Source: Promethearchaeota archaeon (GTDB taxonomy: Archaea; Asgardarchaeota; Lokiarchaeia; Sigyniarchaeales; SOKP01). Taken from it: a DNA stretch of 64,000 nt. Within the stretch, counting starts at the first letter, position 1, and every line of letters begins with the position of its first letter. Below the pieces are notes generated by a model that saw only the letters and a list, made by a program, of their open reading frames with translations, made no database searches and was not told where the DNA came from. Below, in pieces: positions 1 through 64,000 of the stretch. Both the position numbers and the translations under genes were made by a program. The DNA lies in assembly GCA_048939995.1 (NCBI GenBank), contig JBHLOY010000002.1, forward strand, positions 384,001 through 448,000, given 5' to 3'.

Positions 1-70
1 AAAAGTTTTTGTAATTCACAGAATATTTCTTTAAATAGTAAATGAATCCATTTATCAATTTAAGACTATT

Positions 71-867
71 TTGGTGAATTTAATGGATGATAAAGAAGTT
101 GCCAAATACTGGGATGAAAATGCTAATAATTGGACTAAATTAGCACGGATGGGTTATGATATTTATCGAAATTATGTGAATACTCCTGAATTTTTTAAAA
201 TCCTACCAAATATTTCTGGAAAAAAAGGCATCGATATTGGTTGTGGAGAAGGATATAACACTCGAATTGCGAGTAATCGGGGTGCTCGAATGGTAGGTAT
301 AGATATTTCCAAAATATTTATCGAAAAAGCAATTGAGGAGGAAAAGAAACATCCTCTCGGTATTGAATATAAGGTGGCAAGTGCTTCAGACTTACCCTTT
401 GATAATAATGAATTTTGTTTCGTAATATCTACCATGACGTTTATGGATTTATCCCAATTAGATAAAGCGTTAAAAAGGTGTACAGGATTATGAAAGATGA
501 GGGCTTTTTTCAATTTTCTATTCTTCATCCATGTTATTCTACACCAATCAGAGAATGGATGAAAGATAACGAAGGCAATAAAAAGGGCTTAATGTGCGGA
601 GATTATTTCAATGAATTAGAAGTTAGTATTGAGGAATGGATTTTTAGTGCTGCTCCAATAGATTTAGTAAAAGATATGAACAAATTTAGAGTTCCTAGAT
701 TCCATAGAACGCTAAGTACATGGTTTAATACTCTAATTGATATTGGATTTAAGTTAGAAAAACTACATGAGCCTCAAGCACATAAAGAAGCGCTTGAAAA
801 GGATCCACATCTAATTGATTGTAATATTGTAGCAAATTTCCTTATAATAAGATGTCGTAAGCTATAA
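71..867 (+). pseudogene. Class I SAM-dependent methyltransferase split by a frameshift (ORFs 71-493 and 478-867)
   Basis: DIGCGEG motif I in the first ORF; the second ORF continues the fold (VYRIMKDEGFFQFSILHP...FHRTLS) in the -1 frame at TTAAAAAGGTGTAC near 470-483. Could be an assembly error. Confidence 0.65.
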
Positions 868-1067
868 TTTGTTGCTTGAGAATGCAAATCATCAAGAACA
901 AGTAATTTTATAAAGTTGGAAACCTTGCTACATAGTTTCCGATAAGCAATTAAAAATTGAACCAAAAAATAAAGAATAAATAAATTTTTATATCTTTTAT
1001 AGCATAATTATTCTAATTAAGAATATTAATTTAAAAATAAACAAAAATTTTTAATAGTTGAAATAAA

Positions 1068-1562
1068 ATGAAATCTGGAAGGCTTTTAACATTATTAGCT
1101 GGAATAATCACTATTCTCGGTACTTATGTTTTTGCAATCTTTGGAGGGAGTGGTATTGTTGGTTCCGGTATTGGATTTATAACTAATTTACCTGATTTAT
1201 TTGGGAATACTACTGTAATAGCAGGTTTTCTTGGGTGGGAGGTTTGGGTTGTATATATTGTTTTAGTCCTTTTCATAATATTTCTTGCTGCGGGAGTGTT
1301 ACAAATAGTTGGGATGGCAAATCGAGTAGTAAGTTTCATATTTTCGCTTTTCCCTATAGCCGTCGGACTTATGATTATTTTACTTGCTTATACAGACATT
1401 CTAGGCACAGCCTCTGCTTTCTTTACATTTTTCTTTTTACATACACAAATAGCTGATATCTTTCCATTTCTCATTCCCATCGACATTTTAGCTTTAGGCG
1501 CTTACTTAATGTTGGCGGGAGGAGTTTTAGGATTCATCAGTGCCTTTCTACCGAGAGATTAA
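1068..1562 (+). CDS. Hypothetical integral membrane protein (about 4 TM)
   Basis: 164 aa hydrophobic, Gly-rich ORF with ATG start. Confidence 0.75.
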   Translation: MKSGRLLTLLAGIITILGTYVFAIFGGSGIVGSGIGFITNLPDLFGNTTVIAGFLGWEVWVVYIVLVLFIIFLAAGVLQIVGMANRVVSFIFSLFPIAVGLMIILLAYTDILGTASAFFTFFFLHTQIADIFPFLIPIDILALGAYLMLAGGVLGFISAFLPRD

Positions 1563-1599
1563 ATAAAATTAGAATTAAATTTCTTTTTTTTTTCAATTT

Positions 1600-2256
1600 T
1601 TATTCGAGGGTTTTAAGATCCTCTGGACTATTAACATTTTTAAAAGATACTAAATTTAAGTCAAATTTCTTAATAGATTCTTCAATTGAAATATATTTTA
1701 TCTGCCAATAATCCCTGAGTAGATTAACTAGCTTAAATTTTTTTTTTTTTAAGTTATTACGAGAGGATACATATGCCTTTTCAATGGGATAAATAGCAAG
1801 TAATGGCTCCAAAAAGCCACTTTCCCATCTTGGGATACAACAATCATAATTCTGACATTCTTTTATCATATAAGCAATAACCTCATATTTAATAAGTGGA
1901 TTATCACATGATAAGGCAAAAGCTTTTTGATAACCAAGAACCTTTAATTCCTTAAATGCAGAGTATAATCCAAGCATAGCTCCCCGCATCTTCTGGTCTA
2001 AAATAATATTGTCATCTATAATAAATGCCATAATCTTATCGAAATTTATCTTATTCAAGCAATTTTGAACCTGATTTTTAGAATTGGCTACTAAAAAAAT
2101 GTCATAAGGAAATTGGGATAATACATCTAATTGATGTTCAATTAGCGCTTTTCCTTTAAACTTGAAAAAGCATTTATCTGTACCAAAACGATAACTCCTT
2201 CCTCCTATTAAAATAATGAAGGCAAGATTTTTATTTTTGACCTTAATTTTTAACAA
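1600..2256 (-). CDS. mobA: Molybdenum cofactor guanylyltransferase
   Basis: IILIGGRSYRFGTDK, LSCDNP, EPLLAIY and C-terminal NVNSPEDL motifs. Confidence 0.88.
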   Translation of the reverse strand: MLKIKVKNKNLAFIILIGGRSYRFGTDKCFFKFKGKALIEHQLDVLSQFPYDIFLVANSKNQVQNCLNKINFDKIMAFIIDDNIILDQKMRGAMLGLYSAFKELKVLGYQKAFALSCDNPLIKYEVIAYMIKECQNYDCCIPRWESGFLEPLLAIYPIEKAYVSSRNNLKKKKFKLVNLLRDYWQIKYISIEESIKKFDLNLVSFKNVNSPEDLKTLE

Positions 2257-2372
2257 CTAAAATTGTAAATTATATATATTCTATTAAACTAATAATTAAA
2301 AATTATTATTCATTTAAATTAATTGTATTTATAGTAGAAAATGTAAGGCTCCTTTTCAAGATATGCTAAATT

Positions 2373-3902
2373 ATGAGATTAAATTATAAAAATACCTCTC
2401 TTGGAGAGAAATTGAAAGAAAATTGTGCTGTTTTTGGAGCGACTTGTGATGATATTGGATATTCAGTTTCAAATTTGATATATACTGGCCTTATTGCTCA
2501 ACAACATAGAGGCCAGGAATCGGCTGGTATTTCTATTTTAAAGACAGGTGGAAAAATATACACATATAAAAAAAAAGGTTTAGTATCCAGTGTATTAAAT
2601 AATAAAATATTATCTAAGTTCTGGGGAAACGTTGGGATAGGACATACAAGATATGCAACCACAGGAGCACAAGAATATAGTTCGCAAGATTATATGCAAC
2701 CATATCATCTTAAGAACAATGAAATTGAATTCTCTATGGCATTTAATGGAACTATACCTAACTATTCAGATCTCCAAAAAAGAATGGAAGAAATGGGAAG
2801 AATTTTTATTACAAACACAGATACCGAAATTGCTGCCCAATTTATAGCTTCATTAGCTTTAGGAACGGAAGATTGGCCAGAAATCTTAAAGATTGCAAGT
2901 AGATTTTTTGACGGTTCATATTCTCTAATTCTATTATCACCAGAAGGTGATATCTATGCAATGCGTGATCCATTAGGGTTTAAACCTTTATGTATTGGGG
3001 AAATGAAAACTGAGAAAAGAAATATATATTTCGTAGCTTCTGAATCGTGTGCTATTGATGCAGTTGGTGGAAAGTTTATAAGAGACGTCATTCCCGGAGA
3101 AATTGTACATTTGAGTCATCAAAAAGATATCCACTCAGAAGCAATATTAAAAAAAGAGAGAACAGCCATATGTCAATTTGAATTTGTATATTTTGCCCGC
3201 CCAGATTCAATTATTGATGGAGTATCTGTTGCTGAAGCAAGATTAAGATTAGGAATGAATTTAGCTAGAAGAGATACCCTTTTGAAGAATCCTGAATTTA
3301 GGAAGAATGCTATAGTTGTTCCAGTCCCCGATTCTGGTCGCAGCGTTGCAGTAGGATATGCAAAAGAATCAGGGTTAACCTATGTAGAAGGTTTGATGAA
3401 GAATCGATACATCCATAGAACTTTTATTTTACCTGGTCAACAAAAAAGGAAAATCGCAGTGAAAGATAAATTAAATCCCATTCGAAGTATCGTGGAAGGT
3501 AAAGAGGTAATTCTTTTAGATGATTCAATAGTTCGAGGTACCACAACGCAACAAATTGTATCTTTACTAAAAAATATTGGCAAAGCAAAAGCAGTGCATT
3601 TACGGATAAGTTGTCCTCCTATAATAAGTCCATGCTACATGGGAATAGACTTTCCAACAAAAGAAGAGTTGATTGCGGGTAAGTTTCAAATGGTATATAA
3701 AGAAAATTATATTGAAGAGATAGAGAAGCAGATTGGTGCTGATTCACTTCTGTATCAAACTATAAACGATCTATCAGATGCCTTACATAAAACTGAAAAT
3801 CAATTATGCATGGCGTGTTTAACTGGTAACTATCCATTAAAGTCTGTGGAAAAATTAGTCGAATTAGAAATGTCTATTTCAACGGAAAGAGCTAAAAAGT
3901 AA
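2373..3902 (+). CDS. purF: Amidophosphoribosyltransferase (canonical: propeptide plus Cys1 nucleophile)
   Basis: KEN-CAVFG, QHRGQESAG, GHTRYAT, LLDDSIVRGTT PRPP loop, Fe-S cysteines (CQFE, PCYMG, CMAC). Confidence 0.96.
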   Translation: MRLNYKNTSLGEKLKENCAVFGATCDDIGYSVSNLIYTGLIAQQHRGQESAGISILKTGGKIYTYKKKGLVSSVLNNKILSKFWGNVGIGHTRYATTGAQEYSSQDYMQPYHLKNNEIEFSMAFNGTIPNYSDLQKRMEEMGRIFITNTDTEIAAQFIASLALGTEDWPEILKIASRFFDGSYSLILLSPEGDIYAMRDPLGFKPLCIGEMKTEKRNIYFVASESCAIDAVGGKFIRDVIPGEIVHLSHQKDIHSEAILKKERTAICQFEFVYFARPDSIIDGVSVAEARLRLGMNLARRDTLLKNPEFRKNAIVVPVPDSGRSVAVGYAKESGLTYVEGLMKNRYIHRTFILPGQQKRKIAVKDKLNPIRSIVEGKEVILLDDSIVRGTTTQQIVSLLKNIGKAKAVHLRISCPPIISPCYMGIDFPTKEELIAGKFQMVYKENYIEEIEKQIGADSLLYQTINDLSDALHKTENQLCMACLTGNYPLKSVEKLVELEMSISTERAKK

Positions 3903-3906
3903 TGAT

Positions 3907-5304
3907 TTATTCTACTCCATCCCAACAATAAGTGCATAACTTTTCCTTTGGCAAACCGATTGCTTTAACTAAATTTTCTAGCTTTTGGTATTTTAATGTC
4001 GTTAAATGTAGCTTTTTTCTGATTACATCAACCATAGCAATATAATTTGCTGAACTTGGGTCAACATAATCTGTTGGGTTCTCAATATCTTGTCCCGTTA
4101 ATTCCTTTATGGCCCAGCGACCTGCTAAGTCTAATTCAGAACGGGATCGAGAAAAATTAAGAAATTTACACCCAAAAATTAAGGGTGGACAAGCAGGTCT
4201 CATGTGAACTTCCATAGCTCCCGCCCGAAATAGTCTCTTTATGGTTTTTCTAAGTTGAGTGCCTCGAACGATAGAATCTTCACAGAAGAGTAGCCTCTTA
4301 TCTTCAATATGTTCTTTGATTGGAATGAGTTTCATCTTAGCAACTAAATCTCTAATGGATTGATCTTGCGGCATAAAACTTCTCGGCCAAGTAGGAGTGT
4401 ATTTAACAAAGGGACGTAAGAAAGGAACTTTTGCTTCATTTGCATATCCTAGTCCGTGAGCTGTACCAGAATCTGGAATACCTGCAACTAGATCAATTGC
4501 AATTTCATCGTTTTTTGCTAAATAAGAGCCACATCTATGGCGGACGACTTCTACATTAATCCCTTCATAGTTTGATGCAGGAAATCCATAATATACCCAT
4601 AAAAATGCACAAATTTGTAATTGATCACCTGGGGTAATCTTTTGATCGATTCGACTTTCATTTAAGAAAACTACCTCGCCTGGTCCAAGATATTTTGTTA
4701 TTTCATATCCTAGATTTGGGAATGCACATGTTTCCATTGTAACAGCATAAGATCCAGGTTTTTGACCAATAATGAGGGGCGTTCTACCAAATTTATCTCG
4801 AGCTGCATAGAGGCCTTTATCTGCTAATATAAGTATTGTGCAAGAACCGTCAATTTTGTTCTGAAGCCTTTGAATTCCTTCTTCAAATGTACTTTCTTGA
4901 CTGATAATTGTTGCAACCATCTCTGTAGGATTTATTTCTCCACCATGCATTTCAGAAAAATGGGTACCGTTCTTAAGTGCTTCCTTTGCTAGATCTTCTA
5001 AATTATTTATTCTTCCAACTGTAGCAATAGCAAATACACCTAAATGAGAACTAATAATCAAAGGTTGATCATCGTAATCGCTAATTACGGCAATTCCCAA
5101 ATTTCCATGCATTTTCTTTAGATCTTTCTCGAACTTAGATCTAAACTGGGTATTCGTAATATCCTTTATGAATCTTTGAAAACCACCAGTATTTTTGACA
5201 GCTAAACCACCTCTTCTAGTTCCTAAATGAGAATGATAGTCAGCCCCATAAAAAAGATCTTCAAGACAATCTCTTTTCGAAACTACTCCAAATAAGCCTC
5301 CCAT
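3907..5304 (-). CDS. purF: Amidophosphoribosyltransferase paralogue, MGG-type lacking the N-terminal Cys
   Basis: Starts MGGLFG; YHSHLGTRRGG, IPDSG, EDSIVRGTQ, RPACPP, LCTYCW. Confidence 0.88.
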   Translation of the reverse strand: MGGLFGVVSKRDCLEDLFYGADYHSHLGTRRGGLAVKNTGGFQRFIKDITNTQFRSKFEKDLKKMHGNLGIAVISDYDDQPLIISSHLGVFAIATVGRINNLEDLAKEALKNGTHFSEMHGGEINPTEMVATIISQESTFEEGIQRLQNKIDGSCTILILADKGLYAARDKFGRTPLIIGQKPGSYAVTMETCAFPNLGYEITKYLGPGEVVFLNESRIDQKITPGDQLQICAFLWVYYGFPASNYEGINVEVVRHRCGSYLAKNDEIAIDLVAGIPDSGTAHGLGYANEAKVPFLRPFVKYTPTWPRSFMPQDQSIRDLVAKMKLIPIKEHIEDKRLLFCEDSIVRGTQLRKTIKRLFRAGAMEVHMRPACPPLIFGCKFLNFSRSRSELDLAGRWAIKELTGQDIENPTDYVDPSSANYIAMVDVIRKKLHLTTLKYQKLENLVKAIGLPKEKLCTYCWDGVE

Positions 5305-5453
5305 TAATCATCCACTATATTATTTATCAGAACAAAATTTTTAAATAAAATTATTAATCCGCTAGGATTTTAAATTATAAACAAAAATGGATTCAAGAAG
5401 CGGGTTAATTTAGTTAAAAAATTAGACAAAAATCTAAAAATTCAGATTAACCT

Positions 5454-7853
5454 TCAATTTTGTTTTAAAAATTTGAATAAACCTCCAATCAGTTGACCTG
5501 TACTAATGCCAGCATCTCCGGGAGGAATATTATCATGTTCCAAGAAGGTATAACCTTTTTCTTCAATAAAATTCTTAATAGTATTTGAAAAAGAATAATT
5601 ATATGCTACTCCACCAGATAATCCAATTTTATCAACTTTATATTCTGAAGCAATCTTTACGGCCAATTCTGCAAATTTTTCTGCAAATTTTATTTGAAAA
5701 GCGGCAGCAATATCACTTGTTGAATTTAGTTTATTAAACTTTAATTTAATTATTTGTAAAATTAAATCAGAAGAATCAATTATATAAACCCCGTTCGTTT
5801 TAGTATATTTAATTTCAAGATCTATATTTTCTGCATTTCCTTGGCTTGCTAAACCCTCCAATCTCATAGCAGGTTCTCCTCTATAAGTTTTTATTGTTGA
5901 AGCTCCTAAAATATATGATACACAATCAAATATTCTACCAGCTGAACTTGTAAGTGGAATATTTTGACTAGGAAATTGGTTATTTACCTCTTTAAATTGA
6001 GAGATCATCGTTTCTAATTCTTGGTCCTTATATTCGAGATCATTCTTTAAATTTAGACCCTTAAAGAGATTAAAAGCTTCTTCAAGTTCTATTGTATTTA
6101 ATAGAATTGATGCCACCATTCTTGCGGGGTATTTTGTACAACGATCTGCTCCAATCATCGGCTGATATTGAAGATGCCCTAATCTTATATAATCAACGTA
6201 ATCACATAATAATATTTCACCGCCCCAAACGTTACCATCATCTCCATAACCAACACCATCAACACTTATTCCAACTATACGTTCACTTCTCTCCACTTCA
6301 TTCTCAGCCATTAATCCTAATATGTGAGCAAAGTGATGCTGAATATTATACAGCTGAACCTCATAAAGAGAAGCTAATTCTTTACCTAATCTAGTAGAGA
6401 CAAAAGCTGGGTGAACGTCACAACAAATAAAATCAATTTCAGAATCTTTTATCTGCAGCAAGTTTTTCATATGGAAGATAGCATCTTTTAAAAATTCATA
6501 TGTCTCTAAGTTTGTAGTATTTCCAATGTGTTGAGTGGGAAAAATTCGATTTCTCCGCAAGATAGCTCCTGTTGTTGTAAGTTCAGGGCCAGTTGCTATG
6601 GCTCCTTGGATCTCTACTTGAAATGGTAAGGGTAGATATTCTGGGACATACCCTCTTGATCTTCTAATTAATTTTATTTTATTATTATGAATTCTTAATA
6701 CACTATCATCGGCCCTTTGAAAAATAGGGCGATTATGAAGCAAAAAGATATCTGCTAAATCCTGAAGTTGGTCAAATATTACCTCGTTATCTATTCCCAT
6801 TGGAATATTTGATTTATTTCCACTAGTATAAACTAATGGTTTTTCACCTATATAATCAAACAATAAGTAATGTATTCCTGAATAGGGTAACATTACACCA
6901 ACATTATTTAAACCTGGAGCTACCTCCTCACTTATTCTAAAATTCTTAAAGAGGTTATTCCTCTCTAATAATACTATAGGTCTTCTAAATGACTCAAGAA
7001 GTTCTCTTTCTTCTTCTGAGATTTTGAATTCTTGTTCTATTGAATTAAGATTTGGTACCATTATAGCAAAAGGTTTATATTTCCGATCCCCCTTCCTGTT
7101 TCTAAGGTTTAATAAAATATCATCTTCAGTTAAACAGACGAGGTGAACACCTCCAATTCCTTTAATTGCCGCAATTCCACCTTCATTTATTCTGCCAGCA
7201 GTTTTAAGTAAAGTTTCTTCAATTGAATTTGTAGGTATTTTATTTTTATTTTTATCATACAATGCATAGTTAGGGCCACATACGGAACAGGCAAAGGTTT
7301 GAGCATGAAATCGCCGATTATAAAAGGACGTGTATTCTTTAATACATGATTGGGGCTCAGCAATTTGACAAAGTGGAAATTTATTCATGGTAGTTCTCTC
7401 CCTATCATAAGGTAAAGCTTGAACAGTCGTAAACCTTGGTCCGCAACTTGCACATGCTATGAAAGGATAATTGAAATACTTCTTTAAATCTTTATTTCTC
7501 ATATCTTTAATGCAGTCTGCACATGTCGCTATGTCTGGTGGAAGAGTTAAGCTAATTCCACGACCCTCTTCACTTTTAATGATTTTAAGGGTGTTATACT
7601 TAATATTCGTTTGAATTTCCTTGCTATTTAAGTTCTCAATGTAAGCTATAGCCGGTTTAGAGAGTTGGATTCTATTAACAAATAATTTAATTTTATCGGA
7701 ATTCCCTTGAATAACTAATCGAACTCCAGCATTTCCCCTATTTAAAATAATTCCATTAAGATCATAATCCTTTGCTAAGTTAAATAAAAAAGGACGGAAG
7801 CCTACTCCTTGAACAATTCCCGTTATATTGATCTCTACAGTTTTCTCGGTCAT
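5454..7853 (-). CDS. hypF: Hydrogenase maturation carbamoyltransferase HypF
   Basis: GIVQGVGFRPF acylphosphatase domain, zinc-finger Cys motifs, KGIGG, QHHFAH, DGVGYG, PPGDAGIS. Confidence 0.97.
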   Translation of the reverse strand: MTEKTVEINITGIVQGVGFRPFLFNLAKDYDLNGIILNRGNAGVRLVIQGNSDKIKLFVNRIQLSKPAIAYIENLNSKEIQTNIKYNTLKIIKSEEGRGISLTLPPDIATCADCIKDMRNKDLKKYFNYPFIACASCGPRFTTVQALPYDRERTTMNKFPLCQIAEPQSCIKEYTSFYNRRFHAQTFACSVCGPNYALYDKNKNKIPTNSIEETLLKTAGRINEGGIAAIKGIGGVHLVCLTEDDILLNLRNRKGDRKYKPFAIMVPNLNSIEQEFKISEEERELLESFRRPIVLLERNNLFKNFRISEEVAPGLNNVGVMLPYSGIHYLLFDYIGEKPLVYTSGNKSNIPMGIDNEVIFDQLQDLADIFLLHNRPIFQRADDSVLRIHNNKIKLIRRSRGYVPEYLPLPFQVEIQGAIATGPELTTTGAILRRNRIFPTQHIGNTTNLETYEFLKDAIFHMKNLLQIKDSEIDFICCDVHPAFVSTRLGKELASLYEVQLYNIQHHFAHILGLMAENEVERSERIVGISVDGVGYGDDGNVWGGEILLCDYVDYIRLGHLQYQPMIGADRCTKYPARMVASILLNTIELEEAFNLFKGLNLKNDLEYKDQELETMISQFKEVNNQFPSQNIPLTSSAGRIFDCVSYILGASTIKTYRGEPAMRLEGLASQGNAENIDLEIKYTKTNGVYIIDSSDLILQIIKLKFNKLNSTSDIAAAFQIKFAEKFAELAVKIASEYKVDKIGLSGGVAYNYSFSNTIKNFIEEKGYTFLEHDNIPPGDAGISTGQLIGGLFKFLKQN

Positions 7854-7876
7854 CCGACTAGTTTATTCTCCAAAAC

Positions 7877-8971
7877 TTATTCTTGATAATATTTATAATA
7901 AATTGAGCAAGTACCTTCGCTAGAGACCATACAAGGTCCTACTGGATAGAGAGGAGTGCATTCCTTTCTAAAGAGTTTGCATTCATAAGGAGAAAGTTTA
8001 CCAACCATTACTAAATGACAAGAGCAACCTGGAGGAATGTCTTGAGACTTCTTTATTTTGATATCGAACTTCTTATCTGCATTATACTCCTCAAATTTAT
8101 CTCGAATGACTAATCCTCCATCAAGAACCCTCCCAATTCCTCGCCAAGGAGATGAAACTGATTCAAAGACTTCCTTAATAATCTTCTGAGCGACTAGATT
8201 TCCTTCAGGTTTCACAACCCTGGAGTATTCATTAAGTGTTGCATAATTTTTCTCTTCTATCTGTTTTAACAACATTAAAATAGCTAATAAAACATCATTT
8301 GGTTCGAATCCAGCAATAACATTTGGTACTTTATATGCATCAGAAAAAATTTTAAAGGGCTGCAAGCCGATAATCGTGGAAACATGTCCAGGAGATATAA
8401 AACCATCTATATTTAGTTTAGATTGACTAATTAATAGCTCTAAAGCAGCAGGAATCAACTTATGGGCACAGATCACTGAAAAATTTGAAGGGGGTTTAGC
8501 TTGTATTTCATATCCAGTTAAAGGAACCGTCGTTTCAAACCCAATAGCAAAGAATACAATTTCTTTATTCGGATTATTTTGTGCTATTTTAACCGCATCA
8601 TGTGGTCCATAAATAATACGCACATCTGCTCCTTGAGATTTTAATTCAGCTAGAGAAATATTAGTAGCAGGTACTCTAATCATATCTCCAAAAGTGGTAA
8701 TAATAACCTCATCTCTTTTACCTAATTCAATAGCTTTATCGATATCTGCTGCTGGACAAACACAAACTGGACATCCAGGACCAGAAACTACTTCAATTTC
8801 CTTAGGTAGTAGTGTTCTTAAACCATATTTAGAGATAGTATGTTCGTGTGTGCCGCACACATGCATTATCTTGACATTTCTGTCCAAAGCATCACATATT
8901 TTTTTAATAGAACTGACAAGCTTCTCGGCAAATACATTGCTTTTTAAAAATTTCGTTCCAGGAATTTCCAT
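7877..8971 (-). CDS. hypD: Hydrogenase maturation protein HypD
   Basis: CGTH, GPGCPVC, GFETT, PGHVS, GPCMVSSEGTC. Confidence 0.97.
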   Translation of the reverse strand: MEIPGTKFLKSNVFAEKLVSSIKKICDALDRNVKIMHVCGTHEHTISKYGLRTLLPKEIEVVSGPGCPVCVCPAADIDKAIELGKRDEVIITTFGDMIRVPATNISLAELKSQGADVRIIYGPHDAVKIAQNNPNKEIVFFAIGFETTVPLTGYEIQAKPPSNFSVICAHKLIPAALELLISQSKLNIDGFISPGHVSTIIGLQPFKIFSDAYKVPNVIAGFEPNDVLLAILMLLKQIEEKNYATLNEYSRVVKPEGNLVAQKIIKEVFESVSSPWRGIGRVLDGGLVIRDKFEEYNADKKFDIKIKKSQDIPPGCSCHLVMVGKLSPYECKLFRKECTPLYPVGPCMVSSEGTCSIYYKYYQE

Positions 8972-9005
8972 AATTATAATTAAAATAATTAATTAAACAT
9001 TTTAT

Positions 9006-10058
9006 TCAACAAATCCGAGGAATCACTTCACCTACTGGCATTTCGATGAATCTAGTTCCTCCAACTAATGTTTTGAGTAAAACTTTCTTATTATTTTCAG
9101 CTATTACCTCTCCAATAATATTTGCATCTTTTCCAATTTTTGTAGATTTTATTTTTTGAAGAATATTTTCTGCTTGATTAGGATCAACAGATAATAAAGC
9201 TCTACCTTCAGATGCAATATTGAAAGGGTCCAATCCAAGCATTTCGCATACAGCAAATACTTGCTTTTTAATTGGAATGCTATCTTCATCTAACATAATA
9301 CCGATGTTGGATTTCATAGCCCAATCATTCAAAGCAGCAGCTATTCCACCTCTGGTTGGATCTTTCATCGCATGAATATAGTTGTTATTTATATCTGGTT
9401 TTAAGACATCGTAAACCTCTAATAAGGTATTAACATCTGATTCTAAATCTGAAGAAATATTTAGGCCTTCTCGACTTGAGATTAATGCAGTTCCGTGATC
9501 TCCAATTGAACCAGTTATAATAATTTTATCTTTTGGCTGCAAATTATTATCCAAAATTTTAATATGTTTGGCTTTAATTCCTATTCCCGTAATAGCCATA
9601 ATTAATTCATTTAATGTACCACGGGGCATAATTTTTGTATCTCCCGCTATAATAGCGATATTAGCTTCTCTTGCTTTATAATTAAATGAATTGATAATCT
9701 TTTCTAATAAATCGAATTTTAGCCCTTCCTCGATTATAATGATAGAAGTAATGGCTAGAGGCTGGGCACCCATCATTAATAAATCATTAACAGTGCCACA
9801 AACACTTAAAATTCCTAAATTACCGCCAGGAAAAAATAGAGGGTACACAGTGTAACCGTCTGAGGTTACTACAATTTCTTTATCGTAATCCTCTAATGGA
9901 ATCGTAGCTCCGTCATCTAGCTCCTCCACTCCTATTCCTTTATTAACATTTTTATAGGTTATGTTATTAGTAATAAAATTAATTAACTCTTCTTGAAGTA
10001 AACCTCCGGATCCATGAGCAAGACGAATGACACTGGAGCTTACTTTTTTCATACTCAT
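9006..10058 (-). CDS. hypE: Hydrogenase maturation carbamoyl dehydratase HypE
   Basis: LAHGSGG, DDGA, GDTK, MKDPTRGG, C-terminal PRIC. Confidence 0.97.
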   Translation of the reverse strand: MSMKKVSSSVIRLAHGSGGLLQEELINFITNNITYKNVNKGIGVEELDDGATIPLEDYDKEIVVTSDGYTVYPLFFPGGNLGILSVCGTVNDLLMMGAQPLAITSIIIIEEGLKFDLLEKIINSFNYKAREANIAIIAGDTKIMPRGTLNELIMAITGIGIKAKHIKILDNNLQPKDKIIITGSIGDHGTALISSREGLNISSDLESDVNTLLEVYDVLKPDINNNYIHAMKDPTRGGIAAALNDWAMKSNIGIMLDEDSIPIKKQVFAVCEMLGLDPFNIASEGRALLSVDPNQAENILQKIKSTKIGKDANIIGEVIAENNKKVLLKTLVGGTRFIEMPVGEVIPRIC

Positions 10059-10229
10059 AATTGAACTTAAGAAGCAAAAATTATAAGAATTTAGATTTTA
10101 ATTAATAGCTTTTCGTGAAGTTTGACCTCTCACTAAAAATAAATAAAAGCAAAAAATCAAAATGGATATCTTTCTATAATATTATAGTAAAAACTCTAAA
10201 ATCTAAGTTTGGATTATAAGAAAAAAAGA

Positions 10230-11405
10230 TTAAATACCTTCCTTAATAATTGGTTTTCTATCAAGGAAGAAGAGAGTTATTACAGTAGATAATGGAATTA
10301 AGATCCCTAAAATTAGCATAGCTTTGGTACCCCAAAAGCTAAAAATTAATCCTGATATGGGGGCTCCTATCGCAATCCCAGTAACAATAATTGCATAAAA
10401 AGTTCCAGTTGCTATCCCACGAATTCCTTCCTCTGTGTGATTCCTAATAATTCCTGCTGAGGTGGGAAATATCATTCCATGTCCAATCCCAAAAATAATC
10501 ATTCCAAATATCGGGATTGGGATTAAAATTGAAATTGTTAATATGGTAAAGCTAAGTGAGACCAAAATTAAACCTATACTCATTATTTTCAACTTTCCCT
10601 TCTTATCGCTTAATAAACCTGAAGGATAGTGAATAATAATAGAAATAAATACTAATATGCTGAAAATAATTCCAATTTGACTGTCTGAATAGCTAGCTTC
10701 TTTCAAAAGAACAGAATATGTTGCTGTAATAATACCCAAATTAAAATTCAGTGCCATAATGCTTAAATATGAGGGTAGAATCTTCTTTGAAATAATAATA
10801 CTTTTTAATATTTCAAATTCTTTTTTAAAGCTAAATTTTTCTTTAATAGGATGATAGATTGGGGGCAAGAAAAGTGAAAAGGTAGCCATAAAAAACAATA
10901 GAATTGAAACAAGAAGAAATAAATTTTTGTATCCAACCCCTGTAGCCCCTATTCCCCCAATCATGAATCCTAGTAAGAGAGCGATACCAAATGAGATTCC
11001 ATATAATGCCATTCCTCTCCCACTCTTTTCTTTTGGAGTTGCATCTGAAAAGTACGCCATTGTTCCTGGTCCTCCAAGTCCTCCTCCTAAGCCATGGATC
11101 AATCTTGCAAAAAGTAAAAAGAAAGGATTTGTTGCAAAGGAATAAAGTAATATCGAAAAACCATCTAAGATTATTCCTATAGATATTAATAACTTTCTGC
11201 CTAATTTATCAACCAATCTCCCAGAAATTATGTTAGATGGAATGTGAACCATTGAATAGGCTCCAACAATAATAGATGCAAAAAAAACCGATGCACCTAA
11301 GCTAATTGCATAATTAGAGATTATAGGAATGACAACGGTACTGTCAAAATTAACTATAAAGGTTAAACTCAAAACAAGAATATAATGATGTTTGCTAAGT
11401 TTCAA
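10230..11405 (-). CDS. MFS transporter
   Basis: About 12 TM helices; GRLVDKLGRK motif A and a second-half SDKKGK. Confidence 0.9.
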   Translation of the reverse strand: MKLSKHHYILVLSLTFIVNFDSTVVIPIISNYAISLGASVFFASIIVGAYSMVHIPSNIISGRLVDKLGRKLLISIGIILDGFSILLYSFATNPFFLLFARLIHGLGGGLGGPGTMAYFSDATPKEKSGRGMALYGISFGIALLLGFMIGGIGATGVGYKNLFLLVSILLFFMATFSLFLPPIYHPIKEKFSFKKEFEILKSIIISKKILPSYLSIMALNFNLGIITATYSVLLKEASYSDSQIGIIFSILVFISIIIHYPSGLLSDKKGKLKIMSIGLILVSLSFTILTISILIPIPIFGMIIFGIGHGMIFPTSAGIIRNHTEEGIRGIATGTFYAIIVTGIAIGAPISGLIFSFWGTKAMLILGILIPLSTVITLFFLDRKPIIKEGI

Positions 11406-11499
11406 TGTTATGTTCTTTTAACAAAGTTTATGAAATATAATCATAAAGTCCTTTTAAAATCATTTCCTATACATTTTAAGAATTTTAGAAAAAAAAAAA

Positions 11500-11844
11500 A
11501 TGATTTTAATTATGATTTCACCTAATAAGCATTCTGAAAGAGAAAGGTTTACTGTCCAGACAATGATAAAAATGTATTGTAAAAAATTTCATGATCATAA
11601 TAGTGAATTTTGTGTTGAATGTTCTGAACTTCTTGAATATGCTGAAGAAAGGTTAAAGTATTGTCAATTTGGTAAAGATAAACCAACTTGTAGGAAATGT
11701 CCTATTCATTGTTATAAACCCCTCATGAGAGAAAAGATACAAAAAGTCATGCGATATTCTGGTCCTCGCATGATATATTCACATCCATTAATGGGAATTC
11801 GCTATCTTTTTAAAAAATTTAAGCATATTGAAGAACTAGATTAG
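11500..11844 (+). CDS. YgbA / nitrous-oxide-stimulated-promoter family Cys-rich protein
   Basis: MIKMYC..H, C.EC..LLEYA..RL..C, KPTC..CPIHCYKP.MRE....VMRYSGPRM. Confidence 0.85.
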   Translation: MILIMISPNKHSERERFTVQTMIKMYCKKFHDHNSEFCVECSELLEYAEERLKYCQFGKDKPTCRKCPIHCYKPLMREKIQKVMRYSGPRMIYSHPLMGIRYLFKKFKHIEELD

Positions 11845-13223
11845 CTGTTATCTTTATAGTTTTTATGACCTAAAATACTGTCAGCAAAAGTGAATCTATT
11901 GAATAATCCGACTGGATCCTTAATAAATTTTAAAATTTCTTCAGGATCACGCTCAGAAAATAAGGACCCTAATGTGCTTATGAATTTTATACCTTGATCA
12001 TCAACACCAACTGGAGGTCCATAACATCCCAAACAAGGGGCATTTCCTTTATTAGGACAGATAGTGCCACATCCTGCTTGAGTAACTAAACCTAAACATA
12101 TATAACCTTGCTCTAAGAAACACTTATCTGTTGTAGGTAATCCTTCATAATCTCTTTTTAAGTTAGTAGGAACTTTATCAACTATAATTCGATCGCAATG
12201 GCTACAAACTGTTTTAGAGCTAAATTTGAAATTGGGATCATTTTTCAGTTGAAGAATTATCGAGCTAATTATATTATCGTTTATTTCAATTCCCGTTGGT
12301 CTTAAATCTAATTCTTTGTTTTCCCCACTCTCTATTTCATTAAAGCTTTCAGGTTCATATGCCAAACGTTGCACTAAATCATCATAAAAGTAGAAATTTG
12401 TGATACTAGCGGATCCTAAATACAATATCAGGAAGTGCAGAAAGTTTGTTCGTGTTTCCTCATTCAATTGATCTAAACTCATAATTAATTCTAGTAGATT
12501 CTCTGCTTTCTCTCCGGGAATTTTTGTATGTCTAAAGCAACCGAAACAAATCTCACCTTTATTTGGGCACATTAATTTGCATCCTCCGGCAGTAATCGAT
12601 CCATAACATAATGTACTATTATCTAAAAAGCATCCATTATTAAACAAATCGCAATTGTCGCAGACACATCTACTTTGATTTTGTTGATTAGAACGGTCTC
12701 TAATAAAAGATTTTAAGTGCAACATTGTTGCAACAATATTTTCAGTTTTTGGGGGGCAACCTGGGACAAATATGTCCACATGAATAAGATCTTTAACGTT
12801 ATAAACATATTTCTCAATATTTGGTAAATCATTATTTTTTACATGAATTTGTTCTTCTATTGATGCTTTATTTCTTAGAAGCTCGTTTTTTTCCAAATCA
12901 TCTTTATCAATTAGATTGGCTAATCCGGGAATGCTTCCATAACATGCACAAGCTCCTAGAGATACTATAATATCACTCATTTCTCTTAATGTCTTGACAT
13001 TAGCAGTATCTTGTTCCGTCCTTATAATTCCCTCTATAATTCCAACCTTAAAATTTCCATTCTCTTTAATATTATTTTGAGCATTGTTTCCCGGCCAAAA
13101 AATGAAATCTATCTCAGGAAGAATAGGTAATAACTCAAAGTGTGCATTTAAGAGACTCTGATGACAACCCCAGCAAGAACTAAGCTGTAGATAATATACA
13201 GATAAAGCCATTTTTAAAAACAA
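11841..13223 (-). CDS. mvhG: MvhG/VhuG-like hydrogenase small subunit, extended orphan paralogue
   Basis: SSCWGCH, GACACYG, PGCPP and two C-terminal Fe-S modules; homologous to 34976-36289. Confidence 0.8.
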   Translation of the reverse strand: MFLKMALSVYYLQLSSCWGCHQSLLNAHFELLPILPEIDFIFWPGNNAQNNIKENGNFKVGIIEGIIRTEQDTANVKTLREMSDIIVSLGACACYGSIPGLANLIDKDDLEKNELLRNKASIEEQIHVKNNDLPNIEKYVYNVKDLIHVDIFVPGCPPKTENIVATMLHLKSFIRDRSNQQNQSRCVCDNCDLFNNGCFLDNSTLCYGSITAGGCKLMCPNKGEICFGCFRHTKIPGEKAENLLELIMSLDQLNEETRTNFLHFLILYLGSASITNFYFYDDLVQRLAYEPESFNEIESGENKELDLRPTGIEINDNIISSIILQLKNDPNFKFSSKTVCSHCDRIIVDKVPTNLKRDYEGLPTTDKCFLEQGYICLGLVTQAGCGTICPNKGNAPCLGCYGPPVGVDDQGIKFISTLGSLFSERDPEEILKFIKDPVGLFNRFTFADSILGHKNYKDNS

Positions 13224-13610
13224 CTATTCGTAATATTTAGCTAAATAATATAATTAAATTAGAAAAGAGTAAAATTAAAAACAGATGGTTATAAAAAAAA
13301 AGAATCTACTTATAGTAAATAGTGCTTCTTTATTTTTATATATAACTTATATTGAATCGATCCCTAAAATTGGCTAACAGTTTTATCCTGAAATTGTAGA
13401 AAGTAAGTGATTTAAATCACAATTAAAGGCAGTTGAATCTATTGAAATATAATTAAAATATAATTAATAAAAGTTATCAATATAATACCTATAGTTTGAA
13501 TCCTTAACTAAACTCCTAATCGTAATTCTTATATGAAAACGGCTTTTTTTATGAGATTGATTTAAAGAGCTAAGGTGAACAATCTTTCGATTTTTTGTTA
13601 TATAAAGTAA

Positions 13611-13680
13611 GTTTAAAATTTCAACTAATTTCAGAAAATTGTTTAAAATTAAGATATTATGATATTGAGCAGTTTAAATT
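13611..13680 (+). promoter_or_regulatory. Three-box element (GTTT-N7-AAAC-like; starts 13611, 13641, 13672) upstream of hdrCBA
   Basis: GTTTAAAATTTCAAC, GTTTAAAATTAAGAT, GTTTAAATT spaced 30/31 bp; same layout at three other loci. Confidence 0.55.
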
Positions 13681-13828
13681 TCCCAATCCTATAATAACTA
13701 AAAGAAAAACTTAAATATAAGGAAAAGGTCTATTTTAGCAGACGTGAATAAAGTTAAGTCTATTCTATCTTTTCTAAATTGTTATCTTATCTAAAAAGTT
13801 TGTTAATCAGAAGGAGAATAAAAAATTA

Positions 13829-14425
13829 TTGGAGAAGAGTACAAAAATGATCGAATCTGAACCAGAAATTATTAAAGTTTTCACAGAAGATTTAGCTGAT
13901 TCCTTAAAGAATGCAGGATATCCCCAGATTGATGCATGTATTCAATGTGGAACTTGTTCTGGAGGATGTCCATCAGGAAGAAGGACAGCACTAAAAGTTA
14001 GGACAATCATAAGAAAAGTCCAATTAGGAATTGAAGAAATTCTTAACACCAATGATATTTGGTATTGTTCAACTTGTTATACTTGCCTTGAAAGATGTCC
14101 CCGTAAATTACCTATAACAGATATGCTTATTTATTTGAGAAATCTGGCAGTTCAGAAAGGTTTCATACTTGAGAGTCATCTTGATTTATGTAAGAAACTT
14201 TATAATTCAGGTCATGGAGTTCCTATAGACGATGATAAATGGAAAAAGTTAAGAAAAGCTTACGGTTTAAAACAAATTCCACCAACTGTCCACTCTAATC
14301 AAAAAGATCTAGAAGAAATCCAAATACTTCTCCATAGTGCTAAATTTGATGAATTAGTAAATCTCAAGTCTGAAAAAGATGAGGAGAACGAAGAAGAAAG
14401 ATATTATATTACTAATACCATGTAA
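13829..14425 (+). CDS. hdrC: Heterodisulfide reductase subunit C
   Basis: CIQCGTCSGGCP and CSTCYTCLERCP; start may be ATG 13847. Confidence 0.93.
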   Translation: MEKSTKMIESEPEIIKVFTEDLADSLKNAGYPQIDACIQCGTCSGGCPSGRRTALKVRTIIRKVQLGIEEILNTNDIWYCSTCYTCLERCPRKLPITDMLIYLRNLAVQKGFILESHLDLCKKLYNSGHGVPIDDDKWKKLRKAYGLKQIPPTVHSNQKDLEEIQILLHSAKFDELVNLKSEKDEENEEERYYITNTM

Positions 14426-14439
14426 AAGGTCATATAAGG

Positions 14440-15396
14440 ATGGGGGTAAATCGAAAATATTCACTTTTCCTTGGATGTGTTATTCCAAATCGATATCCCT
14501 TTATTGAATTAGCGACTCGTAAAGTATTTCAAAAATTGGGTATCGAATTTGTTGAAATGGATGGGGCATCTTGTTGTCCAGCTCCGGGGGTATTTCGTGG
14601 ATTTGATATAGATACTTGGTTAATTGTTGGAGCTAGAAATTTAACTATTGCTGAACAAAACAAACTTGACCTCGCTACGATGTGTAATGGTTGCTACGGA
14701 AGTCTACTTGAGGTGAATCACCAATTAAAAACTAATAAACAAAAATTAGAGATGGTTAACGAACATCTTGCTAAAATTAATCGAGAATATCACGGAAGTG
14801 TAAATGTAAAACATATCATCGAAATTCTTTATAAGGATATAGGAATTGAAAAATTAAAGAATAGAGTTAAATATGGTCGTAAGAAAGCATTAGACTTAAA
14901 CGTGGCAGTCCATTATGGTTGTCATATTCAAAAACCAGCTAGTATTCGACCATGGGGTAATGAAACAGAAAAACCGCGATTTTTAGACGAATTAGTAGAA
15001 ATTACAGGTTGTAGAAGTATAGATTATAGAGATAAAAATATGTGTTGTGGTGCAGCTGGAGCTGTCAGAAGTGCCTTTAAAGAAGTTTCATTAGATTTTA
15101 CTAGGGAGAAGTTAGAAAACATGAGGGCAGCTGGAGCAGAAGTTATCGTTACTGCTTGCCCTTTTTGTCATCTCCAATTCGATTTAGGTCAAATTGAAAT
15201 TAATAATATATTTAAAGAAAAGATCGAAGCTCCTTTTAATATTCCTGTTATTTACTATACACAATTATTAGGTCTCGCGTTAGGTTTAAACCCTGAAGAT
15301 GTTGGATTAGTAAGGGATATAGAATTGAAAGGAGTACCTCCATTCACATCGATTAAACCATTTTTAGAAAGAGTGAGTGATGAAGTTGAAGGATGA
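14440..15396 (+). CDS. hdrB: Heterodisulfide reductase subunit B
   Basis: FLGC, SCCPAPG, CNGC, HYGCH, CCGAAG, CPFC: two CCG domains. Confidence 0.95.
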   Translation: MGVNRKYSLFLGCVIPNRYPFIELATRKVFQKLGIEFVEMDGASCCPAPGVFRGFDIDTWLIVGARNLTIAEQNKLDLATMCNGCYGSLLEVNHQLKTNKQKLEMVNEHLAKINREYHGSVNVKHIIEILYKDIGIEKLKNRVKYGRKKALDLNVAVHYGCHIQKPASIRPWGNETEKPRFLDELVEITGCRSIDYRDKNMCCGAAGAVRSAFKEVSLDFTREKLENMRAAGAEVIVTACPFCHLQFDLGQIEINNIFKEKIEAPFNIPVIYYTQLLGLALGLNPEDVGLVRDIELKGVPPFTSIKPFLERVSDEVEG

Positions 15397-17359
15397 GCAG
15401 AAAGTAGGTGTGTTTATTTGTCACTGTGGTAATAATATCGCAGGTGTAATAGATGTAGAGAAACTGACCGATTATGCCAAAACTTTACCTAATGTAAATG
15501 TAGCGGAAAATTATAAATTTATGTGTTCAGAAATCGGTCAAGGATTAATTCAAGAAAAAATTGAAAATGGTGAAATTGATCGCGTAATAGTAGCGGCTTG
15601 TTCACCCCGAATGCATGAATCAACTTTTAAAAAAGTTTGTGAAGATGCTGGCTTAAATCAATATTTATGCGAGATAGCAAATATTCGTGAGCAATGTAGT
15701 TGGGTAAATATGAATGATCCTAAAGGAGCTTATGAAATTGCTAAAGCACATGTTAGGATGGGTGTAGCTAAAGTTAATCAACTAAAAGCTTTGGAGAAAT
15801 TTTATGTTGATGTTGAACCTGCATGCTTAGTTGTAGGCGGAGGGATAGCAGGTATGAATGCTTCGTTAGATCTTGCCAATTTTGGTTATAAAGTTTATTT
15901 AGTTGAAAAAACTCCTACAATAGGTGGCCATATGGCACAACTAGATAAAACATTTCCAACGTTAGATTGTTCATCATGTGTTATTACACCTAAGATGTCT
16001 GAAGTAGCCAAAGCTAAAAATATTGAATTATTAACCTATTCTGAAGTTTCTGAAATTTCGGGGTACATAGGTAATTTTAATGTTAAAATAAAAAAATATC
16101 CTCACTATATTGACCAAGAAAAATGTACTGGGTGTGGAAGTTGTGCGGAGTCATGCATTGCCATAAGTCCAAATGAATTCGATATTGGTATGAAAAAAAG
16201 AAAGGCTGCATATATCCCTTTTCCTCAGGCAGTTCCAGGAAAATATACAATTGATATGGAGCATTGCATAAAATGTGGAATATGCGCTGAAATATGTCCT
16301 GTTGGAGCAGTTAATTATGATGATAAAGTAGAATATGAAGAAGTAAAAGTAGGAGCAATAGTATTAGCAACTGGCTTTGACACATATGATCCAACAATAT
16401 TAACTCAATATGGATATGGGAGTTATCCAAATGTTATTACTGGACTCCAAATGGAAAGATTATTAAGTTCTTTTGGTCCGACTGGTGGCAAAATCGAAAG
16501 ACCATCAGATTTAAAAGAACCATCAACAATTGTTTTCCTACAATGTGTAGGTAGCAGAGATTTTACTGAAAAAGGAAATAAATACTGCTCTAGAGTGTGT
16601 TGCATGTATTCAGTAAAACAAGCTCGTCTTTATAAAGAGAAGCATCCAGATTCCAAAGTTTATATTTTTTATATTGACATCCGTGCATTTGGAAAAGGTT
16701 ATGAAGAATTCTATGATTCCACTGCAAGAGATTTTCATATAAAGTATATAAGAGGAAGAATTTCTGAAGTACTTGAAGATAAAGATCATAATATTATTAT
16801 TCGTGGAGAAGATACTCTCCTTCAAAGGTTAATTGAAATTAAAGCAGATTTACTAGTTTTAGCCGTGGGACTAGAACCGCGCGTAGATTCAAATGAAGTT
16901 GCACACTTATTTAATGTTCAGAAATCAGAGGATGGATTTTTAATGGAAGCACATCCAAAATTACGTCCAGTAGAAACCCTTACAGATGGGATATTCATTG
17001 CTGGAACAGCTCAAGGTCCTAAAGATATTCCTGACACTGTTGCACAAGCTAAAGCTGCTGCTGTAGAAGCAGCTTTATTAATTAATAAAGGAAAAGTTGA
17101 GATTGATCCGATTTTTTCAATTGTATTAAGCCATAAATGCACTGGTTGCAAAAGTTGTTTGAGTTTATGTCCTTATAATGCAATTTCATTTGATGAATTT
17201 AAAAGAATTGCTGAAATTAATAAGGTTTTGTGCAAGGGATGTGGTACTTGTGTTGCTGCTTGCCCAAGTTCTGCGATTATACAAAATCAATTTGGAGATG
17301 TACAATTATTACCAATGATCCATACCGCTATTCAAAAACCAGATGAGGTGGAGGGTTGA
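15377..17359 (+). CDS. hdrA: Heterodisulfide reductase subunit A (Cys form)
   Basis: VFICHCG, AACSP, NIREQC, VGGGIAG, LDKTFPTLDCSSC, CVGSR, CSRVCC, ferredoxin motifs. Confidence 0.96.
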   Translation: MMKLKDEQKVGVFICHCGNNIAGVIDVEKLTDYAKTLPNVNVAENYKFMCSEIGQGLIQEKIENGEIDRVIVAACSPRMHESTFKKVCEDAGLNQYLCEIANIREQCSWVNMNDPKGAYEIAKAHVRMGVAKVNQLKALEKFYVDVEPACLVVGGGIAGMNASLDLANFGYKVYLVEKTPTIGGHMAQLDKTFPTLDCSSCVITPKMSEVAKAKNIELLTYSEVSEISGYIGNFNVKIKKYPHYIDQEKCTGCGSCAESCIAISPNEFDIGMKKRKAAYIPFPQAVPGKYTIDMEHCIKCGICAEICPVGAVNYDDKVEYEEVKVGAIVLATGFDTYDPTILTQYGYGSYPNVITGLQMERLLSSFGPTGGKIERPSDLKEPSTIVFLQCVGSRDFTEKGNKYCSRVCCMYSVKQARLYKEKHPDSKVYIFYIDIRAFGKGYEEFYDSTARDFHIKYIRGRISEVLEDKDHNIIIRGEDTLLQRLIEIKADLLVLAVGLEPRVDSNEVAHLFNVQKSEDGFLMEAHPKLRPVETLTDGIFIAGTAQGPKDIPDTVAQAKAAAVEAALLINKGKVEIDPIFSIVLSHKCTGCKSCLSLCPYNAISFDEFKRIAEINKVLCKGCGTCVAACPSSAIIQNQFGDVQLLPMIHTAIQKPDEVEG

Positions 17360-17790
17360 TTATCATGACAGAAGTTTCCTCTTTTGATCCATCAATTTTA
17401 GGTATTTTTTGTCATTGGTGTTCATATGCAGGAGCAGATCAAGCAGGAACATCACGAATGCAGAGATATGCTAGTCTAAGAATTTTACGTGTGATGTGCG
17501 GAGGAAGGATTGACCCTAATTTTGTGGTTACTGCCTTAAAAGATGGAGTAGATGGCGTTTTAATTTCACATTGTCATCTCGGAGATTGTCATTACGTTAC
17601 AGGAAATCATAAAACTGCAAGAAAAATACCATTACTTACGAAATATTTAAAACAATTGGGAATTAACCCAAAGAGAATTAAGTATGTCTTTGTTTCTGCA
17701 TCTGAGGGAAGTAAACTTACGAATATTGTTAATGAATTTGTAGAAGAATTAAAAGAATTAGGTCCTAATCCATTAAAAAAATCGGATTAA
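17356..17790 (+). CDS. mvhD: Hydrogenase iron-sulfur subunit MvhD (Cys form)
   Basis: FCHWCSYAGAD, RVMCGGR, CHLGDCHY, SASEG. Confidence 0.95.
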   Translation: MIIMTEVSSFDPSILGIFCHWCSYAGADQAGTSRMQRYASLRILRVMCGGRIDPNFVVTALKDGVDGVLISHCHLGDCHYVTGNHKTARKIPLLTKYLKQLGINPKRIKYVFVSASEGSKLTNIVNEFVEELKELGPNPLKKSD

Positions 17791-17826
17791 CTTTATAAAG
17801 AAATAATATGTTAGGTTGAGCGAAAA

Positions 17827-18501
17827 TTGTATCCAAGAGTTAAAGAAATTCAGACAAATAAATTCAATGAATCAATTTTAAATTTTTATACTGAAAATTA
17901 TACGATTAAGATTGATAAGGAGAGATGCATTGGATGTGGAATTTGTATTAAAGTCTGTCCTAATAATGCTATTCCTGCTCAAGATCTAGAAGGAAAAGTA
18001 CGAATTAAGACTGAGAATCTTGTGCCAGGCACACCGAATGCGCTTAAATGTTCATATTGTGGGACTTGCATGTATATGTGTCCTTTAACAGCAATATCTT
18101 TAAAACATAATAGAAAATTGATAAATAAAGAAGATCTGGGGATCGTAAAAAATAAGGTGGTTCCAGAATTAGATTTTAAATCGATTAACTCTGATAAATT
18201 TCAGAAAGAGATTAAAGTATACTTTGATGGTAAAATATCTATTGATTGGGATAAATGCATTTCATGCATGTCATGTGTGGATGTCTGTCCAGTTGAAGCT
18301 TTTTTTAAATCTAACACTCAGGATGGCAAAGATGAAAAAAGAAAAAGAGTTTCATTTAATCAAGATGCATGCATAAATTGTGGTACCTGTGTTAGAGCTT
18401 GTTCAGTCAAAGCTATAAGTTTAAAAGATCGTGCATTAAACTTTTCTGGGGATTTTAAAAAGATATTTTGGGAAGCTTTATTAACACGTATCAAAACTTG
18501 A
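17827..18501 (+). CDS. Polyferredoxin, 4x[4Fe-4S]
   Basis: Four CxxCxxCxxxC motifs. Confidence 0.88.
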   Translation: MYPRVKEIQTNKFNESILNFYTENYTIKIDKERCIGCGICIKVCPNNAIPAQDLEGKVRIKTENLVPGTPNALKCSYCGTCMYMCPLTAISLKHNRKLINKEDLGIVKNKVVPELDFKSINSDKFQKEIKVYFDGKISIDWDKCISCMSCVDVCPVEAFFKSNTQDGKDEKRKRVSFNQDACINCGTCVRACSVKAISLKDRALNFSGDFKKIFWEALLTRIKT

Positions 18502-18650
18502 AATTATCAAAAACTTATATTTTATAATAAAATAGTTACAGTTCTTATTCAAATTTTGGAAGATTGATCAAAGAAAATTGGTAATTATCGAAATTTGATC
18601 ATCTATTTTGTTTTTTTTTACTGAAAGAAAATATTTTACCTAGTAAAAAA

Positions 18651-18720
18651 TTTCCATATTGAAACAATAACTGCAAAATTGTTTAAAATTGAAACTACAA
18701 TGGATTCAGTTGTTTAAATT
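18651..18720 (+). promoter_or_regulatory. Three-box element (starts 18651, 18681, 18712)
   Basis: TTTCCATATTGAAAC, GTTTAAAATTGAAAC, GTTTAAATT spaced 30/31 bp. Confidence 0.55.
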
Positions 18721-18813
18721 AACCAATAACCGATATATTTAAATATTCTCAATAAGAATTCTAATTTAGATAAAATAAATTAATGCAAATTAAAAATAAA
18801 AAGATGTTAATAT

Positions 18814-19008
18814 ATGGTTGAAGCAATATCTGTTGAATTGGAACTAGAAGAAAAGTTAGCTATTCCCATAATTGAAATTGATGGAAAGGAAAACACTGAT
18901 AAATATTTCGAATTATTGTTAGCTGGGACACCCCACTTAAAGTTCTCTATAGCAAATAAAGAGGGAAAAGAGCTCTATTCTAATCTTATGAATGTCGAAA
19001 TGCGTTAG
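18814..19008 (+). CDS. Small hypothetical protein
   Basis: 64 aa ORF with ATG start and protein-like composition, downstream of the three-box element. Confidence 0.6.
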   Translation: MVEAISVELELEEKLAIPIIEIDGKENTDKYFELLLAGTPHLKFSIANKEGKELYSNLMNVEMR

Positions 19009-19106
19009 AGATTGAATGATGTGCCTCTTAAGCGGTTTATAGCTAAAATAATTTTATTTTTATGAATGTTTATCTATTTTTCTTTCTATTGAATTAGAAG
19101 GTTAAT

Positions 19107-21179
19107 TTGAAAATGAATTTACAACCCAACGCAATTTATAATGATTATAGAGGGCAGAGTATTGATAAAGTTAAAATCATTGAGTTGTTAATCGACATAA
19201 TTGAAAATATCGATAACGATGACTTAAGAGGAGAATCTATTGAAATTTTAAACAAAATTGATATAAAACAAAATAGAGTATTTAAAATATTAGAAAATAT
19301 CTTAATTTCTGATTTAAATGAGAACTTAAGACATGCAGCAGCAAAAGTTATAATAAATAAATTTCGGAGTAAAGCATTAAAGCCTTTTTTATGGGCACTT
19401 CAACATGAATCTTGCTATAATTGCCTAATAACAGTTCTTAAATCACTCGAGCGCGTTAATGATATAAAAGTAAAAGCATTGCTTATCGATGAGATTGAGA
19501 AGATTGAATTAGAACAATTTAGAGCAAGTTTGTCAGAGTTATTTTTAAATAAATTGATCTACAACTATAAAACTAGTGATTTAGCAGATGTATTAATTAA
19601 TCATGCAACTATATTCTCCCTATTAAAAAAATTTAAAAAACTCAAATTTACAATAGAAAATGGTTTAATTATTAAGCTTGATTTCTCTAATATTGATGAT
19701 CTTGTCATTAATTGGCGTTATAGAGAATTAATTCAAGATGTCACTGATATTATTGGGATACAAAATTTAAAAAACTTGAAAGAGATTGAATTTTTCCCCC
19801 TAAATTGGGCGTTAAATAATGAGTTAACATATAATTGTAATATCGCTTTAATAGAAGCTTTAGAAAGACTTAACAACGATGTAGCTAAAATTAGCTTGAT
19901 TTCACATATAGAAAAAATTGACGATAAAAAATTCGTAAATTCAATTAATGAATTATTAGAATTATACGGTTCAATAAATAATATCTCAATTTCTAAACTT
20001 TCTGATATTTTAAGAAATTTTATTACTATTTCCTATATGAAGAAAAAAAATCCTCAATTAACATATGAAATAGATAAAGCTGAAGTTATAGATTTACATA
20101 TTGAGGGAAAGGCCATTGTTACATTACCAAGTTTTATTAAGAATTTAAGTTCGATTAAAAAACTAATTTTAAAAAATTGTAATATTTATAATCTCCCTGA
20201 AACAATTTACACTTTTAAAAATCTAGAAATTCTTAATTTAGAAGGAAATAATATCGAAATTTTACCTAAAAATATAGAACTTCTTAATTCTTTGAAGATA
20301 TTGAATCTAAACAAAAATAAATTGAGAAAGTTACCTTTTTCAATAGGAAGACTTTACAAGCTAGAGTCTTTAGAACTATCTGATAATGAAATTTCTAAAT
20401 TACCTAATTCAATAGGTTATATTTCCTCTTTAAAATACTTAGATTTAAAAGGTAATAAATTAGAAATACTTCCTGATTCCATTGGTTATATTGAGTCCTT
20501 AAAATGCTTAATTTTGAGCTCCAATAAGATAAAGATATTACCTGAGTCGATCGGTTTGCTGAGATCGCTCGAAACCCTTAACCTTGAGAAAAATTTGTTA
20601 ACAGGGCTCCCTACTACTATAAATTTATTTACCTCATTAAAATTTTTAAATTTAGAAGAGAATAAATTAAATAGTTTACCAGAGTCGTTTGGAACTCTTA
20701 AGTCACTAGAAATCTTAAGATTGGGATGGAACAAACTACAATCTTTACCTCAATCAATTTGTGAATTGGAATCAATTAGATATCTTTATATAATGAACAA
20801 TAAATTGAATAAACTTCCTAATTCAATGAACCTTCTTTCCTCACTCGAGAATTTAGATGTATCTTGGAATATTTTATCACACTTACCTGAATCTATAGGC
20901 AAATTAAAATCTTTAAAAATCTTAAAACTAAATAACAATCGATTAATAAAACTTCCAGAGACAATAGGATTTCTTCAATCATTAAAAATTTTAAACTTAG
21001 ATGAAAATAAGTTGAAAGAGATCCCAAAATCAATATCTTCCCTAACTTCTCTTGAAGAGTTATGGTTAAGTAGTAATGAATTAGAAAGTATTCCTGAACC
21101 CATTACAAATCTTTCATTGAAAAAGTTACAATTAAACAATAATAAGTTAAAAATTGCCAAAAATCCTAATTCAAATTAA
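19107..21179 (+). CDS. HEAT-repeat plus leucine-rich-repeat protein
   Basis: N-terminal HEAT-like repeats (LRHAAAKVI); more than 12 tandem 23-aa LxxLxLxxNxLxxLPxxI repeats. Confidence 0.92.
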   Translation: MKMNLQPNAIYNDYRGQSIDKVKIIELLIDIIENIDNDDLRGESIEILNKIDIKQNRVFKILENILISDLNENLRHAAAKVIINKFRSKALKPFLWALQHESCYNCLITVLKSLERVNDIKVKALLIDEIEKIELEQFRASLSELFLNKLIYNYKTSDLADVLINHATIFSLLKKFKKLKFTIENGLIIKLDFSNIDDLVINWRYRELIQDVTDIIGIQNLKNLKEIEFFPLNWALNNELTYNCNIALIEALERLNNDVAKISLISHIEKIDDKKFVNSINELLELYGSINNISISKLSDILRNFITISYMKKKNPQLTYEIDKAEVIDLHIEGKAIVTLPSFIKNLSSIKKLILKNCNIYNLPETIYTFKNLEILNLEGNNIEILPKNIELLNSLKILNLNKNKLRKLPFSIGRLYKLESLELSDNEISKLPNSIGYISSLKYLDLKGNKLEILPDSIGYIESLKCLILSSNKIKILPESIGLLRSLETLNLEKNLLTGLPTTINLFTSLKFLNLEENKLNSLPESFGTLKSLEILRLGWNKLQSLPQSICELESIRYLYIMNNKLNKLPNSMNLLSSLENLDVSWNILSHLPESIGKLKSLKILKLNNNRLIKLPETIGFLQSLKILNLDENKLKEIPKSISSLTSLEELWLSSNELESIPEPITNLSLKKLQLNNNKLKIAKNPNSN

Positions 21180-21366
21180 AAGATTTTACTTTTATTGATA
21201 AAAAAAAATCGATTTATGTTAATCTACTTCTTTTTTAGTTATAGGCTTTAAATATCTAAGAAAATTTTAATAAAAAGTTTAAAATATAAACTTTTTTATA
21301 TCTCTTTTCTCTATATTATTATGGAATCGGACTAAAAAATGTTAAAATAATAAAGGGGAATTGTAA

Positions 21367-21756
21367 GTGTATATTTTGAATAAATTTTATAATGGATTAG
21401 ATGAAAAAATTATTTATGGAACTAAATGCACAAAATGTGCAAAGGTATACTTCCCCCCTAAGGTTTGGTGCCAAAGCTGTTTAGAAAAATCAGTTCAAAT
21501 GATAGAACTGCCTCAGACTGGCATTTTAAAAAATCATCTTAATCGCATTGATTCTAATCATTCTAAGAAAAAAAGAAATGAATTAACAAAGATTTATGGA
21601 TTAGTCCAAATTGATAAGACTGACACTCCATTGATTATGCCACTACTTAATGTTGAACCAGATAATATAAAAGACGGTATGAAAGTCAAAGTAGTATGGG
21701 AAGAAGGTAAAATAAGCGATTCGCAAAAAATTGTAGGTTTTGAACCTGTTATTTAA
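21367..21756 (+). CDS. Zn-ribbon/OB-fold (DUF35/ChsH2-like) protein
   Basis: GTKCTKC..VYFPP...CQSC and GMKVKVVW. Confidence 0.82.
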   Translation: MYILNKFYNGLDEKIIYGTKCTKCAKVYFPPKVWCQSCLEKSVQMIELPQTGILKNHLNRIDSNHSKKKRNELTKIYGLVQIDKTDTPLIMPLLNVEPDNIKDGMKVKVVWEEGKISDSQKIVGFEPVI

Positions 21757-21789
21757 ACTTCCCAAAAAAATTTATTTATTCTAATTTTT

Positions 21790-23154
21790 TTAATAGAATT
21801 CACAATCATTAAGAAGTTGTGAAATATCCATAACTTTTATCGGTGAGTTGTCCTCGTTTGCGACTTCAAATAAATTATTTTTACAAAAAACGCATGAACT
21901 AACAAGAACTTCAGCATTTGTTTCCATTGCTTCTTTTAAACGATCTTCCCTTATTCTTATCATACAAGCGCGAGTTTCTGCTAACCTGTCTCTTCCTATT
22001 TCACCTGCTATCTCACCATATAAAGCTTTTACTCCACCTCCAGCTCCACAACACCAGGACATATCTCTGTTATGTTTCATCTCAAATAATTTTACACCTT
22101 CAATCATATTTAGAAGTTCTCTTGGTTCTTCATAAACTCCACAATATCTACCCAGATGACATGGATCGTGATATGTTATAAGTAGAGGATCTTCTTTTGT
22201 GCGCTGTGTATATCGGATTTTTAAATTCCTTTCTTTGACAGTCTTTAATACGAATTGTGTTAAATGATAAAGATCAAATTCAAGCTTATGTCCCGCATAC
22301 TTAGTATATTCCAGAGTAAATGTGGAGAAACATCCTGAACAAGAAAATACTAATTCAGATACACCACTTTCCAAAATTGTTTTGTAATTATGTTTTACAA
22401 GCTCAATAGCTTCATCTTCCAACCCAGTTCGGAATAATACTGATCCACAACACCGTTCCTCGGGAAATAATACAAATTCAATTCCAAGTTTTGCTAAAAC
22501 CTTGCTTGTTGCAGTTACTAACTCTTTATTTCTATAGGAAGAAGTACATCCAACAAAATACCCTACTTTACCAGGTATACGTTTAGGAACTTTTAATTCA
22601 ACTTCCGCTTTTATTGAATCTAAATCCTGTTTTGCTCGTTGATATGCCTCTCTTCCTTCTTCAACAGCCTCACACCAATTAAATCTGTCCAAATGTTTTT
22701 CTAAAAATGGATTGTTATTCTCAATAATAGAATTTTTTAACACTTTTAATTTTGCAGGGACAGCTCCTTTTTTTACTACTTCTTTACGGAAGTTTTGGAA
22801 CACTTCTAAAGTATCTATTCCGACGGGGCAAACAACTTTACAGTTACCACAAAGCATACAACGAAATACAGATGGGATTATCTCTTCATTATCGAATTTA
22901 ATATCATGACTATCAAGTGCTTTAATAATCCTATTTCGCCCACCAGCATAATCAGTTTCTGACCATGAAGTGTTATAAACCTTACAAACATGTCTACAGT
23001 ATCCACAATGCGTACAGCGCTCATAGGAGTACTTTTCCTTTCTTTTACTTTTAGGTTCTATTAAATTTTCTTTTGAGGGGGATACTAAACCTGCAACTGG
23101 GGGTCCTGTGGTAACTACATTTCTTATATCTTTCTTTTCTTTGCCTTCACTCAT
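21790..23154 (-). CDS. Fe-S oxidoreductase, HdrD/GlcF-like (2x[4Fe-4S] plus two CCG domains)
   Basis: CTHCGYCRHVC, CMLCGNCKVVCP, YFVGC, CCGS, YHDPCHLGR, CCGAGGG. Confidence 0.9.
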   Translation of the reverse strand: MSEGKEKKDIRNVVTTGPPVAGLVSPSKENLIEPKSKRKEKYSYERCTHCGYCRHVCKVYNTSWSETDYAGGRNRIIKALDSHDIKFDNEEIIPSVFRCMLCGNCKVVCPVGIDTLEVFQNFRKEVVKKGAVPAKLKVLKNSIIENNNPFLEKHLDRFNWCEAVEEGREAYQRAKQDLDSIKAEVELKVPKRIPGKVGYFVGCTSSYRNKELVTATSKVLAKLGIEFVLFPEERCCGSVLFRTGLEDEAIELVKHNYKTILESGVSELVFSCSGCFSTFTLEYTKYAGHKLEFDLYHLTQFVLKTVKERNLKIRYTQRTKEDPLLITYHDPCHLGRYCGVYEEPRELLNMIEGVKLFEMKHNRDMSWCCGAGGGVKALYGEIAGEIGRDRLAETRACMIRIREDRLKEAMETNAEVLVSSCVFCKNNLFEVANEDNSPIKVMDISQLLNDCEFY

Positions 23155-23289
23155 TTAACTCTTTCTCCTTGTTTTAAACTATACCAAATTAAACATATAA
23201 ACATTTTAAATTAAATTTAATTGTTATATTTTATTTGATTTGATTTTTTATGAACAACATTTTTACTAACTGCTTTTCAAACATTTCTT

Positions 23290-24789
23290 CTAAAAAATTC
23301 TATATAAGAATTTAGCAGTATTAAATAATAATGATATTCTCCAGAATTTTAATCTAGTTTTAACTATCCGATATGAATTAAACAAATCTTTTGGATCTAA
23401 TAACTTTTTTAATATTTTACTCTTGGATACTAATTCAGGTCTATATTTAAACAAATAAAAAGTATTCACTATACCTATGGTATAAAGCCTATCCCCCTGA
23501 GTAAATGCTAGAACAGAAAGATCATGTAAGAATGCCTTTACTGTAAAGAATTCACTAGTTCTAGCAATATCAGATAAACCAAATACTTTTACTCTACTCC
23601 AACCTAAAATTCCCGAAATTGTATATAAGGCAGTTGGAAATTTATATTTCTTACTTTTCTTTAAATATTTTTGAATAAAATCTTCTAATCTTTTGTCAGC
23701 AATCCAATATTCTTGAAATATTAGATTTCTACTTGATCTTCCTATAGCCACTTCAGCATCACTAATATCACGCCACTTTTCCTTTAAATATAATTTATCT
23801 ACTGCTATTCCATTTAATTCTAAAGCATGTTTCTCAGAAAATGATACACTTTGTGATGTTACCTCAGGATCATCATAATAAACTGCCCAAACTAACCATT
23901 CTTGGTCAGGAAAATTGATATGGGAATAGGTTTCAAATTTGCGTTCTGAAATTGATATGAAAAATGGCTTATTAGTATTATTTTTGAGTTTTTGATAAAA
24001 TTCGATAGCTTCACGAATAGATTTAAAGCCATAACCAATTATTTCCAAGGAAGTTTTTAAGGTTGTAAGAGATAATTCAACCTCGGCTATAGCACCGTAG
24101 ATCCCATAAGTTCCACAAATATCATCGAGTGTTATTTGTCCTTTAGAATCCTTCGAAACAGTGATGATTTTTCCATCAGGTTGGACTAGTTTTAAATTAA
24201 GAATTGAATCTTTCATTGATCCGTATTTTAACACACCAATACCGGCAGTACCGGGGGTAGCTATAAACCCTCCAACACAAGATGTTTTAAAGCTTGTAGG
24301 ATAACATTTAGGTGCAAGACCGTAATCTGAAAGTTTTTCTATCAAATTTAACCAAGAGATACCAGCCCCTACTTTTACTGTCATATTTTCTCTATCTATA
24401 CTTTGGATCTGATTTAATCTCCTTGTGTCTATTATAACACCACCTTTCGAGGGAGTAGCTGAAGAAAAGCATGATGTCCCAGCCGCTCTTATTGTAACAG
24501 GAATTTTTCGCTCTCTACATTTCATTATTAGTTTAGAAAGATTATTAATATCAGCAGGACGGACAATTAGACTCGCAAGGTAATTCTTTTTGAATTTATA
24601 ATGGTATGATGGAAGTGAAGTAAGATCAGCAGATGCTGATTCGAGTTCATAAGGATTGGAACTAACATGATAAGACGATATAAAGTCTTTTACAACCTCT
24701 TCAAAATCACGTTTATCTTTTTCTCGTGAATCTATTATATTGGATTCATTATTCATTTCTTTAGTATTAGAATTCATTTTAAATATCAC
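23290..24789 (-). CDS. FAD-binding oxidoreductase (GlcD/D-lactate dehydrogenase-like)
   Basis: VRP, PVTIRAAGTS, VGAGISW, SCVGGFIAT, KYG, GTYGIYGAI, LDPKDLFN. Confidence 0.85.
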   Translation of the reverse strand: MIFKMNSNTKEMNNESNIIDSREKDKRDFEEVVKDFISSYHVSSNPYELESASADLTSLPSYHYKFKKNYLASLIVRPADINNLSKLIMKCRERKIPVTIRAAGTSCFSSATPSKGGVIIDTRRLNQIQSIDRENMTVKVGAGISWLNLIEKLSDYGLAPKCYPTSFKTSCVGGFIATPGTAGIGVLKYGSMKDSILNLKLVQPDGKIITVSKDSKGQITLDDICGTYGIYGAIAEVELSLTTLKTSLEIIGYGFKSIREAIEFYQKLKNNTNKPFFISISERKFETYSHINFPDQEWLVWAVYYDDPEVTSQSVSFSEKHALELNGIAVDKLYLKEKWRDISDAEVAIGRSSRNLIFQEYWIADKRLEDFIQKYLKKSKKYKFPTALYTISGILGWSRVKVFGLSDIARTSEFFTVKAFLHDLSVLAFTQGDRLYTIGIVNTFYLFKYRPELVSKSKILKKLLDPKDLFNSYRIVKTRLKFWRISLLFNTAKFLYRIF

Positions 24790-24798
24790 TTCTTTTTT

Positions 24799-25665
24799 TT
24801 AAAATAATGGAACCATTAAAAAGCCTGAAAAGAAAGCAGCCCACCAGCAAATTAAAGTAATGTAACCAGTTAATTTAGCATACTTTCGCTCTGCTGCAAT
24901 TCCAAAAAGCATACTGAAAAGTCCAGCAATTAATCCAACTCCCCCTAATATTATATGAGACCAATGGATTCCAAAGGAGAATGACGTCCAGATTGCAGGA
25001 TTAAAAATTACTAGGGAAATAACATTAATCAGGGTTAAAACCCATGAAGCACCGGCTAGAATACCGTGGATTTTCACAAATTTATTTTCATTTATCAGTA
25101 CCAGTACTGTTCCTAAAGATAATAATAATAAGGCTGATAATCCGATATACATTTCAAAATGATTAAATATTTCAATTGTCGGAGCTGGTGGGAGTATTCC
25201 ACCAATGCTAAAAGTGATCTCTATATAGTCGAAAGGAGGTGGGCTACCAGAAACTGAATTATCTCCAGCTAAGATAAGGATCACATAAGCTCCATCCTCT
25301 GAAGGAGCTGTAATATTGAAAGTGACTGTCATTGCATTTGGATTTGGATTTAAATCATCGCCAGAGTTATCTAATATTCTAGCGCTAGTAGGTGAGATAA
25401 TAAATTGATCATTCTGTTTTCCGTCTGAAGGTGCTTGAATAAACAAATCAGAACCAGTAGCAGTAATATTAAAAGAAATGTTATCTGAAGCGTTGATAGG
25501 ATTAAATGTGTTTATATTAGTTTCAATTGAATAACCTCCCGGTACTGTATGGCAATTTTCATGAGGTTGATCGATACTAGGGTAAGCATTTACATTAAGA
25601 AAAATTGAGATTAGGATAACACCAAAAAAGGCAGATATTATTACTATTGCTTTTTTATTCAACAT
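24799..25665 (-). CDS. Membrane protein: exported domain with HENCH motif plus four TM helices carrying His (cytochrome b-like)
   Basis: Signal peptide ending VNA|YPS; H35-E-N-C38-H39; TM histidines in KIHGILAG and IHWSHIILG. Confidence 0.7.
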   Translation of the reverse strand: MLNKKAIVIISAFFGVILISIFLNVNAYPSIDQPHENCHTVPGGYSIETNINTFNPINASDNISFNITATGSDLFIQAPSDGKQNDQFIISPTSARILDNSGDDLNPNPNAMTVTFNITAPSEDGAYVILILAGDNSVSGSPPPFDYIEITFSIGGILPPAPTIEIFNHFEMYIGLSALLLLSLGTVLVLINENKFVKIHGILAGASWVLTLINVISLVIFNPAIWTSFSFGIHWSHIILGGVGLIAGLFSMLFGIAAERKYAKLTGYITLICWWAAFFSGFLMVPLF

Positions 25666-25829
25666 TTTTAAAAGACTATAAGAGTTTTGATCAATAAATC
25701 ATGTACTAATATTAATAAAGCTTATTTCTAAAAATTATTAGTGAATTTAAAATTTTAATGTAAAAATCGCACCTAATCTCCTTATAGTTTTTAAAAATCT
25801 TTTTTAATTTTTGAATTTTAATTCTCTTA

Positions 25830-27533
25830 ATGATATTTAATAAGAATTCCTTGAGAACTGTTATTATTTATGATTTTGTAATTATTTTAGCTGTTGTTGT
25901 CATTATCCCAAATCTATTGAACTTTTTTGATCTAAATCTAAAAATTCAAGTACTATCTTACCTCGCCAACATTCTAATTTTATTAAATATTATCATAGTA
26001 GTTATAGATTTAATCTTCTTGATGTGGAAGAGAGAAAATTATTTGTATCTAACATCATTCAATATGACTCTATCAGTTTCAATTTTTTTGCTGTTAGAGT
26101 ACTGTTTTGTGAATGGTTATTACGATTTTTTTTATGTATGGAGTTATAGTGAATTGACTTTACCACTTGTTTATAAGATTGTTGCTATATGGGCAGGAGA
26201 GGCTGGTTCAATAATGACTTGGATGGTATTTAACTCAGTAATTATTTTTGCCTATAGAATTAAAAACCAAGATAAAGAGGATACAGTTTTTCTATTATCA
26301 TGTATAGTTTCCATGATAATTTCTATTTTGTTTTTAATAATTTTATTCTCACTTAACCCTTTTAAAGTAGAGCAGCCAGTTTTGTATCCCAATGGTTTTG
26401 GACTCAGCCCTCAATTGATGTCCCCTTTTATGATTTGGCATCCTTTTTTTACATTTTTAGCATATGCCATCTTTCTAATTCCATTCACTATTAATATTAT
26501 AAATCTTATAAAACCAAAATTGTCTTTAAGAAATCCTTATCAGCAAGCATTTTATAATTTTTCATTAAAATTTGGATGGTTAGTTATTACCCTAAGTATA
26601 GGTTTAGGAGCTTATTGGGCAAAAATTACTTCCGCTTGGGGCAGATATTGGGGCTGGGACCCAGTAGAGGTTGTATCTCTTATTCCCTGGTTTTTTTGTA
26701 CTGCTTTTTTTCATTCCAGTATATTTAAAGTGAAAAATCCTAGGATTATTAAAATAAATTCCATCTTAATCTTTTTTTCAATAATATTTGCCACCTTAAT
26801 AACTAGGGGAGGAGTATTGAGTTCGCTTCACGCATTTACAGGAGGAGGAGAATTGGTTATATGGGTTTTAATTATTGGTTTTATTTTATTAGCTTTTGCG
26901 ATATATGTAATTTACGAAATTTTAAATTACTTCTTGGAAGACTATCATAAAATTAAGAGCTTTTTTGATTATTTAAGCTATCTGATTTTATTTTGCTTAT
27001 CTTTTGTTTGCATTTTTGGACTGATAATTCCTCCTCTAACTAATTTCATATCAAATTTTATCGCAATTGATTCAATAATCATTGGTCCAAACTTCTTTAT
27101 GATTAGCGCATTCATATTAGCTATAATATTGGCAATTTCGCTCATTTTTTGTTCCTTGTGGGATATCTATAACAAAAGGTGGATCATAATCACTTTATTC
27201 ATTGTATTTTTGATACAGTTGATTATTTCATTATTTTTATTTTTTCTATTTGATCTTTGGATAAATCCATTTATTGCCATCTTTTATTATGCTCTTTTTG
27301 CTTCAACCTTTCGATTAATAAAGAGAACGAATCTTCAAATGGGGTTCCAAAAGTTCTTTAGAACAAATTCAAAAACGATTATACATGGAGGAATATCACT
27401 TATTTTGATAGGGACTTTAATTGATGCCAGTTACGAAGTAATTTTAGATATTTTTTACATTTCTGGATTTGGTTTTTTACTAATTGGGATAATACCCTCT
27501 ATTTTTATGGTTTTTTTTATTAAAGCACATTGA
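25830..27533 (+). CDS. ccmF: Cytochrome c heme lyase CcmF (short form)
   Basis: WAGEAGS, GLSPQL..PFMIWHP, WGRYWGWDPVE (WWD domain), FFHS, TRGG...LHAF, IIHGG. Confidence 0.88.
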   Translation: MIFNKNSLRTVIIYDFVIILAVVVIIPNLLNFFDLNLKIQVLSYLANILILLNIIIVVIDLIFLMWKRENYLYLTSFNMTLSVSIFLLLEYCFVNGYYDFFYVWSYSELTLPLVYKIVAIWAGEAGSIMTWMVFNSVIIFAYRIKNQDKEDTVFLLSCIVSMIISILFLIILFSLNPFKVEQPVLYPNGFGLSPQLMSPFMIWHPFFTFLAYAIFLIPFTINIINLIKPKLSLRNPYQQAFYNFSLKFGWLVITLSIGLGAYWAKITSAWGRYWGWDPVEVVSLIPWFFCTAFFHSSIFKVKNPRIIKINSILIFFSIIFATLITRGGVLSSLHAFTGGGELVIWVLIIGFILLAFAIYVIYEILNYFLEDYHKIKSFFDYLSYLILFCLSFVCIFGLIIPPLTNFISNFIAIDSIIIGPNFFMISAFILAIILAISLIFCSLWDIYNKRWIIITLFIVFLIQLIISLFLFFLFDLWINPFIAIFYYALFASTFRLIKRTNLQMGFQKFFRTNSKTIIHGGISLILIGTLIDASYEVILDIFYISGFGFLLIGIIPSIFMVFFIKAH

Positions 27534-27578
27534 CTGAAAAAAACAGCTTAATTTCCGCCAGAATTTCTCAATATTTCG

Positions 27579-27648
27579 ATTTTTAAATTAAACTTTTTTG
27601 GGGAAATTGTTTCAGCTTGAAACTAAAAGCAAATTGATTGTTTAAATT
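27579..27648 (+). promoter_or_regulatory. Three-box element (starts 27579, 27609, 27640)
   Basis: ATTTTTAAATTAAAC, GTTTCAGCTTGAAAC, GTTTAAATT spaced 30/31 bp. Confidence 0.55.
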
Positions 27649-27772
27649 ACTCAGATTAGAAAAAAGTTAAAAATTGTTAAACTTATTATAAAATTAATTA
27701 TCAAACTTTGTTAAAATCTAATTTAAAGTTTAAAAATTAGACGTAATAATAACAACTTAAATGTGAATTTTA

Positions 27773-30169
27773 ATGAAAAACAAAAAACGCAAGCTATTAT
27801 CCCTTATTATTGTTATCTGCTCTTTACTTCTATTTACTGGATTTACAATTGCTTATACAAGTTACTTTGATGATTTTAATGGAACATCTCACGGCACTTC
27901 TTGCCACTTTAGCTCTTCAACTCAAAGTAGTACGGGATATTTATCAATAGTATCAAGTTCAGGAAATACCGTAAATCCCGGTGAGAATTTTATACTATCT
28001 GTTCAAGTAAAAAGTTTCAGCGAAGCAGATGGAAAAGAACTTAAATTTGGTTTTCCTAGTGGCACTCCAGGCAGAGGAGATAATAAGCAATTTGGTTTTA
28101 ATACCACAATGGTCTCTGCAGATATAACTTCTGGAGATTCAGCGATATTTGATTTTCTAGTTAATGCACCTCTGACAGAGCAATCATATACTTTAACTGC
28201 TGATGCAATATACCGAAAGAGTGGTAGTGAGACTATATGGGCGTCTACTAATTATATAGTAACAGTCCAAACTTCCTCAGACATTTTACCCCCAGAGCTC
28301 ATCATTATCGATCCGAAAGATAATGAATACAAAAATGGCAATATATTGATTAATGCAAGTGTTATTGACAATGGAGGTTCAGGTCTTAATACAGTATGGG
28401 CAGAAATTACTAATAATAACTCTTTTAATCAAACTGTTTCAATGAATTTAAACACTGATCCATATTATAACGCTATTTGGGATTCAACTTCTGCGCTTGA
28501 TGGTCCTTATACTATAAATGTGAAAGCTAATGATGGAGCCTTTAATATTAATGATACAGAATCTGTAAATGTGATCATTGACAACACCGCGCCCTCAATT
28601 GTTTTAAATAGTGTGCTCCCAAATCCTTCAAATGGATTAACATCTATAAGAGCAATGAATTTTAGTTCAGATATCAATAATTATGGGATTAGGGCAACTA
28701 TAACAACTCCCACTGCTAACAAAATTTTCCTTGATCTAATATATCAAGGAGGAAATGAATGGAACAATACATTTACTATAACCCAAAATGGAATATATTC
28801 TGTTCAGATAAATGCAAGTGACTATTTAGGAAATATTAATATTTCATCCTCATTAAGCATTAATGGAGACATTTTAAATCCTTTTGTTGATATTACAAGT
28901 CCTGGAAATGATGGAGATACCATCGGGGGAGATACTATTATTATAAGCGGATGGGCATATGGTACAGGTACTAACATTGTAAGTTTATTTATAAACGATT
29001 CAAGATGGGGAATTACTCAGAATAAACCCCAGATTGACCCCAGCGGCACTTCTAGTGGACCATTCAGTTTTGAAAATAATAGTTATATATCTCCAGGATT
29101 TTATTGGGTTGAAGTTAACATTACAGACGCTGCTGGAAATATAAATATAAGTAAAAGATATTTCGAAGTCGTTTCGAACGATATTTTTCCACCTATCCTT
29201 GTTTTTAGCTTAATAAATCCAAATCCATCAAATGGTTTTACTAATATTACTGTTATATCAAATGAACCATTAATAGGAAATCCATTGTTAAGTATAACCA
29301 CTCCAAATAGTACTACTATTTATAGAACACTTTATCCTACGGGGGTTCCGAGAACATGGATAACCAATTATACAATTCATGAAACAGGAACTCACTTTAT
29401 ACAAGTAAATGGAACAGATCTTCATTCAAATGTGGGTTTTAAAACGGATTCATTTTATGGAGATATTGATGCACCTTGGATTACCCTTGATAATGTTTAT
29501 CCAAATCCATCCAATGGCTTAACGTTAATAACTGCTTTTAATGCAAGCTCGGATATTGATATAAATGGATTATGGGCCACAATAACAACACCTAGTAAAT
29601 CAATTTCCATTCAACTTAATTATCAAGAGAACAGTAAGTGGAATGCAACCTTCATAGTAACTGAAGATGGAACTTATTCCATCCAAGTAAATGCGACTGA
29701 TTTTGCTGGAAACACAAACATTACAGACTTAATTTATATTACTGGTGATATTAGTACTCCAATTTTATCAATAATTTCACTTCCAATTGAGAGTGGGGTT
29801 AATGCTCCAAACTTTTCTATCTCCATAACAGAGCCAAATTTAGATGGCATATGGTATTCACTATATAATGGCATTTACTGGTCTCAAAATATCACTATTA
29901 TTGGATTTAATGGGACTTTAGAGCAATCTTTATGGGATACCATGCCTACAGGGGATATCTTAATTAGGTTTTATGCAAATGATACGTTAGGACACATAGG
30001 ATATATAGATATTACTATTAGTAAAAATATACCCCAGACGAATATCAATCCTGGGGAAGGAACAGTATCAGGATTCGATTTAGGTATAATAATCGCAACG
30101 ACTTCAGCGATTCCACTTATATTTATAATTCTATGGCTAAAATCAAGGACAAAAAGATTTATTCGATAA
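27773..30169 (+). CDS. Cell-surface glycoprotein: HGTSCH domain, Ig-like repeat stalk and C-terminal sorting anchor
   Basis: Signal peptide TIA|YTS; H40-G-T-S-C44-H45; repeated PNPSNG(L/F)T modules; many NxS/T sequons; VSGF plus TM plus basic tail. Confidence 0.8.
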   Translation: MKNKKRKLLSLIIVICSLLLFTGFTIAYTSYFDDFNGTSHGTSCHFSSSTQSSTGYLSIVSSSGNTVNPGENFILSVQVKSFSEADGKELKFGFPSGTPGRGDNKQFGFNTTMVSADITSGDSAIFDFLVNAPLTEQSYTLTADAIYRKSGSETIWASTNYIVTVQTSSDILPPELIIIDPKDNEYKNGNILINASVIDNGGSGLNTVWAEITNNNSFNQTVSMNLNTDPYYNAIWDSTSALDGPYTINVKANDGAFNINDTESVNVIIDNTAPSIVLNSVLPNPSNGLTSIRAMNFSSDINNYGIRATITTPTANKIFLDLIYQGGNEWNNTFTITQNGIYSVQINASDYLGNINISSSLSINGDILNPFVDITSPGNDGDTIGGDTIIISGWAYGTGTNIVSLFINDSRWGITQNKPQIDPSGTSSGPFSFENNSYISPGFYWVEVNITDAAGNINISKRYFEVVSNDIFPPILVFSLINPNPSNGFTNITVISNEPLIGNPLLSITTPNSTTIYRTLYPTGVPRTWITNYTIHETGTHFIQVNGTDLHSNVGFKTDSFYGDIDAPWITLDNVYPNPSNGLTLITAFNASSDIDINGLWATITTPSKSISIQLNYQENSKWNATFIVTEDGTYSIQVNATDFAGNTNITDLIYITGDISTPILSIISLPIESGVNAPNFSISITEPNLDGIWYSLYNGIYWSQNITIIGFNGTLEQSLWDTMPTGDILIRFYANDTLGHIGYIDITISKNIPQTNINPGEGTVSGFDLGIIIATTSAIPLIFIILWLKSRTKRFIR

Positions 30170-30258
30170 CCTTTTAAAAAGTAAAATTTTTTTTTAATTT
30201 ATTAATTTAAGATAATTAAATTGCTTCATTTGAGACTATTAAATCTTAGAACTTTAAG

Positions 30259-30981
30259 TTGAAGAATTTGGCTATTAAAAATAAAGAAATCATCAATTGT
30301 AAAAATGTTTCAAAGCAATTTGGATATTTCTTTGCATTAAAAGATATTTCATTCAAAGTAATAGCAAATACTATCTTTGGGATTGCAGGAGCAAATGGAG
30401 CAGGTAAAACAACACTGATTAAGATTTTATCTGGATTAATGAATCCTTCTTCTGGAAAAGTATACATTCAAGGTAATAATTATACTGAAAATCCGTTTTT
30501 GATTAAGGAAATGATAGGAATTAATACTGAGGAATCTTTTCTTTATGAGGAGTTGACTATTAATGAAAATCTAGAGTTTTATGATAATCTTCATTACAAC
30601 TTCAATAAAAGTCAGATAAGAAATAAAGTAGAAAACTATGCAGAATTATTTGAAATTCACGATTGGTTAGATGAACCCATTCGGAATTTATCTCATGGAA
30701 TGAAACAAAAAGTTGAAATAATTAGAGTTTTAATGCATGAGCCTTCAATATTGTTCTTAGATGAACCCTTTTCAGGTTTAGACTTTAAAGCAACTAAATT
30801 ATTAATAAATTTACTTCAGAATTTAAAAAAAGGAAAAAATGTAACAATAATACTAACTACTCATAAAATTGATGTATTATCAAAAATCTATGATGATTTA
30901 ATCATTTTAAAAAAGGGAAAAATCAACAAATTCATTACAAAAGAAACTTATGAAGAATTTGAAATAGAATCATATTTTTGA
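30259..30981 (+). CDS. ccmA: Heme export ABC ATPase CcmA
   Basis: GANGAGKTT, LSHGMKQK, LFLDEPF; directly upstream of a ccmB-like gene. Confidence 0.82.
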   Translation: MKNLAIKNKEIINCKNVSKQFGYFFALKDISFKVIANTIFGIAGANGAGKTTLIKILSGLMNPSSGKVYIQGNNYTENPFLIKEMIGINTEESFLYEELTINENLEFYDNLHYNFNKSQIRNKVENYAELFEIHDWLDEPIRNLSHGMKQKVEIIRVLMHEPSILFLDEPFSGLDFKATKLLINLLQNLKKGKNVTIILTTHKIDVLSKIYDDLIILKKGKINKFITKETYEEFEIESYF

Positions 30982-30990
30982 GCTAGCATA

Positions 30991-31707
30991 ATGGAGATAA
31001 AATTTAAAGATAGAATTAAGTTATTCTTTTCTATATTAAGAAAAGATTTAAAATCTGAAATCCGTCAAATAAACGATATATTTTCAATATTTCTTTTTGA
31101 TGTTATATCTATTTTTATATTTTCATCAGTATATAGCTTCAGTACACAATATCAACAGATCCCGCTTGAAATATTTATAATTGAGGTCTGGTTAATAATT
31201 TTTTTTACTCTTATTTTTATAATGGCTAAATTATTCATTAAAGAAAAAGAATCTGGAACCTTAGGAGGATTAATTTCTTCGCCAATTTCAGCCAACACAA
31301 TAATATTTAGTAAGGTAATTTTTTGTTTTATTCTATTGAGCTTTATCGAAATCATTCTTTTTCTCTTTAGTTTCTTTATTTCTAATCCTTTAATACCCAA
31401 TTTACAATTTAATAATGTGATAAATTATATACTCTTAGGGATTATTTTACCAACATTAGATTTATCAATCTGTGGGACAATAGTATCAGCAATTTCTATG
31501 TATGCTAAGAAAAAATCTTTTATTATACCACTTATCCTATTTCCGATAATATTGCCAATAACAATCCCAATAATATCGATTAATATTAAATTGTTAGAAT
31601 TAGCTGCGTTTCTTGAATTAACTTATGAAATTTTATTTTTAGTTTCACATATTATTCTTATGACTTCAATATTAGCTTTAGTTTCTCAAAATCTTCTTTT
31701 TGATTGA
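30991..31707 (+). CDS. ccmB: Heme export permease CcmB
   Basis: ILRKDLKSEIR, FIKEKESGTL, K at TM entry, IIPLILFPIILP; 6 TM. Confidence 0.85.
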   Translation: MEIKFKDRIKLFFSILRKDLKSEIRQINDIFSIFLFDVISIFIFSSVYSFSTQYQQIPLEIFIIEVWLIIFFTLIFIMAKLFIKEKESGTLGGLISSPISANTIIFSKVIFCFILLSFIEIILFLFSFFISNPLIPNLQFNNVINYILLGIILPTLDLSICGTIVSAISMYAKKKSFIIPLILFPIILPITIPIISINIKLLELAAFLELTYEILFLVSHIILMTSILALVSQNLLFD

Positions 31708-31710
31708 AAA

Positions 31711-32049
31711 TTAGCTACACTGAATGAGAATTTGGCTTGCTTTTAAAATCAACGTAATGTTGAATTGACCTGCAACCACTATTTCAATTCCATTTTTTAG
31801 TTCGCTTGGTACAGTAATTTGAGAAACATCGATTAAAATTGTATCATCATTCTCTGTCAAATTAAAGTTGCCCCCTGAAAAGCCTTCTACAATCCCAATT
31901 ACTTGAATTTCAAGATTATCATATTCTGTAGGATTGGAAACAACCTGAGAAACCCTAAGATATGGTCGTATATTAATAACTACTAATATAATAATAAGAA
32001 CTAATGAAAAAATAATTGCTATTATTGCTATAATCTTCGCTTTTTTCAA
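31711..32049 (-). CDS. ccmE: Heme chaperone CcmE, ending at Cys-Ser
   Basis: N-terminal TM, YLRVSQV, IQVIGIV, P...KNG.EIVVAGQF, ASQILIQCS-stop. Confidence 0.82.
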   Translation of the reverse strand: MKKAKIIAIIAIIFSLVLIIILVVINIRPYLRVSQVVSNPTEYDNLEIQVIGIVEGFSGGNFNLTENDDTILIDVSQITVPSELKNGIEIVVAGQFNITLILKASQILIQCS

Positions 32050-32068
32050 TTTAATCTCTTGCTATTTG

Positions 32069-32206
32069 TTATTTTTCTAATTTATTAATTCTTTTTTTTA
32101 TTTTTCTTATACGTAATTTTGGATATAAGATTAAAATAACAATAATAGTCCAAAACAAGGCATAACTGATAGCCATTGTAATAGAATCTAAAACAACCTC
32201 GGACAT
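32069..32206 (-). CDS. ccmD: CcmD-like small membrane protein (45 aa, not in the ORF track)
   Basis: Translated by hand: MSEVVLDSITMAISYALFWTIIVILILYPKLRIRKIKKRINKLEK; one TM with Y...W plus a basic coiled tail, between ccmC and ccmE. Confidence 0.8.
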   Translation of the reverse strand: MSEVVLDSITMAISYALFWTIIVILILYPKLRIRKIKKRINKLEK

Positions 32207-32211
32207 TACTT

Positions 32212-33012
32212 TTAATCATCTCGTAACTTATTTTGAATAATTTCATTTAATTTTTGTTTATTTTTATCTAGTTCAACTAAATTTCTTACCACATAAACGA
32301 AAAAGAGAGTCATCGCTATCAAGTTAAGAAATAATATAAGAAGTTTCATAAAATCCCAATAAATATAACCTGATTCACTTGGATTTGGAGTTATTAATGG
32401 ATGTAAACTTGTAAAAATGATTGCAGAAAGATAACTTAAAGGCACTGTTGGAAAAAAAATAATTCCTAAAATTGAAGTTAATTTAGCTCTCCTTTCTCTA
32501 TCTTCAATCATAGTCCCAAAAATTAAATAAGATAAATATGAGAGAAACAAGACTAAAGTCATAGTTTGTCGCGGGTCACTCCACTGCCAATAAACATTAT
32601 TATAAAGTCCCGAAGTAGCATTATACCAGAGTGATCCTGTGATAAGTGTTACTGCACAAAAAAATACACCTACGACAATACTATTCTTTCCTATACTATT
32701 CCAGAATAGTTTTCTTTGTATGAGGTATAATATATGACAAATAAGACTTACTCCAAATGAAAAGTAGGAAAGCCAAGCTGATGAAACATGATAAAAAAAA
32801 ATCATATACACAATGCGGCTAAAATTTGTCAATAAAAAAATCAAAAATAAGTTAATGATGAGGAATGAAATTGAAATGATAAGTAAATAATCTTTTTTTA
32901 CCCAACTTCTGATGTCTTTCATCTTAATTCTCAAATAAATATAAAATTTTGTATTGAGTGAGTTATAATTAATATTATTGCTGTTAATACTTTCAATATT
33001 AAAAAAGATCAA
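32212..33012 (-). CDS. ccmC: Heme delivery protein CcmC
   Basis: FFYHVSSAW, TGSLW, YWQWSDPRQT (WWD-like), SLHP. True start is probably a downstream Met (MKDIRS). Confidence 0.88.
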   Translation of the reverse strand: MIFFNIESINSNNINYNSLNTKFYIYLRIKMKDIRSWVKKDYLLIISISFLIINLFLIFLLTNFSRIVYMIFFYHVSSAWLSYFSFGVSLICHILYLIQRKLFWNSIGKNSIVVGVFFCAVTLITGSLWYNATSGLYNNVYWQWSDPRQTMTLVLFLSYLSYLIFGTMIEDRERRAKLTSILGIIFFPTVPLSYLSAIIFTSLHPLITPNPSESGYIYWDFMKLLILFLNLIAMTLFFVYVVRNLVELDKNKQKLNEIIQNKLRDD

Positions 33013-33124
33013 AAAAGTCTTTTAATCCTTATAATTGGAAGTTATTTTAATTCATTTTTAAAATTTGTTCTTATGGAATAATGGTTATTTCAAAAAAAAA
33101 AAAAAATGATAGATTTAAATTGAA

Positions 33125-33778
33125 CTATTTAGAAGCTTTACGTTTCTTTCGATATACTAATACGACTATAAGTGAGGCAGTTGTAATGGCAAGTACTCCA
33201 ACCAAAGTATAAATTTCAAATCCAGGAATAGCTCCACCGCTAACAGTCAAAACTACATTGCCTGAAGCATAAATAATACTCAGAGCAGAGCCATCAGTGT
33301 GATTTGCGGCAGTTAAAACGTCAACAACTAGGTTATAAGTACCATCTGTAGATGGAGCTAGTAAATCAAAAGAAACTGAAACATTAGCATCTCCATTAAC
33401 ATCTAAAGTAATTCCTCCTAATCTTATTGGTTCACTTAATTTTTTGCCAAATTGAGCATTATCACCACGAGTAGAAGCGACTGCCACACTCACTTGACTA
33501 TCTCTATCTATAGTTAATGCTTCAGTAAAATTTGTAATTACTACATTTACAGTAAACTCTTGGCCTGCTGTTAGTGATGTACCCTGAATGGAGACAACGG
33601 TTACTGCAGCGCCAGCGCTTTCTGTAGTAGGACCATCCCCAACATGACATCCAGCATGTGAACCACCAAGAAAGCTTTCAATGGAAGATGGGTAGGCAAC
33701 CGCACCACCAACTAAAACTAGAAGAAAAGCAAATACGGCAATAAGAGGGATTATTTTTCTTTTCATTTGATTAGCCAC
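33125..33778 (-). CDS. Surface-anchored protein with HAGCH motif and PGF/Loki-CTERM-type anchor
   Basis: Signal peptide AVA|YPS; H41-A-G-C44-H45 is the only Cys; RGDNAQFG; C-terminal IPGF plus TM plus RKKRK. Confidence 0.8.
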   Translation of the reverse strand: MANQMKRKIIPLIAVFAFLLVLVGGAVAYPSSIESFLGGSHAGCHVGDGPTTESAGAAVTVVSIQGTSLTAGQEFTVNVVITNFTEALTIDRDSQVSVAVASTRGDNAQFGKKLSEPIRLGGITLDVNGDANVSVSFDLLAPSTDGTYNLVVDVLTAANHTDGSALSIIYASGNVVLTVSGGAIPGFEIYTLVGVLAITTASLIVVLVYRKKRKASK

Positions 33779-33896
33779 GTTTTTTTTTGTTTTTTGATAT
33801 TTTTTTTAAGAAGCTAATACATTTTGCAATTTTTTTTAAGAGTATAGCTTAAATTTAAAACTAATTACTATATTTTAAGGTTTACTAAATCTGGAT

Positions 33897-33966
33897 AATT
33901 TAAACAATATTATGATTGATAGTTTAAATTTTCTCTAATATCTTGGTTTAAGTTTAAAAATTAAAC
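33897..33966 (-). promoter_or_regulatory. Three-box element on the minus strand (starts 33966, 33936, 33905)
   Basis: GTTTAATTTTTAAAC, AGAGAAAATTTAAAC, GTTTAAATT spaced 30/31 bp, oriented toward the 33778 gene and ccmCDE. Confidence 0.5.
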
Positions 33967-34205
33967 CAAGATTTTGAGTGATTCTAGACTTAATAGTCAA
34001 AAACTTCTATTTAAATATCTTTTTTATAATTTATTTAAAATTAAAAAGGAATTAAGCTTAAAGTCAATTTTTTAATCAAATTGATTACAATAACTAAATT
34101 AATCAAATTTCTAATTTTGTATAAAAATTCAAATTTTTTATAATCGACAAATTTTAAAAAGTGGAAATAAAGAATATATTAAATATATTTTATTATTGAA
34201 GAATT

Positions 34206-34769
34206 ATGCAATTAGATAATATTGATAAACAAATACTAAACGCCTTATTCAAAAATGGACGAGAAAGCTTAACTAGTTTAGAGAAAATAATAATTAAATC
34301 TGATACAGAAACTATGAGTCATACTGGTATTGCTAAAAGGATAACAAAATTAGAAGATAATGATCTTATTAAAGTTCAAGCTAATACTAATTTAAATAAA
34401 CTCCAATATAAAGGCCTATTTTTGTTAATGGAAATGGTTAATTTTGAGGAAGTTCAAAATATTATTAAAGCATACAGCGATTGCCCTAGAGTATTTTTAA
34501 TGGCGCCTGTAACTGGACAATACAATTTAATTTTAGGTGTCGTAGGGCAAAATCTTGATATTTTACACCGATATTTAAATTATTGTGGTCCCACGAATAA
34601 AAAAGGGATTTTGCATTCTGCTGTGATGTTTACTACAGATCTTATTAAACCAAAATATGTTCCCATTGACTTATTCAGCCAAGAAAGCCATGAGATTGAT
34701 TGTGGGAATGTGTGTAAAAATTGTGCTGCTTATCTTGATGGAAAATGTAATGGTTGCGGAAATTTTTAA
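34206..34769 (+). CDS. Lrp/AsnC family regulator with Cys-rich C-terminal tail
   Basis: LDNIDKQIL..L..NGRES HTH, RITKLE, VTGQYNL RAM domain; tail CGNVCKNCAAYLDGKCNGC. Confidence 0.88.
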   Translation: MQLDNIDKQILNALFKNGRESLTSLEKIIIKSDTETMSHTGIAKRITKLEDNDLIKVQANTNLNKLQYKGLFLLMEMVNFEEVQNIIKAYSDCPRVFLMAPVTGQYNLILGVVGQNLDILHRYLNYCGPTNKKGILHSAVMFTTDLIKPKYVPIDLFSQESHEIDCGNVCKNCAAYLDGKCNGCGNF

Positions 34770-34835
34770 AATTATGCAAAAGCTAAAAAATCAACTTTAA
34801 ATTTGCAAATAATTCTCTATTACAATTTTATAAAA

Positions 34836-34850
34836 GTTACATTTTGAAAC
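34836..34850. promoter_or_regulatory. Single GTT-N9-AAC palindromic box upstream of the hydrogenase operon
   Basis: GTTACATTTTGAAAC resembles the boxes at 18681 and 27609. Confidence 0.35.
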
Positions 34851-34975
34851 TTATGTCTAAGACAATTTCAATATAACAAAAATTTTTTAATAACATACAC
34901 CATAAAGTTAAACATTGAATTTTTTTAAAAAATAATTCGATAATTTATTAAAAATAATAATAAGATGAAGAAAAA

Positions 34976-36289
34976 ATGGCAGTAAAAGTCGCATTTTACC
35001 AATGTTCAGATTGCTGGGGCTGTCATCAATCCTTAATAAACGCTCATCTAGGGTTGTTGCCAGTATTACCAGCACTAGATATTGTGTACTGGCCGGCAGT
35101 GATTGATATGAAATATGATTCTTTAAAATCTAGACCAGACGGAGATATCTTAGTAGGTTTCATTGAAGGAAGTCTTAGAACAAATGATGACGTAGAAAGT
35201 GCTAAATTAATGAGGGCTAAATGCAAACTTATCATATCATTTGGTTCTTGTGCATGTTATGGTAATGTACATGGATTAGCAAATCAATGGGATATCCAAG
35301 AGTTAATTAATCGGAAATTTGGTGAAGTGGAAAGCATTACTAATGAATCACCACATGAACCAAAAGAACATGTCCCTGGGTTCGCCGCTAAAATTGTACC
35401 GTTAGATGAAATTATTCAGGTTGATGCGTATATTTCAGGATGCCCACCTAAACCAGAAGCTATTATTAGTGCAGTACAGTTCCTACTTGGTCAAAAGCCA
35501 TTCCCTTCCAATGAAATACCATTCTGTAATGATTGTGCTATAAAAAATGAATGTCTATTAGATTCAGGAACGCTATGTTTTGGACCAATTACTAGTACCG
35601 GATGTAATTTAAAGTGTACTAGTGACAGAAACCCATGTGTAGGTTGTTATGGACCATCTAAAACGATAGATATGAGAGCAGAAAAATTAAATACAATGAC
35701 AAAAAGTCTATATACACCCAATACAGGAGATAAAAAAAGTTTTCATGAATTTTTAACGCTATTTCTAAATATCCCATTAATGGCAGGTTTTGATCTTTCT
35801 GGAGATCTTTTAAAGCAGATCAAGAAACGAGGATTTGTTCAATCCCCATTAGCAAATTTACCTTCAACTACGGAAGAAATTGCATCTAATTTAATGAAAT
35901 ATATGGCTAATAATCCAGATTTTCACGAGATCTCGAATGTGTGTGATACATGTCCTAGAATTATTGGTAGTAAATCAACAATGACAAAAGTAAAAAGAGA
36001 TTATGAAGGACTCCCTAATATGGAAGATTGCTTCATTGAACAAGGATACATTTGTATGGGACCTGTGACTAAAGCTGGTTGCGGTGGTTTATGCATAAAG
36101 GTTAACGCACCTTGTACTGGTTGCTTTGGGCAGACCAAATGGGGTGTTAATCAAGCAGAGAGATTTGCTGATACTGTAATTAAGGGTTTCAATGTGAGTT
36201 TATCTAAAGAAGAGCTACTTGCTCAGGTAAAAGATCATATTGGTACTTTTGAAAAATTTACATTTGCATCAAGAAAAGGAGGTATATAA
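34976..36289 (+). CDS. vhuG: Group 3c hydrogenase small subunit MvhG/VhuG with duplicated C-terminal Fe-S module
   Basis: CSDCWGCH, FIEG, GSCACYG, SGCPP; two C.GP.T..GC...C......PC.GC modules. Confidence 0.9.
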   Translation: MAVKVAFYQCSDCWGCHQSLINAHLGLLPVLPALDIVYWPAVIDMKYDSLKSRPDGDILVGFIEGSLRTNDDVESAKLMRAKCKLIISFGSCACYGNVHGLANQWDIQELINRKFGEVESITNESPHEPKEHVPGFAAKIVPLDEIIQVDAYISGCPPKPEAIISAVQFLLGQKPFPSNEIPFCNDCAIKNECLLDSGTLCFGPITSTGCNLKCTSDRNPCVGCYGPSKTIDMRAEKLNTMTKSLYTPNTGDKKSFHEFLTLFLNIPLMAGFDLSGDLLKQIKKRGFVQSPLANLPSTTEEIASNLMKYMANNPDFHEISNVCDTCPRIIGSKSTMTKVKRDYEGLPNMEDCFIEQGYICMGPVTKAGCGGLCIKVNAPCTGCFGQTKWGVNQAERFADTVIKGFNVSLSKEELLAQVKDHIGTFEKFTFASRKGGI

Positions 36290-36292
36290 AAT

Positions 36293-37597
36293 ATGACAAA
36301 AGAAATAGATGTAGAGCCTGTAACTCGATTAGAAGGGCATGGAGGGTTGCGATTGGTTTTAGGAGATGATGGAACAGTACAAGATGTGCAATTTAACATC
36401 ACATCGACAAGATTTTTTGAGAAATTTTTAGAAGGTCGTTACTGCGAGCATATAAACCGGATTACGCCTCGGATTTGTGGAATTTGTCCCATTCCTCATC
36501 ATTTATCACCAACGAAAGCTGTAGAAGATGCTTGGGGTGTTGAAATTCCCACACCAGCCTTAAAATTACGAAAGTTGCTCATTAATGCAAAGCAATACTC
36601 CTCTCATGCTTTACATTTCTATGCATTGGCAGCACCAGATTTCTTATTAGGACCTATGGCAGATCCTGCATTAAGAAATGTGGTTCATGTAATCAATAAA
36701 ATGCCAGATGTTGGAGCTATGGCTCTAAAAATGATGGATTTTGGTCAAAAATTATGCGCGGCTATTGGGGGTAAGTCTGTGCATCCTATTTCAGCTATTG
36801 TTGGTGGGATGAAAAAAGCAATGGATGAAGATGCTCGAGATTTATTCTTAAAGCAAATTGGAGATCAAGTTGAATGGACGAAAAAGACAGTAGATATCGG
36901 ATTGAAAGTTGTCGAGGATTACTGGGATGTTGTTGCAAACGTAGGAGTTGTACCTACATACTATGCTGGGATGACTAAAAATGGAGTTCATGATATTTAT
37001 GAAGGAGATCTTAGGATTGTATCTCCTGATGGACAGAAATTTGATTATCCGCCTCAAAAATATTTAGAGGTATTAGGTGAATATATTCCTGAACATTCAT
37101 ATGCTACCCATATGTATTACAAGCCTGCTGGATACCCTGAAGGGATTTATCGGGCGAATACATTGGCTATGATTAATGCCGCTGATAGAATGGCAACTCC
37201 TTTAGCTGATGAAGCATTAAGGGCAATGAGAGATAAGGTTGGTGCTATTTCGCATCACACATTTGCTTATCATTGGGCAAGATTAATTGAATTAGTAGAA
37301 TCTATTGAGATGATTGCTACATTACTTCAAGATCCAGATATACTCAATCCAGATTGTAAAACATTAGATGTACAACCTAGAGAGGCTGACGGAGTCGGTT
37401 TAGTAGAAGCACCTCGTGGTCTATTACTATATCATATTTGGTCAGATGCTGATGGTCTATGTAAAAAGGCTAACCTTTTAGTAGCTACCAATCATAATAT
37501 TGCAGGAATTGAAAAAACTTTAAAATTCGTAGCGAAGCAAGTATTTGAACAAAACGCTTTGGCCGGATTAAAATTACCAGACCCTTGGATAAAATAA
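36293..37597 (+). CDS. vhuA: Group 3c hydrogenase large subunit MvhA/VhuA, lacking the C-terminal Ni-binding motif
   Basis: PVTRLEGH, RICGIC (L1), EAPRG, VATNHN; ends PDPWIK with no CxxC L2 motif. Confidence 0.93.
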   Translation: MTKEIDVEPVTRLEGHGGLRLVLGDDGTVQDVQFNITSTRFFEKFLEGRYCEHINRITPRICGICPIPHHLSPTKAVEDAWGVEIPTPALKLRKLLINAKQYSSHALHFYALAAPDFLLGPMADPALRNVVHVINKMPDVGAMALKMMDFGQKLCAAIGGKSVHPISAIVGGMKKAMDEDARDLFLKQIGDQVEWTKKTVDIGLKVVEDYWDVVANVGVVPTYYAGMTKNGVHDIYEGDLRIVSPDGQKFDYPPQKYLEVLGEYIPEHSYATHMYYKPAGYPEGIYRANTLAMINAADRMATPLADEALRAMRDKVGAISHHTFAYHWARLIELVESIEMIATLLQDPDILNPDCKTLDVQPREADGVGLVEAPRGLLLYHIWSDADGLCKKANLLVATNHNIAGIEKTLKFVAKQVFEQNALAGLKLPDPWIK

Positions 37598-37629
37598 AAT
37601 TAAAAAGATATAAAGGCGATATAAAAGAA

Positions 37630-37782
37630 ATGAGTGAAGAAATACCAGAAGGAGTAGTAAATCTTTTAGAAATGGTAGTTCGCTGTTTTGATTGCTGACT
37701 ATCGTGTGCCGCACACATCACCGTTGTTGATGAAAAAGGCTCTGAGATTTACTCTCGCGAGTTAAATGTTGGCTTAGGATGA
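37630..37782 (+). CDS. vhuU: Selenoprotein VhuU, the separate C-terminal peptide of the hydrogenase large subunit (Sec UGA at 37696-37698)
   Basis: Translated by hand: MSEEIPEGVVNLLEMVVRCFDC-U-LSCAAHITVVDEKGSEIYSRELNVGLG; the TGA sits at the first Ni ligand of the L2 motif that vhuA lacks. Confidence 0.9.
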
Positions 37783-37839
37783 ATATCCAATATAAACAAT
37801 AGATTGGATACAACTGCCCATGCACGGGTTAAAGCCAAC
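37768..37839 (+). promoter_or_regulatory. Candidate SECIS-type RNA structure overlapping the vhuU stop
   Basis: Outer helix GTTGGCTT/AAGCCAAC; ATGA; inner helix TATCCAAT/ATTGGATA with AAA in the loop; side hairpin GCCC/GGGT. Confidence 0.55.
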
Positions 37840-37876
37840 CAAAATATAAAATAAAAAAGAAAGAAGAAACGGAATA

Positions 37877-38404
37877 GTGAAAAAAATGACTATAAATTTT
37901 GAATTTAGAAAGCAAGTTATGGATTACCATATAGGGTCTGATTTAATAAAATATTGTTACCAATGTAGCAGATGTGCTGATAACTGTCCAGTCACCAAAG
38001 TGACAACAGATTTCTATTCGACAACGGGGTATAATCCACGTAGTAATATCCTAAATGCTCTATTGGGGTATAAGGATGTTATATTTTCAGCTGATCCCTT
38101 AACTATTTGGGGATGTACTGTATGTGACACTTGTGACGAAGTTTGTCCTCAGAAAATTGAGCTTACTGAAATCTTTACATTCTTAAAAAATGAATCGGTA
38201 GAGCAAGGTAAAGCTCCTGAACATATATATGCTCAAGCACAAACAATCTTTGAAAATGCTAAAGCAATTCCACCACAACCTGCAATTGAGAGAAGAAGAG
38301 AACAATTAGGATTACCTACAATAATAACACCAGACATAAATGAGCTCCAAACATTATTAAGAAATATAGGAGCAGATAAAAAACTTACTAAGAGGGAGGA
38401 TTAA
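37877..38404 (+). CDS. hdrC: Heterodisulfide reductase subunit C (second copy)
   Basis: CYQCSRCADNCP, WGCTVCDTCDEVCPQ. Confidence 0.88.
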   Translation: MKKMTINFEFRKQVMDYHIGSDLIKYCYQCSRCADNCPVTKVTTDFYSTTGYNPRSNILNALLGYKDVIFSADPLTIWGCTVCDTCDEVCPQKIELTEIFTFLKNESVEQGKAPEHIYAQAQTIFENAKAIPPQPAIERRREQLGLPTIITPDINELQTLLRNIGADKKLTKRED

Positions 38405-39262
38405 ATGACAGAATATAAGATGTTTGAAGGTTGTACTATAGGGAATCGTATTCCCTTTATAGAAGCTGCTTCGAGAAAAGTGTTTCAAAAAGTAGGAATT
38501 GAAACTTCTGAGGCGCCATTTAGTTGCTGTCCAGATCCCACAGGGATGAAAAGTTTTGATAATGATTCATGGTTAGTTATTGGAGCTCGAAACCTTAGTC
38601 TTGCTGAAGCTGAAGGTAAGAATATTATATCTTTATGTAATGGATGCGCGAATACTCTCAGAGGAGTACAACATCAATTGAAACATGATTCCTTAAAACG
38701 ACAAAAAGTTAATAAACAGTTAGCTAAAATTGGTAAAAGTTATCATGGTAACATAGATATAAAGCATTTTGTTGATGTATTAAAAGATAATCTTGATAAA
38801 GTTAGAGAATCAATTACAAAACCATTAAGCGGGTTAAAAGTAGCTGTTCATCCTGGTTGTCATTACATGAGACCAGCAGAGTGGATGGAGAATGATGATC
38901 CAATGCATCCGCAAAACCTAAAGAAAGTAGTTGCTGCTACTGGTGCAACTGTTGTAGATTATGAAGAGTTAGCTTTATGCTGTGGTTCAGCTGTTACTAA
39001 TGCTTACGAAGAGCATGGTTTAGCAAATCTAAAAATTAAAATGGATAGTATTAAAAAAGCTGGAGCAGATGTAATTTGTGTTAATTGTCCTTCGTGTTTT
39101 CAGCAATTTGATACCCGTCAAAGAGATTTAGGTAAAAAATATGAATCTGAGTACGATATACCAGTGTTATATATAACTGAATTGTTAGCTTTAGCAATGG
39201 GAATCACTCCTGAAGAAATAGGGCTTAAGTTTCATAGAACTCGAATGAAGACCCAAATATAG
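38405..39262 (+). CDS. hdrB: Heterodisulfide reductase subunit B (second copy)
   Basis: FEGC, SCCPDP, CNGC, HPGCH, CCGS, CPSC. Confidence 0.92.
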   Translation: MTEYKMFEGCTIGNRIPFIEAASRKVFQKVGIETSEAPFSCCPDPTGMKSFDNDSWLVIGARNLSLAEAEGKNIISLCNGCANTLRGVQHQLKHDSLKRQKVNKQLAKIGKSYHGNIDIKHFVDVLKDNLDKVRESITKPLSGLKVAVHPGCHYMRPAEWMENDDPMHPQNLKKVVAATGATVVDYEELALCCGSAVTNAYEEHGLANLKIKMDSIKKAGADVICVNCPSCFQQFDTRQRDLGKKYESEYDIPVLYITELLALAMGITPEEIGLKFHRTRMKTQI

Positions 39263-39441
39263 TTGATTTAAACATTTTTATAATATTTTTTTTTATTGTC
39301 TCATTTTTCTGCGATGAACTCATTGCTGTAAAATTTAAATAACAAGAAATTCAAAATATTTATATTAATAAAATATACTAATACGTTAAGAAGGGTATAG
39401 AAAATTCCTTAATTTTAACTAGATCAAAATAGGTATAAAGA

Positions 39442-40230
39442 ATGACTCCAACTAATTTAGTGCGCCAACCACCATGGTTTTTTCCATATATTGAAAATTA
39501 TTCTCACATTTTATTGGATATCAAATTTCTTAAGTGTGAAGGCATTAGTGAGAAATTAGATTTCTTAATAGAAACGGATCTTAGAGGTTTTGAAGGATTA
39601 TTATTTTATATATATAAACCAAATCATAATATCATAAAATTCGATATAATTAACCATAAAGAGGATTCTATTCATAAATTAGAGAATTTATTTTACGAGA
39701 TTAAAAAGGGTACCTCTATTCAAGGATTGGATTTTATTTTTATACCTTTTGGGCATTTTACCGAAGATAACAAATTTACACCAAAAATTAAGGCACGATA
39801 TGCAGAAATTACATATCAAGTATTTACTTGGTCTCCATCTTTATTATTTAAGAAAGTTAAATCCATTATCAAGATCGATAACAAATACAATGAATTAATC
39901 CCAATTGATGATGTTCAAGGATATTATTATAATTTAGATATTTCATTTAAGGGAAACAAAACTGAATATTTATTTAACTTAATAAATCTTCTATGTAGTT
40001 TCGACAATTCTCCTCAGTATGAATCAATCGTTAATGAAATCAAGTCATTAATATCGAAAACAAATGAATTTTTGTTTGAACTCTCGATGTCAGACATTCC
40101 TATTGAGATGCAAAATCTATTAAAAGAATTAGAACGGTTGAAATTTAATATTGACAATCTTAATAAAGAAGAGATATTTAATTGGCTTGATGATTTAATT
40201 GATTTTTACTCAAGGCGGACTCAAAAATAA
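39442..40230 (+). CDS. Hypothetical protein
   Basis: 262 aa ORF; no motif recognised. Confidence 0.7.
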   Translation: MTPTNLVRQPPWFFPYIENYSHILLDIKFLKCEGISEKLDFLIETDLRGFEGLLFYIYKPNHNIIKFDIINHKEDSIHKLENLFYEIKKGTSIQGLDFIFIPFGHFTEDNKFTPKIKARYAEITYQVFTWSPSLLFKKVKSIIKIDNKYNELIPIDDVQGYYYNLDISFKGNKTEYLFNLINLLCSFDNSPQYESIVNEIKSLISKTNEFLFELSMSDIPIEMQNLLKELERLKFNIDNLNKEEIFNWLDDLIDFYSRRTQK

Positions 40231-40301
40231 TTAATAACCGCAATTTTTTTTTAAAAGAAACCATTACACCCCTTAAGAAGAAAATTTTTTATTTCATTGT
40301 T

Positions 40302-40550
40302 ATGTGTCTAGCAATTCCTGGAAAAATAATAAAATTCAATGAAGATAGAACAACTGCACAAGTCGATTTTGATGGAATAATTCAAAGTGTAGTTATAGCC
40401 TTAATTTCAGATCCTAAAGTTGGAAATTATGTGATCGTACATGCAGGATATGCGATCGAACAAATGAATGAAAATGAAGCTTTAGAAGCAATTGAACAAT
40501 GGAAAGAAATAGCTGAGGATCAGGATTTAAATCTATCTGATATGTTATAA
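40302..40550 (+). CDS. hypC: Hydrogenase chaperone HypC
   Basis: MCLAIPG, GNYVIVHAGYA. Confidence 0.96.
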   Translation: MCLAIPGKIIKFNEDRTTAQVDFDGIIQSVVIALISDPKVGNYVIVHAGYAIEQMNENEALEAIEQWKEIAEDQDLNLSDML

Positions 40551-40578
40551 TTATCTTTTTCTTAAAAAAATTTAACTT

Positions 40579-40767
40579 CTATTTTGATTTTCGGCTCTTC
40601 TTATCTATGGAATTAACGACGAGATATTGAGCATTAGAGAATATAGAGATACCAATAAAGATTATTATGATAATGTTCAGTATAGTATTATTGTTTCCTA
40701 AAGTTTCTAATGCTAAAGCTATACAAAGAGAAATCATACCTAATACAATTAAATTTTCCTTTTTCAT
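40579..40767 (-). CDS. Small two-TM hypothetical protein
   Basis: 62 aa with two hydrophobic segments and a basic tail. Confidence 0.6.
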   Translation of the reverse strand: MKKENLIVLGMISLCIALALETLGNNNTILNIIIIIFIGISIFSNAQYLVVNSIDKKSRKSK

Positions 40768-40867
40768 ATCTAACTTAATCTCCTCTCTATTTCTATTAAT
40801 ATTATGGATTTCTCCAATAAAACTACTTTAAATTAGATATAAAAAGCTTTTCTATATAGATTGTAGT

Positions 40868-41671
40868 TTATAAATCAAATAATTCTTCTTTTAATTTTTT
40901 CAACTTCCTATAGAGGATATTTATTGAATTAATTGCATCAGAGTTTGAGTTAAAATCGAGAGGTGAAATTCCATTTAGATCTGCTTTCCCAATCTCTGAA
41001 TCAAATGGAATGGTGTGATAAAGAGGAATCTCCCAATTATCAATTATTCTGCGGATAGTATCGATTTGAGTATCATCTATAACTTTATTAGCTATTAAAT
41101 AAATGTTTATAACACCCAATTTTTTTGATAGGCTAATAATTTTAGAACATAAATCTAATGATTTTTGCGAAGGTTCAGTTATGACTAACATTACATCAAT
41201 CCCTTTTGCTGTGCCTCTCCCTAAATGTTCCAAACCCGCCTCAAAGTCAACAATAATAACCTCATCTCGTTTAACAAATAGATTGTAGAGTAATGTCCTA
41301 ATTAAAGCATTTTCAGGACATAGACATCCAGTAGCGGGTTCTTCGATACCTCCCAAAACTAATAATTGTAAGCCATCTGGACCAGAAACTTTAAACCTAT
41401 CTGGTATGTCAGAAACTTCGGGATTAATATTATAAACTCCAGGACCTGCTCCGGGAACAATGGTTCGTTCTTCTATCATTTGTTTCATTTCAGAGATCGG
41501 CACGATGTTCTTTTTAGTCTCTAAATCTATCCCTAATGTCATTGATAAATTCATCGCTGAATCATTATCAATTGCTAAAACTTTATACCCGTCTTTTGCA
41601 AATAACCGTGCCAGGGTTCCCGCAACTAAAGTCTTTCCTACTCCTCCTTTTCCAGAAACTGCGATCTTCAT
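40868..41671 (-). CDS. cooC: CooC/AcsF-type nickel-insertion ATPase
   Basis: MKIAVSGKGGVGKT, GCLCP, DFEAGLEHLGRGT. Confidence 0.92.
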   Translation of the reverse strand: MKIAVSGKGGVGKTLVAGTLARLFAKDGYKVLAIDNDSAMNLSMTLGIDLETKKNIVPISEMKQMIEERTIVPGAGPGVYNINPEVSDIPDRFKVSGPDGLQLLVLGGIEEPATGCLCPENALIRTLLYNLFVKRDEVIIVDFEAGLEHLGRGTAKGIDVMLVITEPSQKSLDLCSKIISLSKKLGVINIYLIANKVIDDTQIDTIRRIIDNWEIPLYHTIPFDSEIGKADLNGISPLDFNSNSDAINSINILYRKLKKLKEELFDL

Positions 41672-41788
41672 TTGATTTAATAATTGAATGAGTAATATTA
41701 AATATTTAGTTTACAATTTTTAAAGAAAAACTAAATTCATTCTAAATATTAATAAGAATTTTCTATGTTCATTTATAAGATATTAAAT

Positions 41789-42049
41789 TTAATCGTTTCT
41801 ACCCATAGACTGCATACGCTTAGAGATTTTTACCATCTTGTTAAAAATTCTATCATTTTCCGAGGGATCTTTGCATGCTACTAATTTATCATTCAAAAGT
41901 TTGATCTCATAGGTTAGATCTATAAATTCTTTTGGAGGATTTAATTGATAGTAAAATTTTTTATTTCCATCTTGAGTCAATTCAATATAAACCCATTTTT
42001 CATCCATTTGAGACCAATTCCATCTATTTGGAGTTAATTGTCTAACCAT
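41789..42049 (-). CDS. Hypothetical protein
   Basis: 86 aa ORF with ATG start. Confidence 0.7.
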   Translation of the reverse strand: MVRQLTPNRWNWSQMDEKWVYIELTQDGNKKFYYQLNPPKEFIDLTYEIKLLNDKLVACKDPSENDRIFNKMVKISKRMQSMGRND

Positions 42050-42162
42050 AATTCACTTTAACTATTTTGTAGATTTGAAGGACAAACACCTGTTATTGTT
42101 TCTATTACATGAAAAACAGTATTTAATTCTTTTATTAAAAATATATTAACAGGTTATTATAA

Positions 42163-43587
42163 TTAAGATTCGCTAGCAAAAAGCTCGTTAAAAGCCTTTT
42201 TTGCAGTTTCGCGAACATCAACATCTTTATCTATTCTTAATTCATTTAACAAATCCTTTATCTCTATGGGATTATATTTCATTAAAGCTTTTATAAGATA
42301 TAATTTTACTATCCAATCGTTATCGTTAATCAGTCTTTTGAATGCTCCAAAAACTTTAGGACCTCCAATCATACTTAAATGCTTTATTGCTGCTGTCTTT
42401 TTTGCTCTTTGAGGATCATTTAAATTATTAATTAACAAATCTGTAATTTGATCTTGAGAATTTCTATCTAATAAATTAAACATATTCGCAAAAAGTTGGG
42501 GGTTGATCTGTTCTAAATTTAGTTTTTGCTGCATTAAATGAATTTTATTTTTAGTTAACGCTTCTTCTTCTTGTTCTTTCAATTTTATTAACATTTCATT
42601 TAGTTGTTTATTTTCATTTTGAATTTTTTCTAATTTAATATTGACAAGTTCTAATTCTTCTTCTTTCTGGCTCATAAGTTTCCTGTATTCACTTTCTTTA
42701 CTAATTTCAAGAGTCTTTATTCGATTTAACTCATTTTCAAGTTCATCATTGTGAAATTTTAAATTATCTGATATTGATGTATTTGTTAGTAAGGCATTTC
42801 TTAAATGTTCTTTTTCAGTTTCTAAATTATTTATTTTATCTAATAATTCAGATTTTTCACTAGGAGAAAAACTAGTTTGATTTGAGCCTTCTGTTTCAAT
42901 TTTTTGGTTTTCTTTTATTAAATTCTTATGAGCGATGTTAAGATCCTCTAATTCCTTACTAATACTCTGTTTGAGGTATTCAGATTCCTCCAGTTTAATT
43001 TTAAATTCTTGTAATTCAGCTTTTAATGCTTCTATTTTTACTCTATTTATCCCATTCTCCTCAGTAAGTTGAAAGATCACCTTTTTTGCATCAATTAGTT
43101 GTTGGGCCTTATCATCTAATTCAATTTGTTCTAAGCGTTTCATTTTTTCTTGAAAAAGTTCTAATTTTTCTTCCAAATCATTAATTATTGCTTTTTTCTG
43201 TTCGTTCTCCTCAGTTAATTGAACTACAACCTTATTGGTGTATATTAATTCTTCACTCTCTTCATTATAATTTTTAGCTTTCTCCAACTCAATAGTTATA
43301 TCTTCTAACGTTTGTTCTAAAATTTCGATATCTTTATCTTTTTTTATTAAATCTTGTTTTTGATTGGAAATCATTTCTTTTAATGTTTCGATATCTGCTG
43401 GTAAATCATTTTCATGAATCTCCTTAAGTTTTGCACGTTGATTTTGGATTATTCTTTTTTGCTCATTCACGGTAAATGTTAATCTCTGTACTTCTTCTTT
43501 TAAGTAACGAATGATTCTTTCTAAATCAGAGTGCGCACGATTCGCAGAGTCTATGGATTCAATTATATCTTTTAAATTTTTGCTCAT
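42163..43587 (-). CDS. Long coiled-coil protein with C-terminal HEAT repeats
   Basis: E/K/L/Q-rich heptads; internal repeat (QLTEENEQK / QLTEENGIN); DNDWIVKL and DKDVDVRETAKKA HEAT motifs. Confidence 0.8.
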   Translation of the reverse strand: MSKNLKDIIESIDSANRAHSDLERIIRYLKEEVQRLTFTVNEQKRIIQNQRAKLKEIHENDLPADIETLKEMISNQKQDLIKKDKDIEILEQTLEDITIELEKAKNYNEESEELIYTNKVVVQLTEENEQKKAIINDLEEKLELFQEKMKRLEQIELDDKAQQLIDAKKVIFQLTEENGINRVKIEALKAELQEFKIKLEESEYLKQSISKELEDLNIAHKNLIKENQKIETEGSNQTSFSPSEKSELLDKINNLETEKEHLRNALLTNTSISDNLKFHNDELENELNRIKTLEISKESEYRKLMSQKEEELELVNIKLEKIQNENKQLNEMLIKLKEQEEEALTKNKIHLMQQKLNLEQINPQLFANMFNLLDRNSQDQITDLLINNLNDPQRAKKTAAIKHLSMIGGPKVFGAFKRLINDNDWIVKLYLIKALMKYNPIEIKDLLNELRIDKDVDVRETAKKAFNELFASES

Positions 43588-43795
43588 ATTTTAAAAATTT
43601 ATTTTATAAAAGTTAAAAAAGTTTGAATTAAAAAATATTCACATTTTATAATCAGTTGATAGTATGTGAAGGTAAAAAACGTAAATGCCTCAAGACAGAG
43701 TAAATAGTAATATTTAAAAATATGTTTAAAATTTATTTCATTAGAAAATTATTTAAGATTTTAAAACTTCACTGCAAAAAGCTGGAGGTATATAT

Positions 43796-43996
43796 ATGAC
43801 AAATGAAGAAGTTCCTGATTTTGATATAAACCTTAGAGAGGATGAGGACGATTGGGACGATGAGGATGATTGGGATGAAGATGAGGAAGAAGATTTGGAT
43901 GATTACAATGATGGTGAGTGGGATGATGATTTTGAATATGATGACGATGATGACGATGATGACGATGATGATGACGATGATGATGATTATGACTAA
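43796..43996 (+). CDS. Small hyper-acidic (Asp/Glu-rich) protein
   Basis: GGAGG Shine-Dalgarno-like sequence before the ATG; 66 aa dominated by D/E with spaced W/F/Y. Confidence 0.7.
   Translation: MTNEEVPDFDINLREDEDDWDDEDDWDEDEEEDLDDYNDGEWDDDFEYDDDDDDDDDDDDDDDDYD
43939..43993 (+). repeat. GAT/GAC trinucleotide run encoding poly-Asp
   Basis: gatgacgatgatgacgatgatgacgatgatgatgacgatgatgatgat. Confidence 0.8.
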
Positions 43997-44044
43997 TGAG
44001 GCTTAAATAAGAAAAAATTATTCATTTTTTTTAACTACATTTTT

Positions 44045-44521
44045 TTAAAGAATTTTAATCTCTCTGATAATATCTCCTTGAATAATTGAATCTACAACCT
44101 TTTGATCTTCTGGACCTGCTACTTGGCCAAATATAGTATGCTTATTATTCAAATGGGGTGTAGGGACGTGAGTAATGAAGAATTGACTGCCATTCGTATT
44201 AGGACCTGCGTTGGCCATTGCTAGCAATCCTGGTTTATCAAATCTCTTATTGGATTGAAATTCGTCGACAAAAGGATATTTAATTTGTTGCCCTTGATGT
44301 AGAAAAGAATCAATTCCTTTAGATCTGGGACTCCCAGTGCCATTTCCAAGAGGATCCCCACCTTGGATCATGAAATTTTTTATTACTCGATGGAATTTTA
44401 GATTATTGTAAAATCTTCTTCTTGCTAAAAAAAGAAAGCTAGCCACTGTTAATGGTGCCTCATTATCAAACAAATTCAGATTGATATTCCCCTTATCAGT
44501 TACAATAATTATTTTGGTCAT
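44045..44521 (-). CDS. Cyclophilin-type peptidyl-prolyl isomerase
   Basis: FHRVIKNFMIQGGDP, LAMANAGPNTNGSQFFITH, HTIFGQV. Confidence 0.96.
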   Translation of the reverse strand: MTKIIIVTDKGNINLNLFDNEAPLTVASFLFLARRRFYNNLKFHRVIKNFMIQGGDPLGNGTGSPRSKGIDSFLHQGQQIKYPFVDEFQSNKRFDKPGLLAMANAGPNTNGSQFFITHVPTPHLNNKHTIFGQVAGPEDQKVVDSIIQGDIIREIKIL

Positions 44522-44657
44522 AGGTATTCTAAAATATCTTTTAATTAAAATTATGCTTCTATCTTGTTAATGCAAAATTAATTTATAAAAAATTTAAAGT
44601 TAATATAAATAAAGTATTTTCATAGATATATTAAATTCATTCAAATAAAGATTTAGT

Positions 44658-46829
44658 ATGACAGTCGATCACGATCTCTCTTACTTTTTTAGTCCAAAGA
44701 GTATTGCAGTAGTTGGAACAAGTCCTACTCCGGGGAAAGTTGGCTATAATGTATTAAAAAATATAATAGACTCAGGATATTCAGGGAAGATTTACCCTAT
44801 TCATCCTATAGCAAAAGATATTCTTAGTTGTAAGTCTTATAAAAGTGTATTAGAAGTTCCAAACGAGATTGATATTGCTATTATAGTAATTCCAGCTAAA
44901 AATGTCATTTCTGTTGCTAAAGAGTGTGGAAAGAAAAAGATTAAGGGTTTGGTAATAATATCTGCCGGTTTTAAAGAGATTGGAGGAGAAGGTATTCAGA
45001 GAGAACGAGATCTTATCGATATTGCAGTAAAATATAAAATGAGAATTATTGGTCCTAACTGTTTAGGCTTCATTGGAACTCAATATAATGGGTCTTTTGC
45101 ATCTAATACTCCCAAAAAAGGACATATTGCGATGATATCTCAATCTGGTGCCATGTTAACTGGGATGATGGATTATTCTATGGATCAAGCTTTTGGATTC
45201 TCATGCAATATAAGCTTAGGAAATAAAGCAGATCTTGATGAAGTCGACTTTATCGAGTATTTAGCGGAAGACCCTGATACAAAAGTTATTTTATGTTATT
45301 TAGAAAGCGTAGAAGATGGAGAAAAATTCCTTAAAGTGGTTTCTAAAGCTTCAAGAAAGAAGCCAATAATTATTCTGAAAGCAGGTATAAGTGAAGCAGG
45401 GGCAAGAGCTGCATCAAGTCATACTGGTGCTCTTGCGGGATCTGATATAGCTTATACTCTCGCATTTGAAAAGTGTGGGGTTTTACGAGCAAAAACAATA
45501 GAAGATCTATTCGATTATGGAGAAATTTTTTTATACCAACCCATACCAAAAAAGAATTCGTTTGCGATTATCACAAATGCAGGAGGTCCTGGTATTGTAG
45601 CTACTGATGCATTCGAACGTGAGAATTTGAAATTTGCTCAGTTTGCAGAACCTATTTTGCACCAATTACGAGATAAATTACCACCAGAGGCTGCTATATT
45701 CAATCCCGTTGATATCATTGGAGACGCAACACCAGAAAGATATAATTTTACACTAAAAACGATATTTGGTCTAAATTCAGAAATGAATTCAATAAAAATA
45801 GATCAAGAGGATATTACTACTTATGGAGCGTTAATTATTATGTCTCCTCAAGCACAGACTAAACCTGATGATGTTGCAAAAATTATACACAATTTATCTA
45901 AAGAGTATCTAACAGAAAAGCCAATAATTTGTTCCTTTATAGGGGGAGTTTCAGTCAATAAGGCTGTAAAATATTTAAAGCAACATCACATTCCATGTTA
46001 TCCCTTCCCTGAGCAAGGAGCACAATCTCTTAAAGTAATGGTTGATTACGGTGAGTATTTACAAAGTATACCTATAGACCAATTTAATGTCCCTCAATTT
46101 GATGTAAATAAAGATAGAGTTAAAGAAATTTTTCATAATGTTAGAAATGATGGCAGAACAGTTCTTTTAAGTCATGAGTCAAGTGAAGTATTCGAATGCT
46201 ATGGTATTAAATCACCAAAGTCAAAATTAGCCCAAACTCCCCGTGAAGCAATGAAATTACAAGAAGAGCTGGGATTAGCAGTAATGAAAATAGTTTCTCC
46301 CCAGATAATCCACAAAAGTGATATAGGAGGGATAATATTAAATATAGCATCCCCAGAACAAGCATTTGAGGCTTATATTCAAATTATTGATAACTCAAAG
46401 CGATTTGGCCCTCAGAATGCGAAAGTGTATGGTGTTGAAGTGCAAGAAATGATTGATTACAAAAAGCAAAAAAAGGTAAATGAATTAATTATTGGAATGT
46501 CACGAGACCCCCAATTTGGTGCTCTACTAATGGTTGGTTCTGGAGGAATTTATGCTAATTTTCTAAAAGACGTATCATTTGCTCTATCATATAAATTTAC
46601 TTCTGAAGATGCTAAAAAGATGCTTTATAACACTAAAATATTTAGTTTATTACAAGGAGTTAGAGGTGAAAGTCCTTCAGATACAGATGCAATAATTGAA
46701 GTTCTGTTAAAGCTTTCTCAACTAGTTAATGATTTCCCAGATATCATGGAATTGGATATTAATCCTCTTTTAAGTTTTATCCAAGGTTATTCTGCTGTTG
46801 ATATTAAAATTACAATCTCTCGTGAATGA
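44658..46829 (+). CDS. ADP-forming acetate/acyl-CoA ligase (fused alpha-beta)
   Basis: PKSIAVVG, GPNCLG, SQSGA, SHTGALAG phospho-His, NPVD, KIVSPQIIHKSDIGG, ELDINP. Confidence 0.93.
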   Translation: MTVDHDLSYFFSPKSIAVVGTSPTPGKVGYNVLKNIIDSGYSGKIYPIHPIAKDILSCKSYKSVLEVPNEIDIAIIVIPAKNVISVAKECGKKKIKGLVIISAGFKEIGGEGIQRERDLIDIAVKYKMRIIGPNCLGFIGTQYNGSFASNTPKKGHIAMISQSGAMLTGMMDYSMDQAFGFSCNISLGNKADLDEVDFIEYLAEDPDTKVILCYLESVEDGEKFLKVVSKASRKKPIIILKAGISEAGARAASSHTGALAGSDIAYTLAFEKCGVLRAKTIEDLFDYGEIFLYQPIPKKNSFAIITNAGGPGIVATDAFERENLKFAQFAEPILHQLRDKLPPEAAIFNPVDIIGDATPERYNFTLKTIFGLNSEMNSIKIDQEDITTYGALIIMSPQAQTKPDDVAKIIHNLSKEYLTEKPIICSFIGGVSVNKAVKYLKQHHIPCYPFPEQGAQSLKVMVDYGEYLQSIPIDQFNVPQFDVNKDRVKEIFHNVRNDGRTVLLSHESSEVFECYGIKSPKSKLAQTPREAMKLQEELGLAVMKIVSPQIIHKSDIGGIILNIASPEQAFEAYIQIIDNSKRFGPQNAKVYGVEVQEMIDYKKQKKVNELIIGMSRDPQFGALLMVGSGGIYANFLKDVSFALSYKFTSEDAKKMLYNTKIFSLLQGVRGESPSDTDAIIEVLLKLSQLVNDFPDIMELDINPLLSFIQGYSAVDIKITISRE

Positions 46830-46893
46830 ATTAAGAAAATATAAAATATTAGATATATTTAATTAAAATGATAAAAGAAAGAAGGAATGAGTT

Positions 46894-47958
46894 ATGGCAA
46901 AGACAATATATTTATGCTCCTTAGCTGAGCATGTGGGAAAAAGTTTAATCTCAATAGGGATAATGTTAAAGCTACAAGAAGAAGGGAAGAAAGTAGCTTA
47001 TTTTAAACCTATCGGTATTCCTCGAGGAGCCTACTCAAATAAAGCTGATCGTGATGTAGGATTCATACAAGCTACTGTATTTAGAACCACATTACCCTAT
47101 GACATTATTAGCCCTGTTTCGATTCCAGATTGCTATTACGTCGATTTAATTGATGCAACAAAAAAAGAAGATTATTTAGATAATATAAAGAAGGCTTATG
47201 ATGAATTAATTAAAGAATATGAATATATCATTATTGAAGGAGCTCCAAGCATCAAAAAATATATTCGTGTTGGATTAGACGATTTAACTGTAGCTCAAAA
47301 ATTAGGGTTAAATGAGCTTGTATTTATACAAGCGGAATCATCAGATAAGTGTATTGACAACTTATTTTTCACTAAAAAATATTTCGAATTTAGAAATATG
47401 AAATTTAAAGGAATAATATTTAACAAAATTGATTACGATTATAAAGCTCGAATTGAAGAATTGCAGGAAAACCATATTAATCGTTATGAAATCCCAGTAA
47501 TTGGGTTAATTGAAAAAACCTTAGAATTATTAAGCCCCAGAGTCTCTGAAATTCAATTTGCAATAGGCGCTGAATTACTTAATGAACCTGCGAGAGGAAA
47601 TTTAAATCAAATGGTCGAAACGTATATTATTGCTGCTATGAATGTTCAAGCAGCTTTAAAATATCTAAGATCTGTTAAGAAGGCAGCAGTAATAACAGGA
47701 GGTGATAGGATTGATGTTGTGCTTGCAGCATTAAAGGAAGATGTAGTTGCCTTAGTCTTAACAGGATTTATTCAACCAGACGCAGCTGTGATAAGTGCTG
47801 CAAATGAAAAAAAGGTACCAATCCTATTAAGTCCCAGTGATACGTATACTACAATAAGAAATATGGAGCGAGTAAAACCGGGAATTCAAGAAGAAGAGAT
47901 TAATCTAGTGAAAGATTTAGTCAAGAGTAAATTGAATTGGGATTTATTATTGAAGTAA
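46894..47958 (+). CDS. Phosphotransacetylase-family protein (BioD-like N-terminus plus DRTGG domain)
   Basis: GKS, AYFKPIG, IIIEG, ITGGDRIDV, LVLTG. Confidence 0.88.
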   Translation: MAKTIYLCSLAEHVGKSLISIGIMLKLQEEGKKVAYFKPIGIPRGAYSNKADRDVGFIQATVFRTTLPYDIISPVSIPDCYYVDLIDATKKEDYLDNIKKAYDELIKEYEYIIIEGAPSIKKYIRVGLDDLTVAQKLGLNELVFIQAESSDKCIDNLFFTKKYFEFRNMKFKGIIFNKIDYDYKARIEELQENHINRYEIPVIGLIEKTLELLSPRVSEIQFAIGAELLNEPARGNLNQMVETYIIAAMNVQAALKYLRSVKKAAVITGGDRIDVVLAALKEDVVALVLTGFIQPDAAVISAANEKKVPILLSPSDTYTTIRNMERVKPGIQEEEINLVKDLVKSKLNWDLLLK

Positions 47959-48023
47959 TTAATCTAATTTTTTAAAAAGTAAAAAAAAAGTAATTAAAAA
48001 TTAATTTTTCAAGTTATATTTCT

Positions 48024-48350
48024 TTAAGGAAACATCATCCATCCAAATCCAAGCAAGCCAAGAATAAAAGCACCTAAAAATACTATGATTATGATGCTTA
48101 ATAAAAGTCCGATTATTCCTAAGACTAATCCTGCTATTCCTAATCCCTTTGAGTCATCTTTTGCAATTCCTATTCCTCCAAAAATGATTCCTAGTGCACC
48201 AAAAGGAATACCTAAAAAGAATAACCAACATAGTACAAGGGATAAGATACCAAATATTAATCCAAGAATTCCAAAAACTTTTCCCATTGAACTCACACTA
48301 TATTTTTTTATACTCATTTCTAGTTGAAACGATGTTATTAATAATTGCAC
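48024..48350 (-). CDS. Small membrane protein (DUF4190-like)
   Basis: Three Gly-rich TM segments (GLGIAGLVLGIIG); real start probably a downstream Met. Confidence 0.65.
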   Translation of the reverse strand: MQLLITSFQLEMSIKKYSVSSMGKVFGILGLIFGILSLVLCWLFFLGIPFGALGIIFGGIGIAKDDSKGLGIAGLVLGIIGLLLSIIIIVFLGAFILGLLGFGWMMFP

Positions 48351-48508
48351 TAATACTATTTAAATATTTATGTTAACGGGGGAAATATTTCCCTCAAAAA
48401 AACCTTTCAAAAATTAAAATTGGCTAAAATTATTGACTCTTTTACCTATTCGACAAAAAAGTAAATTATAGTTTTAAATAGTTACACGTAGTTAATCAAT
48501 ATATACAT

Positions 48509-50077
48509 TTGGTGGTAATTTTGGAAAAGAATAGAGAAAATAAAAGTTTAATTGTTATTGGTGGAGGAATTACAGGTTTAAGCACCGCTTTAACATGGGC
48601 ACTTAATCATGATGTGAAAAAAGAACATGTTCTTTTAATCGAGAAAGAACCTAAAACTGGTGGTTATGTCACTTCATATGAAAGGGATGGATTCCTATTC
48701 GATACATGTCAAATGATTCCTAACTTATCTGACATCTTAAATTATCTCGGGATAAAAATTGACCTCAAAGCATTCACAGGTTATTATATGAGGATTTTCT
48801 TGGTGAATCCCAAGACTCAGGAAAGAAAAGTTCTTGAATTACCTTCCGGAGTAGAATTTTTTAAAAAAGAATTAATGCGAAAATATCCCAATAATGCAGA
48901 GCAAATAGAAAAATTCTTAGATTATTCAAGAGCAATGTATCTTGAATTATTTGACTTAAAAGTTGAACCAACTATTGGCGAAATCTTTAAGACTTTAATA
49001 AAATGTCCAAAAATCGTTAAAAACGGTTCTAAAACTTTTAAGAGTTATTTTGAAAAATTTGGTATAACTGAACCCGAAGTGATTGAAATATTTAATGTTT
49101 TTGCAGAATTTAGCGCCCTTCCAGCGGAGCAAGTAACATCGATTGTACCGATTTCTGCTATGAATTCATTATTAGATGGAGTTTTTCGTCCAACAAAAGG
49201 TTTCATCGAATTACCTAAGCAATTAGAAAAAAGATATCTTAGTTTAGGGGGTGAATTGCGTGTAAACACCAAAGTAAAAAATATTATTATTGAAAAGGGA
49301 ACTGTCAAAGGAGTTAAATTAGAAAATAATGAGGAACTTGAAGCTAATTATGTTGTAAGTACCATTGATCCTAAAGTCGCTATGAGAGATATGGTTGGAT
49401 TAGATTTAATTAGGCAATTAGATAAAAAATATGCAGATAAAGTCGAAGAGGTGAAGATGTCTTGTTCTTCAATAAATTTAAGCATTGGTTTGGATGACGA
49501 AGTCGATTTAGCGGCATTAGGTATGGATTGTGGCTATAATGTGATAACAACGGGAGAAGATACGTATGACCGATTGTTTGAGTATTATGAACGAGGGGAA
49601 ATCGGGTTTTCTGATACAAGATTTCATCTTGGAGTAGTTTGCCCTTCTTTAACCACTGGAGGAAAACCTAATATAACTGTTCGAATAACACCCGTAGCTT
49701 TAGCTGATTGGCAAGAATTAAGAGGAAAAAATCCCGAAGAGTATAAAAAACGAAAAGAAGAATGGGCCGATTTCTTTATTGATAAAGTAGAGAAGTATTT
49801 AATTCCAAATTTACGAGAGCATCTAAGAGTGCTTGATATATCTACTCCTGCTACTTATGCTCGTTACTCTGGATCTCCCACTGGCGCTATTTATGATATG
49901 GCTCCATATACCAATAACTTCGGTAGAACACGATTGAAAATGCGAACCCCTATAAAAGGATTATTTCAGCCTAAATTTGTTCACGGAGTTTTCGGGTGCC
50001 TCCTTGCAGGTTTACAAGTAAATGATATGATTCTAAATAGAAAAATTATGGATGGAAATGCTCGTTATAGAGCATAA
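48509..50077 (+). CDS. Phytoene desaturase/CrtI-family FAD oxidoreductase
   Basis: VIGGGITGL, EK....GGY..S..RDGFLFD, STPATYARY...P.GAIY, TPIKGLF. Confidence 0.85.
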   Translation: MVVILEKNRENKSLIVIGGGITGLSTALTWALNHDVKKEHVLLIEKEPKTGGYVTSYERDGFLFDTCQMIPNLSDILNYLGIKIDLKAFTGYYMRIFLVNPKTQERKVLELPSGVEFFKKELMRKYPNNAEQIEKFLDYSRAMYLELFDLKVEPTIGEIFKTLIKCPKIVKNGSKTFKSYFEKFGITEPEVIEIFNVFAEFSALPAEQVTSIVPISAMNSLLDGVFRPTKGFIELPKQLEKRYLSLGGELRVNTKVKNIIIEKGTVKGVKLENNEELEANYVVSTIDPKVAMRDMVGLDLIRQLDKKYADKVEEVKMSCSSINLSIGLDDEVDLAALGMDCGYNVITTGEDTYDRLFEYYERGEIGFSDTRFHLGVVCPSLTTGGKPNITVRITPVALADWQELRGKNPEEYKKRKEEWADFFIDKVEKYLIPNLREHLRVLDISTPATYARYSGSPTGAIYDMAPYTNNFGRTRLKMRTPIKGLFQPKFVHGVFGCLLAGLQVNDMILNRKIMDGNARYRA

Positions 50078-50095
50078 ATATATTGAATGGTAAAT

Positions 50096-50311
50096 TTACC
50101 ATGCAGAATGCCGTAGAATGGCATTAGTAGGACAAACTCCATCACATGCCAGACAATCCGTGCATTCTCCAATATTATCTGCCACAACTTTTCCATCTTC
50201 CAATCTATAGACTTCAACGGGACAAACATCTATACAATCCGCAGCACCAATGCATAAATCCAAATCAACTTCGACCCAATGGTCGTTATCCTCCCATTTT
50301 TTAATATTCAT
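50096..50311 (-). CDS. Dicluster ferredoxin
   Basis: CIGAADCIDVCP and CTDCLACDGVCP (7Fe-like). Confidence 0.88.
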   Translation of the reverse strand: MNIKKWEDNDHWVEVDLDLCIGAADCIDVCPVEVYRLEDGKVVADNIGECTDCLACDGVCPTNAILRHSAW

Positions 50312-50456
50312 AATTCCATCTATAAAAGGAGATTATTTAAAGATTTCTCTTAAGTTTTCATTGATCTCATGAAAACAATTTAACAGCATTTAAATAAAAA
50401 GATGTGTAAATTAATATTAATAATCCAACTTTTAAAATTTAAGAGGGCATAAACCT

Positions 50457-51566
50457 ATGTTAGAACCTTTTTGCACAAAATTAGCGAATTTGGCAATCAA
50501 TTATTCTATTAACGTAAAGAAGGGAGATAGAATTGTTATATTGGGACCAGTATTCGCAAAAGACTTATTTTTAGCATTACAAGTTGAAATTTTAAAAGCA
50601 GGTGGGCATCCTCTTTTAATTCCTCAATTAGATGGAGAGGATGAGTTATTTTTTAAATATGCTACTGATGAGCAATTATGTTATTTTGATAATATTTTTG
50701 TTACCATGGCAAAAGAATTCGATGGTTTGGTACAAATATTTGCTGATTATAATAGTAAAAAACTAACTTTAGTTGATCCAAAGAAATTGAGCAAAAATCG
50801 AAGCGCAGCAAAAAGATTTGAAATGTTGAAAATTTTTAATGAAAGAGAAGCGAAGGGAGAAGTTAGTTGGGTGGGGATTCCTTATCCATACCACTCAGCC
50901 GCCCAAGAGGCATGTATGGACTTATTTTCTTATTATGATTTCGTAGAGAAAGCTTTATTTTTAGATAAAGAGGATCCTGTACAAGAATGGAAAACCCTTA
51001 AAAGAAAACAGGATGTTATTGTATCTTTTTTAAATGGTATAAAAAAGATGCAAGTATTAGGCGAAGACACTGATTTAACATTATCAGTAGAAGGAAGAAC
51101 TTGGGATAATTGTAGTGGTAAAGTAAATTTACCTGACGGTGAAGTATACACAGGTCCTATTGAAGATTCGGTAAATGGTCATATTAGATTTACCTATCCT
51201 GGAATTTACTTAGGTCAAGAAATTGAAAATATATTCCTAGAATTTAAAGATGGGAAAGTAATTAAAGGAACTGCAGATAAAGGGGAAGAACTTCTACAAG
51301 AGATAATGAAAATTAGGAATGCAAATAAATTAGGTGAGTTTGCTGTTGGAACCAATTATGGAATTACTCAATTTACTAAAAACATGTTATTTGATGAAAA
51401 AATGGGAGGAACCCTTCACTGCGCTTTAGGGTTAGGATTTCCTAAAACTGGTTCGAAAAATTTTAGTGTTATCCATTGGGACATCTTAAAAGATATGAAG
51501 TTACCTGGTTCAAAGATTATAGCGGATGAAAAGGTTATTTATGAAGAGGGTAGATGGAAAATCTAA
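50457..51566 (+). CDS. Aminopeptidase, family M29 (AmpS/AmpT-like)
   Basis: NLPDGEVYTGP, LGEFAVG, LFDEKMGGTLHCALG, SVIHWD. Confidence 0.93.
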   Translation: MLEPFCTKLANLAINYSINVKKGDRIVILGPVFAKDLFLALQVEILKAGGHPLLIPQLDGEDELFFKYATDEQLCYFDNIFVTMAKEFDGLVQIFADYNSKKLTLVDPKKLSKNRSAAKRFEMLKIFNEREAKGEVSWVGIPYPYHSAAQEACMDLFSYYDFVEKALFLDKEDPVQEWKTLKRKQDVIVSFLNGIKKMQVLGEDTDLTLSVEGRTWDNCSGKVNLPDGEVYTGPIEDSVNGHIRFTYPGIYLGQEIENIFLEFKDGKVIKGTADKGEELLQEIMKIRNANKLGEFAVGTNYGITQFTKNMLFDEKMGGTLHCALGLGFPKTGSKNFSVIHWDILKDMKLPGSKIIADEKVIYEEGRWKI

Positions 51567-51624
51567 AATTATTATTGTTTTCCTTTACTTTATTACTAAA
51601 ATTTTTAAAAAATAGTGAGTTAAA

Positions 51625-52734
51625 ATGATCAACCCCATGTATGAGAAATTAGCAAATATTGTTGTAAATTATTCTCTCGAAGTCAAAAAAGGACATAGAG
51701 TAGCTATAACTGGGCCTGCTTTTGCAAAGGAGCTATTCCAGGCATTATATGCTGAAACAATTAAGAGCGGAGCTCATCCTTTAGCAATACCTCAAATTGA
51801 AGGCTTAAACGAACTTCTTTTTCAATTAGCTTCTGAAGAACAACTAGGTTATGTGGATGATGCAATTAAACACATTATGAGTAATTTTAACAGCTATATA
51901 CAAATCAGAGCAGATTATAATACTCAGAAATTAACAACAATAGATCCTAAAAAGATTGCTAAAAACCAGGGCTCTCCACAATATAAAGAAATTATGAAAA
52001 TCTTAATGGAGAGGTCTGCTAGTGAAGAGTTGAAATGGATTATTGTACCCTTTCCATGTCAGGCGTATGCTCAAGAAGCAAAAATGGATATTTTTTCTTA
52101 TAGTGAATTTGTAAATGAAGCATTATTATTAGATAAAGAAAACCCTCTTGAAGAGTGGAAGAAGATTCAGATTAAACAAGAAAATATTGTTGAAAAATTA
52201 AATCAAGCAGATAAAATTCGCGTTATTGGTGCAGATACTGAATTAGTTTTATCAGTAAAAGACAGAATTTGGAAAAATTGCTGTGGTAAGAATAATTTGC
52301 CCGATGGAGAGGTTTATACTGGTCCTATTGAGGATTCAGTAAATGGTAATATTCGATTTACCTATCCAGGAATTTATCAGGGAAGAGAAATTGAAAATAT
52401 ATATTTGGAATTTAAAGATGGTAGAGTAATAAAAGCAACAGCAGATAAAGGACAAGAATTACTCAATGAAATTCTAAAGATTGAAAATGCCGATAGATTG
52501 GGAGAATTCGCAATAGGAACAAATTATGGAATTACTCAGTTTACTAAAAACATGCTATTTGACGAAAAAATGGGTGGAACTATTCACTGCGCTTTAGGGT
52601 TAGGAATGGCTGAAACGGGATCGAAAAATGTGAGTGCTATTCATTGGGATATACTAAAAGATATGAAAGTTCCTGGTTCCAAAATATTTGTTGGTGAACA
52701 AATAATTTATGAAGAAGGGAAATGGAAAATCTAA
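51625..52734 (+). CDS. Aminopeptidase, family M29 (tandem paralogue)
   Basis: Same motifs and same length (369 aa) as the upstream gene. Confidence 0.93.
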   Translation: MINPMYEKLANIVVNYSLEVKKGHRVAITGPAFAKELFQALYAETIKSGAHPLAIPQIEGLNELLFQLASEEQLGYVDDAIKHIMSNFNSYIQIRADYNTQKLTTIDPKKIAKNQGSPQYKEIMKILMERSASEELKWIIVPFPCQAYAQEAKMDIFSYSEFVNEALLLDKENPLEEWKKIQIKQENIVEKLNQADKIRVIGADTELVLSVKDRIWKNCCGKNNLPDGEVYTGPIEDSVNGNIRFTYPGIYQGREIENIYLEFKDGRVIKATADKGQELLNEILKIENADRLGEFAIGTNYGITQFTKNMLFDEKMGGTIHCALGLGMAETGSKNVSAIHWDILKDMKVPGSKIFVGEQIIYEEGKWKI

Positions 52735-52846
52735 TTTTTAATTTTTTTATAACAAATTTTGACATAAAGATTTTTTTTATATAAACTTTAAAAAACTAAT
52801 TTACTTAATTGTTTTCTAGTAAGCTGATTTCCAACTAGAAATTAAA

Positions 52847-53167
52847 TTGGTGACAAGCATAACTGAATTGGAAAAACGTTTTCTTATTTTCGAAATAAAT
52901 GAGGATCTGGAAGACTTTCAAAAGTTGGATATAGAAGAGGGTCCTATGTACAATATTTTAAAACCAGATTCCATATTTCTATTTCTCGATGAAGATAATA
53001 AGCAAATTTGGCTTTGGCATGGACGACATGCTGAAATTAGAAAAAAATTTATAGCTACTCAATCTGTTCCAAAAATTAGAGATCAATATGGAATAGATTA
53101 TAAAATAACCGCTGTTGACGATGGGAAAGAAGATATTATGTTTAAAGTATTCTTAGGTTTAGAATAA
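52847..53167 (+). CDS. Single-domain gelsolin-like protein
   Basis: L.PDSIFLFLDE...QIWLWHG......KKF.A...I...ITAVDDGKE...F pattern of the gelsolin/villin domain. Confidence 0.72.
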   Translation: MVTSITELEKRFLIFEINEDLEDFQKLDIEEGPMYNILKPDSIFLFLDEDNKQIWLWHGRHAEIRKKFIATQSVPKIRDQYGIDYKITAVDDGKEDIMFKVFLGLE

Positions 53168-53283
53168 TTACCATCTTTTACTTAATTATTAGAATAATGA
53201 GAGTTCTGTTGTTACATACATACTAAATTATCTTGAAATTTTTAAACTCCTCCTTTTTAATCTAATTAAGGTGGATTTATTTT

Positions 53284-53541
53284 ATGGAAAGTAATGATTC
53301 TATTTTTAATTCAACAAAAAGAGCTATTATTAATTTTGAAAACATCAAAGAAGCTATTCAAGGAATTTATGAAATTTTGAAAATTGTAATACCAAATGAA
53401 AATATTTATTTCAAGATGGGACAAGATAACATCGAAGCAATTTGTCAAAATTTGATAGAGCTATTAGTTAATGAACTTGGTGCAAAGGAATTTATGAAAA
53501 AAATTCAACGTGCAGAGATAGATTTAAATATGCCCCTTTAA
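53284..53541 (+). CDS. Hypothetical protein
   Basis: 85 aa helical ORF. Confidence 0.7.
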   Translation: MESNDSIFNSTKRAIINFENIKEAIQGIYEILKIVIPNENIYFKMGQDNIEAICQNLIELLVNELGAKEFMKKIQRAEIDLNMPL

Positions 53542-53557
53542 ATTAAATAAAAGTTTG

Positions 53558-54181
53558 CTATTTCAGAATTTTTCCAGTTTCCAAAAACCATAAATAAAGA
53601 TCTAATTCAGCTAAACTCAGATCAAGCTTATTTGCGATATTTTTTAAAATAATTTCAATTTCAATATATTTTTGTTTTGACATTGATTTCGGTTTTTCAA
53701 TCAGGTTATATTCAACTAGTAAGTCAACAATATGAAAATCTACAATAGCATAGTCATTAAATCCTATATTTCTTAAAAAGTGACTTGCTTCTTTATACCC
53801 GAATCCTTTAATATTTTTTATTAACCATTCTCTTAATTCATCATTAGAATCAAGTTTAATTTTTTCTTCTAAATCAATTTTAAAATCCCTAGCTTGAATG
53901 ATATATTGGGATCTAATATTAGGGAATCGATATCCATACTTTTTAAACATCTTGGTTAGGTCAGTTTGAGATAAGAAATTAAATTTCTCTCCAATTTTTT
54001 CATGAATTTCAATACATTTTTCAGCGGCGCAATTCGCAGTCATAATGCAGAAGCAAAGCTCCTTAAAGATGGTATCTCCATCCAAATCCCTAATCTCTGA
54101 AAATTCATTGATACGGGACTTTATAACTTCTGAAATTTCAGAACTTTTAAGTCTATTTATACTGTCGATTAAATCTTGCAT
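53558..54181 (-). CDS. ogg: 8-oxoguanine DNA glycosylase/AP lyase (Ogg2-type)
   Basis: ELCFCIMTAN, GYRFPN, IKGFGYKEASHFLRN, AIVDFH, LDLYLW, C-terminal GKILK. Confidence 0.92.
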   Translation of the reverse strand: MQDLIDSINRLKSSEISEVIKSRINEFSEIRDLDGDTIFKELCFCIMTANCAAEKCIEIHEKIGEKFNFLSQTDLTKMFKKYGYRFPNIRSQYIIQARDFKIDLEEKIKLDSNDELREWLIKNIKGFGYKEASHFLRNIGFNDYAIVDFHIVDLLVEYNLIEKPKSMSKQKYIEIEIILKNIANKLDLSLAELDLYLWFLETGKILK

Positions 54182-54433
54182 TAATGAATAAATACTATTA
54201 TAGGTGCTTTATATTATAATCTCTTTATATTGATAAGTGGATATCATCCTTACAGTAATATCTAAATATCATAATAGATAATTAGAGAACCCAAAAAATC
54301 CATCATTTGACTTCTGTGTTTTTTTATATTCAGAATAGTACGGAATAGAATCACATAAAAGTAAAATTCTAAATCAATTTAAAAATCAAGTCTTAAATTA
54401 ACATATTAGAAATAAGGGATTTCTATAACTAAA

Positions 54434-54739
54434 ATGTCTACTACCAATAATGACCTTGAAATGGATTTTTATATTAAAATTATTAATTTTTTCAAGAATC
54501 AACCATCAACTGATGAAACAATCGAAATCTGGAAAGATAACTCCCTTATTGAATTAATGAAAGTTCTTGAAAGAACAGAAAATAAAAAAATTATTCAAAA
54601 TGCAATTATATTATTAATCTCTTTATTTGAGCAAATTCCACCTGATCTGTATAATAACAAGGGTAGAAATTCAAAATTAATAGATGAAAAAGAAAAAAAA
54701 GCATATCTAAACCTAATGAAATCAGAATTTTTGGACTGA
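54434..54739 (+). CDS. Hypothetical protein
   Basis: 101 aa ORF with ATG start. Confidence 0.68.
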   Translation: MSTTNNDLEMDFYIKIINFFKNQPSTDETIEIWKDNSLIELMKVLERTENKKIIQNAIILLISLFEQIPPDLYNNKGRNSKLIDEKEKKAYLNLMKSEFLD

Positions 54740-54960
54740 AACGCTTTTAAAGTGAGCTGCTTTCTCGGATTTTTTTATTGACTAATAAAGAAGTAAACTT
54801 AAAAAAGATTTTTTTAAATAAGTTCACTTGAAAATATAATTTTTTTCCAAATTGGAAAACTTTATATATGCAATAATTAACTATAAAGAAAAATTTTTTA
54901 ATCTGGCTAAAATTTCACAAAAGTAATCAGATAAAATAATAAAATTCTAACCGTTTCACT

Positions 54961-56349
54961 ATGGTGGAATCCACTAAAATCCTTTCTGATGAAAATAGAT
55001 TTCATAAACATCTTGGGAAATTTAGTTGCTTGATGATAGGAATCGGAGGGTTAATTGGTGGAGGAATATTTAGTGTAATTGGAGTAATATCTATTTATAC
55101 AGGTCCCTATGCTTACATTTCTTATTTGATAACAGCTATTATAACTTTAATAACTGTTTATTCTTACCAAAAGTTAAATTTTAAATGGTATGGACCAGGA
55201 GGAGAATACTCTGTGGTTCAAGGGGCTTTTGTAAACACCAAATTTCATAACCTAGGATTATTTGTAGGATTACTACTCTGTTTCGGCTATATTTCCTCAA
55301 TGGCCTTATATGCGTACACCTTTAGTGTATACTTTCTATTTTTATTCAATATTCAAAATAATTATTTTTTAATTTCAATTATTATTACAATCTTATTTTT
55401 AATTTTCACCCTTTTAAATTTAAAAGGAGTTAAAGAATCAGCGAGACTACAAAATATTCTTGTAATAATTAAAGTTATTATTTTGATTCTATTCAGCATC
55501 CTGGGAATATCTTATGCCTTGAACTCCCCGGCTCAGATGCTGTCAAATGTTGGTTTAGATATTGATTCCTTAAGAAATCTGTCATTTTTAGGTATAATTA
55601 TTGGGAGTTCTTCTATTGTCGTATCATATCAGGGATTTCAATTAATCGCCTATGGTTCAGCAGAAATGAAAGATACTAGGGGAGGATTAAAGATGATGCG
55701 ATGGTCAATTATAATTTCAATGATCATTTATTGCCTAGTAGGTTTTACGGCTATTGCCATTTTAGGTATCTCAGGATTAGTTGAAGGAGGTGTTCAATAT
55801 GCAGAAGTTGCTATCGCTAATGCAGCCTTAAACTTTATGGGACCATTTGGTATGGTAATTGTTATATTCGGAGCTCTTTTATCAACTGCTAGCGCTTTAA
55901 ATGCAACTATTTTAGGTTCTTCCCGTTTGATTTATTTACTCGCAAAAGAGAAAATTTTTCCAAAGAAGTTTTCATATTTAAGTAATAATAAAGTTCCTCA
56001 TAATGCTATCTTATTTATAAGCATTTTAAGTGTAATACTTACAATCATTACTGGAGGGGCCTTATCAATTGCTAAAGTAGCAGCCTTTATCTTCACCCAA
56101 GTATTTTTTATCATGAATTTTACAAACTATAAAGTACATAAAAAAACAGAAAGTAAAAAATTATTGCCACTAATAGGAATGATTTTAACAGGAGCTTTAT
56201 TTTTGATTTTACTAATATTTAATATTGTTAACATAGCAACTGAATTTATTTCATTTATATCCTTTGTTTGTATGCAAATTGTAATCTTATTTTTAATAAC
56301 TCATATTAAAAATAATAAAAACAATCACAAACATAAATTTATTAGCTAA
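54961..56349 (+). CDS. APC-family amino acid permease
   Basis: GGLIGGGIFS TM1, GGEY, YQGFQ, SALNAT..GSSR; about 12 TM. Confidence 0.9.
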   Translation: MVESTKILSDENRFHKHLGKFSCLMIGIGGLIGGGIFSVIGVISIYTGPYAYISYLITAIITLITVYSYQKLNFKWYGPGGEYSVVQGAFVNTKFHNLGLFVGLLLCFGYISSMALYAYTFSVYFLFLFNIQNNYFLISIIITILFLIFTLLNLKGVKESARLQNILVIIKVIILILFSILGISYALNSPAQMLSNVGLDIDSLRNLSFLGIIIGSSSIVVSYQGFQLIAYGSAEMKDTRGGLKMMRWSIIISMIIYCLVGFTAIAILGISGLVEGGVQYAEVAIANAALNFMGPFGMVIVIFGALLSTASALNATILGSSRLIYLLAKEKIFPKKFSYLSNNKVPHNAILFISILSVILTIITGGALSIAKVAAFIFTQVFFIMNFTNYKVHKKTESKKLLPLIGMILTGALFLILLIFNIVNIATEFISFISFVCMQIVILFLITHIKNNKNNHKHKFIS

Positions 56350-56400
56350 TTCTTTCATATTTTTGTTAAATTTAAGCATTGTTCATAACAGGGTTCTAGC

Positions 56401-59400
56401 ATGTATAAACATTTCAAACTATATAATTATTATAAAAAAAGATATCTTGGAAAAATCTTAATATTAGGGTTAATTGCATTAGGATTTCTTTTAACCTCAA
56501 ATTTGAATCTCTTTGGGTTCAAGATTAATCATTTGAATGAAAATTCCTATAAAAACTTAAATACTGCTAATGGTAACTCAAATTTATTTGAAGGGACATT
56601 AAGTCCATTAAATATTACGGAGTATGGTAATTTATACAACATGAGCCAAGAAATATCGTTAACCAATCAAGAAGAAATAAATCTAAAGTACTATCTCGAT
56701 GATTATCATAGTTGGGAGGTTTCCCAAATTAATAATTCAATAGATACTGTACAGGATACAAGGGATTGGATTAATAATAGTGACTTTTTACCCATAACAA
56801 CTTATACAGTTTACGAAGATCATCAAAGTCCCCATGAATATCAACCCAATAGAGGAAGGGCACAAACATTAGATTCAATCAGCCAATCTGGAGCAATAGC
56901 TATGAGAGTTCACTTTGTTAATTTAAGTTTTGAAGATAGTTATGATAATTTTTTAATGGAAAATGAAAATAATACATTATGTTATATTGATACTGGGTTT
57001 AAATTAGACTTTTTCTCACCTTGGATTTTAGGTAGCACTTTATACTTCTATTTTGAATCTGATGGTTCAATTCAAGAATGGGGTTATGAAATTGATTATT
57101 ATGAATTTATAAATGGATCTTCAAATATTTATCGAAATGCTCGATCTTGGGGATTTAATCAATTCTCATACACTAAAACTGGGTATGGCGCTGGTCAGGC
57201 TGATGGTGAAGATAGCATGTATTTAGCTCTTTATTCAGAAATATCCTCAGAATATCCTCCTCAATATGATGCAACCTATTATGAGGGTAATTTTGTTGAA
57301 TTATACCAAAATATTTCGATTCCACGAGGAAAAGTAATTGATGGATATATTAGCTTTGATTATTACCCAGAATTTGCAATGGAATCAAATGAAAATTTTA
57401 TCTATTGCGAGATCAATAATCAGAAAATATATTCCAAAGGTTTAGGAGATATTGTTAAAAGCGGAAGACGTACGTGGCATCATACTGGAAAGATTTATTT
57501 AGGTTTATGGTCAAACTCGTCAAATATTTTTGGAGGCATACAAAATAATCAAGAATTTAATATTTCTGTAGGAATCATGAGTGGAGCCTCAGTGATGTAT
57601 ACCGGTTTTGAAGATCAATGTCAACAAATATTTTGGTTTGATAATCTTTCATTAGTTCTTACGACGATAGCAAATTGTAGTCAAGAGGGAATAAATTTAA
57701 AACTAAATTCATTAGATTTAACTCAAGGGGACGAATGGGGAACAGCTAATATCTTATTTAATGGAAATTGGGATTCAAATCCTATAATTATTACTGTTAA
57801 TACCACTTCACCTAATTTAAAGTTTAATTTGGATACAATTTTAGCTGGATATCATAAAGGTACATCAAAAATTAATCAACAAAATGAGGAGGGTATTTCA
57901 TATACTATTCTAAATAATGGAACTGTGTATTGGGAATTCTTGCATAACTTTTACATGCCCTCATTTTATTCTGAATTTGAGTTTATTGTAAGTAAACCAA
58001 GCGATTGGCAAATAATTTCAGTTTTTGATCCTACATATTTACCAGTTATCTATGAAGGAGGAAATTATGGTGATGCGTATATTAAGATTAATAGAACACA
58101 AGCAAAGTTTCCTGGTTGGTGGAAATTTAAGGCAATTTCACCTAATTTTATTGAGGAAGAAAACACAATTACTTCGAGGAATGGACAATGGGGATATAAT
58201 GAGTTTTATTCTGGAGATTTTGCTGAAATAAAGACCCAAATTAATTATTCTAATATTATCCCTTCTGGATTGGATCAGACAACAGTAAAACTTACCATTT
58301 ATAATCCACAAGGGGGTATTTGGCATCAAGAAACAAAAGTTCCCCAACTTGATGGAACATTAATTTTTTCAAAATTTTGGTTCTCATCGTCCAATACTAC
58401 TGGAGGAATCTACAATTTTACATTATTTTGGAATAATGGTACTGCTCTAGGAGGGTTAAGTTCATCTTTTACGGTGATACATCAGAGTTATATTACATTA
58501 TTAAAACCAGATGATGCAAGAGAGGATCTTACAACTGGTGGTACTTTAGGAGATATTATTCCATTAAGAGTGTTTGGAAGAGATTTTGAAAATAATAATA
58601 GTATAACTAATGCAATAGTTTCCTACAATTGGAGCTCTGGAACACAGATTATGACTGAAGCTGCTCTCGGTATCTATGAAACTATACTAGACACAGGAGA
58701 TTTAGGATCCTTAGGGCTTTACAAAATATCAATACAAATAAATAAAACTGGCTTTACTGTTAGTAACATTACGTTTACTATCAATTTAGGAGAAGATACC
58801 GTTTTACAAAGATTAGATTCGGATTCAGAAATAATTCTAAATGCAAATAGTACAATAAAGTTTTATTATTATTCTGATTTCGATGAAGATGGAATAGTTG
58901 GAGCGATTGTTACAGTCAATATTTCTAATCCTAGCTATTATAAGGTTAATGATCTCTTAGATGGAAATTATGAAATAACATTTAACACAGCTTTTATTGC
59001 AATACCTGGGGTATATAGGTTACAATTTACGTTTTATGCTCCCGGATATGAAGAACAAGTTCATATTTATCAATTCCGAATAATTAATCCTCCAATAGAC
59101 AATCCTGGTCCAGATCTTTTATTTTTAATTATAATATTATTAGCTGCAATTATTATTATTGGCGTATTAGCATCATTAAGTATAAGATCATATGTAATGA
59201 TACCTAGAAGACGGAAAAGAGAATCTGAATTATTAGCAAGAACTCAAAGATTCAAAGATCTTTCGAATATCCAAGCTATTGTAGTGATTAATAAGACGAG
59301 TGGAATTCCAATTTTCTCGAAAACGTATTCAATCCTTGAAAAACATAAAAAAGAATTATTTTCTGGCTTCATACAAGCAATAACCACCATTGGAGAGGAG

Positions 59401-59934
59401 ATCGTTGGAAGAGAAGTAGCTACGGAAGATGTTAAACCAGAATCAAAATCATCCTTAAAGGAAAGGCTTTTAGAATTAGATTTCAAATACTTTTATTGCC
59501 TGATAAATGATAAAGAAGATATTCGGATAGTTTTTATACTTAAGGAAAAAGCATCACAGAGATTAAAAGAACAAATAATGCATCTTTCTTTAGCATTAAC
59601 GTTACATTTAAGTGAAATTTTTGAAAAGTGGGATGGTTCTTTAGATCAATTTGATGATTTAGTACCACCCATATTAAATGATTATATTGAATTATATTAT
59701 AAAGAGTCATTTATAATTGGAAGAACAGAACATATTGCCAAATTAAGAAAGGATAGCGAATTAAACTCTATGGAAACAAGAATTCTTAACGTTATCTATT
59801 CAATTGCTAAAAGTAAAAGCGAATTTGATTTGGATTATATTATAACCTCTGTACATGAAACAAATAAAGATAAAGTTATTGATGCATTAGAAACACTAAT
59901 TCAGAAGAAAATTATTATCCCTAAAACCAGTTAA
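56401..59934 (+). CDS. Large membrane protein: CUB-like and Ig-like ectodomain, TM, cytoplasmic longin-like domain and winged-helix-like end
   Basis: N-terminal signal/TM; AMRVHF...FEDSYD...FESDGS...WGY (CUB-like); TM then RRRKR; IQAIVVINKTSGIPIFSK...LFSGFIQAI; C-terminal VIDALETLIQKKIIIP. Confidence 0.72.
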   Translation: MYKHFKLYNYYKKRYLGKILILGLIALGFLLTSNLNLFGFKINHLNENSYKNLNTANGNSNLFEGTLSPLNITEYGNLYNMSQEISLTNQEEINLKYYLDDYHSWEVSQINNSIDTVQDTRDWINNSDFLPITTYTVYEDHQSPHEYQPNRGRAQTLDSISQSGAIAMRVHFVNLSFEDSYDNFLMENENNTLCYIDTGFKLDFFSPWILGSTLYFYFESDGSIQEWGYEIDYYEFINGSSNIYRNARSWGFNQFSYTKTGYGAGQADGEDSMYLALYSEISSEYPPQYDATYYEGNFVELYQNISIPRGKVIDGYISFDYYPEFAMESNENFIYCEINNQKIYSKGLGDIVKSGRRTWHHTGKIYLGLWSNSSNIFGGIQNNQEFNISVGIMSGASVMYTGFEDQCQQIFWFDNLSLVLTTIANCSQEGINLKLNSLDLTQGDEWGTANILFNGNWDSNPIIITVNTTSPNLKFNLDTILAGYHKGTSKINQQNEEGISYTILNNGTVYWEFLHNFYMPSFYSEFEFIVSKPSDWQIISVFDPTYLPVIYEGGNYGDAYIKINRTQAKFPGWWKFKAISPNFIEEENTITSRNGQWGYNEFYSGDFAEIKTQINYSNIIPSGLDQTTVKLTIYNPQGGIWHQETKVPQLDGTLIFSKFWFSSSNTTGGIYNFTLFWNNGTALGGLSSSFTVIHQSYITLLKPDDAREDLTTGGTLGDIIPLRVFGRDFENNNSITNAIVSYNWSSGTQIMTEAALGIYETILDTGDLGSLGLYKISIQINKTGFTVSNITFTINLGEDTVLQRLDSDSEIILNANSTIKFYYYSDFDEDGIVGAIVTVNISNPSYYKVNDLLDGNYEITFNTAFIAIPGVYRLQFTFYAPGYEEQVHIYQFRIINPPIDNPGPDLLFLIIILLAAIIIIGVLASLSIRSYVMIPRRRKRESELLARTQRFKDLSNIQAIVVINKTSGIPIFSKTYSILEKHKKELFSGFIQAITTIGEEIVGREVATEDVKPESKSSLKERLLELDFKYFYCLINDKEDIRIVFILKEKASQRLKEQIMHLSLALTLHLSEIFEKWDGSLDQFDDLVPPILNDYIELYYKESFIIGRTEHIAKLRKDSELNSMETRILNVIYSIAKSKSEFDLDYIITSVHETNKDKVIDALETLIQKKIIIPKTS

Positions 59935-59969
59935 TTTAATTATTTACTTTTTATTTTTTTATTTTAGGC

Positions 59970-60593
59970 ATGGCTTTATCACAAGAATTTAAATTTGAGT
60001 GTATTAGATGTGGTAACTGTTGCACAGATCCTAATACTATTGTAAATACTAGTTATTTTGATATTGTAAGAATTAAAAATGGATTAAATTTAACTTTAGA
60101 TGAATTAATCTACATTTTAGGTTTTTATATTTTTGAAAGGAACATTTCTGGGAAAACCCGTAAAAAATTAGTAATTTCTCCCGTAATTGTGGAAAAGGGA
60201 CCTGCCTTTGTAGGATTATTTAAGAAGAAAAATGGTGAATGCTATTTCTATAATAATAAAAATAAAGAGTGTTCTATTTATAATCTAAGACCAATGTTTT
60301 GTAGAACTTTTCCCTTCTCTTTTCAGAAAATAGGTAAATATACTAAAGAATCTTCTGGTAAAATTAAGATATTTTTAAGTAGTAAAGGAATTGACTATTG
60401 TCCAGGTATAAGTAGTGACTCCCCAGTTATTAACGTTGAAGAATGGTTAAAATTAGGGAGTAAAACCCTAAAAGAAATCGGAGAGAATGAAAAATTGATA
60501 TATAAATATAACTCTCTTGTCAAAGAAAAAAAGCTTCAACCTACAGTAAAGAATTTTCTAACTTTTTTAATAGATTCAGGTTTGAAATTCTGA
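59970..60593 (+). CDS. YkgJ-family cysteine cluster protein
   Basis: FECIRCGNCC, CYFY, CSIYNLRPMFCRTFPF, CPG. Confidence 0.9.
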   Translation: MALSQEFKFECIRCGNCCTDPNTIVNTSYFDIVRIKNGLNLTLDELIYILGFYIFERNISGKTRKKLVISPVIVEKGPAFVGLFKKKNGECYFYNNKNKECSIYNLRPMFCRTFPFSFQKIGKYTKESSGKIKIFLSSKGIDYCPGISSDSPVINVEEWLKLGSKTLKEIGENEKLIYKYNSLVKEKKLQPTVKNFLTFLIDSGLKF

Positions 60594-62192
60594 ATATTGT
60601 AAAGAAGCTAACAAGGTCCAAAAAAGCATTCTTAATTCTACTTGAAATGCAAGCTTATTATTTTTCCAATTAAAATCTTCTTCTAAATTTTCATTACTGA
60701 AAAAGTTAGCATAACGAATAATATTACGAAATAAATTGTTTACTGTAATAAATTCCTCATCTTTAAAATCAAGTAAATCATATATTAATAAAGCTCGTGA
60801 TGTATCAGTTAAATTATTATTGATAAGTCCTTGAGGAGAGATAAGCTTTTTTATTTCAGTGTTATAGACGTTTTTAAAAATATTAAAATTGATATCTTTA
60901 TCAATAATTTTTAGAATTCCCAGATGATAAAAAATATCCATTGGAAGATTTTTATTTTCTAATAGCATTAAATCTAAATCAATTAAAGGCTTAATTAAAT
61001 GATTTTTATTGGAGATAACTCCCCCATTTCTTTCTAAGATCTTTAACGATAATAAACTATAGAAATTGAAAGATAGTTTTTCAGGTAAAAAATTTTTCAA
61101 TTCTTTTTCTAAAAACATTTCAATCTCGAACATATCTATCATTTCAGTTTTATCTAGTAAATTTAATTCAGATAAAATGGATAAACCAAAAAGATTACTT
61201 ATAGGATTGGGTTTATGGTACATCCCTGTACTAAATACTTTCCCGCTAACAAAATTTTTCAGTAAATTTAATATTTCTCCGGAATTAAAGGGTAATCCTC
61301 TTCCGATTATTTTTAAATTTGAGATAAAATAAAATAAATTCTCTAAATCAAGAAACGTAACATCATTTTCAACAGAATTTATAAGATTCTCTATGTTAAT
61401 ACTCAATTTCTCTAGCATTTTAGTATCCAATAGGGGAAACTTGCCAAAATAGTCAAGAAAACTAACTTTCTTATCAATAATATCAAAAAATTTGTCAGGA
61501 GGACCACTTTTTAATAGAGTTGGTTTTCCTAAAACCTCAATATTATCTTTTTTTGCCTTTTCTAATTGTCTTAATATTTCATTATTAGAATCGTCTTTGA
61601 TATTTTTGACTAATGAATGATACTTCTCTTTATCAATTATAAAATTGTTAACATCATAAAATGAATCAATCTTGTTGATAATTTGTTGAATATAAGGTTT
61701 CTCTTCTAAAGCAAAAATTTCTTGTTGTTTAAATTGATTTAATTTTTTGAGAAATTTTTTTGGTAATAAATCAAAGAGATCAAGATTTTGAATTTTTTTC
61801 TCATCAATTCTTAAGATATATTCAAGAATTATTGCAAGAAGATATTTATTAATATAAGTTTTTAAACTAGATTTAATAAAGCTATTGAAATCTACATATG
61901 ATTTTCTTTTATTTTTGAATATATTATTAAAGATTTCTTTTTCTAGACTTAATTCTTCAATAGGAATCCCAATTGTATTTAAAGCTGAATTCGTAGCAGA
62001 AATAATTGCATAGATACCCTTTTCAATTTCTCTTTCAGTAGTTTCAGAGATTTTTGTTGTAATATCGATGTTCTTGTAAGAATATAAGTCTTTTATATAG
62101 AAAAAGCATTTTTCGTAATAATCTAGGATTTCATTCTGAAGTGATTTTTTTAATTCTGTTAATAAATTAGGTAAATCCATTTCAATACTCAA
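60576..62192 (-). CDS. Hypothetical helical protein
   Basis: 538 aa ORF; the C-terminal half looks like alpha-helical repeats; no firm motif. Confidence 0.7.
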   Translation of the reverse strand: MSIEMDLPNLLTELKKSLQNEILDYYEKCFFYIKDLYSYKNIDITTKISETTEREIEKGIYAIISATNSALNTIGIPIEELSLEKEIFNNIFKNKRKSYVDFNSFIKSSLKTYINKYLLAIILEYILRIDEKKIQNLDLFDLLPKKFLKKLNQFKQQEIFALEEKPYIQQIINKIDSFYDVNNFIIDKEKYHSLVKNIKDDSNNEILRQLEKAKKDNIEVLGKPTLLKSGPPDKFFDIIDKKVSFLDYFGKFPLLDTKMLEKLSINIENLINSVENDVTFLDLENLFYFISNLKIIGRGLPFNSGEILNLLKNFVSGKVFSTGMYHKPNPISNLFGLSILSELNLLDKTEMIDMFEIEMFLEKELKNFLPEKLSFNFYSLLSLKILERNGGVISNKNHLIKPLIDLDLMLLENKNLPMDIFYHLGILKIIDKDINFNIFKNVYNTEIKKLISPQGLINNNLTDTSRALLIYDLLDFKDEEFITVNNLFRNIIRYANFFSNENLEEDFNWKNNKLAFQVELRMLFWTLLASLQYSEFQT

Positions 62193-62291
62193 ATTATAGA
62201 GTGAGCTATAAAATTAAAATCTTATAGACTTTAATTATTTTTAATACTTTAGTTAAATTAACTTTAATTCTCTGCATCATTAGATGGTTAG

Positions 62292-63035
62292 ATGCCCAAG
62301 GAAAAATTTTCTTATGATTTTATAGCAAAAGATTATAATTTAAAGAGAAAAAAGCCATGGAAGGATCTAAAATATTTTATAATATATCTTGAACTTCGGA
62401 ACTATCGTTTCTTTGGGTATACATGCGATTTAGGATGTGCAAATGGCAGAAATTTTGAAATTTTTAGTAATTTTTCTGATAGAATAATAGGTATAGACAA
62501 TTCTCTTGAACTTCTAAAAATTGCTAAGAATCGAATCAACAATGTAAATTCAAGCGTATATAAGAGTATACCTCAATTAATCTTGAGTGATATAAGATTC
62601 ATTCCAATTAGATCTAACGTGATTCATAATATATTTTCAATTGCAACAATACATCACATTGAATTAAGGTCTGATAGAAAGGAAGTTCTTTCTCAAATTC
62701 GCAAAATTTTAAAATTAAATGGTTATTGTTGCCTTACATTATGGAGAAAATTTCAGAAAAAATATCGTAGCTACTTTATATCAGATTGGTTTAAAAGACT
62801 ATTTAATCGTAAATATAAATCTAAACAAATCGAAATGAGGTTATCTAATTTCGGTGATAAACTTGTTTCTTGGAGAAATTCAACTTATCAGGAAATTTAT
62901 CATAGATTTTATCATTTTTTTTCCAGAAAGGAGGTAAATGAACTTATTAAAGAATTTAAAATCAAGGAAATTAAAAAACTAGGAGGCCCAAACAAAAAAG
63001 ACAACTTTTTTTTATTAATTCAAAAAATAGATTAG
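62292..63035 (+). CDS. SAM-dependent methyltransferase, Trm9/ALKBH8-like
   Basis: YDFIA..Y...R.KPW, DLGCANGR, SIATIHH, YHRFYHFF. Confidence 0.78.
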   Translation: MPKEKFSYDFIAKDYNLKRKKPWKDLKYFIIYLELRNYRFFGYTCDLGCANGRNFEIFSNFSDRIIGIDNSLELLKIAKNRINNVNSSVYKSIPQLILSDIRFIPIRSNVIHNIFSIATIHHIELRSDRKEVLSQIRKILKLNGYCCLTLWRKFQKKYRSYFISDWFKRLFNRKYKSKQIEMRLSNFGDKLVSWRNSTYQEIYHRFYHFFSRKEVNELIKEFKIKEIKKLGGPNKKDNFFLLIQKID

Positions 63036-63042
63036 GAAGTAT

Positions 63043-63534
63043 TCAATGACAAACTATATTATTATAACATTTAAGAATAAATGGTTTGAAATTATCATAA
63101 AGACTATCAATAATCGCACAGTGAAAGTTGATTAAGCGGTTCGTGTTATCACAATAAAAAATAGCATGAATGCTTTTTTCATTATAATATCTTTTTCTAA
63201 TCATTTTAGCTCTTCGACCATACCAAAAAGTAATATTGTGACTCAATAGGTAAGATTCTTCTTTTGAAGTAATAACTAATCCTATCCTACTATAAATATC
63301 AATCGATTTCTGAATTTCTTTTGCATAAAATAAATTTTCAGGCTGTTTTTTTTCCCAGAAAATCTCCATTTTAGCATCAGAACCCCAAATCTCATCATAA
63401 TCATTTTGAGAGTGAAGTAAAATAGTTCCCTCGTCGTTATCTCCTTCCCACTTAACTTCTTTAAACCAAATGGGCATTTTATTTATTACAAGATTACATT
63501 CTGATTTTTCATAGACATAATAATTGTATTCCAT
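63043..63534 (-). CDS. Hypothetical protein
   Basis: 163 aa ORF ending in CH; no family recognised. Confidence 0.7.
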   Translation of the reverse strand: MEYNYYVYEKSECNLVINKMPIWFKEVKWEGDNDEGTILLHSQNDYDEIWGSDAKMEIFWEKKQPENLFYAKEIQKSIDIYSRIGLVITSKEESYLLSHNITFWYGRRAKMIRKRYYNEKSIHAIFYCDNTNRLINFHCAIIDSLYDNFKPFILKCYNNIVCH

Positions 63535-63647
63535 TTTTAAAACGCTAATAAATAATTATAATCACGATATAATTTACTTCTAAAATAAATTGAAGCCTTA
63601 AAAATCTTTATAAAGAGAAATTATAATTATAATAAAATGAAATTCAA

Positions 63648-63998
63648 TTATGATTCTGTCAATTTCTTTGCTTCTTCAATCCATTTCTGAATTCGCTCTT
63701 CTGAAACTCCTTTTATTAAAGTAGATAGTTCTTGAGGATCTTCTTTCAATAAATCTTCTACATTGTTTACTCCTAATTCGACAAATTTTTTCTCTGTTGA
63801 AAGCCCCAATCCTGATAACAATGTTAAGGGGCTACCCTTTACTTCAACTTTCTCTTTTTTTACTTTTTCTACCTTAGCTACTTTCTCTACCTTTTCCTTC
63901 TTAACGGGTTTTACTTTCTTTTTAGGAGTCACCTTTTTAGCAGCTACTTCCTTTTTAACTATCCTCTTTACAGGTTTTTTTGATACTGGTTTAAATGG
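63648..63998 (-). CDS. 3' end of a gene cut by the window edge: Lys-rich linker plus helix-hairpin-helix domain
   Basis: Frame stays open to the window edge (PFKPVSKK...); LSGLG...EKKF.ELGV and IKGVSEERIQKWIEEA. Confidence 0.75.
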   Translation of the reverse strand, partial: PFKPVSKKPVKRIVKKEVAAKKVTPKKKVKPVKKEKVEKVAKVEKVKKEKVEVKGSPLTLLSGLGLSTEKKFVELGVNNVEDLLKEDPQELSTLIKGVSEERIQKWIEEAKKLTES

Positions 63999-64000
63999 CG

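Follow-up and report, generated by a model that had tools for sequence, protein, structure and literature searches.

A cytochrome c maturation locus in a Promethearchaeota genome with one-cysteine exported proteins as candidate substrates

System I of cytochrome c maturation is considered to require a pair of cysteines, and normally attaches heme to CxxCH by two thioethers. In a Promethearchaeota (Loki) genome, ccmF, ccmA, ccmB, ccmC, a ccmD-like gene and ccmE are interleaved with genes for three exported proteins, PA, PB and PC, whose shared His/Cys/His motif contains only one Cys (Table 1), which raises the question of what this machinery could serve. Here, we analyzed the surrounding stretch of 64,000 nucleotides (the window) and the rest of the genome. 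An earlier note on the window had proposed a non-canonical class of c-type heme proteins in which His replaces the first Cys; its ORFs, strands and motif coordinates were all reproduced on re-examination. PC stands at the head of the ccmC-D-E strand. A promoter scan based on a bacterial model gave chance-level results. Hydrogenase maturation genes are also present near the locus.

Table 1. Features of the ccm locus and its neighbors, with positions numbered along the window
Feature	Coordinates	Strand	Description
4Fe-4S + CCG-domain (GlcF/HdrD-like) protein	21790..23154	-	conserved partner
GlcD-like FAD-linked oxidoreductase	23290..24789	-	directly downstream of PA; conserved partner
PA	24799..25665	-	signal peptide, domain, then 4-helix membrane domain
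HENCH motif of PA (H35-E-N-C38-H39)	25549..25563	-	
ccmF heme lyase	25830..27533	+	family match; WGRYWGWD present
PB	27773..30169	+	signal peptide, domain, Ig-like repeat stalk, C-terminal anchor
HGTSCH motif of PB (H40-G-T-S-C44-H45)	27890..27907	+	
ccmA-type ABC ATPase	30259..30981	+	family match; ccmA assignment from position beside ccmB
ccmB	30991..31707	+	PF03379, 44.8 bits
ccmE, Cys type, truncated	31711..32049	-	family match; ends Q-C-S-stop
ccmD-like small membrane protein, 45 aa	32069..32206	-	sub-threshold PF04995
ccmC	32212..33012	-	family match; likely start near 32922
PC	33125..33778	-	signal peptide, Reeler/cytochrome-f-like domain (predicted), C-terminal Heimdall/Loki-CTERM-like anchor
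HAGCH motif of PC (H41-A-G-C44-H45)	33644..33658	-	

Homologs of CcmA, CcmB, CcmC, CcmE and CcmF, the gene set of System I*, were all identified, and the WWD domain and heme-ligand His residues of both CcmC and CcmF are present. In CcmF, His204, His295, His334, His519 and WGRYWGWD are retained in 27 of 27 homologs, and three of these His residues align with Thermus CcmF; the two conserved His residues of CcmC, whose WWD variant reads W-x-W-S-D-P-R, are likewise kept in all 27 homologs. The ccmD candidate scored 21.1 bits against PF04995 (cut-off 25.6, E 3e-4). CcmE belongs to the Cys type, as its Cys111 falls at the Cys of CPSKY in CcmE of family f31, and the protein stops at Q-C-S without the Tyr of CxxxY. 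This truncation is fixed in the main ccmE of 26 of 28 relatives. Archaeal CcmE has been described as universally CxxxY (PMC3601427, PMC9084895), and the Tyr was reported to be dispensable in E. coli (PMC3601427). Values of dN/dS were 0.08–0.19 for the ccm genes and 0.08–0.35 overall, indicating purifying selection; decay as the origin of the His substitution, against which the earlier note had argued, could thus be rejected. Neither ccmG nor ccmH was found at the locus. A possible link between CcdA/DsbD loss and single-Cys substrates was set aside as evidence, since PF02683 also matches many genomes without ccm; no CcdA/DsbD was found in G000, most f31 genomes have it, and CcdA is dispensable in Methanosarcina.

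The N-terminal domains of PA, PB and PC are homologous (30–33% identity), in agreement with the common design that had been proposed for them, and are the sole matches to the family HMM in this genome. Each ectodomain has one Cys, with no other Cys outside signal or membrane segments, which confirms the lone motif Cys and departs from canonical CxxCH with two thioethers. As in c-type cytochromes, a hydrophobic N-terminal segment is followed by an invariant Cys-His. Among 540 proteins with such a segment, Cys-His within about 35 residues downstream occurred in exactly three, PA, PB and PC; thus, the motif is not due to chance. The shared (R)GDN-like motif held only in part, with DN in PB and PC but QN in PA. 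The C-terminal anchor of PC scored 22.2 bits against Heimdall-CTERM (cut-off 24). The membrane domain of PA has conserved His169, His200, His234 and His237 and may be cytochrome-b-like. PB is dispensable, being missing or degraded in many relatives (degraded, for example, in G010). In a dimer model, His41 was not among the interface residues listed, which speaks neither for nor against a bridging-ligand role.

It was also claimed that the window has no exported CxxCH protein, a statement that holds and extends to the whole genome. Judged from sequence alone, the 36 CxxCH-bearing ORFs either look like cytoplasmic Fe-S or Zn proteins or have their CxxCH after a membrane helix or far inside a solute-binding-like protein. 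PA, PB and PC would therefore plausibly be the only Ccm substrates in this genome, which is 98% complete (38 contigs). A complete Ccm system with only one-Cys candidate substrates suggests that the archaeon probably has cytochromes of a kind that escapes standard searches for CxxCH. On the supply side, searches of this genome turned up neither hemA, hemB and ahbAB nor a FecCD permease, so that the gene content does not account for the heme, a point against heme attachment. ALAD was rarely detected among ccmE-bearing Asgard genomes (3 of 81), those with ordinary multihemes included.

Examination of relatives revealed that the domain tracks ccmE closely in two families. In the Loki family (f1), ccmE occurred in 28 of 134 genomes and the domain in 30, including all 28 ccmE-bearing ones; the remaining two include one with a CcmF/C-family match. 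In G155 (93% complete) and G031 (78%), the domain is present and no CcmC/F-family match was found. In f31, the domain was identified in 37 of 38 ccmE genomes. A multiheme cytochrome accompanies ccm in f31 and f16 (13/13). A search of 29 Loki genomes did not recover it, PF13435 was detected in none of these 29 versus 9 of 11, and two multiheme queries had no match in any of the 28 ccmE-bearing f1 relatives. At ccm loci, 64 of 65 domains carry H-x(2-4)-C-H, so the proposed H-x2/3-C-H motif is real, whereas its spacing is wider than first stated: x2–x4 in relatives and up to x6 in distant matches.

That His stands in for the first Cys was borne out by the HENCH of PA, which aligns with the CNSCH of a full-length ortholog that has 40% identity and the same neighboring genes in unchanged order, and by another Asgard family, in which all copies examined have Cys there and adjoin ccm. 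In an alignment of 235 domains, His (140) and the first Cys (42) occupy one column; 26 domains, some of them beside ccm genes, have neither, and no other conserved His or Met column could be observed. The domain tree, based on 148 columns and poorly resolved overall, so that no order of events is claimed, has at least four changes of His state on well-supported branches. With His/Cys/His conserved and the domain mostly accompanied by ccm, neither of the sequence-level outcomes that would have spoken against the earlier note was seen, and these data support a non-canonical class of putative c-type heme proteins, whose heme would be covalently held. The suggestion that the His is a second ligand or a His-vinyl link fared less well: its position is real, but the family as a whole does not need it. 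The bare Cys-His in 26 of 235 domains makes plain loss of one thioether the likelier explanation, ahead of special His chemistry, and it is doubtful on steric grounds that the first His could be a second axial ligand of the same heme at i/i+4 spacing.

The domain could not be assigned to a family by sequence searches of Pfam and PDB. Models predict a beta-sandwich, Reeler/choice-of-anchor-V-like, with a resemblance to the cytochrome f large domain. Two independent models aligned with cytochrome f, one at Z 7.6 (rmsd 4.3, 132 aligned), with its Tyr29 paired to residue 1, and the other at Z 7.5 (rmsd 3.6, 116/128 aligned); these values were tied with or below those of unrelated Ig folds (best Z 8–10), and among the chains listed, cytochrome f gave the longest alignment with both models. 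Cytochrome f chains accounted for 12 of the best 50 Foldseek rows, while generic Ig/macroglobulin folds ranked first for the PC model in Foldseek and VIA, and the heme-free F-spondin Reeler domain was also matched. Local hhalign to cytochrome f gave E 0.003–0.05 over about 30–34 columns, with a score (24 versus 10 ± 2 for shuffled columns) that includes the Cys-His itself; global hhalign was uninformative. The domain had no match to the cytochrome f family (NF002736/Pfam), and no small domain or b6f context was found at the locus. Against NF041895, the PA–PC domains scored 16–22 bits (cut-off 42; E 2e-4 for PC), 21 of 49 relatives matched at E up to 0.1 and a CxxCH relative reached 39.6 bits. 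The domain thus appears to be a distant relative of NF041895 rather than a formal member. The N-termini of PA and PC are predicted to be Tyr-Pro from cleavage sites placed by eye, as for all exported proteins here; this is not a family rule, and a simple signal-cleavage rule showed no reliable Tyr-Pro enrichment.

On balance, we think it fairly likely that PA, PB and PC are c-type cytochromes with a single thioether, matured by a variant System I* and feeding a membrane electron conduit. The locus would be a self-contained variant carrying its own substrates. CcmABCD would load scavenged heme b onto Cys111 of the tail-less CcmE, and CcmF would link it to the exported apoproteins through one thioether, at the Cys of their Cys-His site, whose His would be the proximal iron ligand. 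As the domain has no other conserved His or Met, the iron would most likely have the N-terminal alpha-amino group of the processed protein as its sixth ligand, an arrangement known from cytochrome f, or no sixth ligand at all. The His in the first-Cys position may be a retained but replaceable pocket residue. It should be noted that this His is almost fully conserved at these loci, more than a neutral residue would show, which counts against this reading. PA, by way of its 4-His membrane domain, could connect the cytoplasmic FAD/Fe-S (CCG) oxidoreductase with an outer heme, from where electrons may be passed further along the surface by PC and the stalked PB.

A mixed double linkage, with the Cys bound to one vinyl by a thioether and the His upstream of it to the other by a covalent N-C bond, would account for the place of His in the first-Cys column, its presence in 64 of 65 locus domains and its spacing of x2–x6, which varies like that of the Cys in Cys-type relatives (x1–x5). 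A His-vinyl bond occurs in cyanobacterial GlbN, and no finished cytochrome with a Ccm-made His link is known to us. His-vinyl bonds exist in CcmE (PMC3268396). However, the domains with neither residue and the repeated changes of His state make this double linkage unlikely. A fuller version, combining Cys thioether and His-vinyl bond with a cytochrome-f-homologous fold, an N-terminal amine ligand and a Ccm system rebuilt around tail-less CcmE, seems improbable to us.

Nor do we expect that the domains serve heme capture or storage rather than electron transfer, with heme bound non-covalently or as a covalent sink on the surface of a heme auxotroph and trafficked by Ccm-like proteins. The failure to find heme synthesis genes or a FecCD permease, a CcmE without Tyr ligand, the long Ig stalk of PB and the domain-bearing genomes without ccm match would fit such a role, but PA continues into a 4-His membrane domain and lies with FAD/Fe-S oxidoreductase genes in both families, orthologs carry canonical CxxCH, and auxotrophy does not set these proteins apart, as Asgard genomes with ordinary multihemes also lack ALAD. 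It is quite unlikely that His/Cys/His is a Zn, Cu or Ni site or an inter-chain disulfide of a Reeler-like adhesin, with ccm serving heme export or another purpose: His-x2-Cys-His is plausible as a metal site, the F-spondin match is heme-free and hydrogenase maturation genes are nearby, whereas the intact, selected CcmF lyase without other substrate, the tight ccmE co-occurrence in two families and the CxxCH orthologs would be left unexplained. That the locus is decaying, or that Ccm serves CxxCH proteins missed in the 38-contig assembly, is very improbable: CcmE is truncated and PB degraded in G010, but the truncation is fixed, dN/dS is far below 1 and no multiheme matched in 29 genomes.

The favored reading, single-thioether attachment by a variant System I*, has partial counterparts in known systems. 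System I* of archaea and Desulfovibrio (ccmABCEF in Methanosarcina; PMC3601427, PMC9084895) shares CcmA, B, C, E and F, a Cys-type CcmE, intact WWD and His ligands and the lack of ccmG and ccmH at the locus, but here CcmE ends one residue past the Cys, a CcmD-like gene is present and the genome has no CxxCH substrate. NF041895 and the Ignicoccus proteins Igni_0759 and Igni_1052, predicted Reeler-fold monoheme cytochromes (PMC4429474), likewise have an exported N-terminal beta-sandwich, a motif just past the signal peptide and varied C-terminal anchors; their first Cys is His in PA–PC, and the members known so far are all predicted. Cytochrome f (PetA), whose ligands are Tyr1 and His25 (PMC8044140), resembles the predicted beta-sandwich, with a whole-domain structural alignment that does not rise above generic Ig folds, and shares a heme motif near the processed N-terminus, the absence of a distal His/Met, a C-terminal membrane anchor and the Tyr-Pro start predicted for PA and PC. 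It differs in ∼12% identity, its small domain, the one Cys here and maturation by System II rather than I, and no Rieske or cytochrome b6 gene was found at the locus; homology is no more than suggested. Euglenozoan A/FxxCH cytochromes c and c1 and heme ci of cytochrome b6 also have one thioether, and A/FxxCH keeps the same Cys-His (PMC5526843), but their folds and maturation systems are different and His is absent from the first position. Dedicated maturases for odd heme motifs have precedent (PMC3601427): NrfEFG (CxxCK) and the Wolinella CX15CH lyase are clustered with, and apparently dedicated to, such motifs, which keep two Cys, whereas here the only Ccm of the genome would serve a one-Cys motif.

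No description of the HxxCH motif was found in the literature searched, whose coverage was incomplete. The locus is known from its genes and predicted structures, and heme attachment is its candidate function. E. coli Ccm handles single-Cys cytochromes very poorly, and a CcmE-heme-cytochrome adduct is trapped with them (PMC3268396), which speaks against the favored reading; a natural System I with only one-Cys apparent substrates and a CcmE without the supposedly universal archaeal Tyr would offer a test of heme release from CcmE and of the reason for two thioethers. If the fold link holds, the domain family would comprise non-photosynthetic relatives of cytochrome f. If the proposed function is true, roughly one genome in five of this Loki family (28/134) would make surface cytochromes missed by CxxCH counts, which would bear on models of Asgard electron transfer.

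The maturation genes ccmF, ccmA, ccmB, ccmE and ccmC were recognised in the window by family scans, and re-reading of the sequence bore out the positions that the earlier note had assigned to the open reading frames and motifs. Interleaved with these genes are those of three exported proteins, PA, PB and PC, bearing the motifs HENCH, HGTSCH and HAGCH, respectively. Their N-terminal domains proved homologous to one another on sequence comparison, with weak choice-of-anchor V matches for PB and PC. The assembly (3.75 Mb, 98% complete; window on contig C17), for which most of the nearest homologs bear the label Promethearchaeota, encodes one CcmC and one CcmF. An N-terminal hydrophobic segment was present in 540 proteins and was directly followed by Cys-His in PA, PB and PC alone; a family HMM found no other copy of the domain in the proteome. 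The lack of an exported CxxCH protein, previously stated for the window, could be extended to the genome, in which none of 36 CxxCH open reading frames looked suitable (cytoplasmic-looking, or motif in unsuitable places). The Ccm locus is real, conserved and apparently dedicated to one-cysteine substrates.

Features of the window in and around the ccm locus
Feature	Position	Basis
Two purF-like glutamine amidotransferase genes, convergent	2373-5304	
[NiFe]-hydrogenase/Hdr-like cluster	5454-17790	
690-aa protein, HEAT-like N-terminus and long leucine-rich repeats	19107-21179	
PA, exported	24799-25665	
ccmF	25830-27533	family scan
PB, exported	27773-30169	
ccmD, weak match	32069-32206	family scan
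PC, exported	33125-33778	
Lrp/AsnC-type regulator, C-terminal four-Cys cluster, divergent from PC	34206-34769	
[NiFe]-hydrogenase/Hdr-like cluster	34976-40550	

The two hydrogenase clusters flanking the locus include hypF, hypD, hypE and hypC-like genes, and synteny of the downstream one is kept in many relatives. The regulator, too, is conserved among relatives and often duplicated there. The leucine-rich-repeat protein is of a eukaryote-like repeat type typical of Loki genomes.

Of the 134 other genomes in the Loki family of this genome (f1), 28 have ccmE and 30 the domain, which no genome with ccmE lacked; these counts are descriptive only, because the genomes are kin and incomplete. The recurrent order was PC-ccmC-D-E / ccmB-A / PB / ccmF / PA-FAD oxidoreductase-CCG protein, within which PB and PC were gained or lost. 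In one relative (G010), a remnant of 56 aa is all that is left of PB (L011:13663-13833), with PA, PC and ccm intact. A 6-7-heme cytochrome lay beside ccm in 13 of 13 cases in two other families, f31 and f16; neither this cytochrome nor a PF13435 match was found in 29 Loki genomes.

The WWD motif and four His of CcmF, and two His of CcmC, were kept in 27 of 27 homologs. In contrast to archaeal CcmE, described as universally CxxxY (PMC9084895), the Loki protein stops at Q-C-S without Tyr, both in the window and in the main copy of 26 of 28 relatives; one of the remaining tails has an added Thr, and one genome has a Y-C-C-D-R type only, which is also a second copy in G145. CcmE of f31 ends CPSKY or CPSRY. 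The Tyr is dispensable in Escherichia coli (PMC3601427). Since single-Cys cytochromes are very poor substrates of E. coli Ccm and trap a CcmE adduct (PMC3268396), the change in CcmE may have arisen to permit heme release to a one-Cys acceptor. The Y-C-C-D-R type is encoded at L070:8761-9030 and L063:11245-11538; in G095 it adjoins two tandem ccmF genes. Neighbouring this ccmF pair is a large exported protein (L070:1284-3980) with Cys-x3-His (C-D-T-G-H) behind its signal peptide, possibly the other single-Cys variant. The locus adds a previously undescribed form to System I*, the Ccm type of archaea and Desulfovibrio with Cys-type CcmE, and probably to the c-type cytochromes; our literature search, of incomplete coverage, found no paper describing such a one-cysteine Ccm locus.

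The proposal that His replaces the first Cys was supported by P0084, which aligns with PA over the full length at 40% identity, carries CNSCH where PA has HENCH, and shares the neighbours of PA, including a ccmF-sized gene. It was also supported by f31, belonging to another Asgard class, in which the domain carries C-x(1-5)-C-H and adjoins ccm genes and multihemes; a 400-aa f31 protein has the 4-His membrane domain and FAD/CCG neighbours in common with PA. At f1 ccm loci, H-x(2-4)-C-H was present in 64 of 65 domains and CxxCH in none. Family-wide the residue varied: among 235 domains, a set selected for Cys-His (yet 141 of 155 unselected search matches also have it), the upstream residue was His in 142 and otherwise Cys (67) or neither (26), and His and Cys fell in one alignment column. 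Bare Cys-His forms adjoin ccm genes in three genomes (G095, G136 and G145), and a poorly resolved tree built without the motif required about 22 changes of state (shuffled mean 78). The first position is thus changeable across the family as a whole, with His fixed at the majority of Loki loci.

Three long repeat proteins without Cys-His (P0026, P0093 and P0122) matched the HMM through low-information stretches and were discarded. A bare Cys-His version of PA (L048:10837-11952, L109:13267-14382, L110:8231-9346) is coupled to a membrane-bound HdrC/HdrB-like pair, not to the FAD oxidoreductase. Four f31 loci (L103, L105, L118 and L119) array several FAD-oxidoreductase and CCG gene pairs, each with a CxxCH-type domain copy, and adjoin ccm and a 7-heme cytochrome. 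In P0043 (L284:3560-6007), an HxxxCH domain is fused with a 4Fe-4S/CCG protein in a single 815-aa chain.

On balance, the one-cysteine substrates probably carry heme by a single thioether. A double link, with a His-vinyl bond beside the Cys thioether, is unlikely; heme capture, even with two genomes that have the domain without a CcmC/F match, is marginally less likely still. It is improbable that His/Cys/His forms a metal site. Decay of the locus is the least credible reading, because pairwise dN/dS of 0.08-0.35 rejects it (ccm genes, 0.08-0.19; PA, 0.09-0.18; PC, 0.23-0.35), in agreement with the earlier argument for selection.

With regard to the fold, AlphaFold2 gave a beta-sandwich for PC (pLDDT 84, motif loop uncertain) and for an f31 CxxCH domain (pLDDT 93). 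Top structural scores went to generic Ig folds, and the longest alignment in both searches was to cytochrome f (PC: Z 7.6, rmsd 4.3, 132 residues; f31: Z 7.5, rmsd 3.6, 116/128 residues). Cytochrome f accounted for 12 chains of the Foldseek top 50 and the F-spondin Reeler domain for four, and an Atlas search pointed to Reeler clusters; Reeler-fold monoheme cytochromes have been predicted for Ignicoccus (PMC4429474). Cytochrome f ligates heme by Tyr1 and His25 (PMC8044140), and the predicted mature N-terminal Tyr29 of PC lies opposite residue 1. No further conserved His or Met was present in the 235-domain alignment. Because a distal His or Met is missing even from the CxxCH members, ligation by the N-terminal amine would be the simplest reading. 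Modelling of a complex also supports a putative homodimer of PC, with a score of 0.55 against 0.00 for the highest of three controls, at least 96% of contacts agreeing between runs and pLDDT at least 80. In calibration, 20 of 30 solved pairs attained the mark, as did one of 23 single chains; these counts apply only approximately, as the PC run used a custom alignment and a heme ligand. The modelled interface includes Asn107-Ser115, the common N-x-x-F segment flagged in the earlier note.

The membrane part of PA, faintly like cytochrome b561 and DUF420, has four His (169, 200, 234 and 237) kept in 28-35 of 35 orthologs. PA appears to be the first gene of an operon that also encodes a GlcD-like flavoprotein and an Fe-S protein of the CCG type, with hydrogenase and Hdr-like genes around it. 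This arrangement would probably serve a transmembrane electron conduit with surface hemes at its end. In this genome, no match above cut-off was obtained for hemA, hemB, ahbAB or AhbD, nor was a FecCD permease detected. Of 81 Asgard genomes with ccmE, just three had ALAD (hemB), the 78 without a match including bearers of 6-7-heme CxxCH cytochromes; judged by gene content, heme must therefore presumably be scavenged, also in lineages with ordinary multihemes. The 78 genomes without ALAD thus apparently obtain the heme of their c-type cytochromes by scavenging.
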